This document shows positions 1-64,000 of a stretch of DNA of 64,000 bases, piece by piece; position 1 is the first letter of the stretch; each line of letters begins with the position of its first letter. The stretch lies in contig JBHIWP010000002.1 of assembly GCA_041987425.1 (NCBI GenBank), positions 18,608 to 82,607 of the forward strand. The letters run 5' to 3'. The notes under the pieces were generated by a model that saw nothing but the letters and a program-made list of their open reading frames with translations, did no database searches and was not told where the DNA came from. This DNA comes from Candidatus Promineifilaceae bacterium (GTDB lineage Bacteria; Chloroflexota; Anaerolineae; Promineifilales; Promineifilaceae). The position numbers were made by a program, and so were the translations under genes.

Positions 1-384
1 AGAAGCGGTGTAACTGGTGTCAGTTGGCCCGTATTGGTCGTAGTGGTTCCACCCCGGCCCCTTTGCCACATAGGTAACGTGGCGTGTGCCTTCTGGCCGC
101 AGGTTGACAATAAACCCGCTTACGCAGTTGTAAACAAGGTTATCGAACACGGCCAAGCGCTGCATAGCCGCGCCGGTTCCTCCAAAGTGGTTATTCATTC
201 TGTCGTATTGGTCAAGCCTGCTTTTGGCCTTGACAGTGACTTCAATGCGTTCCACTCCGTAGGTTTCAACATTCCAACGAATACCGATTCTTTCCGGCCG
301 TTCAAACGCCTCGGACATCGTGCCCCCGGTAATGTGATACCCTGTAAAACTCGTCGTGAATCGCCCTGCAAATAACTCGCTCAT
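1..384 (-). CDS. Phage tail structural protein, N-terminal part only (gene continues past the window edge)
   Basis: Hand translation shows the minus-strand frame open from the ATG at 384-382 to base 1 (128 codons). It is absent from the ORF track. The ATG overlaps the TAA of the upstream tail gene as TAATG. Confidence 0.5.
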   Translation of the reverse strand, partial: MSELFAGRFTTSFTGYHITGGTMSEAFERPERIGIRWNVETYGVERIEVTVKAKSRLDQYDRMNNHFGGTGAAMQRLAVFDNLVYNCVSGFIVNLRPEGTRHVTYVAKGPGWNHYDQYGPTDTSYTAS

Positions 385-2351
385 TATGTTGTCCCTAACA
401 GGTGGCGAGTGCGGGGGGTAACATAAAATGTAAAGTTTCCTGTTTCTGTAAGTGTGAAAACCTCGTCATCTGACGAGGTGCCAAATACAAACAGGACAAA
501 TCGGGTCATCTTGTTACCCGCGACTACTGAAGTTATGTGACCGCTAGGATTAAGCAATACGCCTTGGGGGGTTTGCACCGTGGGGGGTACAGCAGTAGTA
601 TAAAACCCTGCAACGCTGTAATCATCACTCCGGCATATCACAATTTCTTTCCCTGCCGGGAAAAGCCAAACCCCGTCTATTTCAAACGTAGCCGAAGATG
701 TCGGAATATCCTCAATCGTTATTCTGTATTCAGCATTCCCGCTTCCTGGATAGGTATCAGGATCGAATATATCATCTGGGTAAAGCCCCCTCGCATCTAT
801 CAATCCCAAGTCTATAATTTCCCAATTCCCCCCGGTATTAGGTAGGCTCTGCGTTGTCTCCTGGTGTGACACAAACCCACGATACAGAGCAGATGCAATA
901 GTAGGCGTTGTGTTGTTGTTTCTGATAAGCCCAAACGCACGTAATGGGGTGCCCCACTGTAGGCGTGCGGCGTCTGTAGAAAAGCGGTAATAAATTGTTG
1001 TTGTATTTGTTGCGCTGGATGGTGACGTAAGTCTGATGTAATTTCCACCCGATACAGTCCCGCTTTGCGTGGATATGGTAACTCCACCACTTACGGCACT
1101 GGTTGAAAATTCATCACTATCAATAAAATGCTTGTAGTCAGCGACTAGGTATTTACCATCTGACAACGTGCTTAATATCATGGTTTTAGGCGACGTTGCA
1201 TAACCTGCTGGATTATTGTAAATCTTTACCAACGCATCACTATCCCCCGGCACGCCCCACACATCGACGTAGTTAATCCGCTCCTCATTACTGCTGGTTG
1301 GATCGTAACGATTACGGATTGCCGACGTGCTACACCACGCATCCGGCGCGGTGGTGGTGCCGGTTTGCAAGTACGCCCCGTCAATCACAAAATTGCTTAC
1401 CTTTGTGGCGCTGCTTGCCGTCCGTGATATGTAAAACCTGAAATTCGCGTTGGTATTGGTTCCGCTCAACACATAGCGATACCATGTACCAGATGCCCCC
1501 GTCGCTGTTTTGTCGTAGCCTGTTGGCGTGGTCGGGTTAAATGTCTTGCTCTGTATGCTTACGTCGCTGCCATCGGTCAAGTTGATTGTCACCGGGTCGC
1601 CAAATAAACCACCGCTGGTCAACCCCCTTAACCACACATAGGCTACGGCCTGAGTGCTTGATGACGCCGTAACAGATGCGCGTATTCCCTCATTGGTACT
1701 GGTGTCTGTAGCGATTTGCTGCGCTTTACCACCGATCAGGTAATTCACCACGCTGATATTTGTTGTAGGCGTCCCTACGGCCGTCCACCCGTCGGCCAAG
1801 CCGTCGCTATTAGAATCCTCTAGGAAGTGTGGCGAGCTTGCTAAATCGTTACGCAGGGTTATGGCCGCCCCCTCGCCTAATGGCTCCACAACGAGCATAA
1901 TCACCACGCCCAAAGCCCGCTTGTTAAGGATTGACGCAGGAGTGTAGTAACTGCCTGAATCATCCACATCGCCATAGATAACGGTGGCGTCGGTGTAGTT
2001 GGTCATGCCGTCTAACTGTATGCGTAAATAAATCTTATCTACATCACCATCAGCATGATAACGTGCGGCCTGTTGGTCCTCTCCGTCAATCCATCGTTTA
2101 ATGGGGGCAATGGTATTAATCACGTCGTCCCAATCATCCCCGTACACGTTCTTTGTTAGAAAGACCGTCCGCGGCTGGTTTTTCAGGCGTATCAACTTCG
2201 GTGATCCATTGTCCGGTCTATGCCATAAAACATCAGGCTCCCCGGCTTCCACTTTTAAGCCGTAATGTAGTTTAAAATCGGCCTGGCTTGCCGCATCATA
2301 AACAAATTCGTAATCCGTGGTTCCGTCGCTCAGTATGACGCTATCGGCCAT
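384..2351 (-). CDS. Phage tail protein directly after the tape measure (distal-tail / baseplate-like, Ser/Thr-rich C-terminal half)
   Basis: 655-aa ORF whose start abuts the tape measure stop. The position is typical of Dit-like proteins. No motif was recognised by eye. Confidence 0.5.
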   Translation of the reverse strand: MADSVILSDGTTDYEFVYDAASQADFKLHYGLKVEAGEPDVLWHRPDNGSPKLIRLKNQPRTVFLTKNVYGDDWDDVINTIAPIKRWIDGEDQQAARYHADGDVDKIYLRIQLDGMTNYTDATVIYGDVDDSGSYYTPASILNKRALGVVIMLVVEPLGEGAAITLRNDLASSPHFLEDSNSDGLADGWTAVGTPTTNISVVNYLIGGKAQQIATDTSTNEGIRASVTASSSTQAVAYVWLRGLTSGGLFGDPVTINLTDGSDVSIQSKTFNPTTPTGYDKTATGASGTWYRYVLSGTNTNANFRFYISRTASSATKVSNFVIDGAYLQTGTTTAPDAWCSTSAIRNRYDPTSSNEERINYVDVWGVPGDSDALVKIYNNPAGYATSPKTMILSTLSDGKYLVADYKHFIDSDEFSTSAVSGGVTISTQSGTVSGGNYIRLTSPSSATNTTTIYYRFSTDAARLQWGTPLRAFGLIRNNNTTPTIASALYRGFVSHQETTQSLPNTGGNWEIIDLGLIDARGLYPDDIFDPDTYPGSGNAEYRITIEDIPTSSATFEIDGVWLFPAGKEIVICRSDDYSVAGFYTTAVPPTVQTPQGVLLNPSGHITSVVAGNKMTRFVLFVFGTSSDDEVFTLTETGNFTFYVTPRTRHLLGTT

Positions 2352-4744
2352 TATTTAAGGCTCCCTATTCTTTCCACTACCATTGTGGAAACGCGATCAG
2401 CAAAGCGCTGGCCGCTTTCCCCCGGCCGTTGCACCACCTGCCCTATCAATGGCGCGTTAATGTTTATACCGCCCATGCCCCCGGCCTGTGACGATGGAAT
2501 AACATTCCCCTGATCGCCGGGGATAAGAAAAAGACGGCCGTTTTGTTTAAATAATTCTGGCTGGTTGAATTCCCCCACCTGTGACATTTCGCCGGGTAGC
2601 AAAAAGTTCCCTAGTGCGCTTTGCTTGCCATGCTCTTTTACGTCACCGCTACCGCTGCCTAAATCGCTGGCAGATGAGGTGTTAACGGTTACACTGGCAG
2701 AAGCGTGACGGCCGTCAACACTATCTAGCAGCCCCTTCACTTCTCGGAGGCGTTCAATAGAATCGCCCATCATAAGCGTATAGGCCGTTTCTACTTTCTG
2801 CGGCGTGGCATTAAACAGGTCAATAAGCTGCTGCTGCTTTTCGGCCGCTGCTATAGCCGATTCAGCAGTTCTAAATGTCCCACTGGCAAGCAAATCAAAA
2901 GCAATGCCTGCAACCTCGGCACTCACACCACCGTCAACAACTATCTGATTTAGTTCCTCAATGGCGATACGCGCCTCAGCCGCCTGTAATCGCATGTCGG
3001 CTTCTGCCTGCGTCAATTCCCCAATAGCAACGGCGTAATCTAGGGTGCGCTGTACGGCGTCTGGGTCTGGCGACAATTCGGCCAATGCCAGCGCCCCTTC
3101 AAATGCAAGGTCTCTGTATGAATCAATGATTGCTTGATTAGCGGCGTCTATGGCTTCCTGTGCGGCTTCTGCGTCCTCTATGCTGCCTGTATAAGCCGAT
3201 CCCACCGCGCCCTGTGAGGCTTCAAGGTCGGCACGCTGGGCAATAAGCGCCTCCCGCTGGCTGTCGCTCAAATCACCTTGCAGGGCTTGATACGCTGCCA
3301 GCCATTCCGCGCTGCCCTCATTGACAGTATTGAGAATTTCACGCATAGCCCCCTTTTGCTCATCGCTCAAATCGGCGGCAAGCTGGGAATTAATAGAGGC
3401 AATCTGCCCGCTATTATCGCGTGTGGTCTGTACCCACTCCCCTTGTGCCCCGGCAAGCTGTTGCTGGGCTTCTAGCAGTTGGCTAATCGCATCGCCAGCC
3501 CCGCCTAAATTTTGCAGTTGCCCTGCTATGGCCTGGCTGTAATTGCGTGCGGCGTTGGCAGCCTCTTGCAAATGTGCGTAGTTCTGGATTAATACCCGGT
3601 CGTAGGATTCACCCTGCGCTACGGCCGCTTCATACGCAGCGGCGGCGGCTAAATTCTCTGCTGAATTGGCTTCAGCAGCGGCGGCAACATCCCGATTGTA
3701 TTGTGCCATCCGATCCATTTGCTCATTAAGCTGCTCGGCTTCCCCTGTTGCTTGCTTTAATGCAACAGCCTGATCGTACCATGCCCGCGTGGTCATGATG
3801 TCAAAGGTATGCACCCCGGCAGCATGTAGCATCTGCTGGTACTCTTCAAAACTACCAGCAGTACGGCCGATGGACTCCATCACCTTTTGCTCACCCTCAA
3901 TTGTGCGGGTTTGCGCTTTGGTGTAATCGCCTGTGGCTTCTGCCATAGCAAGGTTTCTAGCCTCTACATCCTGAATGGCTTTGGAAAAGTCACCGTTTAT
4001 CAATTGCACCCAAGGTAATAACCCTTCTGCTAGATGTTGCTTAAAAGCATCGGTAGATTCCCCCACCTTTACTTCTAAGCGTGCCCAGGCGTCCGCTTGG
4101 CTGTCAACATTGCCTCCCACCTGCTGAATAAGCTGATCGCCAGATTCAAGGACGGCGTTAAGTAACGCAACCTGCTTTTCTTCTGCCGTCAATGCCTCTA
4201 CTGTTTTGCCTAGCTGCTGCGCGTATTTTTCGTTAGCCTCGCCAACCTTGACCACGATACCCAGGTTGTCAAGAATGAGGGGAGAAGCGCGCTTGATACC
4301 TGTAGCGATACTGTCATACAGGAAAGCGGTATCGCCTAATTGCGGATTAAGTTTGTTGGATGCTTTGGCGATTTCTAGCAGCTGCGGCGCATTGGCGGCT
4401 AGTTTCCCGGCAAGCTCATCACTCGCCCCGGCCGTGAGCTTAAGAAGCCCGGCCATAAGGTCAGCTTCCTTGATCGTGCCGCGTGCGGCCGCGCTCATGT
4501 TATCCAGCAGTCCAGGCGTCTTAAAAACTTCCTGATTCATTAGCTCAAATGAATCACGGAGCTGGTTCAGGTTGGCTCCCTCGCGTGATAGGTCAAAGGC
4601 TTTTTTGAACGTGGCCCCCATTGCTACCATGCCAGCAGTTACATTCTTGGCAGTGCCTAGCAAGTCATCAAGGCGTTGCCCGATACCCTTGATAGCATCG
4701 CTCCCTTGATCAACCTGTTTGACAACTAACCTAACTTCTGCCAC
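2351..4744 (-). CDS. Tail tape measure protein
   Basis: 797 aa, Ala/Gln/Glu/Leu-rich and helical. It is the longest tail-module gene and lies immediately downstream of the G/GT chaperone pair. Confidence 0.85.
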   Translation of the reverse strand: MAEVRLVVKQVDQGSDAIKGIGQRLDDLLGTAKNVTAGMVAMGATFKKAFDLSREGANLNQLRDSFELMNQEVFKTPGLLDNMSAAARGTIKEADLMAGLLKLTAGASDELAGKLAANAPQLLEIAKASNKLNPQLGDTAFLYDSIATGIKRASPLILDNLGIVVKVGEANEKYAQQLGKTVEALTAEEKQVALLNAVLESGDQLIQQVGGNVDSQADAWARLEVKVGESTDAFKQHLAEGLLPWVQLINGDFSKAIQDVEARNLAMAEATGDYTKAQTRTIEGEQKVMESIGRTAGSFEEYQQMLHAAGVHTFDIMTTRAWYDQAVALKQATGEAEQLNEQMDRMAQYNRDVAAAAEANSAENLAAAAAYEAAVAQGESYDRVLIQNYAHLQEAANAARNYSQAIAGQLQNLGGAGDAISQLLEAQQQLAGAQGEWVQTTRDNSGQIASINSQLAADLSDEQKGAMREILNTVNEGSAEWLAAYQALQGDLSDSQREALIAQRADLEASQGAVGSAYTGSIEDAEAAQEAIDAANQAIIDSYRDLAFEGALALAELSPDPDAVQRTLDYAVAIGELTQAEADMRLQAAEARIAIEELNQIVVDGGVSAEVAGIAFDLLASGTFRTAESAIAAAEKQQQLIDLFNATPQKVETAYTLMMGDSIERLREVKGLLDSVDGRHASASVTVNTSSASDLGSGSGDVKEHGKQSALGNFLLPGEMSQVGEFNQPELFKQNGRLFLIPGDQGNVIPSSQAGGMGGININAPLIGQVVQRPGESGQRFADRVSTMVVERIGSLK

Positions 4745-5093
4745 TGTTGATACCTACCTTTAATAGCCCCTGTTCTTGCAAGTCGCCTAACAACAAACGC
4801 TCATTGACAGTTAGGCCGGTATTGACCGCTTCTCCCTGCAATGAGCGAAATTTACTGACTACCCGGTGGATGTTTCTCAAGGCTCTCATGCGGGTAAATT
4901 CTGTGTAATCTTGTTCATGTACACCACCGCTACGCGGTAGATGATAATCACCACAGAGCCAGGCCAATTCTAATTCGGGCGGCGGCGTGGCCTTGCTGTT
5001 TACTACACACTGCACCGTCGCCTCTATGAGTTTTTTGGCACGGCCTCCGCTTCTAGGCTGTTCATGTGCCGGGCGGTTTGGTTCCCTACCCAC
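4731..5093 (-). CDS. T-frame ORF of the tail assembly chaperone, expressed as a G-T fusion by -1 frameshift
   Basis: The ORF overlaps the 3' end of the G ORF in the -1 frame and has no convincing start of its own. The slippery A AAA AAC lies in the overlap. Confidence 0.65.
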   Translation of the reverse strand: MGREPNRPAHEQPRSGGRAKKLIEATVQCVVNSKATPPPELELAWLCGDYHLPRSGGVHEQDYTEFTRMRALRNIHRVVSKFRSLQGEAVNTGLTVNERLLLGDLQEQGLLKVGINSGRS

Positions 5094-5335
5094 ATCACAA
5101 CATCAGCAACCTTAGGGCCGGTTTCTTTTTCAAGGTCTAGCTCTTTCGGATTAGGAACGGCTTCGCACTCCCATTCCTGATAAAGCGCCAAAAAGCCCAG
5201 CCATGTGCGAATGTAAACATCCTCACTGAAAAACCCGGTGGCATACACGCGCCCTCTGTACCGTAGCTGCTGCCCTACTGTGGGCGCGTCCGGTAATGTG
5301 AAGCGTACGCCTAAATCTTCGTTGGTAAATTCCAT
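5024..5335 (-). CDS. Tail assembly chaperone (gpG-like)
   Basis: Lies between the major tail protein and the tape measure. The start was moved to the ATG at 5335 (MEFTNEDLG...), just after the major tail stop at 5353. Confidence 0.65.
   Translation of the reverse strand: MEFTNEDLGVRFTLPDAPTVGQQLRYRGRVYATGFFSEDVYIRTWLGFLALYQEWECEAVPNPKELDLEKETGPKVADVVMWVGNQTARHMNSLEAEAVPKNS
5030..5036 (-). promoter_or_regulatory. Programmed -1 ribosomal frameshift slippery heptamer A AAA AAC
   Basis: The minus strand reads GTG CCA AAA AAC TCA TAG in the G frame. A -1 slip gives GCC AAA AAA CTC ATA GAG, which matches the 4731..5093 ORF (AKKLIEATV). Confidence 0.65.
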
Positions 5336-5352
5336 TTGTGCCCCCTGATTGA

Positions 5353-5769
5353 TTACAGCGCCACGCTGGTATAGTCGAATCCATCGCCGCTCGTGCTGCG
5401 ATATTCGGCCGTCCATGTTTGCAAGCCTACGGGAATGGATACGCTTACCGTCCCAATATTGGCCTCACCGGTGATGTACTGCCCACTTGCCAGCGTTACC
5501 TCAATCGTTTTGGTGGCACTGGTTCCTGCGGCTGCCAACGGCCCATAAATGCCGCGCGTGGTGCTGTTCATCATGCCCGTAAGCGTGATGCCCTTCACAG
5601 CGCCAATATCACGTTGTTCTGTTCTGTTGCTGTCACCCAGCCCGGTATCTTCCACCAGACCATTACCGCCGTTAATCGTGGCGTTGGTTACATCTCCCGA
5701 AATGGTTGTCAATGTACCGGATGCGTTATCTACCCGGACGCCTGCTACATCACTTAATGCATGGCTCAT
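5353..5769 (-). CDS. Major tail (tube) protein
   Basis: 138 aa, Gly/Thr/Ser-rich and beta-type in composition. It lies immediately upstream of the chaperone pair. Confidence 0.65.
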   Translation of the reverse strand: MSHALSDVAGVRVDNASGTLTTISGDVTNATINGGNGLVEDTGLGDSNRTEQRDIGAVKGITLTGMMNSTTRGIYGPLAAAGTSATKTIEVTLASGQYITGEANIGTVSVSIPVGLQTWTAEYRSTSGDGFDYTSVAL

Positions 5770-5954
5770 TCGTTCACCTCATCACTTTGTTCATATTCGG
5801 CTACGGCCGTTTCCAACCGTGCCAGCTTGGTATGATCGTATGTATCAAAGTGCCCCCCGCGCTCCTGTTGTGCCACAAGCGCCTGTTGTTTCTCTAAAGC
5901 TGCCAAAAGGTCAGCCGGTGCTTTACTCCTGGAAGCTGATCGTGATTTCTTCAT
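5766..5954 (-). CDS. Small phage protein, unknown function
   Basis: 62-aa ORF translationally coupled to its neighbours in the head-tail joining block. Confidence 0.4.
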   Translation of the reverse strand: MKKSRSASRSKAPADLLAALEKQQALVAQQERGGHFDTYDHTKLARLETAVAEYEQSDEVNE

Positions 5955-6369
5955 TTACCGTTCCTATCATCGTCGCTACCAACCACTGCGGCGCGTCCGC
6001 TGGGTTTTGTGTAACCTCATTAACGGCCGTTACCTGTCCCTGCTGTACCGTGTTGCCCGTATCGCCTAAGCGGGGATACTGGTCAAGGTTACTCAGAAGC
6101 GTGTTGTAATTGGCCTCTAAGTTGGTCAAGGTACTGCCATCGTCACGATACTTCTGCCACACCTCAATAATGGTTTGCCATACGTTTTGACGGTTCTTAA
6201 AGGTCAACATCTCCCGCGTATGGCTCCCCGGCTTAAGGATGACATAAACAGAAGCCTTGCCATTATCCAGAATGCGCCAATCTCCCCGGCTGGTGTTGTT
6301 CTCATCGTAGCCACTAATGGCCCGAATGCGCGTCAACCAAAGCGCCTCTACATCACTGTAGCCACTCAC
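5923..6369 (-). CDS. Head-tail joining / tail completion-like protein
   Basis: 148-aa ORF assigned by position only, between the connector and the major tail gene. Confidence 0.4.
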   Translation of the reverse strand: MSGYSDVEALWLTRIRAISGYDENNTSRGDWRILDNGKASVYVILKPGSHTREMLTFKNRQNVWQTIIEVWQKYRDDGSTLTNLEANYNTLLSNLDQYPRLGDTGNTVQQGQVTAVNEVTQNPADAPQWLVATMIGTVNEEITISFQE

Positions 6370-6875
6370 GGATTGAACATCCTCCGTCTAAACATTGGCT
6401 GCTCTCTCACGGTGCTATCCGGGTCCGTGCGTTCGCCGTGCTTATTCATGGCCGTAAACGTCAAGGCGGCGCTGGCATCGTCGGCAACCGGCACGCCCTG
6501 ATCGGCCCATGACGTTTTACGCTTCTGTACCCATTCAAAAGGGTCATCACCTAACAGTTCCCACAGTGACTTGTAGCGGCTATCCTCAGAGCCATCAAAA
6601 CCTGTGGAGCGGGCGGTAAGCTCTACCATTGCCGCCGCCCGCGTCCTTACCCACAGGTCACAAGAGCGTTTTGGACTGGCAACCGAAACGGGAATAGAGA
6701 AGCCGCAAGCGCGTATAGCGTCGTTTAAATCGGATGAAATGTCGTCAATAAATGCTTCCACTTCTGACAGGCTGGGACGGCTGGCCTCATCAAATGTTGA
6801 TTCGCCGTCCAAAAAGTGCCGGGTCAATGCCAGCACATCAGCCACAGAAGAGTAAGAACTCGCTTCAATCGCCAT
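6366..6875 (-). CDS. Head-tail connector/adaptor-like protein
   Basis: 169-aa ORF with 4-nt overlap coupling. Assigned by position in the module. Confidence 0.4.
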   Translation of the reverse strand: MAIEASSYSSVADVLALTRHFLDGESTFDEASRPSLSEVEAFIDDISSDLNDAIRACGFSIPVSVASPKRSCDLWVRTRAAAMVELTARSTGFDGSEDSRYKSLWELLGDDPFEWVQKRKTSWADQGVPVADDASAALTFTAMNKHGERTDPDSTVREQPMFRRRMFNP

Positions 6876-7078
6876 TATTTCTTGCCGCTGCCCCGCTTGC
6901 TCTTGCTGCTGCTTTTGGCCTTAGGCGTTACGTTTTCCTCTACAATGACGCCCTGTCGCCACATGCGGCGGTGGGCTTCGTTACCTGCCTCAAAAGCGAA
7001 TAGATCGCCTGCTTTGTATTCTTTGCCGTCAATTTTGGCCGTCTGGTGTGCTACTCGGAACTGAACGTAATCACTCAT
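6875..7078 (-). CDS. Small phage protein with a Lys/Ser-rich basic tail
   Basis: 67-aa ORF coupled to its neighbours. Confidence 0.4.
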   Translation of the reverse strand: MSDYVQFRVAHQTAKIDGKEYKAGDLFAFEAGNEAHRRMWRQGVIVEENVTPKAKSSSKSKRGSGKK

Positions 7079-7334
7079 TTAGATACTTGCCCCTTGCCTC
7101 TTGTTTGGCGATATGCGCCGCCCGGTTGGCATCGTAGTTATCTAGTACCTCGCGTGCGGCTGGTCCTATGTTGTGTTCTTTGTGCGGTGGCAATCCACCC
7201 CACACCACGCTAGGCACCTGTGGCACGCGGCTCATGGCCTCGCCACAGTCGCACACGATACCCGTAGAATAGAGCATCCTATGTAAAACCTCTTTGTAGT
7301 GAGATTCAGGGCACTTGTATACGTAAGTCGGCAT
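7071..7334 (-). CDS. FmdB-type zinc-ribbon protein
   Basis: The N-terminus MPTYVYKCPESH...CDCGE has the paired Cys pattern typical of the CxxC_CxxC_SSSS zinc-ribbon family. Confidence 0.55.
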   Translation of the reverse strand: MPTYVYKCPESHYKEVLHRMLYSTGIVCDCGEAMSRVPQVPSVVWGGLPPHKEHNIGPAAREVLDNYDANRAAHIAKQEARGKYLNE

Positions 7335-7849
7335 TACCTTATCGCCTCCACTCTAAAATCACGCCAGGGCCAATGGTGTAAGGCTGGCTTGACGTGTATG
7401 TTTCCCGCTTTAAATCCCGCGTCGATGAGCATTTGCGTCATGGTGTGCGGTGTGTATCCCCATAGATGTTGATAGTGCGGGTTGCCGTTTTGGTGTCCAT
7501 AAATGGCGTACATATCATGAAACGGCCGTGGCTGCTGCGTAGTTGGAACCATCCCCAGCAGCGCCCTGGCTGCGTACTCTAAATTAGGCTGTTCGGTAAT
7601 CAGCACCCCGCCCGGTTTCAATATCTGGTACACGGCCGTTACAAGCTTTACCGCGTCCCTGTGGTAAAGAAGCTCAATAAAGTGAATCATCTCTACACAA
7701 TCCCACTGTTGCCCTGTTATCTGTTCGGGCAACGGCAAAGCAGGCGCGGCAATGTCGGCTCCCGCCTGTGGGTCAGCATCCAACGTCACCCAGCCCGCCG
7801 CGCGTAATCGGCTTGTTTCTCTCCCGCTGCCAATGTTAAGCCGGTTCAT
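7334..7849 (-). CDS. Class I SAM-dependent methyltransferase
   Basis: LNIGSG glycine-rich loop and the ILKPGGVLI motif. Small Methyltransf_11/23-like size. Confidence 0.6.
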   Translation of the reverse strand: MNRLNIGSGRETSRLRAAGWVTLDADPQAGADIAAPALPLPEQITGQQWDCVEMIHFIELLYHRDAVKLVTAVYQILKPGGVLITEQPNLEYAARALLGMVPTTQQPRPFHDMYAIYGHQNGNPHYQHLWGYTPHTMTQMLIDAGFKAGNIHVKPALHHWPWRDFRVEAIR

Positions 7850-8846
7850 TAAGGATTCTCTTTACCAATGCCATGCCGTTGCCTATGGCCTGATGCATGT
7901 CCATGTAACGGTACGTCGCCAGCCGCCCGGCGAACAATAAGCCATCAGCTTTGGCCCGCTCTGCATACCGCTTGTGTAGCTCATTATTTTCCGGCGTGTT
8001 TATGGGATAAATGCGGTAGTTTGTGCCGTCGTAGGCTTGTGGGTATTCGGTGGTAACGGCCGTTTCCCGCCGGGGCTTCTGTCGATGTCCAAAGTATTGC
8101 CATTCCATTTGACGGGTATAGGTTGGCGTGTAATCGGTGTAATTCATGGTGGCACAGCCAATGCCATGCTGTACGTGTTCTGTCTTCCAGGCGAGTGAGC
8201 GATAGGGCAAACGGCCGTATTCGTAACCATACAATGCGTCAAGTGAGCCGGTGTAAATCGTTCGCTTTGCGGTGGGGCAGTCATCGGGAAACGTTACGCC
8301 TAACTCCACTGGAATGCCCTTTAGCATGTTCTTTATCCATGCCGTGTATCCATGTTTAGGCATGGCTTGATAGCGGTCTGAAAAGTATCTGTCATCGTAA
8401 TCGCTGCGAATAGGGATTCGGGCCAATATGCCACCGGGCAAATCGTCAATATCCATCCCCCACTGCTTGAATGAGTAACCAGCAAAGAACGATTGCCGAA
8501 TAACGGCCGTTGCGTGTTGTTCGTCGCCATTTAAGCCTAGTTGGTGCAGAGTTAGCCTGTTCGGTGGCAAGCTGTACACGTTGCCCCGGTAATGCGCCTT
8601 GACGCGGTGTTCGTATGGTTCCCACTCGCTAAAGCGATTCACGAAGTTCCATATCGGCTTGTTGTTCGTGTGGAAGATGTGGCCCCCGTAGCGATTGATA
8701 AAATAATCCTCGCACGGATCATCATGGCAGTTGCCGCCAATATGATCGCGCTTGTCCACTACCACGCAGGAAGCCCCCGCCTCAGTGAGCAACCTTGCCA
8801 CTGTTGCCCCGGTCAATCCCGCCCCCACAATCAAAAAGTCAGTCAT
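7836..8846 (-). CDS. glf: UDP-galactopyranose mutase
   Basis: N-terminal FAD fold FLIVGAGLTGATVA, IGGNCHD, and GGHIFHTNNKPIWNFVNRF. Length and signatures fit Glf. Confidence 0.85.
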   Translation of the reverse strand: MTDFLIVGAGLTGATVARLLTEAGASCVVVDKRDHIGGNCHDDPCEDYFINRYGGHIFHTNNKPIWNFVNRFSEWEPYEHRVKAHYRGNVYSLPPNRLTLHQLGLNGDEQHATAVIRQSFFAGYSFKQWGMDIDDLPGGILARIPIRSDYDDRYFSDRYQAMPKHGYTAWIKNMLKGIPVELGVTFPDDCPTAKRTIYTGSLDALYGYEYGRLPYRSLAWKTEHVQHGIGCATMNYTDYTPTYTRQMEWQYFGHRQKPRRETAVTTEYPQAYDGTNYRIYPINTPENNELHKRYAERAKADGLLFAGRLATYRYMDMHQAIGNGMALVKRILNEPA

Positions 8847-9595
8847 TAGAAACGATGTCTAAACGCTATCGGCTCGTTGGCATACCACGCTACGCCGTCG
8901 GACATCCACACCCCAAACGGCAAACCGTAATGCTGGTGTGTATGAAACGTGAACGGCAATACAATGGAACTGTAGCCCTGTGCGGCAATCTCATAGCACA
9001 CTAGCCACTGTTGCCGGGCGCGGTGTGCGAGTGTGTCACATGCCTTCTGCCAGTCTTGCATATAGGCGCTGTACAGCCGTCGCCACGTTTTTGCTCTGGC
9101 TACCGTTACGCCAATGTTAAAGCACGGCTCACGGTAAATTTGCTCCCCCCAAAAGTTAGCTAATAATTTTTCGTCAACCTTTGGATGTAACCGCCGCGCT
9201 TCATCTATGAGCTTTTCATTAGGGCCGCTATTCCAGGCTACGCCTACTTCGTTATCTTCCCACGCCTCTAGCCAGCCCATTTCCTCAGTGGTAAACGGCC
9301 GTTGCAAGATAATGTCACCATCGCTGTAAATGATTAAATCGTCATCCTGCACACCGGGCAGTACCCGCAAAAAGGACCCATGCTGTACGCTATTGGTTCC
9401 CTCTGGTGCTCCGTCGTTCTGTTCGTGGCTAATGGTCAATGCCTGCACTTTGGGCAGTTCGTCAAGGTAGCCCGCTGGCACTTCACAGGCTACAGTAATG
9501 AGATAGACATCACCGGGAAAGAAGGCATTCACTGTCTTAAGGAACGGCCGTATTTTCTCTAGATAATCCTCTGTGGAGCTGCATACCAATTTCAT
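8846..9595 (-). CDS. Putative glycosyltransferase (DxD-type)
   Basis: YSDGDIIL DxD-like motif. The start was set at the ATG at 9595, which forms an ATGA overlap with the upstream stop. Confidence 0.4.
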   Translation of the reverse strand: MKLVCSSTEDYLEKIRPFLKTVNAFFPGDVYLITVACEVPAGYLDELPKVQALTISHEQNDGAPEGTNSVQHGSFLRVLPGVQDDDLIIYSDGDIILQRPFTTEEMGWLEAWEDNEVGVAWNSGPNEKLIDEARRLHPKVDEKLLANFWGEQIYREPCFNIGVTVARAKTWRRLYSAYMQDWQKACDTLAHRARQQWLVCYEIAAQGYSSIVLPFTFHTHQHYGLPFGVWMSDGVAWYANEPIAFRHRF

Positions 9596-10464
9596 GTTAA
9601 TAACCTCTCCCATTCGATAGCGGATTGAGCAACCGTGCCCAGTTTGTCTATTTGCCGTTCGCCGTAGCTTGCACCGTCAAGCCTTGTCAGCATCTCACCT
9701 GCGAACAAATCGCACATTCGATAGTCCAGGCCGTCAACCATCGGCAAACCACAGGCCCACGCCGTGAGCGCCTTGTTGTTGCTCTTAACCTCTCCCCACG
9801 GTCCAGGGTAGGGGGGCAGCAGAGCAATATCATGAGAGGCCAATACCTCTACCTCTTTTTCTAGCGACCATTTAAGGTGGTAAATAGGGAATACATCGGA
9901 GAATTGAAAATACAAGTCAGGGCGATTGTCAAAGATGGTCAGTTCTATCTTGTACCCATTGGCTACTAATCTTTCCATGTTGGCTTTTGCCGCCCATAAC
10001 GCTACTCGGTTAGCCGCAATGCCAAACCAGATAAAGCGCACAGGTGAAACGTCATTATGTTGTCGCTGCGTGTGAAAGTGGGACAGCTTCAATCTGTCGG
10101 GAATGCAGGTGGCTAAGTCTTCCCCGTACCATTGATTAAAATCAGTAGCCAGCGCTTCTGTACTGGCAACAACGGCCGTCATATGCCGGGCAATCTCTTT
10201 ACACTCATTAGGTTGCCACCACCATGACGGGTCGCATACGTCCCAATAATGACGCACGTGTGGACTCGCTTTAATCAACGGCAGATTCGCCGTCTTTTGC
10301 CATATGCAAATATCCCCCGGGTTGTCGTAAACCTCCGTCAGGTATTTCATCTCCAAATTACCAACATCGTGCCCCCGCTCCCTTAGCGCCTCTGCTACCC
10401 AATATGCTCGCATCCGTGACGAAGCCCATTCAATAGGCCCGGCGGTTACAAAACAGATATTCAT
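9592..10464 (-). CDS. Putative glycosyltransferase (GT-B-like)
   Basis: Begins MNICFVTAGPIEWASSRMRAYW, a Rossmann-like start typical of GT1/GT4 enzymes. The start at 10464 forms an ATGA overlap with the upstream gene. Confidence 0.4.
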   Translation of the reverse strand: MNICFVTAGPIEWASSRMRAYWVAEALRERGHDVGNLEMKYLTEVYDNPGDICIWQKTANLPLIKASPHVRHYWDVCDPSWWWQPNECKEIARHMTAVVASTEALATDFNQWYGEDLATCIPDRLKLSHFHTQRQHNDVSPVRFIWFGIAANRVALWAAKANMERLVANGYKIELTIFDNRPDLYFQFSDVFPIYHLKWSLEKEVEVLASHDIALLPPYPGPWGEVKSNNKALTAWACGLPMVDGLDYRMCDLFAGEMLTRLDGASYGERQIDKLGTVAQSAIEWERLLT

Positions 10465-11213
10465 TGTGACCCCTGGTGCTCTTGCCGCGCTTTTTGTACC
10501 TGCTCTCGTAAATGGTTCGACCACTCCCGCCGGATGCTTTCGGGTGTGCCGGAATAGTCATCAGGTGACAACGGGTAACTAACAATGTGCTTAGGTCTCA
10601 CATCAGGATCGCCCCACAGCGTAAACCCGGCACGCTTGCACAGCAGCGGATAACGAATATCAGACCCCACCGGGTCTTTTGTCCCTCGCAATGGCGTGCC
10701 ATCCGGCCATGTGTCCATGTCATCTTCGATTACTTCATGCTCCCCACATAAAGACGGCCGTACGGCTTCAATCATGGCCCGGTGCATGAGCATACAGCCC
10801 CAACCGCTTGCCCCCAGCTCGTGCAAGCGCCCGCGTTCGGGGTCATCTGTGAACGGCATAAGCGGCCATTGCCCATCAAATGGCTCGAACCAAACGCTAA
10901 ACATAGGGGCAAACCGACGTCGCATATACAAGCCGCTAACGTAAGGCAGGCCATGCGAACGTAGCCGCTCTAATGTGTCGGCTTCAAATATCATGTCATG
11001 GTCAAGCAGTAGAATGTAATCGTGTTCGGAGGATAGAAATTCGTTAATGTGGAGCTGCCGCGCTTCGTATCCCTTTGTCGCCATTTTGAAGCGGGGGATA
11101 CTGTCCCCATCACGGCGCTGCAAATTCATGATAGATAGTACAGAGTGTACGGGGATTGTGTCAGGCCCAACAACGCCAATATAGGCGCTGCCGGTGTAGG
11201 TCTTTTTCATCAT
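10461..11213 (-). CDS. Putative family-2-like glycosyltransferase
   Basis: ILLLDHDMIF DxD motif. The start was set at 11213 (MMKKTY) and is preceded by a GGGGG Shine-Dalgarno sequence. Confidence 0.45.
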   Translation of the reverse strand: MMKKTYTGSAYIGVVGPDTIPVHSVLSIMNLQRRDGDSIPRFKMATKGYEARQLHINEFLSSEHDYILLLDHDMIFEADTLERLRSHGLPYVSGLYMRRRFAPMFSVWFEPFDGQWPLMPFTDDPERGRLHELGASGWGCMLMHRAMIEAVRPSLCGEHEVIEDDMDTWPDGTPLRGTKDPVGSDIRYPLLCKRAGFTLWGDPDVRPKHIVSYPLSPDDYSGTPESIRREWSNHLREQVQKARQEHQGSQ

Positions 11214-11222
11214 TGTGCCCCC

Positions 11223-11280
11223 TATGCCCTGGGGAAGGAAGCGAACGGGGGCACCAGTCCGCCGCCCTCCCCAGGGCATA
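11223..11280 (-). promoter_or_regulatory. 13-bp perfect inverted repeat (TATGCCCTGGGGA / TCCCCAGGGCATA) just downstream of the capsid gene
   Basis: Arms at 11223-11235 and 11268-11280 with a 32-nt loop. There is no clear U-tract. Confidence 0.3.
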
Positions 11281-11298
11281 AGTAAAAGTCAGAATCGA

Positions 11299-12234
11299 CT
11301 AAACGATGTCAGAGAAGAAAACGCCAGTGCTGGCAGCGACCAATTTCTGGTCCCATTGTTCCGTATGCTGCAACACGCGGCTGTTACGCCGTGCCGGGTC
11401 GTTGTATGTGGCAATCTCGCCCTCACCGCTGTCCCATGCGAACGTTTTCATGCTGGAAACGCTCATCATGTCAGCGCCGGGGGAAACAATGCACAGCAAG
11501 GCATCATCATCAATAACCGGTGACAGGCTGGCCGTTTGTCCAGTGTTGGCAGTGTTGTAAATAGCTCGGCTAACACCCAGAATGTCAATGCCCAAAACGG
11601 CCGCAAGCAAGGCCTCTACCCGCGTTACGGTTTGCGTTTCGGTGTACTGAATCAAGGTCTTAACTTCTGCATTAACAACCAGTGAATCATAAACAATCTC
11701 ACCAACAAACAGAGCATTAGGTGATTTACCCGTCAACTGGCGTACAACCCGCTTCTGCGTGCGGATGTCCTGAACGGGTACACCGCTGGCGTCATCCCAA
11801 TCGGTAGGCGTTGGGTTTGTGGTCCATACACCCGTCGTCATGAAATCAGCCGCAAAAGCGATCTCTTTACGCAGGTTGCTTTGGTGTGCCAACCACTCAA
11901 GCCCCACCTGGTCAAGGCGCATGTGTACCTGGCTGGTACGCTCGTGTTCTACAGGGATCACGTGCTCCAGACCCCATTGCAGCGTCTTGTAGGTGTCAGA
12001 CCCGAACGTATAGCCGCCCTGTGCGTAGGTATCGCCATAGGCGCGGCGTTCCAGCTTGTCAGCAAACCAATGCTTTTGTTCGATGGTTAGATACGTGCCC
12101 GATTCCTCGTTCACCGGCACCACAGGGGCAGCACGGCGGGCGATGAAGTCGTTGTCATCATTCATGTAAGCAATCAGCATATTGGTCAATAGCGGATTGG
12201 CTACAGGTCGTAGTTGTGCAACTGTTGGTCTCAT
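11299..12234 (-). CDS. Major capsid protein (lambda gpE-like family suspected)
   Basis: 311 aa, following the decoration and protease-scaffold genes. The gene order fits the Mu-I protease / DUF2190 / capsid-E type head module. Confidence 0.7.
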   Translation of the reverse strand: MRPTVAQLRPVANPLLTNMLIAYMNDDNDFIARRAAPVVPVNEESGTYLTIEQKHWFADKLERRAYGDTYAQGGYTFGSDTYKTLQWGLEHVIPVEHERTSQVHMRLDQVGLEWLAHQSNLRKEIAFAADFMTTGVWTTNPTPTDWDDASGVPVQDIRTQKRVVRQLTGKSPNALFVGEIVYDSLVVNAEVKTLIQYTETQTVTRVEALLAAVLGIDILGVSRAIYNTANTGQTASLSPVIDDDALLCIVSPGADMMSVSSMKTFAWDSGEGEIATYNDPARRNSRVLQHTEQWDQKLVAASTGVFFSDIV

Positions 12235-12246
12235 TTGGCTTCCCCC

Positions 12247-12609
12247 TTAGTACAGAATGGCCCGCAGCTCGTCACCGATGGCGCTTTTTGATTCGAGCAA
12301 TTGACCAAACGTTTGCCCAGAGGCGGCGATAGCACGGCCGGTAGTATCGAATTGAATCTCAGTACCACGCGTTAGCGTGCCCGTACCAGCAACTACCGTG
12401 ACAACGCCCAAACGGGCAACGGTAGCAGCTTCATTCGCTGCGTCTGGTGCATCCATTAACACGCCCGCAATCACTTCTGTGGTGGCTGTTAAGGCTACGA
12501 TTACATCGGCCGTACTGGCGTGCTTCACAGCATGGTATTGCTTGCTGCTTAGATCGCCCTGAACGTACAGGCCGGGAATGGTCGTGTAATTTCCATGTGT
12601 ATCGCTCAT
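12247..12609 (-). CDS. Head decoration protein (DUF2190-like)
   Basis: 120 aa, Ala/Gly/Thr/Val-rich, lying between the protease-scaffold and capsid genes. Confidence 0.55.
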   Translation of the reverse strand: MSDTHGNYTTIPGLYVQGDLSSKQYHAVKHASTADVIVALTATTEVIAGVLMDAPDAANEAATVARLGVVTVVAGTGTLTRGTEIQFDTTGRAIAASGQTFGQLLESKSAIGDELRAILY

Positions 12610-13595
12610 TTCGTCACCGCCTCAAATAGTTCTGGACGCTCCATTGCCAGACGGGAAACGGCCGCATTAAAGCTAACTTTATGCTCTGCTGCGTATTCCG
12701 TTGCCAGCTTGACGATTGTGTCCTGGCTAGGTGGGTTGCCGTCGCCTACTACCCCTACGTCGCCAGTCAAGGCGGCTTCGTTAATCTGTGCAGACAGGGC
12801 CTTGAATTTCGTCACCAGCTTGTCAGCATCCTCTTGCGGGAGCCGGGCAAGAATGGTGTGTAATTCGTGGTCGTCTGCTACGGCCGGGGATTCGCTTAAC
12901 GCAGTGCTAAATTTAGCGATACGTTCAGCAGCAGCGGCGGCGGCTTCCATCTTCTCTACTTTTGCTGCGTACTCTGCCACTTTTGCCCGTTCCGCTTGCA
13001 ATTCGGCTTCAAACTTGCTTACCTCTGGCTGCGGTTCAGGCTGTGGAGCTGGTTCACCTTCACGGTTAAGAATATTCTTAACCCATGCGTTGAACTGCTC
13101 AAACAGCGGCGTCGGTACTTGTGTCATTTCAGACATATTGTTACCTCCGTATTTCTCAACATGATAAAAAGCCGCAGCCTCCCCCAAAGCCGGGTTATGC
13201 AGCAGCGCATCACCCATAATGATGGGTGGGTAAATCTTTTCTCCAGTTAATGAATTGAGTAAATAACCTTCTGTGATTATTTCCGGTGAATGGTATCTAA
13301 ATGACCCCTGATTGACGGCTGCTGTGCCATTGTCATTCCATTCGGGGATTACATACAGACCGTCCGCTCGCACCTCAAGCCCTAGCATGTGCCCACCTGC
13401 GGGCGTTTCATCCCTGTGGCTACCCAGTTTAATTGGGGGCTTAAAGTGGGGGAGCTTGACGGTGGCTGCATATTCAGGGGTGAGGTTTATCGTCTTACCG
13501 TTTTTGTGAATCAATCCAAAGGGAAACAAGCGGTATGGCTCCCCCACCCGCGTATTCACAAAACGGTCGATTAAATAGATAGATTCTGCACCCAT
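12606..13595 (-). CDS. Capsid maturation protease with C-terminal scaffold region (Mu protein I-like)
   Basis: N-terminal globular domain (FPFGLIHKNGKTINLT, GSHRDETPAGGH) followed by an Ala/Glu/Lys coiled-coil tail. Confidence 0.55.
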   Translation of the reverse strand: MGAESIYLIDRFVNTRVGEPYRLFPFGLIHKNGKTINLTPEYAATVKLPHFKPPIKLGSHRDETPAGGHMLGLEVRADGLYVIPEWNDNGTAAVNQGSFRYHSPEIITEGYLLNSLTGEKIYPPIIMGDALLHNPALGEAAAFYHVEKYGGNNMSEMTQVPTPLFEQFNAWVKNILNREGEPAPQPEPQPEVSKFEAELQAERAKVAEYAAKVEKMEAAAAAAERIAKFSTALSESPAVADDHELHTILARLPQEDADKLVTKFKALSAQINEAALTGDVGVVGDGNPPSQDTIVKLATEYAAEHKVSFNAAVSRLAMERPELFEAVTK

Positions 13596-13634
13596 GCTGA
13601 TAACTTACAGCATGGAATGTAAAACCTCTTTGTA

Positions 13635-13838
13635 TTAGGTGTGATTAAACCGCCGCCAGCGGCTTTCCTCTGTACGGTAGATAGGGGTTACACGGCTTAA
13701 GCCGTGTAATATGTATGACGCGGCTTGATGCGTGATGTCAAACTGTAACATAATATCGCGGGGGGTTAGCTCCTCACCTACTGCTAACTGCCAGGCAACC
13801 CACGCCGCTTTTTCTTGCGGTGTGAAGTCTGTTGTCAT
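13635..13838 (-). CDS. Small phage protein, unknown function
   Basis: 67-aa ORF in the head module. Confidence 0.35.
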   Translation of the reverse strand: MTTDFTPQEKAAWVAWQLAVGEELTPRDIMLQFDITHQAASYILHGLSRVTPIYRTEESRWRRFNHT

Positions 13839-13852
13839 TGTCCTTTGTCCTG

Positions 13853-14320
13853 TTACCTGCCGTCAAGCCACCTTGCCAACTCATCAACGGCCGTATCATG
13901 CAGCCTGATAATGCCTGCCATTGCCCGCTTGGCAACGGTCTTAAGTGTCCACCACCTGCCAACAAACATTTCTTTCTGCGTGCCCTCGCCAATAACATCA
14001 GGCGCATAACTCAGGCTTGACCCAAACTCGCCTTGATACGCTGCCCCCACTTTGCGCGTGGTCTGTATGGTAGCCCGGCCAATAGGCCCGCCCGATTGCG
14101 TTACACCCAGGCTACGGCCTAACGTGCCGGTACGTCTGTATGACTGATTAGGGCGCGGCTTGGGATAGCTCGGCACGCTGCTTTGTACATGCAATAATGA
14201 CGCTTGCATGGTCTTTTCCATTACCCGGCTAAACTCATTCGGGTAACGGCTAAACCGCTGCATTAAATCACGCGGGGTCATGATGACTTCGATACTTGAA
14301 TCAGCCATACGCCACCTCAA
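13853..14320 (-). CDS. Phage structural/morphogenesis protein, unknown family
   Basis: 155-aa ORF coupled to the upstream head morphogenesis gene. Confidence 0.4.
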   Translation of the reverse strand: MRWRMADSSIEVIMTPRDLMQRFSRYPNEFSRVMEKTMQASLLHVQSSVPSYPKPRPNQSYRRTGTLGRSLGVTQSGGPIGRATIQTTRKVGAAYQGEFGSSLSYAPDVIGEGTQKEMFVGRWWTLKTVAKRAMAGIIRLHDTAVDELARWLDGR

Positions 14321-15068
14321 ACTTACCCGCCTTCACATCAGCAAAGAATTGCCCGGCTAACACGTCGCCAATGGACTGCCGTAACAACTCCTCACTTACA
14401 AACGGCTGTAACCAACAGCGGCAACGGGGATGAAACGGCGGTGCTATGGCGCTGGTGCCCACGTTGGCAAGCATCCCATTGGCCCGCATTAATGCCGCCT
14501 CTGGATTCCACCTGTCACCCATGAGCGCCCGCATAGCATCGCTTTGGGCCATTGTCTCAGGCGATAGGGTAAAGCTGCTGTTGAGTTCCACTACTGTGCC
14601 GTGTAGCGGCTGGCAGAAGGGGCAAACAAGCTCATCATTGGCCGTTTGCCAACGTTTACCGCTTACTACCCGCGTCCCTTCCCATAGCATCATATTGCCC
14701 TGAGCAAACACGCGGGTAACTTCTGTAATGGCTATCATTTCGGCACGCTTAGGGCCAAAGATAGGCGTTAAACGTGTAATGAGGCTGGGTAACGGATCGC
14801 CGCTTTGCATCCACTGGCGTATTGCTTCGATGGTTTGCTGGCGTGTGGTCTCTGTAATCCCTGCCACTGTGGAGAGGCGGTATTGGTCTAAGAACTGGAG
14901 AGCCGCCCGGTTCACAAAGTCCCAATCAACAAGGTTTTGCAGTGCCGGGGGAAGCTGGGCAACGGCCGTTTCTATCCCTTGCAATAGGGCAATCATCGTC
15001 AAGCCTTCCAACGATTCCCAAAATACGGCATCTTCGTTACGCCAGAATGAGAAGTCCAATGGGGTCAT
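14301..15068 (-). CDS. Head morphogenesis protein (SPP1 gp7 / Mu F-like)
   Basis: Follows the portal gene. Carries the CPFC ... HPRCRC cysteine/histidine signature seen in this family. Confidence 0.7.
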   Translation of the reverse strand: MTPLDFSFWRNEDAVFWESLEGLTMIALLQGIETAVAQLPPALQNLVDWDFVNRAALQFLDQYRLSTVAGITETTRQQTIEAIRQWMQSGDPLPSLITRLTPIFGPKRAEMIAITEVTRVFAQGNMMLWEGTRVVSGKRWQTANDELVCPFCQPLHGTVVELNSSFTLSPETMAQSDAMRALMGDRWNPEAALMRANGMLANVGTSAIAPPFHPRCRCWLQPFVSEELLRQSIGDVLAGQFFADVKAGKFEVAYG

Positions 15069-16591
15069 AGCTTACGCGCCCCCCGCTCTACACGCTTCAG
15101 TGCATCCTTGAAATAGCCGTTTGCCGTGCGATACCAGCGTCGCTCCAGTTTGCGCCGTTCGTTATCATCCGGCGCGTTACCAGCCTCAAATAGCGTTACG
15201 GCATTGTCGTCACGTTCGGGCATGTCGCTATCGTCGTTTTGTTGGTTACGGCCGTTTGGTGGTTGCCCGCGCTGCATGGCCTCTTGTATCATGCGCTGTC
15301 TTTCTTCTGCTTTGCGGTCGGCTTCCTCTTGCAGTTCTGTGATTTCATCCTCAGTCTTTTCCGGCATACCGAAGATTGACCGTATCTGGACCTCATCTTC
15401 TGGTGTCCAGTTCACACCACCGCCCACGGCCTTGATAAAGTCAATCATCATGTTTGTGTCTACATCACCCGCCGGGCTATGTTCTAGCTTGATATTGTCC
15501 GGTTCACGGCCGTTCAGTTCTAGCAATCGCTGTACGGCGTGCTTGGTGAACGTTTCCGCTATCGTATCGGCAAAGGCATCTACTGCCATCGTGAAAAATG
15601 ATACGTCGCTTTCTGCCTTTGACTGCGTGCCCACGCCATTAATACCTAAGATGGTAAACTGTGCCAATGCAGCCAGCAACACCTTTTGGTCATAGTCGCT
15701 TATAGTCGTGTTCAATGCCATAAACACCTGAGCATTGCCCGCGCTCATCAGGTCCACCTCCCACATGTGCATTTCGCCCTCACCCGTCGGTGGGGGAATG
15801 ACAATGCCGCCCTGTTCGTCAACACGAATGTTACGGGCGATCTCTTTTGCGCGGGTATGATCGTCACTTCCCTCGCTGCCGTCGCTGCCATAGGGCATAC
15901 GCACCTTAGGCATACCCGCCGCATGTCGTTCGTAACCTATGGCGCGTATCTCTTCCAAGTTTGTGCCATAGTAAAAGCTAGTCCAGGCGGGCCGCAAGAT
16001 GCTCTCCCCCTCTGGATTGCCCCCGGCATGACGAAATCGGATGACTAGCATCCGTTCTACAGGTATCGGGTCTCTCCACAGGTGCGGGTATTGCTGCAAG
16101 CCAAGTAACCCGCCGTCTTGTGCAAATATCCAGTCCATATGGGTTTCATGGCCCAGCATCTTGAACTTACGCCATAGCAAACGGCCGTCTTTACGCTCGT
16201 ACTTATTTGTGAACGTGGTCCAGCCATAGAAGGCGCTCAGCACCGCATCACTGATAAAATCTGCCCATGAATGCGTAAGGTTATTAAACGCCTCATTGAC
16301 TAACTCTAAATCAGGGTCATCTTGCCCCAATTCGCTGGTGAAAAACCAGTCTACCTTACGTATGGACATCTCAATAGCCAGGCGTAACGCGCCGCCAATA
16401 AGCGGGCTATTCTTGACCATCCGGTCAACCGTCTTGACCTTCTTTTGCGTCGTTTTCCAATCGTCAAGAAAATCATCCATGACGATACCAAACCGCTCAC
16501 GCTGCCCACTGGCTCCGATGTCCTTTGTCAATGAACCAGTTGGCAAACGGCCGTTGCTGCCATTCACTCTATATTCTGCTACTTGTTCCAT
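15065..16591 (-). CDS. Portal protein
   Basis: 508 aa, immediately downstream of TerL, with an acidic/basic C-terminal tail. Confidence 0.8.
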   Translation of the reverse strand: MEQVAEYRVNGSNGRLPTGSLTKDIGASGQRERFGIVMDDFLDDWKTTQKKVKTVDRMVKNSPLIGGALRLAIEMSIRKVDWFFTSELGQDDPDLELVNEAFNNLTHSWADFISDAVLSAFYGWTTFTNKYERKDGRLLWRKFKMLGHETHMDWIFAQDGGLLGLQQYPHLWRDPIPVERMLVIRFRHAGGNPEGESILRPAWTSFYYGTNLEEIRAIGYERHAAGMPKVRMPYGSDGSEGSDDHTRAKEIARNIRVDEQGGIVIPPPTGEGEMHMWEVDLMSAGNAQVFMALNTTISDYDQKVLLAALAQFTILGINGVGTQSKAESDVSFFTMAVDAFADTIAETFTKHAVQRLLELNGREPDNIKLEHSPAGDVDTNMMIDFIKAVGGGVNWTPEDEVQIRSIFGMPEKTEDEITELQEEADRKAEERQRMIQEAMQRGQPPNGRNQQNDDSDMPERDDNAVTLFEAGNAPDDNERRKLERRWYRTANGYFKDALKRVERGARKL

Positions 16592-18105
16592 TAGAATTTA
16601 CCCCACCTGCCCCCATTGTTACCGTTGCTAAAGCTGCCCCACCGTGAATTATACTCGCTTTCTGTCTGAATTGAACCGGACGCCACATGAGGCAGATACT
16701 TAAAGCCACCGGATGCGGCATCTACCGGGTCTTTGATGCCATTAGGAAAAGATGTCAAGATGTTTAACAGGCGTTCATTCCAATGCCCCTTAATAATCTT
16801 GACGTTACGCGCCTCACACTGCGCGGCTAATGGCTCGGCTCTCAATACCTTGTCACCCGTTGGCTTATCTGCCTGAATCACATAGCCTGGATTGCGAATG
16901 ATGGTCGCCTGTGCCGATTCCTTGCCGCCGCTCCCCGGCTCCTGTTCGATGTAGGTGTAAACACGGCCGTACTTTGCCGCGTCTATCTCCAAGGTCTGAC
17001 TAATTATCTTCTCGCGTTCAGCAGCTTCCCACTGCCCCATAATCATGTCACAAATAAAATAAGTGCCCTTGTATGCAGCCAGTAAGACGCCCGCCGTGTA
17101 TGCGCCCGCGTCTTTTGTCCCTGCTTTGTCCCAATAGCGCACATAATGAGACTTTGACGGCACCTGATTAACAATATCAAACCATTCACGCTTAAACATG
17201 CCGCCCTCGCGTGGTGACGGCCGTTGCTGGTAAAGCGCCGCCCAAAAGTATGAGCCTATGCGCTTCTTTATCTTTTCTAGCTTTTCAATTGTGTAGCGTT
17301 CAGCAGCTAATGGCTCCCCCACTTTTCGGCTATCATGTTCTACCGTACAAGAATCGGCATATGCTGGCCTGTCTGGTTCCTTAATGGCTTCAAAGTCCAC
17401 AATATGCCAGTTCTCCGGCTCTTCCTCGTATTCCTTATTGAGTAGGTACCCGCTTAAGTCATCCTCATGCCAGCGCGTTTGAATCACGATAATTGCCGCG
17501 CCCGGTTCCTCTCTGGTGTAAAAGGTTGAATCGTACCAGTCCTTTTGTTTGGCCCGTATCGTTTCACTGGCTGCTTCTTCTGCGTTCTTAAGCGGGTCGT
17601 CGATGATACCCAGGTGGAAGCCCTTACCCGTGATAGGCCCGCCCACGCCAGCCGCCCACAGCCCGCCGCCCTGGTTGGTTTCCCAATGCTTGACGGCCGC
17701 TGCGTCATGCTTCACTTGCCCACCTGCGCGGGTATAGTTGTCTCGTGAATTGCGGGAGAAGGTATAGGCCAATTCAGCAGCGTATGAATTAATACCCACC
17801 CAGCGCCCAGGGTGCTTTAGCAAATAGTAAGCAGAGAATAAGCGGCTAACTAATTCGCTTTTCCCATGACGCGGCGGCATGAATATCATGAGCCGGTCTA
17901 TTTCACCGTCTGCCACCTTTTGCAGTACGGCCGCTAGTTGCTTCACATGGGGATACCATTGGTAACGGGGATTAACTGAGGTAACGAAGTCGATGAAAGA
18001 ACCGGCCGTCGCCTGGGTCACAGATTCTTCGGCCTCTATCCTGTCGGCTTCGGGCCATAAATGTTTGTACCTCAGTGAAGGGGGAAGGTTAGTCGCTACG
18101 GTCAT
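16591..18105 (-). CDS. terL: Terminase large subunit
   Basis: 504 aa. Walker-A-like PPRHGKSE, IIDDP Walker B, and a C-terminal nuclease-type acidic region. Lies between TerS and the portal. Confidence 0.85.
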   Translation of the reverse strand: MTVATNLPPSLRYKHLWPEADRIEAEESVTQATAGSFIDFVTSVNPRYQWYPHVKQLAAVLQKVADGEIDRLMIFMPPRHGKSELVSRLFSAYYLLKHPGRWVGINSYAAELAYTFSRNSRDNYTRAGGQVKHDAAAVKHWETNQGGGLWAAGVGGPITGKGFHLGIIDDPLKNAEEAASETIRAKQKDWYDSTFYTREEPGAAIIVIQTRWHEDDLSGYLLNKEYEEEPENWHIVDFEAIKEPDRPAYADSCTVEHDSRKVGEPLAAERYTIEKLEKIKKRIGSYFWAALYQQRPSPREGGMFKREWFDIVNQVPSKSHYVRYWDKAGTKDAGAYTAGVLLAAYKGTYFICDMIMGQWEAAEREKIISQTLEIDAAKYGRVYTYIEQEPGSGGKESAQATIIRNPGYVIQADKPTGDKVLRAEPLAAQCEARNVKIIKGHWNERLLNILTSFPNGIKDPVDAASGGFKYLPHVASGSIQTESEYNSRWGSFSNGNNGGRWGKF

Positions 18106-18442
18106 TCAAGAGGTTAAGCAGGTCCAGCTTTATACCATCTGTCTCGCCCTGCGAATATTTGAGCCAATCTAACAAGTCTTTTTCAGTTTTGATATCAGGG
18201 GTATTTTCTTTTACAAACTGGCGTATAACACGGTTCGCAATTCGCAATCTCTCCGCACGGCTGGCAATGCCTACCATGTGAGAAAGACGGTCAACCTCTT
18301 GGCTAAATTCGGGGATGTCAAGCCAACGGCGTACCGTTCTGTCGGTTACACCACCGTTGTCCGCTGCCTCTTGCTGGGTAAGTCCCTTTGCAAGAGAGAG
18401 CGCAACCTTTTCTTTTGCGTCAGTCCACTTTAATTCGGACAT
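18089..18442 (-). CDS. terS: Terminase small subunit (HTH)
   Basis: 117 aa with a helix-turn-helix (LTQQEAADNGGVTDRTVRRW). Overlaps the terL start. Confidence 0.65.
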   Translation of the reverse strand: MSELKWTDAKEKVALSLAKGLTQQEAADNGGVTDRTVRRWLDIPEFSQEVDRLSHMVGIASRAERLRIANRVIRQFVKENTPDIKTEKDLLDWLKYSQGETDGIKLDLLNLLNDRSD

Positions 18443-18582
18443 TTCTAGGACACCTAGCCCCCGATTGCACCATCTGTCATCATCCTGCCTCCTGCCACGC
18501 TAACAATACTATCAACGTTACCTTACAGTATACATAAATTGGCTCTATGTGTACAGAGGTAAGGCGGGGGCAGTGGGGCCAA

Positions 18583-18864
18583 TTAGTCAAAACCATACGC
18601 CTCACATACGGCGTTATGCAATTCCTCAATCGTAGGTGCTGCTATCGTGTCAACATGAGTACGATACTGTTTCACCATTGCTTTAAATAGATTGTCGTTT
18701 GTGTCATACCATACCGCTGCGTGAAAGTTCCAGCCAGGATAATCAGCATAGCAATCGCCGCCTTTTAATCTCTCTGCAATTTCATAATCAATCGCATGGT
18801 CAAAGTTTGATACTACACTCACCCCCAAATATTCAAGGTTCTCTGGTCTTATTGCAATGCTCAT
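18583..18864 (-). CDS. Phage protein, unknown function
   Basis: 93-aa ORF. Confidence 0.4.
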   Translation of the reverse strand: MSIAIRPENLEYLGVSVVSNFDHAIDYEIAERLKGGDCYADYPGWNFHAAVWYDTNDNLFKAMVKQYRTHVDTIAAPTIEELHNAVCEAYGFD

Positions 18865-18906
18865 TCACTCACCATCCCGGCATCTATCGCCAATTCTAGT
18901 ATCTTG

Positions 18907-19542
18907 TCAAGCCAGAGGCGCTGGGCTTTGGTCAGAAGATAGTCGCCCGGCTTTGCACCATCTCCCAACGTGCGCGTTCAATCCTTGCACAGTACCAAAT
19001 TTACGGCCGCACTTTTCGCATTCATGCTCTGCACTATTCGCACTCATGCCAGCATCCTTTTGCATAGTGCTAGCATGTGCAAATTTTAATTCTAGCTCTT
19101 TTGCTTTAAGCTGTCGCTTTGCTTCTTTATCCAAAGCCTTTTGCTTAAGGTCAAATGATAGCATTATACCGTCCTGCCTGGTGTCTTGCTTAACCAATTC
19201 CTGCAAAGCAACCAGAACATAAACCAATGGTGCGATCCAGAACACCACCGCGCCAATGCTATCACGTAGCTCATAGGAGCCTATGCCAACATACGCCACC
19301 ATGATAACAACCGCAATAACGGCCGTTCTGTTATCGTTTCGTTTCCATGCTGTCATGCCCACGTGCCCCGCCAATATACCCACCGCCTCCAAGCCTAGCG
19401 CCGTCAATGCGCCAGCGGGAATGGCTAACCACGCCTCATTTGTCATAGTTAGAACAGCCGAATAAACACGCCAGCCGAAAAAGATGACGGGTGCAATGGG
19501 TACAAAAATCGGTGCCGTGATAGACAAGAATTGATAAATCAT
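18907..19542 (-). CDS. Multi-pass membrane protein with a coiled coil and a C-terminal C2H2-type zinc finger
   Basis: About 4 hydrophobic helices, then a Lys/Glu coiled coil, then CEKCGRKFGTVQGLNAHVGRWC. The start was set at 19542 (MIYQF), 2 nt after the upstream stop. Confidence 0.5.
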   Translation of the reverse strand: MIYQFLSITAPIFVPIAPVIFFGWRVYSAVLTMTNEAWLAIPAGALTALGLEAVGILAGHVGMTAWKRNDNRTAVIAVVIMVAYVGIGSYELRDSIGAVVFWIAPLVYVLVALQELVKQDTRQDGIMLSFDLKQKALDKEAKRQLKAKELELKFAHASTMQKDAGMSANSAEHECEKCGRKFGTVQGLNAHVGRWCKAGRLSSDQSPAPLA

Positions 19543-19544
19543 AC

Positions 19545-20006
19545 TTAACTGTCCCTTCCCTTTTTGTATCCCCACAACCAAATAACAATCAAGGGGGTCG
19601 CAATCAATGATATTTTGTAAAAAGCATTCGGAGAAAGTGCATCTCCAGAGATGCCGCTAACAATATAAGCAGACTGTGTATACACGTACGCAAGAAAACC
19701 AATGGTTGCAATAATAATGACGTACGCCCTGACAGGCATTACTAATCTGAAAGGGCGAGGATCAATCTCTCTAGTTGCCTTCCCTAAATTGCAATCACAA
19801 CATGCAACAACAAGATTGTCTACTGAATCTGTGCCACCTTTTGAAACAGGTAATACATGGTCAATATGCAGCTTAACATCTGGGGCGCTTCTGCCACAAT
19901 ACCTACACGTAAAATGGTCTCTGCTCAATATTTTCCATCTTTTTTTCTTCGATAAGTTTCTACGCATTGTAAAGTCCCCAGCGCGGCATGGACACAACAA
20001 CCGCAC
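19545..20006 (-). CDS. HNH endonuclease fused to C-terminal transmembrane helices
   Basis: CRYCG...HIDHVLPVSKGGTDSVDNLVVACCDCNLGK, followed by about 3 hydrophobic segments. The start may instead be the internal ATG at 19967. Confidence 0.6.
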   Translation of the reverse strand: MRLLCPCRAGDFTMRRNLSKKKRWKILSRDHFTCRYCGRSAPDVKLHIDHVLPVSKGGTDSVDNLVVACCDCNLGKATREIDPRPFRLVMPVRAYVIIIATIGFLAYVYTQSAYIVSGISGDALSPNAFYKISLIATPLIVIWLWGYKKGRDS

Positions 20007-20036
20007 TCCACATTAAGAGCTTGCCGTAATCAAGTC

Positions 20037-20612
20037 TCATCCGTTGTTACTCCAATGCCACGCCTCAGCCGCGTAGCAATAATGCACAATTTCTTTAACG
20101 GGCCAGCCGCTATCCGTCAATGTCATCAGGTGACTATCTAAGGATACCAATTGCCCCTCATTAACGTGTTCATTTGTAAGGACGGCGGGCGCGGTAATGC
20201 GCTTGATGTTTCGCCCTGTCATCCGCACAATGCCGAAATAGATAGCATCAAGGTCTAACAGTCGGCACTGCTCTATACTATCCCCGCTTAAGGCCAGGTA
20301 GATTGCAGCCAGGGCACAAGCGCGATAAGTTGTTCGCCGCTCATAGGCATAGTAGCCCTTCTCTGTGCGCTCAATGAATTGCTTTCTTGCAATGCCGTAC
20401 ATCTGCCAGCCCATAGCCAGGAAGTGCCCTAACGGCTCCCGCCTTACCGGCTGCGGCTGGTATATTTCTTCCCAGGTGCGCGGGCGATCTGGAATCGTCA
20501 CCCGCTGCGGCTGCATAACGCTATACGACTGTTGCACCGCTGGCAGGTTAGCACCGCTCTGTTGCCATTGGTCTTGTAACACGATACGGCCGTTGTTCGT
20601 TCTCACACTCAT
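20037..20612 (-). CDS. Phage protein, unknown function
   Basis: 191-aa ORF. Confidence 0.45.
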   Translation of the reverse strand: MSVRTNNGRIVLQDQWQQSGANLPAVQQSYSVMQPQRVTIPDRPRTWEEIYQPQPVRREPLGHFLAMGWQMYGIARKQFIERTEKGYYAYERRTTYRACALAAIYLALSGDSIEQCRLLDLDAIYFGIVRMTGRNIKRITAPAVLTNEHVNEGQLVSLDSHLMTLTDSGWPVKEIVHYCYAAEAWHWSNNG

Positions 20613-20699
20613 AATATACTCCTCCGTTGACCCGTCGTCGTCGTCGTCGTCTCGAGGTAGACGGGCGCATACGGGTAAACTAGCCTGTGGGGAAGGGTG

Positions 20700-21344
20700 C
20701 TAAACTTCAATATCCAAAACCTCTCTTAACCCCTTATCCGTCCACTGCCCTTGTTCTGTGATGTATTCCTTATCCTTCATAATCTTCGTGGCAATCCCAA
20801 AGTCAACAGAGCTGATACCAATGCCGTTATCTTTATCGCCCCACCCTATCCCCTTTGCCGACGTGTCCCGTCGTACGAACATATCCCCGCCTTCGTAAAT
20901 GGATTGAATCCTATCTAGTTCCTTGCCGGTAAATTTGTGGCGCAGGCTGCCGTATGCGATGGTGAGAGACGGCCGATCTAATGCAATCGTTCTGTTCTTG
21001 ACTTCGACCATTCGGCTTTGTGCTTGCGCTGGCTGTATCGTTGCTTCGTACTCGCTACGGCTTTGGGTACGTTCTGGCTGGTATTCGCTTAACCGTCGCT
21101 GCAACATCAGCCAACCAAACGCGCCGTATGTAGCACACGGCATCCCCAGCAATAGCAGGAAAAAACCGTGTTCAATTGAACCGATGCACAGCGCCCCGCC
21201 TAATCCCATCAGTGCCCCAAAGCCAGCATTGGAGAATGAGGGTGTGATAACAAACGTTTCCAGCGATTGCAAGAAACGAACGCTTTCACGCTCCTCTATT
21301 AATGGCTTTAAGCCTACGGCCGTTTGGTGGTACTTCTCGCTCAT
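20700..21344 (-). CDS. Phage membrane protein, unknown function
   Basis: 214-aa ORF with two central hydrophobic helices. Confidence 0.45.
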   Translation of the reverse strand: MSEKYHQTAVGLKPLIEERESVRFLQSLETFVITPSFSNAGFGALMGLGGALCIGSIEHGFFLLLLGMPCATYGAFGWLMLQRRLSEYQPERTQSRSEYEATIQPAQAQSRMVEVKNRTIALDRPSLTIAYGSLRHKFTGKELDRIQSIYEGGDMFVRRDTSAKGIGWGDKDNGIGISSVDFGIATKIMKDKEYITEQGQWTDKGLREVLDIEV

Positions 21345-21403
21345 GCTGTCTAGCGATACTCCTTTGCCCCGGCCATTGCGACCGGGGCATGTTGGGAAGG
21401 GAG

Positions 21404-21871
21404 TTAACCAAAAATCACAGTCAAATTTTCCTTGTCAGAATGAACCTGCAAGAAATTGATAAAGCCGATTACGTCACGAACACGGCCGCAAAAGGCCACA
21501 AACTCTCTATAAGCCTCGCCATCAAGTGTGTGACGGATTTCTCCTGTAGAAGCCAGCCAGGGAATAAGCGTTTCATCACGAAAGGCAATTACCTTTTCAA
21601 GAGTGCCATTGTTCATTTTCAATTCCTCACCATTGCTACCCTCCCAACCAGGGAAAAAGTCATACGGCATTGGCGCGTCAAGCTCTCTTGCTTTATTGCC
21701 CACCCATGACAAACTACCCCATGATTCACGAAGATAGCCGCTCTCTGGCACACTTTCAAAACCGGTAATGGAGTTTTTGTAATAATTTCTCCATTGGCCG
21801 TCTGATTCATGCCAGCCTATAAACTCATCTTTTTCAACTTTTCCCCATCTGCAATAAATATCTAATCCCAT
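21404..21871 (-). CDS. Phage protein, unknown function
   Basis: The start was moved to the ATG at 21871 (MGLDIYCRW), with GGAGG 7 nt upstream. The longer ORF-track start would run through the terminator. Confidence 0.5.
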   Translation of the reverse strand: MGLDIYCRWGKVEKDEFIGWHESDGQWRNYYKNSITGFESVPESGYLRESWGSLSWVGNKARELDAPMPYDFFPGWEGSNGEELKMNNGTLEKVIAFRDETLIPWLASTGEIRHTLDGEAYREFVAFCGRVRDVIGFINFLQVHSDKENLTVIFG

Positions 21872-21882
21872 CTCAAACCTCC

Positions 21883-21920
21883 ACAAAACAAAAATGCCCG
21901 TCTGCTTGCACAGAACGGGC
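21883..21920 (-). terminator. Intrinsic terminator upstream of the late-region genes
   Basis: The minus strand reads GCCCGTTCTG tgcaag CAGACGGGC followed by ATTTTTGTTTTG. Confidence 0.5.
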
Positions 21921-22010
21921 ATTCATGGCTAGAATGATACTAGCCTTATCACAGAAGTCCCGTTCTGTGCTTGGGTTAGCAGGTGGTATGTATTGCGAGT
22001 ACTGCCACCT
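21908..22010 (-). promoter_or_regulatory. Two stem-loops preceding the terminator. The second competes with the terminator stem
   Basis: Stem I: AGGTGG 21981-21986 / CCACCT 22005-22010. Stem II: 12 bp, 21908-21919 / 21959-21970, with an inner GGCTAG/CTAGCC hairpin. Its 3' arm overlaps the terminator 5' arm. Confidence 0.35.
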
Positions 22011-22028
22011 GCGTTTACCTCTGATAAA

Positions 22029-22427
22029 TTAACTCAAAATAATCTTCATATTCTGCCCTATACCTGCGGCAAGATTGCGATCTCTGACCATCAATAGAAT
22101 CTCTCTTCTTAACCCCTTCTCTAGTTCCTTTCTGCCTTTCTGTATATTGCACGAATAGCAAGCAGTAACTAAATTCCACGATTGGTTTAATCGGCTTGTG
22201 GGGCTAAATCCGTTTGTTGGCACAACATGATCGACATGTAACTTAAAATCATACGGGTCATAAGATACAGCACAATAAATACATGTGTAGTTATCACGTC
22301 GCAAAATCACGTCTTTGCAGCGATTTACATCCTCACCCAAAGCTACTGCTCTGCATGTAGTACTACAGTATTTTCTCGTTTTGGGGAATCGCTTAACTGT
22401 TCTACCGCATACTGCGCATTCAATCAT
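22029..22427 (-). CDS. HNH endonuclease
   Basis: CAVCG ... HVDHVVP ... WNLVTACYSCNIQKG. Confidence 0.75.
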   Translation of the reverse strand: MIECAVCGRTVKRFPKTRKYCSTTCRAVALGEDVNRCKDVILRRDNYTCIYCAVSYDPYDFKLHVDHVVPTNGFSPTSRLNQSWNLVTACYSCNIQKGRKELEKGLRREILLMVRDRNLAAGIGQNMKIILS

Positions 22428-22599
22428 CGTTAACCTGCTCCCACTCTATCTTTTGACTTGCCACCTGCCACACCTCACGCTCGATCTTTTCCATAACCGC
22501 ATCGTGAATAAATCTAACCATTGGCACACGGAGTAGGGCGGCGGCGAGTTTGGCGTTGTTTCTGGTGGCTGTGTACAGTTTTACGGTTACAAATTCCAT
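22420..22599 (-). CDS. Small ribbon-helix-helix-like protein (59 aa, not in the ORF track)
   Basis: Hand translation gives MEFVTVKLYTATRNNAKLAAALLRVPMVRFIHDAVMEKIEREVWQVASQKIEWEQVNDD. Its stop overlaps the HNH ATG (GATGATTGA). Confidence 0.45.
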   Translation of the reverse strand: MEFVTVKLYTATRNNAKLAAALLRVPMVRFIHDAVMEKIEREVWQVASQKIEWEQVNDD

Positions 22600-22605
22600 G
22601 TAGTA

Positions 22606-22634
22606 AGTTTAGCAAATTTACAACCTGCCGTCAA
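22606..22634 (-). promoter_or_regulatory. Sigma-70-like promoter TTGACG-17-TAAACT. The ATG of the small RHH gene lies 6 nt after the -10, so the mRNA would be leaderless
   Basis: Minus-strand reading: -35 at 22634-22629 and -10 at 22611-22606. Confidence 0.35.
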
Positions 22635-22708
22635 CCCCTAATCCCCGCCCCACTGCCACGCCTGCTGAATCACAATAACCTCATCTGCACGGCCGTTGCG
22701 GGCCGTGT

Positions 22709-23527
22709 CTAGCCTATAACCAGTAGTGGCGGATTAGCCCAGGCTACGCGCTTTTTGGCCAGTGCCACGTATTCAGGGCTAATATCAAAGCCCAGGTATT
22801 TGCGGCCGTTTTGGTACGCTATCTTTGCCGTTGTGCCGCTGCCCATAAACGGGTCAAGTACAATATCGCCGGAATTGGACCACGAGAGGATATGATCGTG
22901 CGCCAATTGTTCAGGGAAAATCGCCTCATGCTCAAAAGCGTACCGGTCCTTTGTTGTTCGCCCGGCCCCGATTGCGTATTTCCAAATGTTTCCCCTGTAT
23001 CCTTCTTTCTTTGTAATAAACGGTTTGCGGCCGTCACGCTGTAGCGAGTTGCCATTAATAGCAATAGACCTATTATTGTTGTTTAGTTCGCCTGCATACT
23101 TATTCTTTTTGAGCAACGGATTGAACGTACTCGGTGCGCCCTTTGAAAACACAAACATATATTCAAAATGTTGTTCATATCGGTTGTGCGTCATGGGAAG
23201 GCCTTCACGCCAATACACCATCGTATCGTGTAAATTAAACCCACATTCCATTGCAAAAAGCGCCTGCTTAAAACTTGTGCCAGTTTCAGAACCATCAATA
23301 GTGGCATCAGCTACAACCCAAACGACTACCCCGCCCGATTTTGTCACCCGGTAAAGCTGCTCGATGACTGGCCTGTAATCAAAAATAAAGCCGTTGTACT
23401 TTCGCAAATTATCGTAAGGCGGGCTAGTCACTGTCAAATCAATACACTCGTCAGGCAACCGGCTCATCATTTCGCTACACTCGCCGCAGTAGATTTCGTT
23501 TGCCTCATATGGTCCTAAATCTTTCAT
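22709..23527 (-). CDS. DNA methyltransferase (N4-C/N6-A, N6_N4_Mtase family)
   Basis: DLTVTSPPY catalytic motif near the N-terminus and a C-terminal FMGSGTT AdoMet motif (beta-class order). Confidence 0.8.
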   Translation of the reverse strand: MKDLGPYEANEIYCGECSEMMSRLPDECIDLTVTSPPYDNLRKYNGFIFDYRPVIEQLYRVTKSGGVVVWVVADATIDGSETGTSFKQALFAMECGFNLHDTMVYWREGLPMTHNRYEQHFEYMFVFSKGAPSTFNPLLKKNKYAGELNNNNRSIAINGNSLQRDGRKPFITKKEGYRGNIWKYAIGAGRTTKDRYAFEHEAIFPEQLAHDHILSWSNSGDIVLDPFMGSGTTAKIAYQNGRKYLGFDISPEYVALAKKRVAWANPPLLVIG

Positions 23528-23737
23528 CGTCCTACCCTCTCTCGCGTGATACGGCCGTTGCCCACGAATCCATTAACGCGGGTCAAAACGGCAGCTCCTC
23601 ATCATTCGCAACGCTATCAACCTTACCAAACCCAAACATTGCCCACGCTGCCAGCCGACAATGAATACGGAAGTACAGACCGCCGCTGCTGGGTAACGGT
23701 AAACAAGAAACAAGCCAGTCAAAGGTTCTGTATAACA

Positions 23738-24361
23738 TCACGCGCCGCCTTCGCTGGTTAGTGCCTCGCCTGATTTCGCCGCTATTCGATTCAGTTTATG
23801 TTGTGCCCAATTCTCACCACTGTACCCAGTGGGCGGCAATCCTGTACGCGCCAAATCACGGATGTACTCTAAATCCCCCTCCAGCGCCGCTACCCGTTCG
23901 CGTAGCGCGGCGATTGTTTTCTGGTCCTCGCTGTACTGGTGCTGGTAATAGTCTAAATCGTCTTTCGTTACCCGTTCGCGCAGGCGGGAAGCCTCTGCAA
24001 AGTTCGCCGCTCGTGACCGTTCCGTTTCGTCATACTGCTTTTGCAGCCTCGTGATTTCCGCGTGTAGCAGGTCGTTTTCCTCGCGTAAGCTGGCGTTTTC
24101 TTGCATGGCCTCGTGTATCTCCAGCCCTTCGTATTGAGCCACCACGCGGCCGCTTTCCAGGCTGTACACGGTGATACTGCCATCTGCCTCTAATGATTCT
24201 TTATTCGTGATAAACTTCGGTGGTATTGTTGCCATCGCGTTAACCCTCACTGTTTTTGTAGACATTGATTCTGTCGGTAATTTAATGCCCTGATTGGTTG
24301 TGACCATCGCGTCATCCTCCCGCCGGTCGCCCGGCTTATCTCTTGCTAGTTTTGTTGCCAC
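23738..24361 (-). CDS. Phage coiled-coil protein, unknown function
   Basis: 207-aa ORF, Glu/Leu/Arg-rich in the centre. Confidence 0.45.
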   Translation of the reverse strand: MATKLARDKPGDRREDDAMVTTNQGIKLPTESMSTKTVRVNAMATIPPKFITNKESLEADGSITVYSLESGRVVAQYEGLEIHEAMQENASLREENDLLHAEITRLQKQYDETERSRAANFAEASRLRERVTKDDLDYYQHQYSEDQKTIAALRERVAALEGDLEYIRDLARTGLPPTGYSGENWAQHKLNRIAAKSGEALTSEGGA

Positions 24362-24534
24362 TTATGCCCTGCGTCACATATGCAGCCCTTAGCGGTTGGC
24401 GGTGCACCACAGTTGCGACAAATCAAAACCGTATGCTTGCACTCTTCCGCGCCGCCTCGAGCCTTGCAAGTGGGACAGTCGCCATAAATGTACTGCCCAA
24501 AACTCCCGTCAATTTGTATGTAAATATCGCTCAT
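24346..24534 (-). CDS. Small Cys-rich protein
   Basis: 62 aa with CPTC...CRNC...CIC. Confidence 0.4.
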   Translation of the reverse strand: MSDIYIQIDGSFGQYIYGDCPTCKARGGAEECKHTVLICRNCGAPPTAKGCICDAGHKWQQN

Positions 24535-24543
24535 GGTGTCACC

Positions 24544-25452
24544 TTAAAACCAATCATTCTCAGCCAGCAACGGCCGCATATCGCGTATGCCTGTCATGTT
24601 AATTCGATACCGCTTAGGAACCATTTGCAGTAGGCGAGACCATGACGCGCCGCCTAAAAATGTCGCCATTTCCCGACTGGTTAGATTGCTAGTAACAATC
24701 ATGCTGATTCCATTTTCATAGCAGTGATTGATTAGGGAATAGTATCTATCCTGCTTTTCCTGTAGCTGCATATCCAGATCGCGCTTTTCCCATTTGAGCG
24801 TGCCCTCGCGTCCCAAATCGTCAATAATCACTACCTTGCCCAAATTCTGGAAGGTGTACCGTTCGCTAAAGTTTTCAGCATCAAATAAGGCCATAATTTC
24901 ACGTGCAGAGTAGAAGCGCCCCACAGGATAGACTTGCAAGCTATCAGGCATACCATGTGCATAGGTGTACCTTACGTTGGCATAGTAGGCGGCTTGGGCC
25001 AATGTTGTTTTGCCGCAGCCGTAGCCAGTGCGATCCATATCGCCGTCAACAGGATTGGCAACCATAATCAATGACAATCCATGCGCCCCGCTCTTAATTT
25101 CCTTCACGAAATCTTTAACCGTCTGAACGGCCGTTTCCAGCTTTTGCCGCTCGGCTTCATCGTCGATGTGGTCAAAAGTGATTTGGTCAAAAGTGGGCCA
25201 GCCCTTTTCTGCAATAACGGCAGCAACTTCTTTTTCCGACGGTTCCCACCGCGCCTGCTCTTCCCGCTCAATTTCATATTGCCGGTCAAGCTCTGCTAAT
25301 CGTTGCGCTGCCCCAGGATGCTTGTCAGCAAAATAGTGGTTAAACGTTGGGTGCTTTCCCCGGTCTACTTCTCTGCTCTTTTCCAGGCCAACATATTCGC
25401 TTAACGCTTCGCTCATTAAATCAAAATCTGATTTATCTTGAACAATTTCCAT
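24544..25452 (-). CDS. DnaC/IstB-like AAA+ helicase loader
   Basis: Walker A GYGCGKTT and Walker B VVIIDDLG. Lies directly downstream of the initiator gene. Confidence 0.75.
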   Translation of the reverse strand: MEIVQDKSDFDLMSEALSEYVGLEKSREVDRGKHPTFNHYFADKHPGAAQRLAELDRQYEIEREEQARWEPSEKEVAAVIAEKGWPTFDQITFDHIDDEAERQKLETAVQTVKDFVKEIKSGAHGLSLIMVANPVDGDMDRTGYGCGKTTLAQAAYYANVRYTYAHGMPDSLQVYPVGRFYSAREIMALFDAENFSERYTFQNLGKVVIIDDLGREGTLKWEKRDLDMQLQEKQDRYYSLINHCYENGISMIVTSNLTSREMATFLGGASWSRLLQMVPKRYRINMTGIRDMRPLLAENDWF

Positions 25453-25454
25453 TG

Positions 25455-26225
25455 CTAAAACTCTCCTTGAACTTGCCTAACTTCGCGGGTCTTTAACGCA
25501 TGGTGTGTGCCGTTTGATTGACGGCCGTTTTGACTGAGTAAAGAATTGTCTTTAAGCGGGAAAATACCCGTCCACTGATTCATGATTGATTGCTTCACCA
25601 TTGCCGTTGCCATAGCGGGATTGTATTTAGCCAACTCCCTTAACTGCATATCAACAGCCCTTTGCGTCAGCTTTTTGCGCTGCTCTTGCCGCGCCGCAGG
25701 CCACTCTTGCGTAAATACCCGAACAAACTCAGGTGTGTTTAGTTTTTCTGGTATGTTGAATTCAATTTCTTTTTTCTGCCGTTTCTTTTGCGCGTGTGCT
25801 TTTGGTGGTTCTTTTATGGTTCTTGATGGTTCTTGATGGTTCTGGGTGACTGGTGTGTCACCTTTTTGCGCTGGTGTGTCACCTTTTATGACCGTAGTGT
25901 CACCTTTTTGCGCTGGTGTGTCACCTTTTTCTGTCTCATTAAAGGTGACTGGTGTGTCACCTTTTTGAACGCAATTAATCACGTATTCATTGGTATTTCC
26001 GCGCCCTGCGTTACGTTCTATTGTCAGCTCGCCATCTGCCTCGGCCTGAGCAATCAACCGCTTAACGCTGCGCGGCTTCACGTCGATACGGTTAGCCAAT
26101 GTTTCTATAGCAGGCCAGCAACGGCCGTCAGCATCGGCAAATTCAGCCAGGGCAAGCATAAGCAGTTTCCCGTAGCCTGTTTGCTTTGAATGTTCCCAAA
26201 CTGCTTTTGTCGCCTGCCAACTCAT
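25455..26225 (-). CDS. Replication initiator-like protein (N-terminal winged HTH, repeat linker)
   Basis: The N-terminus resembles phage replication/DnaD-type HTH proteins. The central KGDTP(A/V) 7-aa repeats are encoded by 21-bp iterons. Confidence 0.55.
   Translation of the reverse strand: MSWQATKAVWEHSKQTGYGKLLMLALAEFADADGRCWPAIETLANRIDVKPRSVKRLIAQAEADGELTIERNAGRGNTNEYVINCVQKGDTPVTFNETEKGDTPAQKGDTTVIKGDTPAQKGDTPVTQNHQEPSRTIKEPPKAHAQKKRQKKEIEFNIPEKLNTPEFVRVFTQEWPAARQEQRKKLTQRAVDMQLRELAKYNPAMATAMVKQSIMNQWTGIFPLKDNSLLSQNGRQSNGTHHALKTREVRQVQGEF
25738..25966. repeat. Candidate phage replication origin: iterons plus an adjacent A/T-rich tract inside the initiator gene
   Basis: GGTGTGTCACCTTTT-type 15-mers start at 25852, 25873, 25894 (variant), 25915 and 25951, spaced 21 bp. 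ATGGTTCTTG occurs three times (third copy ATGGTTCTGG) at 25817-25846. An A/T-rich tract spans 25738-25790. Confidence 0.5.
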
Positions 26226-26404
26226 CTCAAATCACCATTTTCGGCAAAACTACAATCGCCGTTTTCGGCCGTGAATGGTAGAGGGAGATCGTCTACCGCT
26301 GTCAGGCTGCTAACTATCGCTTGAAGCTGTTCAACCTGCCTCTTTAGCTGCTCATTCTGTTTGATGTAATAAATAGTTGGCTTTATCGTGTACTGGCTTG
26401 TCAT
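26222..26404 (-). CDS. Small phage protein
   Basis: 60-aa ORF coupled to the initiator gene. Confidence 0.35.
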   Translation of the reverse strand: MTSQYTIKPTIYYIKQNEQLKRQVEQLQAIVSSLTAVDDLPLPFTAENGDCSFAENGDLR

Positions 26405-26503
26405 TGTCCTATCCTGCTATCCTGCCGTGGCTATCATTTTTTCCACGTGCTTACGTCCCTTGTCCTACCCCGCCCGGCGTCCTGGTCCAGGCGGGGGATG
26501 GTG

Positions 26504-26782
26504 CTAGTCGGTCTGCTCCCTGTAGTTTTTTGCGTACTCCCCCTCAGCGCGAATTGCTAGTATCATCCGCGTTTCGTCAAGTTTCTTGGCAAGTTCGGGG
26601 GTCCTTGCCCATCTCTCGCCAGAAACAATCAGACTGTGCAGAATGTCGCCACACTCTCCAAGCATCTCCCGCGCCTCATCCAGCTCCCGCCGCAGCCGCT
26701 CGTTTTCTGCCAGCAAGTCAGCCAACGTTTCCTCTAGCCCTTCTATGGTCAGTGCTTTAATGTCGTGTTCGTGGTTTGCCAT
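26504..26782 (-). CDS. Small coiled-coil phage protein
   Basis: 92-aa ORF. Confidence 0.4.
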   Translation of the reverse strand: MANHEHDIKALTIEGLEETLADLLAENERLRRELDEAREMLGECGDILHSLIVSGERWARTPELAKKLDETRMILAIRAEGEYAKNYREQTD

Positions 26783-26808
26783 GTCACGCCTCCTCTGGGG
26801 TGGGGGAA

Positions 26809-27276
26809 TTAAACCTCCACAATACTGACTGCCACTCTTTCTAATTCGTCTAATGGAACCAACAAACCAACCGTGTTGTAATCCTTGTTTGGTATGCTAC
26901 GCGTTTGGTATTTTCGGTTCCAGCGGGATAACTTCTTACGTAAATCTCGCGGCCGTATCACGTATATTGGGCCACTGTCATCAATGTAGTAAAAAATATA
27001 ATCAGCCTGACAGGTATAGGCCCAGCCCTGGATATTTGCCCGGTCTACGCTTATGGTTTCAATGAAGGCATTCCCTGTGCGGCTTGCCGTTTTGTCAGCT
27101 TTGTATTGGATGGCAAATTTTTTACCAGTTTCGTACTCTGTAAAAAACCGGTCAATGCCGCGTCGTTCGTCGTTACGCGCCGCCTCTTTTATTTGGAATC
27201 TGTCAGCAAAAACAGAATCTAAGAATTTTTCGGCACGTCGCCCGCGCTGGAGCTGTCGCTTAAATGAGTATTTCAT
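26809..27276 (-). CDS. Putative PD-(D/E)XK-type nuclease
   Basis: GIDRFF ... AIQYKAD resembles a D...(E/Q)xK core. The start at 27276 forms an ATGA overlap with the upstream stop. Confidence 0.3.
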   Translation of the reverse strand: MKYSFKRQLQRGRRAEKFLDSVFADRFQIKEAARNDERRGIDRFFTEYETGKKFAIQYKADKTASRTGNAFIETISVDRANIQGWAYTCQADYIFYYIDDSGPIYVIRPRDLRKKLSRWNRKYQTRSIPNKDYNTVGLLVPLDELERVAVSIVEV

Positions 27277-28196
27277 TTCCACTCCCACCAGATAACATCT
27301 GGGCTACCCCCACGAAACACCACGACCGCAGACGGAAACGGGGCGCTATTTTCAGCGTTACCAAACTTTAGACGGCCCCGCAAAAAGCGAATTTCGCCAC
27401 GTATGCAATAATCCCACCACCAGCCGGTATCTGTTCTGGCTGGGATAAGGCATACAACCGTCGCACCTTGCATCGATGCCTCCCACGCCTTTGCCATCCA
27501 GTTTTTAATACCATCGCCGTAGGGGGGATTCATCCAGCACACGGCCGTTCCCCAGTCTTGGGACAAGCCATCATCCTCTGGAGAAAAGAATTGCTCACAT
27601 TTGGTATTTGTCACAAGGGCGCAAACGTCAAGATTGAAACCAAATTCAACGTCTAGCAAATCAAATAAATCTTGTGGGGTTTCCCATTCACCTTTTTCGC
27701 TGCTGTAATGAACATCCATATAACGGCCGTTGCTTGCCGGTGGTGTCCATTCATCATCTTCGTATGGTTCAGGATCGGCACTTTCGCCGTCTGCGCTCCA
27801 TAAAGGCGCAAGGTATTCCCGCTTCGTGGCTTCTACGTGCGCGGCCGTTACCTTGCCGTTTGGGGCACTCTCTACGGCCCGCTGCCACACTTCGCGCTGT
27901 TGCTCTGGCTTTAGACTGGTTAAGGGGCGTATTTGACTTTCGTTCTCTGGTTTGGAACCAATTGGTTCCAATACCAAAACCGTTTCGCTAGCGGCAATAA
28001 GCCTATTAGCGTTTTGCCGTGTCATCCCCCACCGCTCCCGGCAATACTCCTCAAACGTGCCGTATTCTTGCCGGTACAAACGGCCGTCACGGATAGCCAA
28101 TAACGCATTGCCAACGTCAACGAACGTTTTTAACCCACGCTCAATCGTTGCTTCGTATTGTTGTAATTCTGTCTGCTCTGTTAACGAGAGTTGCAT
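27273..28196 (-). CDS. Phage DNA N6-adenine methyltransferase with an N-terminal ParB/KorB-like HTH domain
   Basis: WMNPPYG catalytic motif in the C-terminal half. The N-terminal 90 aa are the RDGRLYRQEYGTFEEYCRERWG type. Confidence 0.7.
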   Translation of the reverse strand: MQLSLTEQTELQQYEATIERGLKTFVDVGNALLAIRDGRLYRQEYGTFEEYCRERWGMTRQNANRLIAASETVLVLEPIGSKPENESQIRPLTSLKPEQQREVWQRAVESAPNGKVTAAHVEATKREYLAPLWSADGESADPEPYEDDEWTPPASNGRYMDVHYSSEKGEWETPQDLFDLLDVEFGFNLDVCALVTNTKCEQFFSPEDDGLSQDWGTAVCWMNPPYGDGIKNWMAKAWEASMQGATVVCLIPARTDTGWWWDYCIRGEIRFLRGRLKFGNAENSAPFPSAVVVFRGGSPDVIWWEWK

Positions 28197-28215
28197 TTTG
28201 AACCATAAAAAGTAA

Positions 28216-28279
28216 AAGGCTTCTGCCGGTTGCCGTTAGCGGGTGTCGAGACCGTAAACGAAAACTTAGCAGAAGCCTT
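28216..28279 (-). promoter_or_regulatory. Hairpin plus U-rich tract in the leader of the leftward early operon
   Basis: 11-bp arms AAGGCTTCTGC / GCAGAAGCCTT. On the minus strand they are followed by TTTACTTTTTAT just before the ATG at 28196. Confidence 0.35.
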
Positions 28280-28361
28280 GCGGCTAGTATATTAAGAATC
28301 TTGAAAATAGGGTAGGACTTGCGGCCAACCTGTTTTCGTTTATTACGATCTCGACAATGGG

Positions 28362-28390
28362 ATAATACCACAAACCTTTTTTGGTGTCAA
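28362..28390 (-). promoter_or_regulatory. Near-consensus sigma-70 promoter for the leftward early operon (TTGACA-17-TATTAT)
   Basis: Minus-strand reading: -35 at 28390-28385 and -10 at 28367-28362. Confidence 0.55.
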
Positions 28391-28396
28391 TAAACG

Positions 28397-28425
28397 TTGT
28401 GATATACTTTGCACCAAAATACAAT
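28397..28425 (+). promoter_or_regulatory. Promoter for the RHH gene (TTGTGA-17-TACAAT). The transcript would be leaderless
   Basis: -35 at 28397-28402 and -10 at 28420-28425. The ATG at 28433 lies 7 nt after the -10. Confidence 0.4.
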
Positions 28426-28440
28426 TTGCCATATGGCAAA
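28425..28440. promoter_or_regulatory. 16-bp perfect palindrome TTTGCCATATGGCAAA (candidate operator)
   Basis: Seen directly. It is centred on the start codon of the RHH gene and abuts its -10. Confidence 0.4.
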
Positions 28441-28624
28441 AAGGAAAGGTAATTACGTGGCTGGTCCTGGTCGTGATCCATTGTTCGATGAACCTATGGT
28501 AAGAATCCCCGGCACAATACCGGAATCATATAAAGAGCATTTGAAAAAAAGAGCCAAAGAAGAAGGTATTAGCATGGCCGAATACCTGCGCCGCCTCATT
28601 GACGCCGATATGCGGGAGGGTTAG
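28433..28624 (+). CDS. Ribbon-helix-helix (CopG/Arc-like) DNA-binding protein. Candidate prophage repressor
   Basis: MAKRKGNY...VRIPGTIPESYKEHLKKRAKEEGISMAEYLRRLI has the RHH pattern. Apart from int it is the only plus-strand gene in the prophage, and it is divergent from the early operon. Confidence 0.55.
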   Translation: MAKRKGNYVAGPGRDPLFDEPMVRIPGTIPESYKEHLKKRAKEEGISMAEYLRRLIDADMREG

Positions 28625-28818
28625 GGCTTATCGAACGCCTTCACAATGTCAACGGCCGCACACCACGCGAAGAACTCAATACACTGATTAATCACAGGTA
28701 AAAAGTGTTCATATTGCTCCTGTGACAATCTGCCGTCCTCTATTTCCTTTTTGATTTCGTCACGAAAGAGCTTTTCGTAATACCCGATTATCCTGTCTGA
28801 TGCTTCACTGGTATCCAC
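28621..28818 (-). CDS. Small phage protein
   Basis: 65-aa ORF with a GTG start. Confidence 0.35.
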   Translation of the reverse strand: MDTSEASDRIIGYYEKLFRDEIKKEIEDGRLSQEQYEHFLPVINQCIEFFAWCAAVDIVKAFDKP

Positions 28819-28971
28819 TATCTCACCTTATCCTTTACCCTTCGCTGCGGCCGTTCCTGTTGCCGCGTTTCCTTCTGAATCAATTCGGCTTCCAAACACG
28901 GCCCGCACAATTGGCGCTCAGGCGTTGCGTAGTAAAACGCGCCGTTTCTGCGTAGCGGCTGCTGGCAATGG

Positions 28972-29448
28972 TCACAGCGTTCCGTTAAGGTACTCAACTA
29001 CTAACTGCTTTACGCTATCCAAATCGCGGCACACGGCCGTTTTGTAACCCTGCGCGGCTAATCTATCCAACCAATCCCGCTGCGCCTCTGTGGGCTTGTT
29101 GTAGCCCACTTTCAGCTCTACATAGAGACCGTGATACCCGCTCCGAGCAACAGCAAGAAAGACATCCGGCACACCGGCTTTTAATCCCGGTTCCGGTCGC
29201 TGCCCTGGTCGGTATTGCCCGTTTGGGATGGCGTACATCATGGCGAGTTCTGGTAGGTCATAGACGGCCGTTTCTGCCCATTCAAATACCGCCGCTTGTA
29301 AGTCGTGTTCGGAGCCTTGCCACTGGCTGCGCTTCCCGCGCTCATCGACCTGCTGAACCGTCACAGCGCGGCGACCTGGGCCGCGTCCAAATAGTTCAGG
29401 ATTCAAAGCGACGGTATCAGGGGAGTAATTGCTAGGGTCAAGGGTCAT
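28972..29448 (-). CDS. VRR-NUC domain nuclease
   Basis: GVPDVFL...GLYVELKVGYNKPTEAQRDWLDRL matches the VRR-NUC D...ExK core. Confidence 0.7.
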   Translation of the reverse strand: MTLDPSNYSPDTVALNPELFGRGPGRRAVTVQQVDERGKRSQWQGSEHDLQAAVFEWAETAVYDLPELAMMYAIPNGQYRPGQRPEPGLKAGVPDVFLAVARSGYHGLYVELKVGYNKPTEAQRDWLDRLAAQGYKTAVCRDLDSVKQLVVEYLNGTL

Positions 29449-29454
29449 TATTAG

Positions 29455-29697
29455 CTACTCACTATTAACTGGCTCAAGAACACATAATAATGACTTCAAG
29501 ATAGATTCATCGCTCAAACCGTCGATGGAATACCACCCACAAGCATAGTATTCCTCGCTATAGATTTCATATGCTTGAATAATGGTTTTGATACCAACTA
29601 CATACCCCGCCTCATGCAAAACTCCTTGCATTTTATAGGCATCATTTACCTGGAATGTTTCCGGCCCAAATTCCTGTTTTAGCTGCAATTCAATCAT
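29455..29697 (-). CDS. Small phage protein
   Basis: 80-aa ORF. Confidence 0.4.
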   Translation of the reverse strand: MIELQLKQEFGPETFQVNDAYKMQGVLHEAGYVVGIKTIIQAYEIYSEEYYACGWYSIDGLSDESILKSLLCVLEPVNSE

Positions 29698-29699
29698 AT

Positions 29700-29903
29700 T
29701 TACCGTCGCTTATTAATTTTCCTTAGTCTGTTTAGCTTGTCTCTTTTTGGTTGTTTTCCAATGTGCCAGCCACCGCAGAAATTGCAGCTATAGCTATGTA
29801 ATTTTGCGCCTAGTTGAATCATGGCAGCCACAGCACTGGTCTGACTTTCATATCTCTGCTTGCGCTTGCAGCTCTTTCGCCTTAGTCTGCGCTTACTCGC
29901 CAT
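29700..29903 (-). CDS. Small basic protein
   Basis: 67 aa, Arg/Lys-rich, containing a CNFCGGWH element. Confidence 0.35.
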   Translation of the reverse strand: MASKRRLRRKSCKRKQRYESQTSAVAAMIQLGAKLHSYSCNFCGGWHIGKQPKRDKLNRLRKINKRR

Positions 29904-29991
29904 TGTTTATTAAAAAGGCGGCGGTTCATACGCCGGTATTGCCTGCGGTTGCCAGATTGCACAGAGTACGCGCAGGCAACCGGCGCATAAA

Positions 29992-30225
29992 TCACGCGCC
30001 GTTATGGGTTCGCTGTACGGCTCTGCTTTCGTTGTGCGGCCACACATCAAGCCGCTTGCCGTTCTGATGTGAATGGCTCCCGTTTTGGTCTGGACTGGTA
30101 GTTTGGTTGTGTGCATTGTTAGCCTCTTTTGCAGCTTCGATAATGTCATCGTTGAAGCCCCAGGGGGCAACGAAGATGGGTTTGTAAATGTGCCAACGGC
30201 CGTCGATGCGAACGAAGGCGTTCAC
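29992..30225 (-). CDS. Small phage protein
   Basis: 77-aa ORF. Preferred over the overlapping 29910..30170 frame because its N-terminus looks like an ordinary protein start. Confidence 0.3.
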   Translation of the reverse strand: MNAFVRIDGRWHIYKPIFVAPWGFNDDIIEAAKEANNAHNQTTSPDQNGSHSHQNGKRLDVWPHNESRAVQRTHNGA

Positions 30226-30390
30226 AATATCTCACCATACGGCCCGCGCACCACGCCCTGCGCCCGTTCGTGTTTGGGTTTATTTCGGCTTAAGCGACTG
30301 GACAACCTGAGCGCGGCAACTACCAACACACTCGCCACAGCTGACAAACATGTAAATATTAGAATGGCTGTCATTATCATTGCCCTTTGC

Positions 30391-30425
30391 GCCCGGTGGG
30401 GAATTACCCCTAAACCCCACCGGGC
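30391..30425 (-). terminator. 11-bp perfect GC-rich hairpin after the 30451..30651 gene
   Basis: GCCCGGTGGGG at 30391-30401 and CCCCACCGGGC at 30415-30425. There is no strong U-tract. Confidence 0.35.
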
Positions 30426-30450
30426 ACATAGAAAAGGAGAAAGATGAAAC

Positions 30451-30651
30451 CTAGTCGTCTTTTAAATCTTGCATCTTTTCGATAAATTCTTTTTTGGTGC
30501 TTTCTGCACAGCGGTATATATCTGCCAGCGCTTCCTTAAGCTCAAGGTCATCCGTAGTTTGGAAAAGTATTCGGGTCAGTCGCATGATCCTGTTTTGACA
30601 GGCTATCGTGTTTTCCAAGTACTCAAGGTCCTTATAGGCTATTTTCGGCAT
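30451..30651 (-). CDS. Small phage protein
   Basis: 66-aa ORF. Confidence 0.4.
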   Translation of the reverse strand: MPKIAYKDLEYLENTIACQNRIMRLTRILFQTTDDLELKEALADIYRCAESTKKEFIEKMQDLKDD

Positions 30652-30952
30652 CGAAAATCTTTTCTAACTCAATACGCTTTTGGCGCTGTTGCTCATGCTC
30701 TAATGCCACAAAAAACAGCTTTGCCCCGCCAGCGCATAAAAATCCACCGCATATTACGAGGTACGTGGTCGGGTCAAGCCATTCGGTAAAGAACACAAAC
30801 GGCGCGGCTATGCCAAGTACAGTGGCAATTCCAATACCGCGCCGTGCTAATTCGTTGTGCTTAAGCCATCGGCCTATTGTGAAATGCTCAATACTGACCA
30901 CAGTGCCGACGATAAATAAATACAGCGTTGTTAAAAATTCGGTTTCGTTCAT
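30632..30952 (-). CDS. Small phage membrane protein
   Basis: 106 aa with 3 hydrophobic helices. It is the first gene of the leftward block next to int. Confidence 0.45.
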   Translation of the reverse strand: MNETEFLTTLYLFIVGTVVSIEHFTIGRWLKHNELARRGIGIATVLGIAAPFVFFTEWLDPTTYLVICGGFLCAGGAKLFFVALEHEQQRQKRIELEKIFDAENSL

Positions 30953-31063
30953 TTTTGAAATTTGGTCACAAACTGCGAGTGATGTGCTACCATGTGGTTA
31001 TCATTGTCCTGTGGTGCCTGGCTTGCCGCTTTGGTGAGCCGGGCACCTGCCCTATTAGCTGAC

Positions 31064-31101
31064 TGTAAACTGTTTGTAAACTATCCGTAAACCTTGCAAA
31101 C
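31064..31101. repeat. Four phased (T/C)GTAAAC / GCAAAC direct repeats between int and the leftward block
   Basis: TGTAAAC at 31064 and 31075, CGTAAAC at 31086, GCAAAC at 31096. Spacing is 10-11 bp. Confidence 0.3.
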
Positions 31102-31124
31102 GTTGGACAAATTTGTCACATTTT

Positions 31125-31177
31125 GGTCATGGAACCAGTTCCATTAAAACTTTAGTACCATGACCCCTGTTTTTTTT
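31125..31177 (+). promoter_or_regulatory. Nested dyad followed by a T8 run upstream of int
   Basis: Outer arms GGTCATGG at 31125-31132 and CCATGACC at 31158-31165. Inner dyad ATGGAAC-ca-GTTCCAT. TTTTTTTT at 31170-31177. Confidence 0.3.
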
Positions 31178-31255
31178 GGCGAATCTGTCCACTGTTTGTA
31201 CACTTGTCGGGCTGAACTGTAACCGCTTTCATCCAAAAAAAAGCAAGGCCCACAA

Positions 31256-32221
31256 GTGAATATTTTTGAATCCCTAAAGCGCCGGATGCTATCCACTTCT
31301 GTTCTATATCTCTCTGATGTACCAGAGTTCATAGCGCTTGTCCCTGGCACAAAAATGCGGGATGTTGCCCCCAGCACTCAGAAAAAGTACAAAGACTGTA
31401 TAGCCAGATTCATAGAGTTTATGGGTGAGGATGTGCCGGTTGAAACCATCGACCGGGAGACCTACGCCGCCTTTCACGAATGGCTTGGCACTCGTGGCAC
31501 ACGTGCCATTACCTGCAACGGCTACCGACGAAGGCAGCGGGCCATCTGGAACCGATTACGGGAGCGGGGCATAGACGTTTGTGATAACCGGGGGATATTT
31601 AAAGAGCAACTAGAACCGGCACAAAAATCTAAGGCCACGATGTACGGTCACATGCAATCTATGCTGCAACTCTCTAATGTGAGAGATACGGCCGTCATCC
31701 TCTACACCGCTTCCGCTGGCTTTCGTCGCCAGACGATCCCGCGCTTACGTGTGGACAATACGCGTATATGGCTATCAGATTCAGGCCAGTACCGTATCGC
31801 CTCAAAAATTCCACAGGAAAAGACAAGCCCGCCGCGTCTTATCATCGGCGACGAAGCCGCCGCGCTTGCCGTTAAATTGTGGTTGGAGATTCGGGAGTTC
31901 CAGGATTCGCCCTGGCTGTTTTACGAGATGCACAACGGCGACCAAATGAGCGAGTTCAACGTGTCGGACATTTTCGGACGCCTGCGCCGCGCTGCCAATA
32001 TTCCCGCATGGTCTAACGCTTCTGCACATGGCCTGCGTCACCGTTTTGCTCAGGAGCAACTAAACGAACACGATCAGAAAATAGTTGCTCAGTGGATGGG
32101 AATTAGCGTTGAAACTATGTTGAAGGTTTACGCACACCGTGACGAGGAATCATTAATCACGGCCCGGCTAGGGGATAAAGACTTTCCCAAAGAACTACTA
32201 AATGGTAATGGCAAATCTTGA
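31256..32221 (+). CDS. int: Tyrosine recombinase / phage integrase
   Basis: C-terminal HGLRHRFA ... VYAHRD (R-H-R-Y family) and an N-terminal SAM-like domain. Lies next to tRNA sequence. The start is uncertain (GTG at 31256, or the internal ATG beginning MLSTS). Confidence 0.8.
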   Translation: MNIFESLKRRMLSTSVLYLSDVPEFIALVPGTKMRDVAPSTQKKYKDCIARFIEFMGEDVPVETIDRETYAAFHEWLGTRGTRAITCNGYRRRQRAIWNRLRERGIDVCDNRGIFKEQLEPAQKSKATMYGHMQSMLQLSNVRDTAVILYTASAGFRRQTIPRLRVDNTRIWLSDSGQYRIASKIPQEKTSPPRLIIGDEAAALAVKLWLEIREFQDSPWLFYEMHNGDQMSEFNVSDIFGRLRRAANIPAWSNASAHGLRHRFAQEQLNEHDQKIVAQWMGISVETMLKVYAHRDEESLITARLGDKDFPKELLNGNGKS

Positions 32222-32224
32222 CGC

Positions 32225-32274
32225 TGGACTCAAGCCCGGTACAATTGGACTCTATAGCCGCAATTCGTGGACTC
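32225..32274 (+). repeat. Three direct TGGACTC repeats immediately after the int stop (candidate arm-type integrase sites)
   Basis: Copies at 32225, 32246 and 32268, spaced 21-22 bp. Confidence 0.3.
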
Positions 32275-32307
32275 GAACCCCCCAAACACGCCTTCCAAGC
32301 TCTTGTC

Positions 32308-32332
32308 ACGGGTTCGAATCCCGTCTGCCGCT
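32308..32332 (+). pseudogene. tRNA 3' fragment (T-arm plus 3' acceptor strand). Candidate att core / displaced tRNA end
   Basis: ACGGG-TTCGAAT-CCCGT followed by CTGCCGC-T. No matching 5' acceptor, D arm or anticodon arm is present upstream. Confidence 0.5.
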
Positions 32333-32366
32333 CTATCCAGCGCAGCAACGGTAGCAAACAGTAATA

Positions 32367-32438
32367 GGGCCTGTAGCTCAACGGCAGAGCAGTCGGCTCA
32401 TAACCGATCGGTTTCAGGTTCGAATCCTGGCAGGCCCA
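32367..32438 (+). tRNA. tRNA with CAU anticodon (elongator Met type, or Ile2)
   Basis: Hand-folded cloverleaf of 72 nt. Acceptor GGGCCTG/CAGGCCC, D stem GCTC/GAGC, anticodon loop CTCATAA, T arm TCAGG-TTCGAAT-CCTGG. G1-C72 is paired, so it is not an initiator. Confidence 0.85.
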
Positions 32439-32456
32439 TTTTTCCTACGCGTTAAA

Positions 32457-32837
32457 TCAATTGAGCAGATAGTAAGCTAATGTCCGCTGTAGGCTGATGA
32501 TATCGATTCCCTTTTTCAGCTCCTTTTGGATCGTTGGTTCAGGCCGGTTTCCAACCCAAATTTTCAGCTCTGCATCTCTGTCAAAGCGCCCTGCAGTCTC
32601 TACCGAAAAATATTTGATCGACTTATAAGGTACTGATAAGTATTCTACTTTCTTACCAGTTAAACCCTGTTTGTCGACCAAAATTAACCGCTTGTCAGTA
32701 AAAATAAAAAGGTCTCTAATCAATCTGAAGGCGGCCTTAACTTCTTCATTGGGTATAAAGATTTCCTCGTGCTCTTTTTGAACTTTTTTTGCGTCGGCCT
32801 GGGAGGCGTTTCCAAATACGGCATCGATAATACTCAT
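32457..32837 (-). CDS. Bacterial PH-domain protein (YokE-like)
   Basis: LFIFTDKRLILVDKQGLTGKKVEYLSVPYKSI pattern. A/T-richer than its surroundings. Confidence 0.6.
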   Translation of the reverse strand: MSIIDAVFGNASQADAKKVQKEHEEIFIPNEEVKAAFRLIRDLFIFTDKRLILVDKQGLTGKKVEYLSVPYKSIKYFSVETAGRFDRDAELKIWVGNRPEPTIQKELKKGIDIISLQRTLAYYLLN

Positions 32838-32861
32838 TGTTCTCTCCTATAGTTAGCTTAG

Positions 32862-35747
32862 CTATTCCTGAATAGTTATTTCGCCAAGTGGGATCCAACT
32901 ATAAACGGCCGTAATCCGCTCATCTAATATTGTCAGTGGACGGTTGGTAAATGCGTCGTAGAGACGCAATATTCCGCTTATGGTTTGCCCTGTGGTTGCC
33001 TTATTATCTACCAAGAGGACAGGGGCGCCCGGAGCTGGCTTTTCGCTCTGACAAAAATCACTAAATGCAGCAGGCTGCGTGCGCGGTGGAAAAACTACCG
33101 TGCGTGGCGACTGCACGCGTGAGCCGTGAATCCATTTAAGAGTGGGAATGCCGCCCATCGCCGGTACACCGTCTACCAGATCGCACCAGGCCCAGGTGAA
33201 GTTGTCTGCCTCCAGCCCCACCAGACGTGTAGAAACCACATAGTCGCGCAGGAGAGGACGGCCGTTTATGAACCGAATCGGCATGGCAAACGCGCCTCCT
33301 GCGGCAAGTGCATCTCGTCCATCAGAGAGGGAATCGCCAAGCCAAACAAGGCCCTGCCCCAAAGGCACATAATGCTCAACTGCGGCAGGCTCGGGTACCA
33401 GCCACCCCGCTTGCGGCACGCCCCAGGGACCAAGCGTCGGCGGCAGCAGGTTGCTCAGCTCTGTTTTTGAGAGGTTGTCGTGGGTGCTGCTCCAATAGCC
33501 GTTTTCATTTCGCCAGTGCAAATAAAGTCGCGTCTGATCTGGCAGCGTTTGATCCCAATCGTAGCCAATGAGCGTCTGCATAGGGTGCGGAGCCACTACT
33601 GGGCGATGCACCGGATTTTGGGTGGCGGGCGGCATGGAGGCCAACGTGACGGGCAGCGTGCCAATTTCGCTAAATTCAGCCCCGCTGCCCAGCCGCAGCG
33701 TGTAATTTCCCGGCCCCTGACGCGGCGTCAGGCGGAACTGAGTGAGCGTAATGCCCTCAACCTGCGGCATTGCCAGGACATCTGCCTGGGCTACAATGCT
33801 GGCTGATTCATCGAGGAGATGGACAAAAAATTGTCGCGGCTGGCTCCCTTGCCAGGCAACTAATAGACGTGATTCCAAACCAATTTCTACTTCAGATTGG
33901 GCCAGGTGATAGCCTAAAATCTTCGCCTCTCCCAGCGTGAGGGTGAGGGGGAGATATTCAGCGGGCAGCTCTGTAAGCGGTGCCTGGCGGAAGAGCAGCG
34001 CTTCACCGAGCGGCTCTGCGCGGGGCAGGGCGCTGTAGGCAGCCTCATCGACGTAGGTGGCAACGACAGAACGGCCGTTTGCCAACCCGGCATTAATCTC
34101 TTCTATCCAGGTCAGACTATATGGGCCTTCACCGGGCGCAACGTATTCAATGTGCACATCCGGCCGGGCGCCCTCTACCGTTTGTAAATACCACAGTGGT
34201 GTGGCCCAGTGCCAGTTAGCCAGAATCAGGCTGTCCGGTGGCGCGTCCTCCAAGATTGTTGTGGCGTAGTCACGTGCGTCTTCCGTATGGTGGAGCCAGC
34301 GATAGCTGGGCCAATGCTGCCACCCCTGCCACACGGCCGTTGTGAAGAGAACGGCCGTCGCCGTGAGCGGAAGCCAGCGTAGAACCACTGGCTGCTTCCA
34401 GGCAGACGTTCCCAGGTGGCCACTGGCTACACCGAGGCAGACGGCCAGGGGTACATAGACTGGCAGCATGTACTCCACCGTTTGCGGAGCGCGGTAGGTG
34501 GCTGTTACGAGCGTGTGCAGCGCAAAGGCGCCGCCCAGCAGCAGCCCCACGCGCCACTGGCGCCGCATCAGAAGCAGCCAGCCTAAAGCCGCCCCAGCCA
34601 GCAGCCAGGGCGAGAACTGAAAGGTAAGCACATTGCCCATTACCTTTAGGCGTGGCCACAGCACGGCAGGATGTACGTAATAGAAGAAGTCTCCCTGAAA
34701 GCCCAGCGCCAGAAAGTGGTTCAAGAAGCCGGAAGCCGTGCTGAGCCCGGCGCTTGCCCCCGGTACATTGGCCCCAGCGCGTAGGGGCAGGTAGAGCAGA
34801 GGCAATAGACCAAGCAGGGCAGCAAGGAACGGCCGTTTCCAACGAGCTGGCGTCTTAATAAAGCCAGGGTCCATGAGCAGCAGGCTCAGGCCAAAGACAA
34901 GCCCCATAAAGGCCAGCGACAGATGGTGCGTAAAGCCGAAGCCGAGGGCAGCGGCGAATAGGATCAGATAACGATCGGTTTGATCCTTTTTTTGCCAATG
35001 GCGCACAAGGGCATAGATAGCCAGCACGGCAAACAGGGCCGTCAGGCTGCGAATGTTGGCGGTTGTGGCCTGTGCCCAAAAAGTGGTGGCGGTTCCCAGG
35101 GCAACGACGGCTGTTACCGCCGCCAGATACCGCTCCGTGAGCCGATACACCGTCAAATAAACCAGTCCCAGGGTGATTGCGCTGGTCAGCGCGGAGAGGA
35201 GATTTATTTTGTATGCAGCCGTAGCCGCCAGGGGCAACCAGGTGCTCAGCTTGCCGAGCAGGGTATAGAGTGGAAAACCAGGTGGGTGCGCCACCCCCAG
35301 CGTGGCTCCCACCAGCTGAAATTCTCCGTTGTCAGCCGGTAGCAGGCCCGGCGCCAGGGTAAGCACATATAGCACAAAAAACAGACCCATACTGCCGTAC
35401 AACCCTAGCTGTAGGGCCTGTTTAGGCGTCAGGATTCGCTGGGGAAAGGGGAGGAACTGGGCCAAAACGGCCGTTACTAAAAGAAGTACGGCGGCAGCGG
35501 CAGACAGGCTGGGATGTGGATAAAAAACGTAGGCCAACAGCAAGAGGAGCGGCCACGTCTGGCTTAGCGGGTGACGGCGTAAGCTAAAAATAGCCAGTAA
35601 CGACAGGCTTGCCGTGAGCAAAATTGCAGCAGCAAGGCTGGCTTCATAATGGATAGCCCACTGTTCGCTCAGAACGCGCCCGCCAAACAACCCCAGCACC
35701 AATGGAGCAAGCAGTGGGGCAATCTTTTCTTTGAGGTTTTGCCACAT
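32862..35747 (-). CDS. DUF2723 / GT-C-fold membrane glycosyltransferase-like protein with a large C-terminal extracytoplasmic domain
   Basis: More than 10 hydrophobic helices in the first 450 aa. A PADNGEFQ acidic loop motif follows early helices, as in PMT/ArnT-like GT-C enzymes. Confidence 0.6.
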   Translation of the reverse strand: MWQNLKEKIAPLLAPLVLGLFGGRVLSEQWAIHYEASLAAAILLTASLSLLAIFSLRRHPLSQTWPLLLLLAYVFYPHPSLSAAAAVLLLVTAVLAQFLPFPQRILTPKQALQLGLYGSMGLFFVLYVLTLAPGLLPADNGEFQLVGATLGVAHPPGFPLYTLLGKLSTWLPLAATAAYKINLLSALTSAITLGLVYLTVYRLTERYLAAVTAVVALGTATTFWAQATTANIRSLTALFAVLAIYALVRHWQKKDQTDRYLILFAAALGFGFTHHLSLAFMGLVFGLSLLLMDPGFIKTPARWKRPFLAALLGLLPLLYLPLRAGANVPGASAGLSTASGFLNHFLALGFQGDFFYYVHPAVLWPRLKVMGNVLTFQFSPWLLAGAALGWLLLMRRQWRVGLLLGGAFALHTLVTATYRAPQTVEYMLPVYVPLAVCLGVASGHLGTSAWKQPVVLRWLPLTATAVLFTTAVWQGWQHWPSYRWLHHTEDARDYATTILEDAPPDSLILANWHWATPLWYLQTVEGARPDVHIEYVAPGEGPYSLTWIEEINAGLANGRSVVATYVDEAAYSALPRAEPLGEALLFRQAPLTELPAEYLPLTLTLGEAKILGYHLAQSEVEIGLESRLLVAWQGSQPRQFFVHLLDESASIVAQADVLAMPQVEGITLTQFRLTPRQGPGNYTLRLGSGAEFSEIGTLPVTLASMPPATQNPVHRPVVAPHPMQTLIGYDWDQTLPDQTRLYLHWRNENGYWSSTHDNLSKTELSNLLPPTLGPWGVPQAGWLVPEPAAVEHYVPLGQGLVWLGDSLSDGRDALAAGGAFAMPIRFINGRPLLRDYVVSTRLVGLEADNFTWAWCDLVDGVPAMGGIPTLKWIHGSRVQSPRTVVFPPRTQPAAFSDFCQSEKPAPGAPVLLVDNKATTGQTISGILRLYDAFTNRPLTILDERITAVYSWIPLGEITIQE

Positions 35748-35853
35748 AAAGGGGATTATAACGTGGTTATGGCAACCAACACCAAGCCAGGTATTATATC
35801 TGACATAAGCTGGCAGGATATGGGGAAATTTACTGTATTAAGGCGACCAAACG

Positions 35854-36036
35854 CTATTGTTCGGCCTGTCGCGGGTACATCTCTTGCGCAATCTCGCTTT
35901 CTTTTGCTTCCCACTCGTCGTAGCTTTCAGACAAACCTTCTTGCCGACTTAATCGGGAAGAAAGCATGAGTGCTGCAACGACTAAAATTGAAGCTAAAAG
36001 CGACAATATAAGCCATACAATGATGATGGTTTGCAT
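35854..36036 (-). CDS. Small single-pass membrane protein
   Basis: 60 aa with an N-terminal hydrophobic helix and an acidic tail. Confidence 0.35.
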   Translation of the reverse strand: MQTIIIVWLILSLLASILVVAALMLSSRLSRQEGLSESYDEWEAKESEIAQEMYPRQAEQ

Positions 36037-36278
36037 ATACTCATTCTTCCAATTTGTTTGGTGCTTTCTCTTCCTATTTTGCAGCGATGCAGATTAAATT
36101 GTATCCTATTTTCTCAAAAAAAAGATTAGTAAACTAAAATTGATCCAATTTGGGGGCGATCTTGAGACGATGACAAGATTGTATACTCAATGTTATACTT
36201 AACTGGACAAATTTTATTAACGGCCGTATTCCTGTAATCGGCTTCTGCTCACACCAGGCAGCTAAACAAAACCAACTC

Positions 36279-38939
36279 ATGACAGAAACTGCGACCCGGT
36301 CTCCACTGGATGATCTGTCTAAGCCAACGTCAGACCGCAAGCCCAAACGATACATTGCCGAGCGATATGAAGTAGTAAACGTGCTGGAAGGCGGCATGGG
36401 GCTCGTCTATCTCTGCCGGGATCATTTTACTTCACAGCTTGTTGCTCTAAAAACATTTCGGCCGGAATTTTTGTCCCATCGCACGGCTCGTGACCTTTTT
36501 TTGCGCGAAGGCACAATGTGGGTAGAAATCGGCCGCCATCCTAATGTGGTGCAGGCGTACCGGGTTGAACGCGTGGGAGACGGCCGTGAAGTTTATTTAG
36601 TGCTGGAATGGATCGTACAGCCGCAGGGTAAAAAATCACCGTCGCTTCGCTCCTGGCTAAAGAAGGGGCACCCCCTGCCTGTGGAGCAGGCTATTTTGTT
36701 TGCCTTGCACGTTGCCCGGGGGATGCGCTTCGCCACTCAGAAAATTCCCGGTCTGGTGCACCGCGATCTAAAGCCAGAAAACATTCTAATTGGGTACGAT
36801 GGCTCGGCCAGGGTAACAGACTTTGGTCTGGCCAGCACCTTATCGGGCCACAGCCCCGGCTCTACCATTGGTTCGTTAGAAAACAGCCGCGAAAATATTG
36901 GCCGAACCCAGCTAACGCAGGGCGTGGCGGGCACGCCGCTTTATATGGCTCCGGAGCAGTGGCGGCACAAGGCGCTGGATGCGCGCGCCGACATTTATGC
37001 TCTGGGCTGTATTTTGTACGAGATGGTGACCGGCCATTTTGCCGCAGAGGGCGAAACGCGTGAAGATTTACGAGAGGTGCATCTACACGGCCGTATCCAA
37101 CCCCTTGATGCTGAACTTCCCCTGCCTCTACGCCAATTTATTGAGCGCTCCCTTTCTATCCCCAAAGAACAGCGCTATCGCGACTGGGCAGAAACGGAAA
37201 AAATGTTGGCGACTGTCTACACGCGCGTTACGGGCAAACCCTCGCCTGCCGAGTGGGATGGGGCTGAAGTAACGCCAGACGAACGCCGGGCTGCTGGTAA
37301 CTCCTACAACACGATGGGGCTTTCTTATCTGGACATTGGGAAGTTAGACGTGGCTGTTATGTACTTTGAGCAGGCTGTCAATGTGGCCCGCGCAGAAAAC
37401 ATCCGTGATCTGGAAGGCAATGGGTTGGGCAATCTGGGGCTGGCCTATGCTGCTTTGGGCTATATTGAGCGTGCCATTGAATTTCATGAGGAACATTTAG
37501 CCATCGCCCGAGAGCTAGGCGACCGGGCGGAAGAGGGACGGTCGCAGGGTAACCTGGGCCTGGTCTATCGCCAAAAAGGCGAGCCTGAGCGGGCGGTGCG
37601 GTATCACGAAAGGGAGCTGCAAATCTTCCAACGTTTGGCCAATCGTTTTAAAGAAGCCGAAGCACTGCATAATTTGGGGGAAACTTACAGGGAGCTGGGC
37701 GAAGCGGCGCGGGCAGAAGATTATTATAAACAGTCGCTGGCAATTGCCCGGGACATTGGCGACCGTACGCGCGTGGAGCGTATTTTGAACAGTATGGGCA
37801 AAGTGTACCTTGATTCTGGCGAGCACAAGGAAGCTGCCCAGCTGTTTAAGCAAACCTTAGTCATTTCGCGCCAGATTGGGGATCGCGTTGGCGAAGGAGA
37901 AGTGCTGGGCAATCTGGGCGAACTGTACCAGGCTTCCGGCTTTACAGATCGGGCCATAGAATATTACAACTACGCCCTGACCATTACCAAAGAAAGCAAT
38001 GATCGGCGGAAGATGATCAAAAATCTGCTGCGTTTGGGAGACCTTTATCTGGTGCAGGAAGATATTGATGCAGCCCTGGCCCATTATGACAAAGGCCTGA
38101 CTGCTGCCCAGGAGATCTCTGACCAGGTGCAGGAGCTGGCAGCTTTTTATAAGCTGGGGATTGCCTTTGATGCGCAGGGCAACTACACGGAATCTGGCCG
38201 GATGTATAAACGTGCTTTGTTGCTGAGCCGAGAGCGGAACAACCGCGAGACGGAACAAATCATGCTGACGAAGCTGGCGAAAGCCTACGAGATGTGGGGA
38301 GATTTCAGCCGGGCCATTACCTACCTGGAGCAAAGTCTGGCGATGGTTCAGGCGCAAAAGGATATTGCTGCACAAAGCTGGCACTGGCGGGAATTGGCTC
38401 ACCTATATCGCAAGCTGAACCAGGTGCGCCCTGCCTTAGATGCCTTTGAGTCTGCACTAAAATTGGTGCGCTCTGTTGAGGAACACAGTGGTGAAGCGGA
38501 GATTTTGGCTGAACTGGGCGATTTGTACCGTGTTATCAATGATCAGTCGCAGGCCATGGATCAATATAAGCTGGCGCTGGATCTCGTTCAGGAACATAAC
38601 TTGCCACTGCAAGAGGCCAACGTTTTGAGCGGCATGGGGATGAGCCAGCAAGAAATGGGAAAAAAGCGGCAGGCATTGCGGGAGCTTGAACGGGGGCTGG
38701 AGGTGGCGAAGAAGGTACGCTCTAGCCGCATGGTGGCTTTGGTGAGCTATCGCCTGGCGCTGGTGTTGTGTAAGCAGGGGCGATGGGATAAAGCAAAACC
38801 ACATGCGCAACTGGCTGCACGTCTATACGGCCGTCTTGGTGACACCACAATGAAAGACCATGCCGAAACGCTTCTCAGCCGCATCCAGCAAAATAAGGGC
38901 AAATCAACCGGATTCTTCCACAACCTGCTAGAGTCTTAA
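36279..38939 (+). CDS. Ser/Thr protein kinase with a long C-terminal TPR array
   Basis: GGMGLVY...VALK, HRDLKPENIL, DFGLA, and APE-like PLYMAPEQ. About 500 aa of 40-residue TPR-like repeats follow. Confidence 0.85.
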   Translation: MTETATRSPLDDLSKPTSDRKPKRYIAERYEVVNVLEGGMGLVYLCRDHFTSQLVALKTFRPEFLSHRTARDLFLREGTMWVEIGRHPNVVQAYRVERVGDGREVYLVLEWIVQPQGKKSPSLRSWLKKGHPLPVEQAILFALHVARGMRFATQKIPGLVHRDLKPENILIGYDGSARVTDFGLASTLSGHSPGSTIGSLENSRENIGRTQLTQGVAGTPLYMAPEQWRHKALDARADIYALGCILYEMVTGHFAAEGETREDLREVHLHGRIQPLDAELPLPLRQFIERSLSIPKEQRYRDWAETEKMLATVYTRVTGKPSPAEWDGAEVTPDERRAAGNSYNTMGLSYLDIGKLDVAVMYFEQAVNVARAENIRDLEGNGLGNLGLAYAALGYIERAIEFHEEHLAIARELGDRAEEGRSQGNLGLVYRQKGEPERAVRYHERELQIFQRLANRFKEAEALHNLGETYRELGEAARAEDYYKQSLAIARDIGDRTRVERILNSMGKVYLDSGEHKEAAQLFKQTLVISRQIGDRVGEGEVLGNLGELYQASGFTDRAIEYYNYALTITKESNDRRKMIKNLLRLGDLYLVQEDIDAALAHYDKGLTAAQEISDQVQELAAFYKLGIAFDAQGNYTESGRMYKRALLLSRERNNRETEQIMLTKLAKAYEMWGDFSRAITYLEQSLAMVQAQKDIAAQSWHWRELAHLYRKLNQVRPALDAFESALKLVRSVEEHSGEAEILAELGDLYRVINDQSQAMDQYKLALDLVQEHNLPLQEANVLSGMGMSQQEMGKKRQALRELERGLEVAKKVRSSRMVALVSYRLALVLCKQGRWDKAKPHAQLAARLYGRLGDTTMKDHAETLLSRIQQNKGKSTGFFHNLLES

Positions 38940-38952
38940 GATTGACAGTTTG

Positions 38953-39954
38953 CTACTGTGTGAAGACTGAGCGCAAGTTAGGTACCAGCTCTGCGGCCGT
39001 TTCAAACCGCTCCCGAATATTGAACAACAAATAAAGACCGGCTTCTCTTGGCGACGCGTGTTTGGCACTGGCCACGCGCAGCTGGTGCGGATTAACGACC
39101 GTGTGCCCGCCTGTACAATCAATGTGCCCCGTCACCAGCACAGATTGGCGGGCAAACCCGTCTGAGAGGGCTTGCAGCATCGTGGTTAGCAATATCTGAT
39201 AGCTGTTGCTGCCGTACTCTTTCTCATTGCGAGAAAACATGGCAGGCCACAATAGCTCAAAATCCTGGTCAGACGTTGCCAGCGTGCCAACTAGAAAATC
39301 GTCGTAGCGAGGATCGTCCAGACCGGTGACGGCAAACCATTTGCGGGCCATCTCGTTGTAGGTACGGCCGTGCATTTTGCGCATGGCCCGAATGAGAGAC
39401 GGCCGTTCTTCCTGGGTAATTTGGGCGCGGGTGCGGGTCAAAATGCTCTGGTGAGAGAAGTTAAACAGCCGCTCTATGCCATTTGTCTCGCCCAGCGCGG
39501 TGCTGGCCCCAGCATGGCAGATAGACACACCACCCGGCGTGCGCACGTAGAAAGGCAGGCCATCGAAAAAGGAGACAATTTTTTGCCGATCGTCCCCCAT
39601 GGCAAATTCAAAGCGAGGCGTAAATAGCTCATCCCCTTTTTGCAGGGTAATGGTGTAAATATGGGGCAGTTCGTGGTTGCCCAACAAATAAATCAGCCTG
39701 TCGCCCAGCTCTTTTTTTAATTCGATAATGTCCAGAACAATCTCAACTGACTTATCTTGGGAGGCGGGGGCACTGGCATGGATCATATCCCCGGCCAAGA
39801 TTAATATATCTGCCTGACCCAGCGAGCGAAGTTGAAAAAAGGTGTCGCGGTACCGCTGGTACGCGTCCCAATCCCCATGAAGATCTGTTACAACCATTGC
39901 CTGACCTTCCGCGAGGTCGGTAATCCGCGTCCAACTTTTATCCGCTATGCTCAA
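38953..39954 (-). CDS. Metallophosphoesterase (PPP-family Ser/Thr phosphatase-like)
   Basis: DLHGD, GDMIH and GNHE motifs in the canonical order. Confidence 0.7.
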   Translation of the reverse strand: MSIADKSWTRITDLAEGQAMVVTDLHGDWDAYQRYRDTFFQLRSLGQADILILAGDMIHASAPASQDKSVEIVLDIIELKKELGDRLIYLLGNHELPHIYTITLQKGDELFTPRFEFAMGDDRQKIVSFFDGLPFYVRTPGGVSICHAGASTALGETNGIERLFNFSHQSILTRTRAQITQEERPSLIRAMRKMHGRTYNEMARKWFAVTGLDDPRYDDFLVGTLATSDQDFELLWPAMFSRNEKEYGSNSYQILLTTMLQALSDGFARQSVLVTGHIDCTGGHTVVNPHQLRVASAKHASPREAGLYLLFNIRERFETAAELVPNLRSVFTQ

Positions 39955-40088
39955 TGCCTACTCCCTGTTCTTGCAATGGCCAAATTTTAGCACATCTCCC
40001 CAACATTTCCCTGGAACCTGAAGTCGAGGTAGCTGTCCAGGCGTAAACTCTTAGGGATGGTTGGCACTATTTTTGGGCAGGCAGATGA

Positions 40089-40370
40089 CTATCGCTGCCG
40101 CTGCTCAAGCTCTTTTTGAATGTCGCTCCAGGAGAGGTCGCGCGATACTAGCAAAACGAGCATATGGTAGAGCAGATCGGCCGTTTCTTCCACAATGCGC
40201 TGATTTCCCTGGCCCTTGGCAGCCAATATTACTTCCACCGCTTCTTCACCAATTTTTTTGATGATCTCATCCTCACCGGTGGTGAGCAGGCTGGCAGTAT
40301 AGCTGTTTGGGGTCGGGTTTTGCTTGCGTTCTTGTAGGGTGGCGAATAGCGCTTCTATAAAATCACTCAT
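40089..40370 (-). CDS. hisE: Phosphoribosyl-ATP pyrophosphatase
   Basis: 93 aa of MazG-like HisE type (SYTASLL...KIGEEAVEV...EETADLLYH). Confidence 0.85.
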   Translation of the reverse strand: MSDFIEALFATLQERKQNPTPNSYTASLLTTGEDEIIKKIGEEAVEVILAAKGQGNQRIVEETADLLYHMLVLLVSRDLSWSDIQKELEQRQR

Positions 40371-40420
40371 TGGCTTACTCTCTCAAGGTGGTTCTGTAAT
40401 TGTGAAAACGAGACTGGATC

Positions 40421-40457
40421 TTGGCGATTGGAAAAGTCTTTAATCTCCAATCTCCAA
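40421..40457. repeat. Heptamer-repeat hairpin (unit TTGGAGA) spanning the hisI stop codon
   Basis: TTGGCGATTGGAAAAG tc TTTAATCTCCAATCTCCAA. The last hisI codons (LEIGD) and the stop lie inside the right arm. Confidence 0.6.
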
Positions 40458-40766
40458 TTGCCTATGAAAACAGCTCATCTCCCCCGTGTGGCAGGCCGGT
40501 CCAGCAGGCTCCACCTGCAGCAGCAGGGTGTCGCCGTCGCAGTCTACGTGGATGTCCTTGACGCGCTGCACGTTGCCGGAGGTACCGCCCTTGTGCCACA
40601 GCTTCTGGCGGCTGCGGCTCCAAAAGTGGGCCTCGCCCGTTTCCAGCGTCAGCCGTAATGCATCGGCGTTCATCCAGGCCACCATCAATATTTCGTGGGT
40701 GGTGTGATGTTGGAGAACGGCCGTAATCAGACCCTTCTCATCAAATTTTAGGCCGTTGAATAACAT
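40440..40766 (-). CDS. hisI: Phosphoribosyl-AMP cyclohydrolase
   Basis: [17 protein letters not shown] and DCDGDTLL motifs. Confidence 0.9.
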
Positions 40767-40804
40767 GCTTCACTTAGAAATTGTTTCTATTCCTTTAAAT
40801 TATT

Positions 40805-41173
40805 TTATATGTTTGGTTGCTGATACCTTTGAATTTCTAAAACATCCCCATTTCGATCTGTCCACTTTTTTGGTTGCAGAGTAATATTTTCAATCATTCC
40901 TGCTGCATACTGTGCCCAGTTGTAAAGTATGCCACCTTGCTTCTCAGCAAGCCAACCTTGTTGCCAAAATTCCTCGAAAAACTCTAAGAACTGTTGTGCA
41001 TCAATGAGATATTCATCTTCGCCGTTATCATCTTGTAGACCACTAGAACATTCAAGAAATTGAAGCTCGATTAGGTGGGTAATTTTGTAGAATAACTTTG
41101 CTCGCCCATTTGACATGCTGGCCGCGAAACGCTTATTTCCATCTTTTAACAAAGCTATAAATATTTTTCCCAT
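40805..41173 (-). CDS. Orphan protein inserted between hisF and hisI (A/T-rich)
   Basis: 122-aa ORF with no motif recognised. Its composition is clearly more A/T-rich than the flanking his genes. Confidence 0.5.
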   Translation of the reverse strand: MGKIFIALLKDGNKRFAASMSNGRAKLFYKITHLIELQFLECSSGLQDDNGEDEYLIDAQQFLEFFEEFWQQGWLAEKQGGILYNWAQYAAGMIENITLQPKKWTDRNGDVLEIQRYQQPNI

Positions 41174-41203
41174 GATTTAATATCGACTAGTTTCCATATT
41201 TAG

Positions 41204-42031
41204 CTATTGTCTAACTGGGATATTTTGCAGCGCCAGGTAATCCTTCACTTCGGCGATGGTGAGCTGTTTGTAGTGAAACAGCGAAGCGGCGAGAGCCGCA
41301 TCCGCGCCGCCTTCCGTCAATGCCTGGGCAAAGTGGTGCAGCGTGCCAGCACCGCCGGAGGCAATGACGGGGATGTTGACCGCGTCGGCAATGGCACGAG
41401 TGAGTTCGATGTCATAGCCTTCTTGCGTGCCGTCCCCGTCCATGCTGGTGAGCAAAATCTCGCCCGCGCCGCGCCGCTCGGCCTCCTTGGCCCATTCGAC
41501 AGCGTCCAGCCCGGTGGGGGTGCGGCCGCCGCTGACGTACACTTCCCAATGGTTAATGGTTAATGGTAAATTGTTAATGCTTAATTGCTGTTCATTCAAC
41601 TGATCACTGCTTACCGAAGCCCGCTCACCAACCCGTCGCGCGTCAATTGCCACCACCACCGCCTGGCTGCCAAAGGCTTCGGCGCCCTGGCTGATGATCT
41701 CCGGGTTGCGCACGGCCGCAGAGTTGATGCTGATCTTGTCTGCCCCGGCGCGCAAAATGCCGCGCATGTCTTCCACCGTGCGGATGCCGCCCCCGATGGT
41801 AAAGGGAATGAACACCTGCTCCGCCACGGCGCGCGCCAGCTCCATCACCGTGTTGCGCGCCTCATGGGTGGCCGTGATGTCTAGAAAAACCAGCTCATCG
41901 GCCCCGGCTTGATCATAAAGCCTGGCCTGCTCCACCGGATCGCCCGCGTCGCGCAGCTCAACAAAGTTGATGCCTTTGACCACACGGCCGTCTTTCACGT
42001 CTAAGCAGGGAATAATGCGTTTGGCTAACAT
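41204..42031 (-). CDS. hisF: Imidazole glycerol phosphate synthase, cyclase subunit
   Basis: [37 protein letters not shown]. Carries a 21-aa repeat-derived insert. Confidence 0.9.
41549..41611 (-). repeat. Nine tandem heptamers (63 nt) in frame inside hisF
   Basis: The coding strand reads CAGTGAT CAGTTGA ATGAACA GCAATTA AGCATTA ACAATTT ACCATTA ACCATTA ACCATTG, encoding [21 protein letters not shown]. Confidence 0.75.
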
Positions 42032-42044
42032 AAAAGCTCTCTTG

Positions 42045-42785
42045 TCAGTCGGCGCGCACGGTATTGAACGCTTCTTGCAGGTCTAAACGGCCGTCATAAA
42101 TGGCACGTCCGGTAATCACCCCAACCACACCATGTTCCGCCTGGGCGTGACAGCGGCGAATGTCTTCCATTGAGGCCACGCCCCCGGAAGCGATGACCTG
42201 CAAGCCCGTCACCTGGCTCAGCTGCACCGTCGCCTGCACATCTACACCGCTTAACACGCCATCACGACCAATGTCGGTGTAGATAATGGTTTTGACCCCG
42301 CGCTCTTTCATATCCTTGCCCAGATCAACGGGATTCATGGCCGTATCGCGCTGCCAGCCTCTCGTCTTAACACGGCCGTTGCGCGCATCTATACCCACCA
42401 ATATTTTACTCTTGCCAAACTTTTCCACGGCTTTGCTAACCAGGTCTGGCTTTTCGATGGCCACCGTGCCCAAAATGACCCGGTTAGCGCCAGCGTCCAG
42501 GGCTCGCGCCACATCATCCAGGCTGCGGACGCCGCCGCCAAACTGCACCTTCACGTCTAGCTGGGCGATGGCAGGCAACGCAGCCCAGTTAGCTGCACTG
42601 GCTTCGTCCAGAGCGCCGTCCAGGTTGACCACGTGCAGCCACCTGGCTCCGGCGTCAACCCATTTTTGGGCCATTTTGACGGGATTATTGCCAAACACGG
42701 TTTCTTTTTCAGGATCGCCATGCTCCAGCCGCACGACACGGCCGTTGCGTAAATCAATAGCGGGGAATATCGTGAACTTACTCAA
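42045..42785 (-). CDS. hisA: ProFAR isomerase
   Basis: [34 protein letters not shown]. Confidence 0.9.
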
Positions 42786-42803
42786 TGGTACCTCTTGGGA
42801 TGA

Positions 42804-42862
42804 GGTAATTGTGTAATTAAGCGATTGGGTAATTACCCAGTTACTCAGTTACCCAATTACAC
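42804..42862. repeat. Octamer-period repeat hairpin in the hisA-hisH spacer
   Basis: GTAATTGT GTAATTAA GCGATTGG GTAATTAC CCAGTTAC TCAGTTAC CCAATTAC, with a central palindrome GGGTAATTACCC. It overlaps the hisH stop. Confidence 0.6.
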
Positions 42863-43528
42863 TTTTTCTACAAAGTTTCTCAAAATCGTTAAACCTACAC
42901 TCTGGCTCTTTTCCGGGTGGAATTGCAGACCATAGATATTATCCTTAGCTACCACAGATGCAAAGGGAAAACCATAGTCAGTCCAGGCAAGAACGGCCGT
43001 TGCATCGTCCGCATCGCAGTAGTAAGAATGGACAAAGTAAGCGTAGTCGCCCGTTTTTACGCCATTCAGCAGCGGATTGTCCCAGGCGGGTTCCAACTGG
43101 TTCCAGCCCATGTGGGGAACTTTTAAATGGTTAATGGTTAATTGTGAATGGTGAATGGTTAACGGATTGGCTTCATTACCCATTAGCCCTTTCTCTGGAA
43201 ACCGCACCACCTTGCCCGCCAGTAAATCCAGGCCCTCGTGGACGCCCATTTCATGCCCTTCCGTGAACATGAGCTGCATTCCGACACAGATGCCCAAAAA
43301 AGGAACGCCGCGCTGCACGGCTTCGTGAATGGCTTCGGGCAGGTTGTGCCGTCGCAGGCCATCCATGCCAGAGCCAAAAGCGCCCACGCCGGGCAGCACC
43401 AGCTTGTCGGCACGGCGCACTACCTCCGCGTCGTCCGTCAGGTGCACCTCGGCCCCAATATACTCAAATGCCTTCTGCGCCGAGCGAATGTTGCTGGCGC
43501 CGTAGTCGATCATGGTGATTTTGGTCAT
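42857..43528 (-). CDS. hisH: Imidazole glycerol phosphate synthase, glutaminase subunit
   Basis: GVGAFG, ICVGMQL, PHMGWN, HSYY, FHPEKS. Carries a repeat-derived insert before PHMGWN. Confidence 0.9.
   Translation of the reverse strand: MTKITMIDYGASNIRSAQKAFEYIGAEVHLTDDAEVVRRADKLVLPGVGAFGSGMDGLRRHNLPEAIHEAVQRGVPFLGICVGMQLMFTEGHEMGVHEGLDLLAGKVVRFPEKGLMGNEANPLTIHHSQLTINHLKVPHMGWNQLEPAWDNPLLNGVKTGDYAYFVHSYYCDADDATAVLAWTDYGFPFASVVAKDNIYGLQFHPEKSQSVGLTILRNFVEKV
43121..43162 (-). repeat. Six tandem heptamers (42 nt, unit TTAACCA) in frame inside hisH
   Basis: The coding strand reads TTAACCA TTCACCA TTCACAA TTAACCA TTAACCA TTTAAAA, encoding LTIHHSQLTINHLK. Confidence 0.75.
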
Positions 43529-43533
43529 ATTTT

Positions 43534-43617
43534 GGTAATCCGTTAGCGGTTATCGGTATTCAGTGAATCAGTATTCAGTGAGTCAGTTACTGATTACCGA
43601 CCACTGACCACTGGTTA
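43534..43617. repeat. Twelve tandem heptamers forming an imperfect dyad. They fill the hisH-hisB spacer
   Basis: GGTAATC CGTTAGC GGTTATC GGTATTC AGTGAAT CAGTATT CAGTGAG TCAGTTA CTGATTA CCGACCA CTGACCA CTGGTTA. Confidence 0.65.
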
Positions 43618-44211
43618 CTCCGTCAGCGTTCCCTTCGTCGAAGCCACGTCCAGCCGTCGTGGGTCAATGGCTACGGCCGTTCTCAGCGCCCTGGCAAATG
43701 CCTTAAACAGGGCCTCGGCCTGATGGTGATCGTTACGGCCGTATTCAATGCGGGCGTGCAGGTTCATTCTGGCGTGAATGGCTACCGATTCAAAGAAGTG
43801 CTGCACTAGATCAGTGGGCATCTGGCCGATGGCTGGCGTGTGCCAGGTACCGTGGAAGACCGTGTACGGCCGTCCGCCCAAATCAATCGCCACAAAGCCC
43901 AGCGCCTCGTCCATCGGCACGTAGGCATGCCCCACGCGGGTGATGCCCTTGCGGTCGCCTAAAGCACTGTTGATGGCTTGCCCGAAAACAATGCCTACGT
44001 CCTCAATGGTGTGGTGCGTGTCGATGTGCAGGTCGCCCGTGGCCACCACCGTGAGATCAAACAGTCCGTGGATGGAAACGGCCGTAAGCATATGGTCAAA
44101 AAAGCCAACGGCCGTACTGATGTCGTGCTGCCCTCTGCCTTCCAAATTGATGGAGACAGAAATGTCTGTTTCGCTGGTTTGCCGATGAATGCTTGCTGTT
44201 CGTGTCATCAT
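43615..44211 (-). CDS. hisB: Imidazoleglycerol-phosphate dehydratase
   Basis: [26 protein letters not shown], and [11 protein letters not shown] are typical IGPD motifs. Confidence 0.9.
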
Positions 44212-44234
44212 GAATCGTTTTGTTGAAGTTTATA

Positions 44235-44325
44235 CAAAGGAACGAAGATAGAAAGGAACCAAGAGGATTAGCAACTAATTGATTATCTTACTTCTTTGTT
44301 TCTTCCGTCCCTTTGTCTCTTCGTC
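44235..44325. repeat. Purine-rich octamer-period hairpin in the hisB-hisC spacer
   Basis: The left arm AAAGGAAC GAAGATAG AAAGGAAC CAAGAGGA faces a pyrimidine-rich right arm, CTTCTTTGTTTCTTCCGTCCCTTTGTCTCTTCGT. Confidence 0.55.
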
Positions 44326-44332
44326 TAATTAA

Positions 44333-45481
44333 TTACTGCTCTTCTAAACGACGCAGTTCGGCAAGCAACTGGTCTGTCTCCTCTGGCCGTCCGGCGCTGA
44401 TGCGGATGCAGTTGTCTACGCCGGGCTTATTAAAGTAACGCACCAGAATGCCTTCTTTTTCCAGATCAAGTTTGAGTGCCTGCGCACTGCGGCCAATGAC
44501 CCGGCATAATATAAAGTTTGAACGGCTGGGGAGTGGGTTCAGGTAGCTAATTGTACCCAATTTTGTAAAAAGGCGCTCTCTTTCTGCAACCAAAAGCTGC
44601 ACTTTCTCATGCAGCCACGCCTGATCGGCCAGTGAGGCCAGCGCCGCCAGCGAAGCGGCGACGTTAATGTTGTACGGCTGCTTGATTTTCCACAGGTGCG
44701 GCAGCAGCCATTCCGGGAACGCGCCGTACCCCACGCGCAGCCCGGCCAGCCCGGCCAGCTTGCTAAACGTCCGCAGCACCGCCAAATTGTCATATTCCAA
44801 GGTCCAGTGAATGCGGCTGGCTGAATTAAAACTGACCGTGGAGTTTTCCTCTTCTTTTTCTCTGCGTTCTCCGCGGTTCAAATCAAAATCGACGTACGCT
44901 TCGTCAAGAACAACGAGGACGGGTAGTTGGAGCAAACGTCGTAGGTCGGCGTCATTGATGGTGCTGCCGTCCGGATTGTTGGGCGAGCAGATGAAGAGGA
45001 CTTTGGCGGTGGGGTGCTTGGCTACGGCCGTTTCAATGGCGTCAACGTCCAGGCTGAAATCTTCTTTGCGCCACACCTGCACGTAACGGCCGCCGTTAAC
45101 GGCCGTGCTGAACGGATACATGCCAAACGACGGTGGGCAATCTATCACCACGTCGTCTGGCGAGAGCACCACGCGCAGCACCAGGTCGATCAGCTCATCG
45201 GCGCCCATGCCCGCCAGCAGCCGCGCCTTGGGCATCTGCACATAGCTGCTGAGCGCATCGCGCAGTTCGTTGGATTCGGGGTCGGGGTAGATGTGGAAGA
45301 AACGGCCGTTGCGTAAAGCCTCCAAAGCCTTCGGCGACGGCCCATAAGGATTCTCGTTGGCGTCCAACTTCACAATTTCCTCCGGCGCCCGCCCCAGCCG
45401 TGCCGACAGCACCTCAAACGGCACAATTGGAATGTAAGGCTCCATCTCAGCAATATCAGGTCGTACAAATCTGTTGGTCAT
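44333..45481 (-). CDS. hisC: Histidinol-phosphate aminotransferase
   Basis: KLDANENPYGPSP, DEAYVDF, and LRTFSKLAGLAGLRVGY (PLP lysine). Carries a repeat-derived insert between DEAY and RTFSK. Confidence 0.9.
   Translation of the reverse strand: MTNRFVRPDIAEMEPYIPIVPFEVLSARLGRAPEEIVKLDANENPYGPSPKALEALRNGRFFHIYPDPESNELRDALSSYVQMPKARLLAGMGADELIDLVLRVVLSPDDVVIDCPPSFGMYPFSTAVNGGRYVQVWRKEDFSLDVDAIETAVAKHPTAKVLFICSPNNPDGSTINDADLRRLLQLPVLVVLDEAYVDFDLNRGERREKEEENSTVSFNSASRIHWTLEYDNLAVLRTFSKLAGLAGLRVGYGAFPEWLLPHLWKIKQPYNINVAASLAALASLADQAWLHEKVQLLVAERERLFTKLGTISYLNPLPSRSNFILCRVIGRSAQALKLDLEKEGILVRYFNKPGVDNCIRISAGRPEETDQLLAELRRLEEQ
44843..44878 (-). repeat. 36-nt repeat-derived segment in frame inside hisC
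   Basis: The coding strand AACCGCGGAGAACGCAGAGAAAAAGAAGAGGAAAAC encodes NRGERREKEEEN. Its first 20 nt match the inverted repeats flanking the GxxExxY gene. Confidence 0.65.
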
Positions 45482-45501
45482 AGTTAGTTGCTTCCTTATT
45501 A

Positions 45502-45532
45502 TTAACCGCGGAGAGCGCGGAGAACGCTGAGA
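45502..45532. repeat. Left inverted repeat flanking the GxxExxY gene
   Basis: TTAACCGCGGAGAGCGCGGAGAACGCTGAGA, with a 9-nt periodic unit GGAGAGCGC. Confidence 0.65.
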
Positions 45533-45540
45533 TTTGGCTG

Positions 45541-45936
45541 TTAGAGGTTGAGAGCCACACGCTTGATGCCACCAACTTTTAGTCGGCGCACGTTGAAATT
45601 TAGTAGCAACCCTAGCTTTAGATTTGCCAGCTTTAAGTAGGACATTAATTGTGCCTGGTGTATGGCTTCAAATTTTTTGATAGCTTTTAGCTCCACAACA
45701 ACAAGATTTTCTACTACAAAGTCCGCTCTATAAGCATTCTCCACAGGAAGTTGTTTGTAGATTAACGGGATGGTTCTTTCGCGCTCATATTCAATGTTTC
45801 GCAATGCCATCTCATGAGCCAAACAGGCCTGATAAGCTGACTCTAGCAAGCCAGGACCGAGATGTTTATGTACTTCAATGGCCGCCCCGATAATCTTTCC
45901 CGTAATCTTGTCTTCTTCTCGCATTGGCTCTCTCAT
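45541..45936 (-). CDS. GxxExxY family protein (PD-(D/E)XK-like, PDDEXK_3)
   Basis: KIIGAAIEVHKHLGPGLLESAYQACLAHEM contains the GxxExxY signature. The start was set at the first ATG (45936), because the ORF-track start is a TTG. Confidence 0.75.
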   Translation of the reverse strand: MREPMREEDKITGKIIGAAIEVHKHLGPGLLESAYQACLAHEMALRNIEYERERTIPLIYKQLPVENAYRADFVVENLVVVELKAIKKFEAIHQAQLMSYLKLANLKLGLLLNFNVRRLKVGGIKRVALNL

Positions 45937-45942
45937 ATTCAA

Positions 45943-45977
45943 TCCTCCGCGCTATCTCTGCGCTCTCTGCGGTTAAA
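45943..45977. repeat. Right inverted repeat flanking the GxxExxY gene
   Basis: Its reverse complement TTAACCGCAGAGAGCGCAGAGATAGCGCGGAGGA matches the left repeat at 20 of the first 22 positions. The hisD stop lies in its outer TTAA. Confidence 0.65.
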
Positions 45978-47295
45978 TCCTCTTCCTTGCAGCGTTGGCA
46001 TGGGCGTCGAGGGCTTCCGCCTGGGCGATGCGGGCGGCGGCGGCGCTGAGTTGGGCAGACGTGGCGTCGTCTAGCTGCACGATGCTGCTGATTTTGACGA
46101 AATCAAGCACGTTGAGCGGTGAGGCAAAGCGGGCGGTGCCGTTGGTGGGCATCACGTGGCTGGGACCGGCCACATAGTCCCCCAACACTTCAAAGCTGCG
46201 CTCGCCAATGAACAGGCCGCCTGCGTTAGGGATTTTATCTGCATAGGCCGCCGGGTTTTGCGTGGCGATGCAGGTGTGTTCGGCGGCAAAGTCGCTGGCA
46301 AGCTGGCAGGCTTCGTCCAAATCGGAGGTTAGCACAATGCCGCCCCGATTAGCCAGCGACACGGCGATCACCTCACTGCGGGTTAGCGATTCCATCTGGC
46401 GGGCAATCTCTACCTGCACGGCCTCGGCCAGCGAATTGGAGGGCGTAAAGAGGATGGCGGTCGCCAGAACGTCGTGTTCGGCCTGTGCCAGCATGTCGGC
46501 GGCAACCCAGGCGGCATCGGCCGTTTCGTCGGCAACGACCGCGGTTTCGGTTGGGCCATACAGGCCGTCGATACCCACAATGCCGTAGACCTGCCGCTTG
46601 GCCAGGGTGGTAAAGAGGTTGCCTGGACCCACAATTTTGTCCACGCGGGGCACGCTTTCCGTGCCAAAGGCCAGCGCGGCGATGGCCTGAGCTCCGCCCA
46701 GCGTATAAATTGTGTCGATGCCAGCAATGGCCGCTGCGGCCAGGATCACGTCCGGGATACGGCCATCTTCCCGTCCTGGCGGGGTTGCCACCACAATCTC
46801 CGGCACACCTGCCACCCGCGCCGGAATTACCGACATGAGCAGCGAAGACGGCAGCGGGGCCGTGCCGCCGGGCACGTAGACACCCACGCGCTGAATCGGC
46901 GTGACGCGCTGGCCGAGAAAGCCGCCCATTTCAGTGGTTTGCCAGTTGGGCAGCGGCTGCCGCTGATGGAAGTCGGCAATGCGATACGCGGCCAGTTCTA
47001 GGGCGTGTTTTAGCGCTGGTTCAATACGCGTGAGAGCCGCAGAAATCTCATCCTTATCCACTCGCAAACTTGCCACTTTCACACCATCTAGCGTTTCCGT
47101 CCAGCGGCGCAGGGCGGCATCGCCTCTCTGGCGCACGTCACGCAAAATGGTGGAGACGGCCGTTTCTGGCGTAGCGCCCTCACCAAACAGTTGGTTTAAG
47201 CTGGCCTGTAATGCCGGGGGCACGTCAGGCTCCAGGGACGTTTCTCGCCGCAGGATGGATTTTTGAGCATCGGGGATTGTGTATATTCTTATCAT
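45973..47295 (-). CDS. hisD: Histidinol dehydrogenase
   Basis: Typical HisD throughout (GGAQAIAALAFGTE, AQAEHD, GDYVAGPSHVMPT). The start was moved to the ATG at 47295 (MIRIYT), because the longer ORF-track N-terminus is encoded by a repeat hairpin. Confidence 0.9.
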   Translation of the reverse strand: MIRIYTIPDAQKSILRRETSLEPDVPPALQASLNQLFGEGATPETAVSTILRDVRQRGDAALRRWTETLDGVKVASLRVDKDEISAALTRIEPALKHALELAAYRIADFHQRQPLPNWQTTEMGGFLGQRVTPIQRVGVYVPGGTAPLPSSLLMSVIPARVAGVPEIVVATPPGREDGRIPDVILAAAAIAGIDTIYTLGGAQAIAALAFGTESVPRVDKIVGPGNLFTTLAKRQVYGIVGIDGLYGPTETAVVADETADAAWVAADMLAQAEHDVLATAILFTPSNSLAEAVQVEIARQMESLTRSEVIAVSLANRGGIVLTSDLDEACQLASDFAAEHTCIATQNPAAYADKIPNAGGLFIGERSFEVLGDYVAGPSHVMPTNGTARFASPLNVLDFVKISSIVQLDDATSAQLSAAAARIAQAEALDAHANAARKRI

Positions 47296-47306
47296 GGTCT
47301 TTTGGG

Positions 47307-47377
47307 AGGAAGTGAAGAGTGAGAAGTGAAAAGTAAAAAGAACCCACTTATCACTTTTCACTTTTTACTTATCACTC
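47307..47377. repeat. Heptamer-repeat hairpin (unit AAGTGA[A/G]) filling the hisG-hisD spacer
   Basis: GAAGTGA AGAGTGA GAAGTGA AAAGTAA AAAG aaccca CTTATCA CTTTTCA CTTTTTA CTTATCA CTC. The arms pair over about 30 bp by hand and overlap the hisG stop. Confidence 0.65.
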
Positions 47378-48390
47378 TGTAAAGCTGTTAGCATGGCGCG
47401 GTACCGCTCCGGTTCTTCTTCAAAAATGTAGGTGCAGGGTGAGACGACCACACCGCTGCCGCCAATGGCTCGTAGTTCAGCAATGGCCTGGAACAAATTT
47501 GCTTTTTGCACAACAATATTAACGGCGAACCAGTTGGGGTCGCCAGGCGTGTGGTGCCGGGCGACGACCGGGGCAATGGTGGGGCCGCGCAGGCCGCGCA
47601 GGTGAGGCTGGCTCAGCATCTTTTTGGCAATATCTTCGGGAGAATCCCCGCGTACGTTTGTGACAACCAGGAAGGAACTTTCGGCGCGCAGGTAGGCTTC
47701 GATGTATTCAATGAGCTGGCGGGCCACGGTGAGCACGTCCGGACGCGTTTTCAGCGTTTCTTTGTTGGCGATCAGGCAGGCTTGCGAGCGCAAGATGAGA
47801 CCATCTTCAATCGGGCGCAAGTGATTGTCGCGCAGGGTGATGCCGGAGGAGACCAAATCGGAGATGACGTCGGCATAGCCGATTGTGGGGGCAATTTCCA
47901 GCGTGCCCTCTACGCTAATTAGCTTGACGGGGGCCACACCGTGCTGTTCCAGGAAAGCACCGGTGACTTTGGGGAACTTAGTCGCCACGCGTAGGGCACG
48001 GCCGTTTTCTCCCAGTGCCTCAGCCCAGGCCGCCAGATCGCCCATCGTGCGGGCTGGCTGATCTTCCGGGATAGCCAGGTTGAGGGTGCAGGGGCCAAAG
48101 CCAAGCGCGTCGTGGAGGGTGAGGATGGATTGCGAACGGCCGTAAGCCTTTTCAGCCAGGATATCCAGGCCCGTAATACCAAAATCAATGCTTCCTTGCC
48201 GTACCCCGGTAACAATATCGCCTGGCCGCTGAAACATCACCGTAAGCTGAGGCAGGCTAGGAATGATGGCTTCATACTGGCGGGGATTGGGTCTAAAAAT
48301 CTTTAATCCACACGCTTCTAAAAAATCAAACGCGTCTTTGTGCAAGGCCCCCTTACTAGGCAGGGCCAGCCGGATATCTGATCGTAGCAT
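47365..48390 (-). CDS. hisG: ATP phosphoribosyltransferase (long form with C-terminal regulatory domain)
   Basis: LRLALPSKG, DIVTGVRQGSIDFGITG, DLVSSGITLRDN. The start was moved to the ATG at 48390, preceded by GAAGGAG. The ORF-track extension is repeat-encoded. Confidence 0.9.
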   Translation of the reverse strand: MLRSDIRLALPSKGALHKDAFDFLEACGLKIFRPNPRQYEAIIPSLPQLTVMFQRPGDIVTGVRQGSIDFGITGLDILAEKAYGRSQSILTLHDALGFGPCTLNLAIPEDQPARTMGDLAAWAEALGENGRALRVATKFPKVTGAFLEQHGVAPVKLISVEGTLEIAPTIGYADVISDLVSSGITLRDNHLRPIEDGLILRSQACLIANKETLKTRPDVLTVARQLIEYIEAYLRAESSFLVVTNVRGDSPEDIAKKMLSQPHLRGLRGPTIAPVVARHHTPGDPNWFAVNIVVQKANLFQAIAELRAIGGSGVVVSPCTYIFEEEPERYRAMLTALQSDK

Positions 48391-48410
48391 ACAATACTCC
48401 TTCAAGATAG

Positions 48411-48455
48411 TTGAACGCAGAGGCGCAGAGAACGTAAACCGCAAAATCTCTGCCT
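48411..48455. repeat. GCGCAGAGA-type repeat element in the hisG 5' UTR
   Basis: GAACGCAGAGGCGCAGAGAACGTAAACCGCAAAATCTCTGCC uses the same unit type as the GxxExxY flanks and the hisC insert. Confidence 0.5.
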
Positions 48456-48500
48456 TAAGTTTATCTTATACGGGAAGGGTTTCACCCGTTATTACAGAAT

Positions 48501-48537
48501 ACAAACAAAAACACCCTCCTCTGGCTTGAGGAGGGTG
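48501..48537 (-). terminator. Intrinsic terminator of the his leader (attenuator)
   Basis: The minus strand reads CACCCTCCTC aagcca GAGGAGGGTG followed by TTTTTGTTTGT. It lies 34 nt after the leader-peptide stop and about 110 nt before the hisG ATG. Confidence 0.7.
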
Positions 48538-48570
48538 CTAAAATGCATCCCAGTTAGAATTAAAGCTGCC

Positions 48571-48651
48571 TCAACCCAAAGTAAACCATCGCCAACTTGC
48601 ATGGTGTGCGTGATGATGCTTCAGATGGGTTGCAGCAGGAATGTTTTTCAT
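48571..48651 (-). CDS. His-rich leader peptide of the his operon (26 aa)
   Basis: Hand translation gives MKNIPAATHLKHHHAHHASWRWFTLG, with six His including HHHAHH. It is followed by the terminator and is absent from the ORF track. Confidence 0.6.
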   Translation of the reverse strand: MKNIPAATHLKHHHAHHASWRWFTLG

Positions 48652-48670
48652 GACGCTAAAAGTCTAGCAC

Positions 48671-48699
48671 ATACTACGTGGTGTGCAATCTATTTCCAA
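48671..48699 (-). promoter_or_regulatory. Candidate his operon promoter TTGGAA-17-TAGTAT
   Basis: Minus-strand reading: -35 at 48699-48694 and -10 at 48676-48671, about 20 nt upstream of the leader ATG. Confidence 0.3.
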
Positions 48700-48808
48700 T
48701 ATCCCTTCTGTAAAGAGCCTTTTAACAGTTTGTTATCAATTCGATTTATGCCCTGATTGATGTGTATAATGTGCGAAAAATTCTTGCTAAATTTAGGTAG
48801 GTTGCACC

Positions 48809-50536
48809 GTGTCTATTCCTGGAACAGTTGTTTACAATTCGGCAGTAGAAGATTTTAAGCGGGCCCGTCGCGCCGCGGCCATGCAGCAAATGATGGCCCG
48901 GCTCACCGGCAAGTCGGCCGATCTTTTGGCCTATGAGGATGTTTGCCGCTATGTGAAATCTGCTGACGAGGTGAAGCAGGGCGTGCGGGAGATCCCACTG
49001 GACGCCATTGTGGGCAGCGTAGGCCGGTACAAGGATTTTACGCGTACTTTCTGGCCCAAGAACGATAGTGATGAGGAGCGTTGGGTGCGGGTGAAAACGG
49101 CCGTTCACGATATGTCTGGTATGTCGCCCATTGATGTGTATAAAACCGGCGACGTTTACTTTGTTATTGACGGCAACCACCGGGTCTCTATTGCCCGGCA
49201 GCTGGGCAGCGACACGATTACCGCCCGCGTCACGGAAGTGCCGCTGCGCGTGCCCCTGTCGCCCGATGATGATCCTGAAAAAATTATTTGTAAAGCGCGG
49301 TATGCTGAGTTTTTGGAGCAAACGGATCTGGACAATTTACGACCTGGAGCAAATCTGCTGATGACTTTTTGTGGCCAGTACCAGCTGCTGCTGGACCAGA
49401 TTGCGGCGCATGCTGCGCTTTTGGCGGAGAAGGGTGAAGCGGTTGATGATAAAACGGCCGTTTGCCGCTGGTATGATGAGGTGTATCTGCCTGTCTTGCG
49501 CCACATTCAGGCGCAGGGCATCATGCGCCTCTTTCCAGACAGGACCCAGGCCGATATGTACATCCTTTTTTCTGAACGGCGGGCGGAGCTGGAAGAGGCT
49601 TTGGGTTGGAAGATTGATGCGGAGACGGCCGTATCTCAATTAGCCAGCGAAGAAAGCGACCGACCAAAAGGGCTGGCGGGCTGGCTGCGCCAGACGCTGG
49701 TACCCGCAGAGCTGATTGAAGGGCCGCCCCCAGGGCGCTGGCGGGAATTTCAGGAAACGCGAGAGCGAGGTTGCCTGTTTGCCGATTATTTGGTGGCTAT
49801 AGAGGGCAGCGAAACAGATTGGCAAATGCTGGACCAGGTGGTAAAGATGGCGCTGCGCGACAATGACCGTCTGCTGGGCCTGCACGTGGTGGCGCGTCAG
49901 GCGCAGCGAAACAGCGCGAAAGTAGAGCGGATCCGAGAAAGATTTCTGCGCACCTGCCGTGAGGCTGGCCTTAGATGCGAGTTTGCCGTTGAAGTGGGCG
50001 CTGTTGTGGATGTTATTATTAAACGGGCCATCTTTGCTGATTTGGTCGTGCTCAATTTAGAGCATCCCCCGGGGCCACAGGCTCTCGCCAGGTTGGGCAA
50101 CCGCTTTAGCCAGCTGGTGCAGCGCTGCCCACGACCCATTTTAGCCATTCCTTGTGGGGCAGAGACGGCTATGGACCGGGTGCTATTGGCTTACGACGGC
50201 AGCCCCAAGGCAGATGAAGCGCTGTTTGTGGCTACCTACCTGGTAACGCGCTGGCCGCTGTCCTTGACGGTGGTTACGGTGGAGACGGAGCATACGGCGG
50301 CCAATGCCCTACAGCGCGCCAAAGAATATTTGGAGGCGCACGGCGTTACGAAAGCGCGGTACGTGTTGGGCAAGATGCCCATTGCAGAAGCGGTTTTACA
50401 AACGGCCGTTGACGAAGATATTAATTTTCTCATCATGGGTGGCTTTGGTTTTAGGCCCATGATGCACTTTGTGCTCGGCAGCACTGTGGATGAGATTTTG
50501 CGGCGGTTTAAGCATCCAATTTTAATTTGTCGATGA
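48809..50536 (+). CDS. ParB/Srx-like N-domain protein with a DUF4032-like middle region and tandem C-terminal universal stress protein domains
   Basis: YFVIDGNHRVSIARQLG (ParB/sulfiredoxin-type), then WYDEVYLPV...RTQADMYIL. Two USP-like halves follow, ending GGFGF...VLGSTVDEILR. GTG start. Confidence 0.6.
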   Translation: MSIPGTVVYNSAVEDFKRARRAAAMQQMMARLTGKSADLLAYEDVCRYVKSADEVKQGVREIPLDAIVGSVGRYKDFTRTFWPKNDSDEERWVRVKTAVHDMSGMSPIDVYKTGDVYFVIDGNHRVSIARQLGSDTITARVTEVPLRVPLSPDDDPEKIICKARYAEFLEQTDLDNLRPGANLLMTFCGQYQLLLDQIAAHAALLAEKGEAVDDKTAVCRWYDEVYLPVLRHIQAQGIMRLFPDRTQADMYILFSERRAELEEALGWKIDAETAVSQLASEESDRPKGLAGWLRQTLVPAELIEGPPPGRWREFQETRERGCLFADYLVAIEGSETDWQMLDQVVKMALRDNDRLLGLHVVARQAQRNSAKVERIRERFLRTCREAGLRCEFAVEVGAVVDVIIKRAIFADLVVLNLEHPPGPQALARLGNRFSQLVQRCPRPILAIPCGAETAMDRVLLAYDGSPKADEALFVATYLVTRWPLSLTVVTVETEHTAANALQRAKEYLEAHGVTKARYVLGKMPIAEAVLQTAVDEDINFLIMGGFGFRPMMHFVLGSTVDEILRRFKHPILICR

Positions 50537-50542
50537 GGATTT

Positions 50543-52282
50543 ATGAGTGCACACAATCAATATCACTACCATGCAGCCCTGGAGGACTTTCACCAGGCGC
50601 GGCGACAGGCGGCAATGCAGCAGCTGCTGGCCCGATTTACCGGCGAGCAAACTGAACTACTATCGTATGAGGATGTGAGGCGAAAGCTGAAGGTCACCAA
50701 CGTACGCGAGCGTGGACTGCAAGAAATCCCTGTAAATAAGATTATTGGCAGCGTAGGGCGCTACAAAGATTTTACCCGGAGCTTTTTGCCCAAGAGCGAC
50801 AGCGACAGCCATCGCTGGGCCCGGGTTAAAGCGGCCGTTTCAGACCTGGCTGGCGTACCGCCAATTGAGGTTTATCAGCTGGGCGATGCTTATTTTGTCA
50901 TAGACGGCAACCATCGCGTCTCCATTGCCAGGCAGCTGGAGACTCCCACCATCTCCGCGTATGTGACTGAGGTGAAGACCCGCGTTCCCCTGACGGCAGA
51001 CGATGATCCCGAAGAGCTGATTTGCAAAAGCCGCTATGCGGAATTCCTGGAAAATACCGATCTGGATAATCTGCGGCCTGAAGCTGATTTAATGATGACC
51101 TTCTGTGCCCATTACTCTGTTTTGCTAGACCATATTGAGGTACATCGCTATTACATGGGGCTGGATCTGAAGCGGGATGTCTCTTACGAAGAAGCTGTGG
51201 CCCACTGGTATGACGAGGTGTACATGCCCGTGGTGGAACTGGTGCGCGAGCAGGGGATTATGCGAGACTTCCCCGAGCGCACCGAAGCGGATATGTATAT
51301 TTTGCTGGCAGAACATCGCGCTGAGTTGGAAAGTGCTCTGGGCTGGGATGTGGATGCCAGTACGGCCGTTAGCGAGATGCAGCGCAAGAGCAGACCGGGG
51401 CCTGCGCTGGCGCGCGTGTTGGAAGCCGTGCTGCCCGATGAGCTGGAGTTTGGCCCGGCTGCTGGGCAGTGGCGGCAAGAGCGGCTAAGCCAGCGTAATC
51501 TGAGCCGCCTTTTTGAAGAAACAATGGTGGCTATCTCGGGTCAGCCAGATGACTGGCGCGTGTTGGACCAGGCGATAGTGATGGCACAGCGGGAAACCGG
51601 CCGTTTACGTGGCGTTCATGTATCTGATGCCAGCGATGAGGAAGCCGCTGAAGAGAGTGTGTCATCCATACGGGGAGAATTTTACCGCAGAACGGAGTCC
51701 GCCGGAGTCCAGGCAAATTTTACCGTTGAGTTTGGCAACGTAGCCCGCCACATTGTGGCCCATGCCGCCTACTCCGACCTGGTAATGCTGGCTTTGAATC
51801 GCCCCCCTGGCCTCTCGATTTTGGAGCGCCTGGCCTCTGGCCTGCAAACCATACTTAAGCGAACGCCGCGACCGGTGATGGTTGTGCCTACGGCCGCATC
51901 CCCCATGCAGCACGCCTTACTGGCTTATGACGGCAGCCCCAAGGCAGAAGAAGCGCTGTTTGTGGCTACTTATCTGGCCAGCCGGTGGCAGATACAGCTT
52001 ACAGTTGCAACGATTAGCAGCAGCGCCAACGGTAAGCTGGATGCTTCCAGGCGCATTCAGGCAAGGGCCAAAACATACCTTGAACTGGCCGGAGTTTCTG
52101 CCAACTACTTGCTTTCTGTGGGGCCACCCGCGCAATCCTTGCTGGAAACGGCCGTTTCGCAAAATGTGGATTTTATGATCATGGGCGGGTTCGGCTTTAG
52201 TTCTATGAAGAGCCTGGTGTTGGGCAGCACGCTCAACCGCGTTTTGCTGGAGTACAAGCAGCCTGTATTGATATGCAGATAA
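50543..52282 (+). CDS. Paralogue of the preceding gene (ParB/Srx-like + DUF4032-like + 2x USP)
   Basis: Collinear similarity to 48809..50536 along the whole length (YFVIDGNHRVSIARQL, WYDEVYMPV, GGFGF...VLGSTLNRVL). Confidence 0.6.
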   Translation: MSAHNQYHYHAALEDFHQARRQAAMQQLLARFTGEQTELLSYEDVRRKLKVTNVRERGLQEIPVNKIIGSVGRYKDFTRSFLPKSDSDSHRWARVKAAVSDLAGVPPIEVYQLGDAYFVIDGNHRVSIARQLETPTISAYVTEVKTRVPLTADDDPEELICKSRYAEFLENTDLDNLRPEADLMMTFCAHYSVLLDHIEVHRYYMGLDLKRDVSYEEAVAHWYDEVYMPVVELVREQGIMRDFPERTEADMYILLAEHRAELESALGWDVDASTAVSEMQRKSRPGPALARVLEAVLPDELEFGPAAGQWRQERLSQRNLSRLFEETMVAISGQPDDWRVLDQAIVMAQRETGRLRGVHVSDASDEEAAEESVSSIRGEFYRRTESAGVQANFTVEFGNVARHIVAHAAYSDLVMLALNRPPGLSILERLASGLQTILKRTPRPVMVVPTAASPMQHALLAYDGSPKAEEALFVATYLASRWQIQLTVATISSSANGKLDASRRIQARAKTYLELAGVSANYLLSVGPPAQSLLETAVSQNVDFMIMGGFGFSSMKSLVLGSTLNRVLLEYKQPVLICR

Positions 52283-52292
52283 AGAAAGACGC

Positions 52293-52667
52293 ATGAACCC
52301 ATTTACCCGCTTTCTCACGCAGTGGTCCAGAAATGCCTCGCTTGCCGATTTTATCGCGCACTGGGATCGGCTGGAGAAGCTGGTGGTCCAGGTGCATCGG
52401 GAAAAGATTACGCTGCTGGAAGCCAGGCAAGAGTTCGAGGCGGTTTGGGCCTGGCTGCGGCGGCATTACGGCAGCTGGGAAGAAGCGTTACGGCCGTATT
52501 GGCAGCAAACAAAAGCCGCAGGTGAACTTACCCAAACCGATCCCTTTCAGCTGCTGCTTTCTTTAGAAGCCCCCGCTGCCATCTTAGGCAACTGGCCTGC
52601 CATGCAGCACCTGCCCGCTGCCCGCGAAGCCCTTAACCTCTATCTACGTGACCAGCAAGAAGCATAA
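52293..52667 (+). CDS. Hypothetical protein
   Basis: 124-aa ORF following the USP pair. Confidence 0.4.
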   Translation: MNPFTRFLTQWSRNASLADFIAHWDRLEKLVVQVHREKITLLEARQEFEAVWAWLRRHYGSWEEALRPYWQQTKAAGELTQTDPFQLLLSLEAPAAILGNWPAMQHLPAAREALNLYLRDQQEA

Positions 52668-52679
52668 CCAACTCACCCT

Positions 52680-55600
52680 TTACCGCTTCACAAACGGCAA
52701 ATAGATGAAATAGTCTGCACCACTGCCGGGGTCCACCGTTGGCGTCATCTCCGGAGTTGGTGATGGGCCAGGAGTTGGCGAAGGCCCCGGGGTAGACGTA
52801 GGCGGAATGGGTGTATTGGTCGGCGTTGGCGTGTTGGTCGGCGTCGGTGTGTTCGTTGCCGTCGGCGTATTTGTTGGCGTTGGCGTGGGTGTATTCGTCG
52901 CTGTCGCTGTTGGCGTGGGCGTAACGGACGGCGTCGGCGTGGGGCTTAGATTCTCGGTGGAATCGGCCGCGTAGGTGCCTCGCGTCAGGCTGGCTGTGGT
53001 AAGACCAACCAGGCGGAACATTTGTCCCTGTGCCGTGACATTGGAGGCCAGGTCCCAGCAGGCGGCGCTGCCCGGTACGGTACAGTCGGCCGTGTCGCTA
53101 ACTTCCATTAGCCGCTGCTGGTTGAACACGTCGGCCAGGCATTGTGAATTGTTATCTACCGGCAGCTGCAATGTCCACGTTGTGCCGGTTGTGGGCACGC
53201 CTCGCACGAAATATTCGTAGTAATCAGAGCACATGCTGGTGCTGCTGGTATTGAGCGGCGTGCTGAAAGGGGCGTTGGTGAGGGAACGGCCGTAGCTCAC
53301 AATAACCGGTGTGCCAGAGCGATTGTTACTTTCTAACGTAGCGTCACCCAACTTGGCGCGGCCTGTCCGGCTAGAAAGGTCGGTCCAGGCAACGACGTTG
53401 GCCGCCAAACGGGCATCCCAGGCAGCCTGGGGGATACCGGAACCAGCGGGAGGCGTCTCGCCCAGGGCTACGCCCCAGAAGTTGTTGTTCAGGTTGGCCG
53501 TGCCGCTAATGGACTGGGTGTAAGCAATCGTAGAGTCTGTAATATTGTTGGCATAGGCGTCAATAATACCTTCATTTTGCTGGATAGCGGTTGTATTATC
53601 GACGAGCGTATTGCCCTTTATGATGACATCACTGGGGCCAGTAATACTAACGGCCTGGTTGAAACCGGTGATGGTGTTATTTTTGATGAGGATACGGCCG
53701 TTGCCCGAAGCGCGTACGGCCGTGGTCGTCTCACAGTTGGCCGAGCAGGTCAGGTTCAGGTTCAGAATGGTCATGTTGCCCACACTCTGAGCCGAAATCA
53801 TGCGGCTGTTAGCACCGCCCACCCAGTTCAGCGTGGCGTTATTGCTGCCGTACAGCACAACGCTGCCGGTCCCGCTGCCGCTGGCTACCAGGGGAGCAGA
53901 AATATTGAAGTTGCCAATGATTGTGAGCGAATCCCCGCTGGGTATGGTGTTTAAAGCCGTTTGAATGTTGTTGAAGTCACAGCCGGAGGCGCACACGGTC
54001 CAGGGTTCCACCAGGGCTTCTAAAAAGTCCAAAATGCGCTCTGCATTTTCTGATCCCGCCACCACGGAGGGGCGGCCTACCAGCCCAAACGACGGCGAAT
54101 CCTGGAACTCTGGCCCACCGTAGAAGGTAATGGCCCGGCGCAGGTCTACTCGAGTGTGGTTGTGGAAGAATGGCGCTGTAAGATCAGTACCGAACAGGCC
54201 GGGTGTGCTGTAGGCGCGGGTGCTGACGCCGTTGCCGTCGGGCTCCTCCGGCGGCATGCCATCGGCGGCGTTGACGGCGATCTCGTCTGTGCCGGTGTCA
54301 AAAACCCCGTTCTCTCCTTCGGCAAAGCCGCGCACCGTGCCGTCGGTGGTCGCCAACACCGGGCCAGAGTGGCAGCGAGAGCACTTGGCCGCCGGGCCAA
54401 AGAAAATCTCACGGCCCAAAATCTGCTCATCGGTCACCGCAAAGCGGTCCAGGTCATAGTTGCCATCGGCAGGCAGGCGGATGGTGAACTGGAAGGCTTC
54501 CAGGGCAGCCCGCTCGTCCTCCGTGGGCAGGCGGAAGTCGATGCCCTCGCGCCGCAGCAGGCTGCGCGGCGCGTGCTGCTCCACCGCTCCGGCGGAAAAG
54601 TCACCCAGGTCGGCAATCTCAGAGCTGAAGCCGTAGGGAGCGGTGTGCTCCAGGTTAAACAAAGCGGGCGAGGCGCGAAACACCTCAATCTGGTCGAAGC
54701 CATCGATATTTTCCAGGATCAGGGCACGGCCGTCTGGGAAGCTCACTGTGTTGGCAGAGGGGCCGTGCATCAGCGTGAAATTCTCCAGCCCGTTGGCACT
54801 GCCGTTGACTGGGTTTGGTCCGGCCAGGTCGCCATTGGTAAAGGAAATAAAAGTGGCGCTATTGCCCAAGCTGTCCGTGATGGTGCCTGAAAGGTCATCA
54901 CCACCATAAATTAGATACGTATTGCCATAGCCAGCCAGAACGGTGGCCGAGCCAGTGGTGCCGCTAATATCCCCGCGCAGGTCGCTGGGCTGGGCAAAGC
55001 CGCTGGGGGCGCTGGAGGTAACCACCAGCGTGTTGACGTTGTACTCATTGACGAAGAGCACGTCATGGGCGGGCTTGTTGAGGACCTGGTCGGGGGAGAG
55101 GCCGAAGTCGCCGTTGTCGGGCACGTGGCAAGAGCCGCAGGTACGGCCGTTGCCCAGGAAAGTCTCCTGGTTAAACAAAATCTCGCCCTGATCTGCCAGG
55201 GGAGCCACGGAGGGCACAACGGTAAAGGTTTGCCCGGCTGTGTTTACAGGATTGGGCGGTCCCATAGCAAAATCACTATTATTTTGCGTACCAGTGCCGA
55301 AGCCGCTGCCGCTCACTCGCTTGAGAGCGGCGGTGTTTAAAATGGGCAGTTCGGCGCTGCTAGGGCCGTCATTGGCGCCTGCGGTGCTGCCGCTGTAGCC
55401 TGCACCGCCGTAAGAAAGGGCCACGTTGACGCTGGTGCTATTGATATTGTCCGGGTTGTTTTGGAAGGCAACTTTACCGGCGACGGGAATGATATCGGCA
55501 GGCATGATGAAGTCTGGAGCGGGAGCGCCGGGCAGGGCGGCGAACTTCTCTGTGGCTACCAGAACGGTGCTTTCACCAGAGGAGGGATCGTTGGGGAATA

Positions 55601-55910
55601 CAAATCGGCCGGTTTCTGCACCCAGTGAATTATAAAATACCAGCATTGCGCGACCCGGCGAGCCAGCAGGGTCTTCTGCTTGTGGTCCCCACGCTTTTTG
55701 CGAATTGCTTGATGCTTCCAGCACCACATACTGTACCTGAGAATCGCCGTTCATTCCGGCCATAACCTCATTGATACGTACTAAATGATGATCGGCGCTG
55801 GCCTGGCGCACCGTGGTGAAAACAGCCACGGTTGCCATTAGCAAAAAAGCAAAAAGGGTTATCAGCAGATGCAATCTTCTAACTGGGACGAGCATATACA
55901 ATTCCTCCAA
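52680..55910 (-). CDS. Large secreted protein: LTD-like N-domain, di-haem cytochrome c (peroxidase-like) region, parallel beta-helix repeats, Pro/Thr linker, short C-terminal YLPFVKR tail
   Basis: Signal-anchor N-terminus. Two CxxCH motifs (CGSCH, CSRCH). [15 protein letters not shown] plus NNTITG/GNTLVDN PbH1-like repeats. A (T/N)TPTP linker. Confidence 0.65.
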
Positions 55911-56037
55911 AATACTGCTGCCTGGCTCCTAACCTCGAACGATTAAGTGATGAATTTGCACAAGGATAGTGCCCAAAAATATAGATGGCAGCACTTACAT
56001 ATGCGCTTACGAGAAGATGTTTTGGAGGGGTGAAACG

Positions 56038-56084
56038 TGATGCGTGAAGCGCAAGAGATGAGGTCTGTTACGCTTCACGCATCA
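56038..56084 (-). repeat. 14-bp perfect hairpin built of GTGAAGC-type heptamers, after the multihaem cytochrome gene
   Basis: TGATGCGTGAAGCG at 56038-56051 and CGCTTCACGCATCA at 56071-56084. Preceded by GTGAAAC GTGATGC GTGAAGC phasing. No U-tract. Confidence 0.55.
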
Positions 56085-56095
56085 GGCAGGAATTG

Positions 56096-57970
56096 TTATC
56101 TATGAATGAAAGGGAGGTAGGTTTCTAGCCCAATAGCTTTTTGAGCCATGATGGTTGGTTGAGAACGGCCGTTTTCCGCCCACAGATCATACAAAATCTG
56201 GCCGTTGCTGCTGGCGTCGCCAAAAAAAGGACTCTCATTGCGTAAAAACTCAATGTACTCGCGTGAAGCCACCTGATGCACCAGCCGCACTATCACAACT
56301 TCGGGTTCGGCAGGCAGGGAGTAGGTGACCGTGTCCCAGTACTGACCATCAGCGTAGCGGCTGGGGTCTGGCGCGCCGTTGGTGTATGGCGCAGCCCCAG
56401 CCGCGGCAAAGGCAGCAAACTCGTAGCCACGCGGTGGGATGCGGTTGTCGTGCAAGATCTCGTTGTTCAGAATGAAGTGGAACGATTCGCCTGCGGGAAC
56501 GCCAAGCTGAGCCGCCAGGTCCGCCGAGATGCCGTGCTTGGCTTCGTATAGCTGAAGGTCACCGTCTTCAGTGAGAAGGCCAGTGGCTGCATCGTATGCG
56601 CCGGAGCTATAAATGAGGCTGCCGGCGGCGTCGTATGCTTCTACCTGCAGCCACATGCGTCGGCCTTCAATGTAGCCAGTGGGCAGCTTATGGCCGCTGT
56701 TGTTGGTCACCGTCACCACGAGCTGTGTGCCCGTCAGGGAAATGTCTAGCTCCGCGGCATTTTGCAGCATGGCCGTGGCCCGGTCAATACCGGCGTTAAG
56801 TGCCTCCAGCCGCTCCTCGGCGTAGGGGCCGGTGGTGAAGGTTGCGCTGAACACGGGATGCTGCGGAATAATTTGCGGCACCCAGTTGTTGGCGCCAGTG
56901 AGATCATGTAGGGGCAGATCACTGCGCTCTGGAACGCTGGTGGCATTGCCAAAGAATGCCGCGCCAACGCCGGTGACATCCTGCATGTGGCAGTCCTGGC
57001 AGGTGGAGACGCTGCTTTTGTTGCCGCCAAACTGCGGCAGGGCAACACCTTGCGGCGTGTTGAAGTCACTGAGCCGCCACTCGCTGTAGGTGCGCTCAAC
57101 GGGGAACATGCTGGTGGTGTCGGTGAACGGCTGGTTGACGTCGTTAAGAACGTAGCTTTGGCTGGGCTCATCCCAGGTGAGCAGCGGGTTGCTGATGTCG
57201 TGGCAGCTGCCGCACAGGGCAGCATCCTGGTGGAAGGGCGATTCAAGGGTATCCAGGGCGCCTGCGGCCGGGTTGTGGGGGTCGAAGCCGTTGTCGGTAA
57301 CGACGTCAAAGGGGCCGCGCCGGTAATCGGCCGTATCCACGATGAGGCTAGCGTTGCCGGGAATGGTTACCGGGCTGGTGATGGCGGCCAATACGGTCAG
57401 GTCGCGGTCGGGGTTTTCGCTGCTGTACAGCGGATCGACCATGCGGTGACACACTTCGCACTGCACGCCCTCCTGGTCAACGGCCGTCATTGCCGAGCCG
57501 TCTGTGGTGGAAGAACGGCCGTCTAGCCAACCGCGCGGCAAGTGACAGCGCAGGCAAAACTCCCCAGCAAAGGCGGCATCGGCATTGGCAATATCTAGCG
57601 CGGCATAAAATACGGGGTCGCGGCCCGATTGAGCCATCATGCTGCCCGCCCAGCCGGTCCACGGCTCATAATCAGCAGGCTGGTTTACCTGGCTGCTGTA
57701 GTTGGCGTGGCAGCCAATGCACTGCTCTGGCGAGTCGATGTCGAAGGTACCAGTGTGCAACGGCTGCGTGCCGGGCTGGAAAAAGTCTAGCATGGTGGTA
57801 GTAGAAAGCGTGGGGGTAGGCCCGGTTCCATTAGGACTCAATTGTGGATGATTTGCAGGCAGTGCGGCCTGTGCGGCGGGCGTGCTGGTTTGTTTTAGCG
57901 TGGCAAAAAGGGCGGCAATGATGGCGAGCGTGAGGCTGGTGGAAAAGAAGATAATTAATATTTTACGCAT
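56096..57970 (-). CDS. Secreted multihaem c-type cytochrome (five CxxCH) with a C-terminal YLPFIHR tail
   Basis: Signal peptide. CIGCH, CLRCH, CEVCH, CGSCH, CQDCH. Confidence 0.75.
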   Translation of the reverse strand: MRKILIIFFSTSLTLAIIAALFATLKQTSTPAAQAALPANHPQLSPNGTGPTPTLSTTTMLDFFQPGTQPLHTGTFDIDSPEQCIGCHANYSSQVNQPADYEPWTGWAGSMMAQSGRDPVFYAALDIANADAAFAGEFCLRCHLPRGWLDGRSSTTDGSAMTAVDQEGVQCEVCHRMVDPLYSSENPDRDLTVLAAITSPVTIPGNASLIVDTADYRRGPFDVVTDNGFDPHNPAAGALDTLESPFHQDAALCGSCHDISNPLLTWDEPSQSYVLNDVNQPFTDTTSMFPVERTYSEWRLSDFNTPQGVALPQFGGNKSSVSTCQDCHMQDVTGVGAAFFGNATSVPERSDLPLHDLTGANNWVPQIIPQHPVFSATFTTGPYAEERLEALNAGIDRATAMLQNAAELDISLTGTQLVVTVTNNSGHKLPTGYIEGRRMWLQVEAYDAAGSLIYSSGAYDAATGLLTEDGDLQLYEAKHGISADLAAQLGVPAGESFHFILNNEILHDNRIPPRGYEFAAFAAAGAAPYTNGAPDPSRYADGQYWDTVTYSLPAEPEVVIVRLVHQVASREYIEFLRNESPFFGDASSNGQILYDLWAENGRSQPTIMAQKAIGLETYLPFIHR

Positions 57971-58061
57971 ACGATCCCTCTACGATTTGAGTTGAGAGTA
58001 CCCGGATGAGTACGGCCGTATTATAATCCCCCGCGCAAATCATGACTATTAAGGGAAGAAT

Positions 58062-59849
58062 ATGTCTATAACGAATCATAAACATGGACTAAAGTTGCTA
58101 ATTTTGTTTTTGCTGGTTGGCGTGTGGGCGTGGCCGGAAACGGCCGTTTCCTCTGTAACTGCTCAGTCGGCCCGCGACCCCCGCTTTGGCGCGGTAGAGT
58201 CGTTTTGGGCACCGGGCGAAGCGGCCGAACTGGGCGTCGGCTGGGAGCGTATCCTCTTTTACTGGAACGAAATCCAGCCTACCGGCCCCAACGACTGGAA
58301 CACCCTGCATGTCCACGAAGAGTGGCTGGCAGAAGCGCGGGCGCAGGGGCGGCAGGTGACGGGATTGCTCAAAAATACGCCCACCTGGGCCACGGACGGC
58401 ACGCCAGCCTCCGGGGTGCCGCGCGGCCTCTATTTGCCAATTGATGATCCCGGCAATCTGTGGGCCAACTACGCCCGGCGCGTGGCCTCCTACTACAGCG
58501 CGCACGGCGTGCACAACTGGATTATCTGGAACGAACCAGACATTGCCCCAGACGTCTATGGGCATGAGTTCAGCGGCTCGATGGCCGATTACTATCAGCT
58601 GGTGAAGGTGGCTTACCTGGCTATTAAGCAGGTGGACCCCAACGCCAAGATTCACCTGGGCGGCATGACCTACTGGCACGACCCAAGCTGGCTGGGCCGC
58701 TTCCTAAGAATGGTTGCGGAAGATCCTGATGCGGCGGCCAACAACTACTATTTCGACATCATCTCGCTGCACATCTACTTTCGCCCGGAGACGGTTCCCC
58801 AAATTGTGGGCAACGCCTTTGCTGCGCAGCAGCAGGCTGGTATTCCGCTGAAGCCGGTGTGGATTAATGAGACGAATGCCCGACCCAGCACAGACCCGGA
58901 GTGGCCGGTGCAGGTGCAGGCGTTTGAGCTGGATTTGGAGCAGCAGGCGTGGTACATCGTGCAGGCGTACGCCCTTGGTTTTTACTCGGGCGCGGGGCGA
59001 ATTTCGGTGTACAAGTTGATTGATATCAATATTTCGCCCGGCGAAGAGTCGTGGGGGTTGATACGGCCGTATGACTTCAGCAAGCGCCCTGCCTTTTTTG
59101 CCTATCAGAACACAATCAAATACCTGGCCGGGTTTACCTACCCGGTGCAGCGAGAGCAGGCGGGTAACTACACCATTGTGCGCTTTAACCGGCCAGAGGG
59201 CACCACGCGCGTGCTCTGGGCGCGCACGGCCAGCAGCGCGACGCTCAACGTGCCGGCTTTGGCGGACGCGGCCGTTTTGGTTGACCCGATCACCGGGGCC
59301 GAAACGCCCATAACTCCAACCGGGGGCAGCTACGAGATTCGTTTGAATGGCGCGCGCTGCGCTGGAGAGTGCTACATGGGTGGCGCGCCGGTCTTCCTGG
59401 TAGAAGCCGGGGTTGGCGGTGAAGGTGGCTCTACCGCGCCGCCGGTAGTGTCGGCGGCAAGCACGCCAGCGGCTGGGGCAACCGGTACCGATGGGTCCCA
59501 AACGGCGGCCGGGACGCCTATTCCCACCGAGCCGTCTGCCCCAACCGAAACGCCGTATCCGACGGCCACAAACATGGTGCCCGTGCCTAAACCTTCCAGC
59601 ACGCCGACCGCAACGAATACGGCCGTACCACCCACAGAAACAGCACCCGCCACGCAAGAGGCGGCCATAGTGCCTACGGCTACGGAAGCGGTTGTTTCGG
59701 CTGCTGGAGATGATGGCGCAATTGTAGAAGCTGGGGAAGAAGAAACGGCCGTAATCGAGGCTCCAGCACCTAACCTTGGCATTTGGCTGCTGGGGGGCGC
59801 AGGTCTTGCTGCGCTGCTGGCTGGTTTCGTTTGGCTCCGCCGCCGCTAG
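58062..59849 (+). CDS. Secreted glycoside-hydrolase-like TIM-barrel protein (clan GH-A-like) with a Pro/Thr/Ala linker and a C-terminal TM anchor ending RRR
   Basis: Signal peptide. IIWNEPD and WINETN motifs resemble the acid/base and nucleophile strands. C-terminus LGIWLLGGAGLAALLAGFVWLRRR. Confidence 0.5.
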   Translation: MSITNHKHGLKLLILFLLVGVWAWPETAVSSVTAQSARDPRFGAVESFWAPGEAAELGVGWERILFYWNEIQPTGPNDWNTLHVHEEWLAEARAQGRQVTGLLKNTPTWATDGTPASGVPRGLYLPIDDPGNLWANYARRVASYYSAHGVHNWIIWNEPDIAPDVYGHEFSGSMADYYQLVKVAYLAIKQVDPNAKIHLGGMTYWHDPSWLGRFLRMVAEDPDAAANNYYFDIISLHIYFRPETVPQIVGNAFAAQQQAGIPLKPVWINETNARPSTDPEWPVQVQAFELDLEQQAWYIVQAYALGFYSGAGRISVYKLIDINISPGEESWGLIRPYDFSKRPAFFAYQNTIKYLAGFTYPVQREQAGNYTIVRFNRPEGTTRVLWARTASSATLNVPALADAAVLVDPITGAETPITPTGGSYEIRLNGARCAGECYMGGAPVFLVEAGVGGEGGSTAPPVVSAASTPAAGATGTDGSQTAAGTPIPTEPSAPTETPYPTATNMVPVPKPSSTPTATNTAVPPTETAPATQEAAIVPTATEAVVSAAGDDGAIVEAGEEETAVIEAPAPNLGIWLLGGAGLAALLAGFVWLRRR

Positions 59850-59871
59850 GTTTCGTTTAAAAGTAATGGAC

Positions 59872-59946
59872 GCAGATTCTCCTGATTGACCTGATTTTGA
59901 TCGCTTTTCAATCAGATCTATCAGGAGAATCTGCGTTTTATTTTTT
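59872..59946. terminator. Bidirectional intrinsic terminator between convergent genes
   Basis: 15-bp perfect arms GCAGATTCTCCTGAT at 59872-59886 and ATCAGGAGAATCTGC at 59920-59934. GTTTTATTTTTT follows on the plus strand. An inner CTGATT/AATCAG pairing is also present. Confidence 0.65.
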
Positions 59947-61528
59947 ACAGCGTGATCAGTTTTACCTGGGTGATGGCCGGGATTTTTACCAGGGCATCAA
60001 TAACCTCTTTGCCAGGTTGGCTGTCCAAATTGATGAAGGAAAGGGCGTGACCGCCGGGCCTGTCTCGGCCCATGCGCCATTCGGCGATGTTGACTTCGTA
60101 GGCGGCCAGGATGGTGCCCACCTGCCCAATGACGCCGTGCACGTCTTTGTTTTGCATCACCAGCACGTGGCCGTCTGGCCGGGCATCTAGCTTATAGTCA
60201 TCCACCTGCACTATGCGCGGCTCCACACCGCCAAATAGCATTCCGGCCAGCGTGCGTTCCCCGCCGTCCCAGGTGACCCGGCAAGAGATGAGATTCGAGT
60301 AGTCGAGCGAGCTGGCTGCCTTGGTTTGGGCCACGCTGATGCCGTTTTCTTCCGCTAGCAGGGGGGCGTTGATGTAGTTGACCTGCTCGCTGATTGATTT
60401 TTCGAGAATGCCTTTTAGCAGTCCAGCGGCGATGGGCTTGATTAGCTCATTAACCGTGTCGCCTCGTGCCTCGATCTCAACGCGGCGAATGGCGCCATCG
60501 GCCAAATAGCAGTGCAGGCGACCCAGCTTTTCACTGAGTTCCATATACGGCCGTGTCTCGGCAAAGTCTGGCCCGGCCTGGAAGGGCAAATTAATGGCGT
60601 TGCGGAAGTCGGTGCCGCGCAGCGCATCCAGCACCTGATCCACGATTTGGGTGGCGACATCGCGCTGAGCTTCCTCAGTGCTGGCGCCCAGGTGGGGCGT
60701 GTGCAGCACGTTGGGCAGGCCAATGAGCGGACTGCTTTCCGGTGGTTCCTTTTGATAGACGTCGAGAGCGGCCGTTCGAATGCGTCCATTTTTCAAGCCT
60801 TCAGCCAGGGCTTCTTCATCGACGAGCTTGCCACGAGCGGCATTGATCAAAATGACGCCCGGCTTCATCTGGCTAATCGTTTGGGCATTGATTATTTTCT
60901 CGGTTTCTGGCAGTAGGGCGGTATGCAGGCTGATGTAGTCAGACTGGGCCAATAGATCTTCCAGGTCAACGAGCGTCACGTTTAACTCTTGCCCCACCTC
61001 TTCAGATACATATGGATCAAAGGCCAGAATTTCCATGCCAAATGCCTGGGCTCGCTTGGCTACCAAACGACCGATTCGGCCAAATCCGATAATGCCCAGC
61101 GTTTTACGATATAGCTCGGTGCCTACAAATTGTGAGCGTTTCCACTCACCTTCTTTCAGTGAGGCGTGAGATTGTGCCGTGTGGCGGCTGGCGGCCAACA
61201 TTAAGGCAATCGCCTGCTCGGCGGTGGCAATGCTGTTGGCCTGTGGCGTGTTCATCACAATGATGCCGCGCATGGTTGCCGCGCGTACGTCCACGTTGTC
61301 TACGCCAATTCCCGCCCGACCAACCACCTTGAGATTGGTACCAGCGGCCAAAATTTCTGCATCTGCCTTGGTGCCGCTGCGAATGATAAGCGCATCGTAT
61401 TCCGGCAGAATGGCCATAAGCTCTTCTTTGCTCAGGCCAGGTTTCATGTCGTATTGGGCGTCTTTGGCCAGATCAAGCCGATCTAGCCCTGCTTGCCCTA
61501 GCTTGTCTGAGATTAATATTTTGAACAT
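59945..61528 (-). CDS. serA: D-3-phosphoglycerate dehydrogenase (long form with ASB/ACT domains)
   Basis: GIIGFGRIGRLVA NAD fold, the HTPHLGAST catalytic His region, and a C-terminal ACT-like domain. Confidence 0.9.
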   Translation of the reverse strand: MFKILISDKLGQAGLDRLDLAKDAQYDMKPGLSKEELMAILPEYDALIIRSGTKADAEILAAGTNLKVVGRAGIGVDNVDVRAATMRGIIVMNTPQANSIATAEQAIALMLAASRHTAQSHASLKEGEWKRSQFVGTELYRKTLGIIGFGRIGRLVAKRAQAFGMEILAFDPYVSEEVGQELNVTLVDLEDLLAQSDYISLHTALLPETEKIINAQTISQMKPGVILINAARGKLVDEEALAEGLKNGRIRTAALDVYQKEPPESSPLIGLPNVLHTPHLGASTEEAQRDVATQIVDQVLDALRGTDFRNAINLPFQAGPDFAETRPYMELSEKLGRLHCYLADGAIRRVEIEARGDTVNELIKPIAAGLLKGILEKSISEQVNYINAPLLAEENGISVAQTKAASSLDYSNLISCRVTWDGGERTLAGMLFGGVEPRIVQVDDYKLDARPDGHVLVMQNKDVHGVIGQVGTILAAYEVNIAEWRMGRDRPGGHALSFINLDSQPGKEVIDALVKIPAITQVKLITL

Positions 61529-61685
61529 ACGTCTCCCTTTGCTTGGTAAGTTGTTTGGTGCCAGGCGATTTGGGAATTATTGATTGTGGGTAAAAGTACA
61601 AAGGAATTATAGTCGGGGTTGGTTGTGCGGCAAGCAGCGCGTGGAATTGGGAAATCAACGTCTGCTTTACGTTACTTCCAGTTGA

Positions 61686-62210
61686 TCACAATGTTTGTAA
61701 GAGTTGCTTACACTGCTCTACAGTTAGGGAAACCAGAGCGCCACCAGTAAAGCGGACATCCTCAGTAACTTCACGTAGGGCGAATAAAGGATGGGGTACT
61801 GACATTAGGAGGCTGACGTCTGGCTGCTCAATTTCAGCCAAGATCAGCCCGGTGAGGTGACCCATGAACTGATCAATGCTGAATTGGAAACGGCCGTCTG
61901 CTAACTTATACCGCTTCTTGACCAGTTTTTGAGCAGGCAGCGTTTCTAACAGTGTATAGCTGGCGTCGTCCAGATAAAAGTTGGTGATAGTCGTGGCATA
62001 AGCGGTTTGATCTTCGGCCTGGTATTTTTGCGTTAGCTTGCGGGCGGTCACCTGTCCGTCGGCATTGGTCATGCGGCGCAGGCGCAGCGGCGTGCCAGAA
62101 ATATAGCGATCTTCAATGAGCTGATAATCCTGGCTGTTCTCGAGCGCATTCGGCAGGGTGGCCAAAAGCCAGCGCCGTTCGCATTCGATCTGGGCATATT
62201 TGTGGGCCAT
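61686..62210 (-). CDS. CYTH-domain protein
   Basis: The N-terminal IECERRWL (ExExK-like) start is typical of CYTH/CYTH-like triphosphatases. Confidence 0.55.
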   Translation of the reverse strand: MAHKYAQIECERRWLLATLPNALENSQDYQLIEDRYISGTPLRLRRMTNADGQVTARKLTQKYQAEDQTAYATTITNFYLDDASYTLLETLPAQKLVKKRYKLADGRFQFSIDQFMGHLTGLILAEIEQPDVSLLMSVPHPLFALREVTEDVRFTGGALVSLTVEQCKQLLQTL

Positions 62211-62257
62211 TTAGCAGGTCCAAGTCGTTTATGGTGACAAAGTGCGCCGATTCTACC

Positions 62258-62779
62258 TTAGGCGCTACTGAACAAAGGATGATAAAAAACAGTGCCGCGC
62301 CTGTCTTTCAAGGCGCCAGGCACCAACTCTTTGACCATAAACACGTCATCTGGGACGTCGAACTGGCTGCGCAGCCCATATGGGGATGAGGGCGAAAAGC
62401 CGAAGCGTGGGTAATAGGTTGAATGCCCCAGAACAAACGCCAGTTTGTACCCCACCTGCTCGCAGGCAGCCAGTCCGGCCCAGCAAAGCTCTGAACCAAT
62501 ACCTTTATTTTGATGTTCTGGGGCAACTGCCACCGGGCCCAGGGCAACGGCCGTAAACTCCCCCTCGTCATTTTTTACCGTCACGGGCGAAAACAGGATG
62601 TGCCCCACGATTTCACCGTCCAGCTCAGCCACGAGGGAAATGAGGTCTACACCGCCCTGCTGCAAATTTTGCACCAGCTCTGCTTCGGATGGACGATTGG
62701 CTGCTGCTTCTACTGCGAATACCTGGTCGGCGTCTGCGGCCGTTTCTGGTCGAATTTTTAGCGTCATAGAAGCAATCAT
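62258..62779 (-). CDS. GNAT family N-acetyltransferase
   Basis: VAVAPEHQNKGIGSEL acetyl-CoA binding motif. Confidence 0.8.
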   Translation of the reverse strand: MIASMTLKIRPETAADADQVFAVEAAANRPSEAELVQNLQQGGVDLISLVAELDGEIVGHILFSPVTVKNDEGEFTAVALGPVAVAPEHQNKGIGSELCWAGLAACEQVGYKLAFVLGHSTYYPRFGFSPSSPYGLRSQFDVPDDVFMVKELVPGALKDRRGTVFYHPLFSSA

Positions 62780-62815
62780 ACTGCATTGGCGGGCATGGGG
62801 CGAGACAACTCCTGC

Positions 62816-63352
62816 TCATCGAACAAAAGAGCGTTTGCCAATGCTTCTTTCTCGCTTGGGCCTCAATAGCTTCGGAGCATTTTTGCGCAGCAGCCATTGC
62901 GTACCGATCATCGTCCCGAGCATAGCCAGGAGCAAGACGGCCGTGTAGCCAGCTAAAATTTGGGCATACCCCAACGCCAGGCTGCGCCAGGCACCCAAAA
63001 CCAGCGCCGTGTACCAGGAAACGGCCGAAACCGCGCCAAAGACGGAAATGCGTGGCAGCTTTTGGGCCAGACCATTTATATGAAACGGCTGGTGCCTGAA
63101 GGCAGCTTTTTGCAGCAAGGGGAACAGCTTTACGTGCATAATGCCGCCGTTTAACGTGGCGATGAGCACAATGGTCATTTTGGCAAAAAAGCGCTGATTG
63201 ACGCTGCCGCTCAAAATGATAAGCCCCAGTCCGGTGGCCGTTAACAGCATCAGCCCACCAATCACAATGCCCGAAGCCACTTTTAGCAAGCGAAATTCAG
63301 CTTTTTCGATACGGCCGTTTCGCGGTAGTCCAGTGAGATTATCTCCAACCAT
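62816..63352 (-). CDS. Integral membrane protein, unknown function
   Basis: 178 aa with 4-5 hydrophobic helices. Confidence 0.5.
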   Translation of the reverse strand: MVGDNLTGLPRNGRIEKAEFRLLKVASGIVIGGLMLLTATGLGLIILSGSVNQRFFAKMTIVLIATLNGGIMHVKLFPLLQKAAFRHQPFHINGLAQKLPRISVFGAVSAVSWYTALVLGAWRSLALGYAQILAGYTAVLLLAMLGTMIGTQWLLRKNAPKLLRPKRERSIGKRSFVR

Positions 63353-63406
63353 CCGGCGGATAAACCGGAGTGAGGAGAACCTCGCGAATGAATAAGATTG
63401 AATTCG

Positions 63407-64000
63407 CTAAACCAATAGCCATCGCCGGTGACCGCTGTTCATACTTTTTTTACCCACCAGCTCAGGCAGCAACCGCTTAAGACTACGATGCTCACGACAC
63501 CAGTTGTAAACTGTCATGCCCCACCAACCCATCGCCGCTTTGGTTTCGCCTTTTTTGGCAAAAGCCAGAGTTTTGCGCACCTGCGCCGCACTCATCAAGC
63601 GGGCCGTGCCGTTGCGCCGCTCGATAGCCGAGGTGTTAGGCACATGGTAGCCCAGTCGGTCCAGAGCTTGCTCAATCCGCTTTTGACTGCCATGGACATA
63701 GCGGATTTCCACTTCTTTGAGTCGATAACCACTGTGGTGCTTGATGATTTGCACGTGAGCCGCCGTCCGAGGAATGCGAAACCGCGCTTTAGGATACGGA
63801 CCGCGTGTGCCTTGTCGCGGTGGGTAGTAGGCAGTGCCGAATATCTCCGGGAACAAGGTACGATACGCCGCCACCCCATCAGTGAACAAGGCAATCTCAT
63901 GACGATTGTGCAGACGTACCGCGCCATCTTGGAGCAAACAACGAATCAAGACCTCGTCTCGCGTTCCCTGGACGTGCGCCAAAATGAACTTGCTTGCCGG
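63407..64000 (-). mobile_element. DDE-type IS transposase gene, C-terminal part (open to the window edge)
   Basis: NTSAIERRNGTARL ... YNWCREHRSLK is typical of the C-terminal part of DDE transposases. The frame stays open past the TTG that the ORF track used as a start. Confidence 0.55.

What the first reader, a model, noticed from the sequence alone, without database searches (positions are those of the whole stretch)
48501..48699. Enterobacterial-style His leader peptide and attenuator in front of hisG
On the minus strand, about 260 nt upstream of hisG, a 26-codon ORF reads MKNIPAATHLKHHHAHHASWRWFTLG-stop (48651..48571). Five of seven consecutive codons are His. A strong intrinsic terminator begins 34 nt downstream: a 10-bp G/C-rich stem CACCCTCCTC/GAGGAGGGTG, a 6-nt loop, then TTTTTGTTTGT.

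Segments able to compete with the terminator 5' arm are visible by eye. GGGTTGAGG can pair with CCTCAAGCC, and GGGATGC with GCACCC. A plausible TTGGAA-17-TAGTAT promoter precedes the ORF.

Leader-peptide attenuation of his operons is textbook for Enterobacteria (hisL), whereas many Gram-positive lineages use T-box leaders. The gene content here does not look proteobacterial. This would therefore be an independent or poorly documented occurrence. I cannot establish its novelty from memory.
Basis: partly seen in the sequence, partly recalled or inferred. Interest (0 to 1): 0.65.

Follow-up and report, generated by a model that had tools for sequence, protein, structure and literature searches.

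The report
Histidine leader-peptide attenuator in Anaerolineae
A tiny histidine-rich gene followed by a transcription stop signal sits in front of the histidine-biosynthesis operon of a marine Chloroflexi bacterium and recurs in about 45 related genomes, so it is very probably a ribosome-operated switch that turns the operon on when histidine is scarce: a textbook mechanism that I could not find catalogued for this phylum.

Summary
On the minus strand a 26-codon ORF (48651..48571, MKNIPAATHLKHHHAHHASWRWFTLG) is followed by a 12-bp intrinsic terminator (48539..48510). Then comes hisG, the first gene of a hisG-D-(GxxExxY)-C-B-H-A-F operon.

The organism is a Chloroflexota of class Anaerolineae, near Promineifilaceae/Ardenticatenaceae. 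A His-rich short ORF plus terminator stands at the same place in 46 of 51 Anaerolineae hisG loci. It is absent from 20 loci of other lineages.

His codons change only synonymously. The stop codon lies inside a segment (GGGUUGAGG) that can pair either with the region just upstream of the His run or with the terminator's 5' arm. This is the classical 1:2 / 2:3 / 3:4 attenuator logic.

The element does not match Rfam His_leader (RF00514) or T-box, so it is an analogue of enterobacterial hisL, not a relative.

The conserved promoter is TTGCAC-16-TGcTAGACT. It ends 9 nt before the ATG and there is no Shine-Dalgarno sequence, so the leader ORF is probably translated from a nearly leaderless mRNA.

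The antiterminator has only moderate statistical support, and no RNA data exist. Verdict: a well-supported new member of a known kind.

The parts
48683..48688 (-). -35 hexamer TTGCAC of the conserved leader promoter
   Evidence: A TTG stands 16-17 nt upstream of the -10 hexamer in 45 of 47 leaders. Function as a promoter is inferred from conservation.
48661..48669 (-). Extended -10 element TGc-TAGACT (hexamer 48666..48661)
   Evidence: A TAnnnT hexamer preceded by TGn occurs in 46 of 47 leaders. It ends 9-10 nt before the ATG in 40 of 47.
48652..48654 (-). Predicted transcription start region (G at 48654, 7 nt after the -10 hexamer), giving a 5' UTR of about 0-3 nt with no Shine-Dalgarno sequence
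   Evidence: Inference from the -10 spacing. A purine stands at -3 in most orthologues (alignment, read by eye). An SD-like 4-mer precedes 1 of 47 leaders against 28 of 47 hisG genes. Not measured.
48571..48651 (-). Leader ORF, 26 codons plus TGA: MKNIPAATHLKHHHAHHASWRWFTLG
   Evidence: It is conserved in frame, with the same stop position, in close relatives.
48601..48618 (-). Regulatory His run, codons 12-17 (CAT CAT CAC GCA CAC CAT). One further His codon lies at 48625..48627
   Evidence: Among 11 close relatives all 4 variable columns of this block are third codon positions, and every change is synonymous.
48567..48637 (-). Hairpin P1 (segments 1:2, the anti-antiterminator). Its 5' arm runs from CUGCUGCAACCC through the His codons. 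Its 3' arm includes GGGUUGAGGCAG
   Evidence: MFE -25.9 kcal/mol. It is the RNAalifold consensus of 11 relatives.
48569..48578 (-). Segment 2, UGGGUUGAGG. It overlaps the TGA stop codon (48573..48571) and is the 5' strand of the outer antiterminator helix
   Evidence: Invariant in group A. It pairs with CCUCAAGCCA in the truncated fold.
48545..48551 (-). GGGAUGC, 5' strand of the inner antiterminator hairpin. It pairs with GCACCC of the terminator's 5' arm
   Evidence: One pair changes C:G to U:A in 3 relatives.
48510..48539 (-). Intrinsic terminator (segments 3:4): AGCACCCUCCUC, loop AAGCCA, GAGGAGGGUGUU. The U-rich tail runs on to about 48501
   Evidence: 12 pairs, 7 G-C. Folds at -22.0 kcal/mol. 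An equivalent hairpin plus T-run is present in about 48 orthologous loci.
48397..48403 (-). Shine-Dalgarno sequence GAAGGAG of hisG
   Evidence: Read directly from the sequence.
47365..48390 (-). hisG (long-form ATP phosphoribosyltransferase), first gene of the regulated operon hisG-hisD-GxxExxY-hisC-hisB-hisH-hisA-hisF, which runs down to 41204
   Evidence: NCBIfam TIGR00070 and TIGR03455. The other genes are equivalog hits above cut-off.

Best explanation
This is a ribosome-mediated (leader-peptide) transcription attenuator of the histidine operon.

Transcription starts from the promoter TTGCAC-16-TGcTAGACT, only about 0-3 nt before the ATG of a 26-codon ORF. A ribosome therefore loads at the very 5' end without a Shine-Dalgarno sequence.

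When His-tRNA is plentiful, the ribosome runs to the TGA. The TGA lies inside segment 2 (UGGGUUGAGG), so the ribosome masks that segment. The terminator (3:4) then forms and RNA polymerase stops at about 48503, before hisG.

Without any translation, segment 2 is locked in hairpin P1 with segment 1, and the terminator also forms.

When His-tRNA is scarce, the ribosome stalls on the HHHAHH codons and covers segment 1. Segment 2 is freed. Together with the small GGGAUGC hairpin it pairs with the whole 5' arm and loop of the terminator before the 3' arm is transcribed. Polymerase then reads through into hisGDCBHAF.

Shown here: the sequence elements, their conservation, the coding-type constraint on the His codons, and the predicted alternative pairings. 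Inferred: the transcription start, translation of the ORF, the His dependence and the read-through.
For: Position and context. The element lies between a conserved promoter and the first gene of a complete his operon.

Conservation.
- A short ATG ORF with at least 3 His in 7 codons, followed by a G+C-rich hairpin and T-run, is found in 46 of 51 Anaerolineae hisG loci. HisG identity in these falls to 48%.
- None of the 20 loci from other lineages has it.
- A covariance model built from 11 close relatives finds one copy, on the right strand and at the right place, in 48 loci. It finds a single copy in the window.

Translation signature. In the HHHAHH block all 4 variable columns are third codon positions and all changes are synonymous; the Ala codon shows all four bases.

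Switch logic in the window.
- P1 folds at -25.9, the antiterminator at -17.8 and the terminator at -22.0 kcal/mol.
- With the A site on His codons 9 or 12-14, 10 of 11 nt of the terminator's 5' arm are sequestered before the 3' arm exists.
- With no ribosome only 6 are sequestered, and with a ribosome at the stop codon 8, and in neither case by segment 2.

Switch logic across relatives.
- An antiterminator of at least 6 pairs forms in 45 of 46 leaders, against 50% of dinucleotide shuffles.
- Native upstream/terminator combinations gain -9.6 and -9.3 kcal/mol in groups A and C. Cross-group swaps gain -4.8 to -5.7.
- In group A 92% of antiterminator cells pair, against 38-64% when the partner is slid, and one pair is compensatory.
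- In the distant group C, P1 pairs the His codons (CAUGCCC) directly with the antiterminator 5' strand. Five pairs of that consensus structure (P1 plus terminator) show compensatory changes. The antiterminator is 80% paired against 34-50% slid.

Leaderless start.
- The -10 hexamer ends 9-10 nt before the ATG in 40 of 47 leaders.
- 46 of 47 have an extended TG.
- 1 of 47 has an SD-like motif, against 28 of 47 hisG genes.
Against: - No experimental data exist: no transcription start, no 3' end, no expression data. The only runs holding the sequence are DNA metagenomes. RNA runs for relatives cover only fragments of hisG.
- In full-length thermodynamic folds the terminator persists under every ribosome constraint in all 46 leaders. 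The model therefore depends on kinetic, co-transcriptional folding.
- The antiterminator is only modestly better than chance for a single sequence. The window gains -12.0 against -8.5 kcal/mol for shuffles, and 14 of 100 shuffles do as well. The mean z over 46 leaders is -1.0.
- Group B shows no native-versus-swap specificity.
- Covariation among close relatives is thin: one compensatory pair in each structure.
- The stricter test, in which segment 2 must be masked by the stall footprint, is met by 18 of 46 leaders against 15% of shuffles.
- With the A site on His codons 16-17 the model lets P1 re-form around the ribosome.
- A few lineages keep the structure with few His codons (L014, L017, L021, L035), and one has lost the ORF (L005).
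- The 9-10 nt gap between the -10 hexamer and the ATG is 3-4 nt longer than the typical leaderless spacing reported in PMC3160421.
Confidence: 0.8

Rival explanations
1. The ORF is not translated. The leader is instead a terminator/antiterminator switch operated by a trans factor. Candidates are uncharged tRNA-His (T-box-like), or a histidine-binding RNA-binding protein of the HutP, TRAP or PyrR kind.
For: Conserved alternative hairpins and a terminator would equally suit a protein- or tRNA-operated switch. The weak PyrR-model match (17.5 bits, E = 7.8) reflects that shared architecture. No Shine-Dalgarno sequence precedes the ORF.
Against: There is no T-box match at E up to 10 in the window or at E up to 1 in nine orthologous loci. 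The His block evolves like coding sequence, with only synonymous third-position changes. An ATG at a fixed distance from the -10 box, the reading frame and the stop position are all conserved. Between distant groups the His run is kept while the surrounding RNA sequence is replaced.
Confidence: 0.06
2. The ORF encodes a functional His-rich micropeptide, for example a metal-binding one. The hairpin simply ends that small transcript, and hisG is expressed from its own promoter downstream.
For: In the window 118 nt separate the terminator from hisG, enough for a promoter. The C-terminal part of the peptide is conserved within groups (WRRFxLG in group A, DFQVGxxCFKEL in group C).
Against: In several relatives only 17-22 nt lie between the terminator and hisG (L008, L014, L039, L030), which leaves no room for a promoter. 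Apart from the His run the peptide is not conserved between groups. The conserved C-terminal codons coincide with the RNA segments that form P1 and the antiterminator. The linkage to hisG is universal across the class.
Confidence: 0.05
3. The control is translational or Rho-dependent rather than by intrinsic termination. Leader translation would affect hisG only through mRNA structure, stability or polarity.
For: Transcription-translation coupling has not been studied in Chloroflexota. The antiterminator is thermodynamically weaker than the terminator.
Against: The hairpin is a canonical intrinsic terminator: 10-14 G+C-rich pairs followed directly by a T-run, in about 48 loci. The hisG Shine-Dalgarno sequence lies far from the switch in the window and is not part of the alternative helices.
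Confidence: 0.05
4. The whole arrangement is a chance co-occurrence of a His-rich spurious ORF and a terminator.
For: Six-frame translation of the window gives 8 places with at least 4 His in 7 codons. Terminator-like hairpins are not rare: 4 found against 2.5 expected in 2 kb.
Against: The arrangement is conserved in 46 of 51 Anaerolineae loci, down to 48% HisG identity, always directly upstream of hisG.
Confidence: 0.01

Closest known systems
hisL leader peptide / his attenuator of Escherichia coli and Salmonella (Rfam RF00514 His_leader)
   Same: A short ORF with a run of His codons lies between the promoter and hisG. It is followed by mutually exclusive hairpins and an intrinsic terminator, and the ribosome's position selects the fold. 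The operon begins with hisG and hisD in both. The mechanism is as summarised in PMC3896937 and PMC9413887.
   Different: There is no detectable sequence or structure similarity: RF00514 gives no match even at E up to 10. The enterobacterial peptide has seven consecutive His codons (PMC3896937); this one has HHHAHH in a 26-residue peptide. From memory, the enterobacterial leader uses a three-hairpin A:B, C:D, E:F scheme and SD-led initiation. Here the scheme is 1:2 / 2:3 (plus a small helper hairpin) / 3:4. The stop codon lies inside segment 2, and the ORF starts about 0-3 nt from the predicted 5' end.
Candidate His leader-peptide attenuators in Firmicutes (Bacillus cereus group, Peptostreptococcaceae/Lutispora, Erysipelotrichales), Ashniev et al. 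2022, PMC9413887
   Same: These are lineage-specific, apparently independent His attenuators. They have 3-5 His codons in a row, attenuator, terminator and antiterminator hairpins, and also fail to match RF00514. They were found by the same comparative logic.
   Different: The phylum and the sequences differ. Those elements were predicted in 17 genomes. This one spans a whole class, with at least three structural sub-types. No model of the Firmicutes elements was available here to test relatedness.
Leader-peptide attenuators on leaderless transcripts in Actinobacteria (Corynebacterium glutamicum ilvBNC, with trp, leuA and aroF leader peptides detected by RNA-seq), PMC11857589 and PMC3890552
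   Same: A ribosome-mediated attenuator whose leader ORF is treated as translated by leaderless-type initiation (ilvBNC). The -10 box is of TANNNT type and lies 7 +/- 1 nt upstream of the start in that organism.
   Different: Those sense branched-chain or aromatic amino acids. C. glutamicum controls hisDCB by a T-box-like leader, not by a His peptide. In the present case the leaderless start is inferred from promoter spacing only, and the gap of 9-10 nt suggests a leader of about 3 nt rather than none.
Histidine-specific T-box leaders (RF00230) of Firmicutes and Actinobacteria
   Same: A cis-acting terminator/antiterminator switch upstream of his genes that reports the charging of tRNA-His.
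   Different: A T-box binds uncharged tRNA directly and needs no translation. No T-box match is found here, and the His codons behave as translated codons.

Membership tests
Ribosome-mediated leader-peptide transcription attenuators (mechanistic class) | A short ORF enriched in codons for the amino acid made by the downstream operon | tested here: met
   26 codons with HHHAHH plus one more His, directly upstream of hisGDCBHAF. The His run is conserved in 46 of 51 Anaerolineae loci.
Ribosome-mediated leader-peptide transcription attenuators (mechanistic class) | An intrinsic terminator between the leader ORF and the first structural gene | tested here: met
   12-pair stem plus T-run at 48539..48510, -22.0 kcal/mol. 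Present in about 48 orthologous loci.
Ribosome-mediated leader-peptide transcription attenuators (mechanistic class) | An antiterminator that is mutually exclusive with the terminator | tested here: met
   UGGGUUGAGG/CCUCAAGCCA plus GGGAUGC/GCACCC occupy 10 of 11 nt of the terminator's 5' arm, at -17.8 kcal/mol. It forms in 45 of 46 leaders against 50% of shuffles. 92% of cells pair against 38-64% slid. Support for the single window sequence is only moderate.
Ribosome-mediated leader-peptide transcription attenuators (mechanistic class) | An anti-antiterminator (1:2) whose 5' strand lies under a ribosome stalled at the regulatory codons, with the stop codon placed so that a finishing ribosome masks segment 2 | tested here: met
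   P1 spans 48637..48567 and includes the His codons. The TGA lies inside UGGGUUGAGG. The ribosome-position simulation gives the expected outcomes for codons 9 and 12-14, for the stop codon and for no ribosome, but not for codons 16-17. In group C the His codons pair directly with segment 2, with compensatory changes.
Ribosome-mediated leader-peptide transcription attenuators (mechanistic class) | The leader ORF is translated | tested here: inconclusive
   Indirect support only: synonymous-only variation in the His block, and conserved ATG, frame and stop. No ribosome profiling or proteomic data are available.
Ribosome-mediated leader-peptide transcription attenuators (mechanistic class) | Read-through rises when the cognate aminoacyl-tRNA is scarce | not testable with these tools
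   This needs Term-seq, reporter assays or in-vitro coupled transcription-translation. No usable RNA runs were found.
Rfam RF00514 His_leader (proteobacterial) | Covariance-model score at or above the gathering threshold | tested here: not met
   No RF00514 match at E up to 10 on 48300..48850, none at gathering score on the whole window, and none at E up to 1 in nine orthologous loci.
T-box leader (RF00230) | Covariance-model match (specifier loop and T-box sequence) | tested here: not met
   No match.
Leaderless-mRNA leader peptides (as in Corynebacterium) | The transcription start coincides with, or lies within a few nt of, the leader start codon, with no Shine-Dalgarno sequence | tested here: inconclusive
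   A conserved -35 / TGn / -10 promoter ends 9-10 nt before the ATG in 40 of 47 leaders, and an SD-like motif occurs in 1 of 47. The start itself was not measured. The spacing is 3-4 nt longer than the typical leaderless signal.

The most novel reading that the evidence does not exclude
The element is an independently evolved attenuator family that is ancestral to the class Anaerolineae. Its leader peptide is translated from a (near-)leaderless transcript. The first ribosome would then load on the 5' end as soon as it leaves RNA polymerase, making coupling obligatory. This would be the first case of ribosome-mediated attenuation, and therefore of functional transcription-translation coupling, in Chloroflexota. 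It has diversified into at least three structural sub-types while keeping the same logic. A more remote possibility is that the released attenuated RNA of about 150 nt, or the His-rich peptide, also acts in trans, as described for rnTrpL in Sinorhizobium (title and abstract of PMC6614838, seen).
Probability: 0.5. Interest if true: 0.55.

Novelty: new member of a known kind. Interest (0 to 1): 0.4.

Why it matters
Anaerolineae are abundant in sediments, seawater particles, activated sludge and digesters. Most are uncultured, and almost nothing is known about their gene regulation.

- A class-wide, easily recognised His attenuator gives a first handle on amino-acid control in this group.
- It implies that transcription and translation are coupled there.
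- It adds a further independent invention of leader-peptide attenuation to those in Proteobacteria and Firmicutes.
- The near-leaderless start makes it a compact natural test case for how 5'-end-loaded ribosomes can drive attenuation.
- Practically, the covariance model could seed a new Rfam family and improve annotation of these genomes, where the 26-codon ORF is otherwise missed.

It does not change the textbook picture of the mechanism.

Tried and rejected
- Rfam: three searches found no His_leader, T-box or other leader family. They covered the region at E up to 10, the whole window at gathering score, and nine orthologous loci at E up to 1. Only chance-level hits driven by the terminator hairpin appeared (PyrR, Phe_leader on the wrong strand, rnk_leader at 35 bits against a 50-bit threshold).
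- Full-length MFE folding with a ribosome footprint did not show the switch. The terminator always wins thermodynamically. Truncated, co-transcriptional folds were needed.
- Transcript evidence could not be obtained. The window sequence is held only in seawater DNA metagenomes. Three small metatranscriptomes of the same study had nothing. For relatives L065 and L008 some RNA runs hold fragments, and the L065 runs examined cover only parts of hisG, not the leader.
- A search for other leaderless leader-peptide attenuators in the window found only one other candidate, a Phe-rich ORF at 25753 on the plus strand. It lies antisense inside a coding gene and was rejected.
- The CM-guided alignment of all groups was too unreliable outside group A to use for class-wide covariation. 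Per-group alignments were used instead.
- Literature searches for a Chloroflexi or Anaerolineae His attenuator found nothing. Subscription-only papers are not covered, for example Vitreschak et al. 2004 on attenuators outside Proteobacteria, which I recall only from memory.
Full report
**1. Observation**

The minus strand of 48200..48900 reads as the first-stage reader described.
- The ORF runs from the ATG at 48651 to the TGA at 48573..48571. It encodes MKNIPAATHLKHHHAHHASWRWFTLG.
- 34 nt further on lies CACCCTCCTC-AAGCCA-GAGGAGGGTG followed by TTTTTGTTTGT. The consensus scan reports this as a 12-pair stem with 7 G-C pairs at 48539..48510.
- The hisG ATG is at 48390, behind GAAGGAG.
- The 171-nt leader folds at -60.3 kcal/mol against -43.0 +/- 4.0 for dinucleotide shuffles (z = -4.4).
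- In the six-frame translation of the window only 8 places have at least 4 His in 7 codons. Only this one combines a -10 box, ATG, short ORF and terminator in front of a gene.

**2. Context**

NCBIfam identifies the downstream genes as hisG, hisD, a GxxExxY protein, hisC, hisB, hisH, hisA and hisF. All are on the minus strand, from 48390 down to 41204. The upstream neighbour (48809..50536) is divergent, so the hairpin is not the terminator of a preceding gene.

A genome scan with HisG returned 71 loci. The best are 82-93% identical and belong to MAGs named Candidatus Promineifilaceae, Ardenticatenaceae, Candidatus Leptofilum or Anaerolineae. The window sequence itself is held in seawater and marine metagenomes. 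The organism is therefore a marine member of Chloroflexota, class Anaerolineae.

**3. Conservation**

I scanned 600-700 nt upstream of hisG in all loci.
- 46 of the 51 Anaerolineae-type loci (L001-L049, L052, L065) have a short ATG ORF with at least 3 His in 7 codons, and all but one of these (L033, whose hairpin is imperfect) have a G+C-rich hairpin plus T-run before hisG. HisG identity in this set falls to 48%.
- Four loci have degenerate versions. L004 lacks the ATG. L017, L021 and L035 are His-poor.
- One locus (L005) has the ORF deleted, with the promoter fused to a weakened terminator.
- None of the other 20 loci has the element. These are Dehalococcoidia, SAR202, Ktedonobacteria, Chloroflexia, cyanobacteria, two 'Promethearchaeota' contigs, and one Anaerolineae locus (L053) in which another gene abuts hisG.

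The leaders fall into at least three sequence groups.
- Group A, which includes the window: ...NHHHAHH..WRRFxLG*, terminator ACCCUCCUC.
- Group B: MKMIH.LTH.H.HH...LG*, terminator CCCUCCCCGG.
- Group C: MKN...HHHHAHKTDFQVG..CFKEL.IS*, terminator GCACUUCCC.

A covariance model built from the 11 group-A sequences finds the element at the expected place and strand in 48 loci, with E from 1e-44 to about 0.4. It finds exactly one copy in the 64-kb window.

**4. Evidence that the ORF is read as codons**

In the HHHAHH block of the 11 close relatives, the only variable columns are four third-codon positions. All changes are synonymous: CAT/CAC, and GCA/GCC/GCT/GCG. The ATG, the frame and the stop position (GGU UGA GG) are also fixed. 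Between groups the RNA sequence around the run is replaced while the His run stays. This pattern fits a translated regulatory ORF. It does not fit a protein- or tRNA-binding RNA motif.

**5. Promoter and start of translation**

I aligned 60 nt upstream of 47 leader ATGs.
- The conserved promoter is TTGCAC (48688..48683), a 16-nt spacer, then TGc-TAGACT (48669..48661).
- The TGn extension is present in 46 of 47 leaders. A TTG stands 16-17 nt upstream of the hexamer in 45 of 47.
- The hexamer ends 9-10 nt before the ATG in 40 of 47.
- An SD-like 4-mer precedes 1 of 47 leaders, against 28 of 47 hisG genes.

In Corynebacterium the TANNNT box lies 7 +/- 1 nt upstream of the start (PMC3896937). On that spacing the start falls on the purine at -3 (G at 48654), which is a purine in most orthologues (read by eye). 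The leader ORF would then have a 5' UTR of about 0-3 nt.

Zheng et al. take a TANNNT signal about 12 bp upstream of a start codon as the mark of leaderless genes, and they report such signals in Chloroflexi (PMC3160421). Here the signal sits 3-4 nt further away. I therefore call the transcript 'near-leaderless', and this is an inference.

**6. The switch in the window**

Energies:

| Structure | Coordinates | Energy (kcal/mol) |
|---|---|---|
| P1 (segments 1:2) | 48637..48567 | -25.9 |
| Terminator (3:4) | 48539..48510 | -22.0 |
| Antiterminator | 48578..48522 | -17.8 |

The antiterminator consists of an outer helix UGG.GUUGAGG / CCUCAA.CCA and an inner hairpin GGG.UGC / GCACCC. Together they cover 10 of the 11 nt of the terminator's 5' arm.

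Segment 2 (UGGGUUGAGG) contains the stop codon. It is also the 3' strand of P1, paired there with CAACCC/CUGC just upstream of the His run.

I simulated a ribosome footprint on RNA transcribed only as far as the terminator loop.

| Ribosome position | Result |
|---|---|
| None | P1 holds segment 2. Only the weak inner hairpin touches the terminator arm (6 of 11 nt). |
| A site on His codon 9, 12, 13 or 14 | The full antiterminator forms (10 of 11 nt). |
| A site on the stop codon | Segment 2 is covered, so the full antiterminator cannot form (8 of 11 arm nt paired, none with segment 2). |
| A site on His codon 16 or 17 | The thermodynamic model lets P1 re-form around the ribosome. This is probably unrealistic sterically, but it is a weakness. 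|

In full-length folds the terminator always wins. The switch must therefore be kinetic, as in the classical trp attenuator, where the antiterminator is also weaker than the terminator (from memory).

**7. The switch across relatives**

- With the ribosome on the His run and the 3' arm not yet made, the terminator's 5' arm pairs with an upstream segment in all 46 leaders. That segment overlaps the stop codon in groups A/A2. In group C it lies 20-38 nt upstream of the stop, inside the ORF.
- An antiterminator of at least 6 pairs forms in 45 of 46 leaders, against 50% of dinucleotide shuffles.
- The stricter requirement is that segment 2 is also masked by the stall footprint. It is met by 18 of 46 leaders against 15% of shuffles. 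The criterion penalises group A, whose inner hairpin is not expected to be masked.
- The energy gain has a mean z of only -1.0. For the window, 14 of 100 shuffles do as well.
- Swapping shows specificity for groups A and C: native gains are -9.6 and -9.3 kcal/mol against -4.8 to -5.7 for cross-group pairs. Group B shows none.
- In group A, 92% of antiterminator cells pair, against 38-64% with slid partners. One pair changes C:G to U:A in three sequences. That structure was derived from the window itself, so this comparison is biased in its favour.
- In group C, RNAalifold pairs the His codons (CAUGCCC) directly with GGGCGUG, part of the antiterminator's 5' strand. Five pairs of the consensus structure (P1 plus terminator) show compensatory changes. 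The antiterminator is 80% paired against 34-50% slid.

Overall the four-segment logic is conserved although the sequences are not. That is what a functional attenuator predicts.

**8. Comparison with what is known**

By mechanism this is the classical leader-peptide attenuator of the enterobacterial his operon (summaries in PMC3896937 and PMC9413887). It is not a member of Rfam His_leader RF00514 or of the T-box family.

Ashniev et al. 2022 likewise found that RF00514 is confined to Proteobacteria. They predicted three independent His leader attenuators in Firmicutes. A survey of Rfam-type RNA motifs that included five Chloroflexi genomes lists the His leader (RF00514) among its motifs, but no passage I read links it to Chloroflexi (PMC3766115).

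Full-text searches for Chloroflexi or Anaerolineae together with attenuator or leader-peptide terms found nothing relevant. From memory, Vitreschak et al. 2004 predicted amino-acid attenuators in some Bacteroidetes/Chlorobi, Thermotogales and low-GC Gram-positives. I could not read that paper here.

Attenuators whose leader peptides are treated as translated from leaderless mRNA are discussed for Corynebacterium glutamicum ilvBNC (PMC11857589). The near-leaderless start therefore has a precedent.

**9. Verdict**

It is a new, well-conserved, class-wide member of a known kind of regulatory element. Its start of translation is noteworthy but unproven. No experimental or transcript evidence exists. 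The antiterminator, although conserved in logic, has only moderate statistical support. Interest is moderate (0.4).

Noticed in passing
window 45541..45942 (-): A GxxExxY-family gene (TIGR04256, E = 6.5e-44) sits inside the his operon between hisD and hisC.
   Followed up: partly
window 47299..47364 (hisG-hisD spacer), especially 47344..47378: An A/T-rich imperfect palindrome (AAAAGTGAAAAGTGATAAGTG...CACTTCTCACT). Short pieces of it occur on many other contigs of DNA run X1 and lift the local depth far above the flanking 4.65. It looks like a dispersed REP-like repeat. The long ORF call for hisD (GTG at 47361) probably over-extends into it. The likely start is the ATG at 47298.
   Followed up: partly
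window about 16000..32438: A lower-GC block (0.49 against 0.52-0.59) ends at a tRNA-Met gene (32367..32438). It carries an HTH_36 protein with tandem QKGDTP repeats (25455..26225, encoded by repeated GGTGTGTCACCTTTTT units) and, judging by their sequences only, a DnaC/IstB-like ATPase (24544..25452) and a ParB/methylase-like protein (27273..28196). It is probably an integrated mobile element or prophage.
   Followed up: partly
window 48809..50536 (+) and 50543..52282 (+): Two tandem paralogues of about 575 aa with C-terminal universal stress protein (Usp) domains and a shared, unassigned N-terminal region. They are divergently transcribed from the his leader promoter region.
   Followed up: partly
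L005:2811-2933 (Candidatus Leptofilum sp., complete chromosome): The leader ORF is deleted. The conserved promoter (TTGCAC...TGTGCTAACT) abuts a terminator that carries one stem mismatch. This is a natural variant that may show what happens when the sensor is lost.
   Followed up: partly
L004, L014, L017, L021, L035 (upstream of hisG): These leaders keep the promoter, hairpins and terminator but have lost the ATG (L004) or most of the His codons. Either the attenuators are decaying or regulation has been rewired.
   Followed up: no
L021: about 81..17 nt upstream of hisG: A 64-nt A/T-rich palindrome built from GTAATTG(G/A)G units lies between the terminator and hisG.
   Followed up: no
L048:1218-1335: A SAM riboswitch (RF00162, 88 bits) lies about 1.4 kb upstream of the His leader in that Anaerolineales MAG.
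   Followed up: no
L050, L051: Contigs assigned to 'Promethearchaeota' (Asgard archaea) MAGs encode a long-form HisG 46% identical to the window's. It has no leader and sits in an A/T-rich context. Possible explanations are horizontal transfer or mis-binning.
   Followed up: no
window 40805..41173 (-): A 122-aa ORF directly after hisF has no NCBIfam or Pfam match. hisI/hisE was not seen in the part of the operon examined.
   Followed up: no
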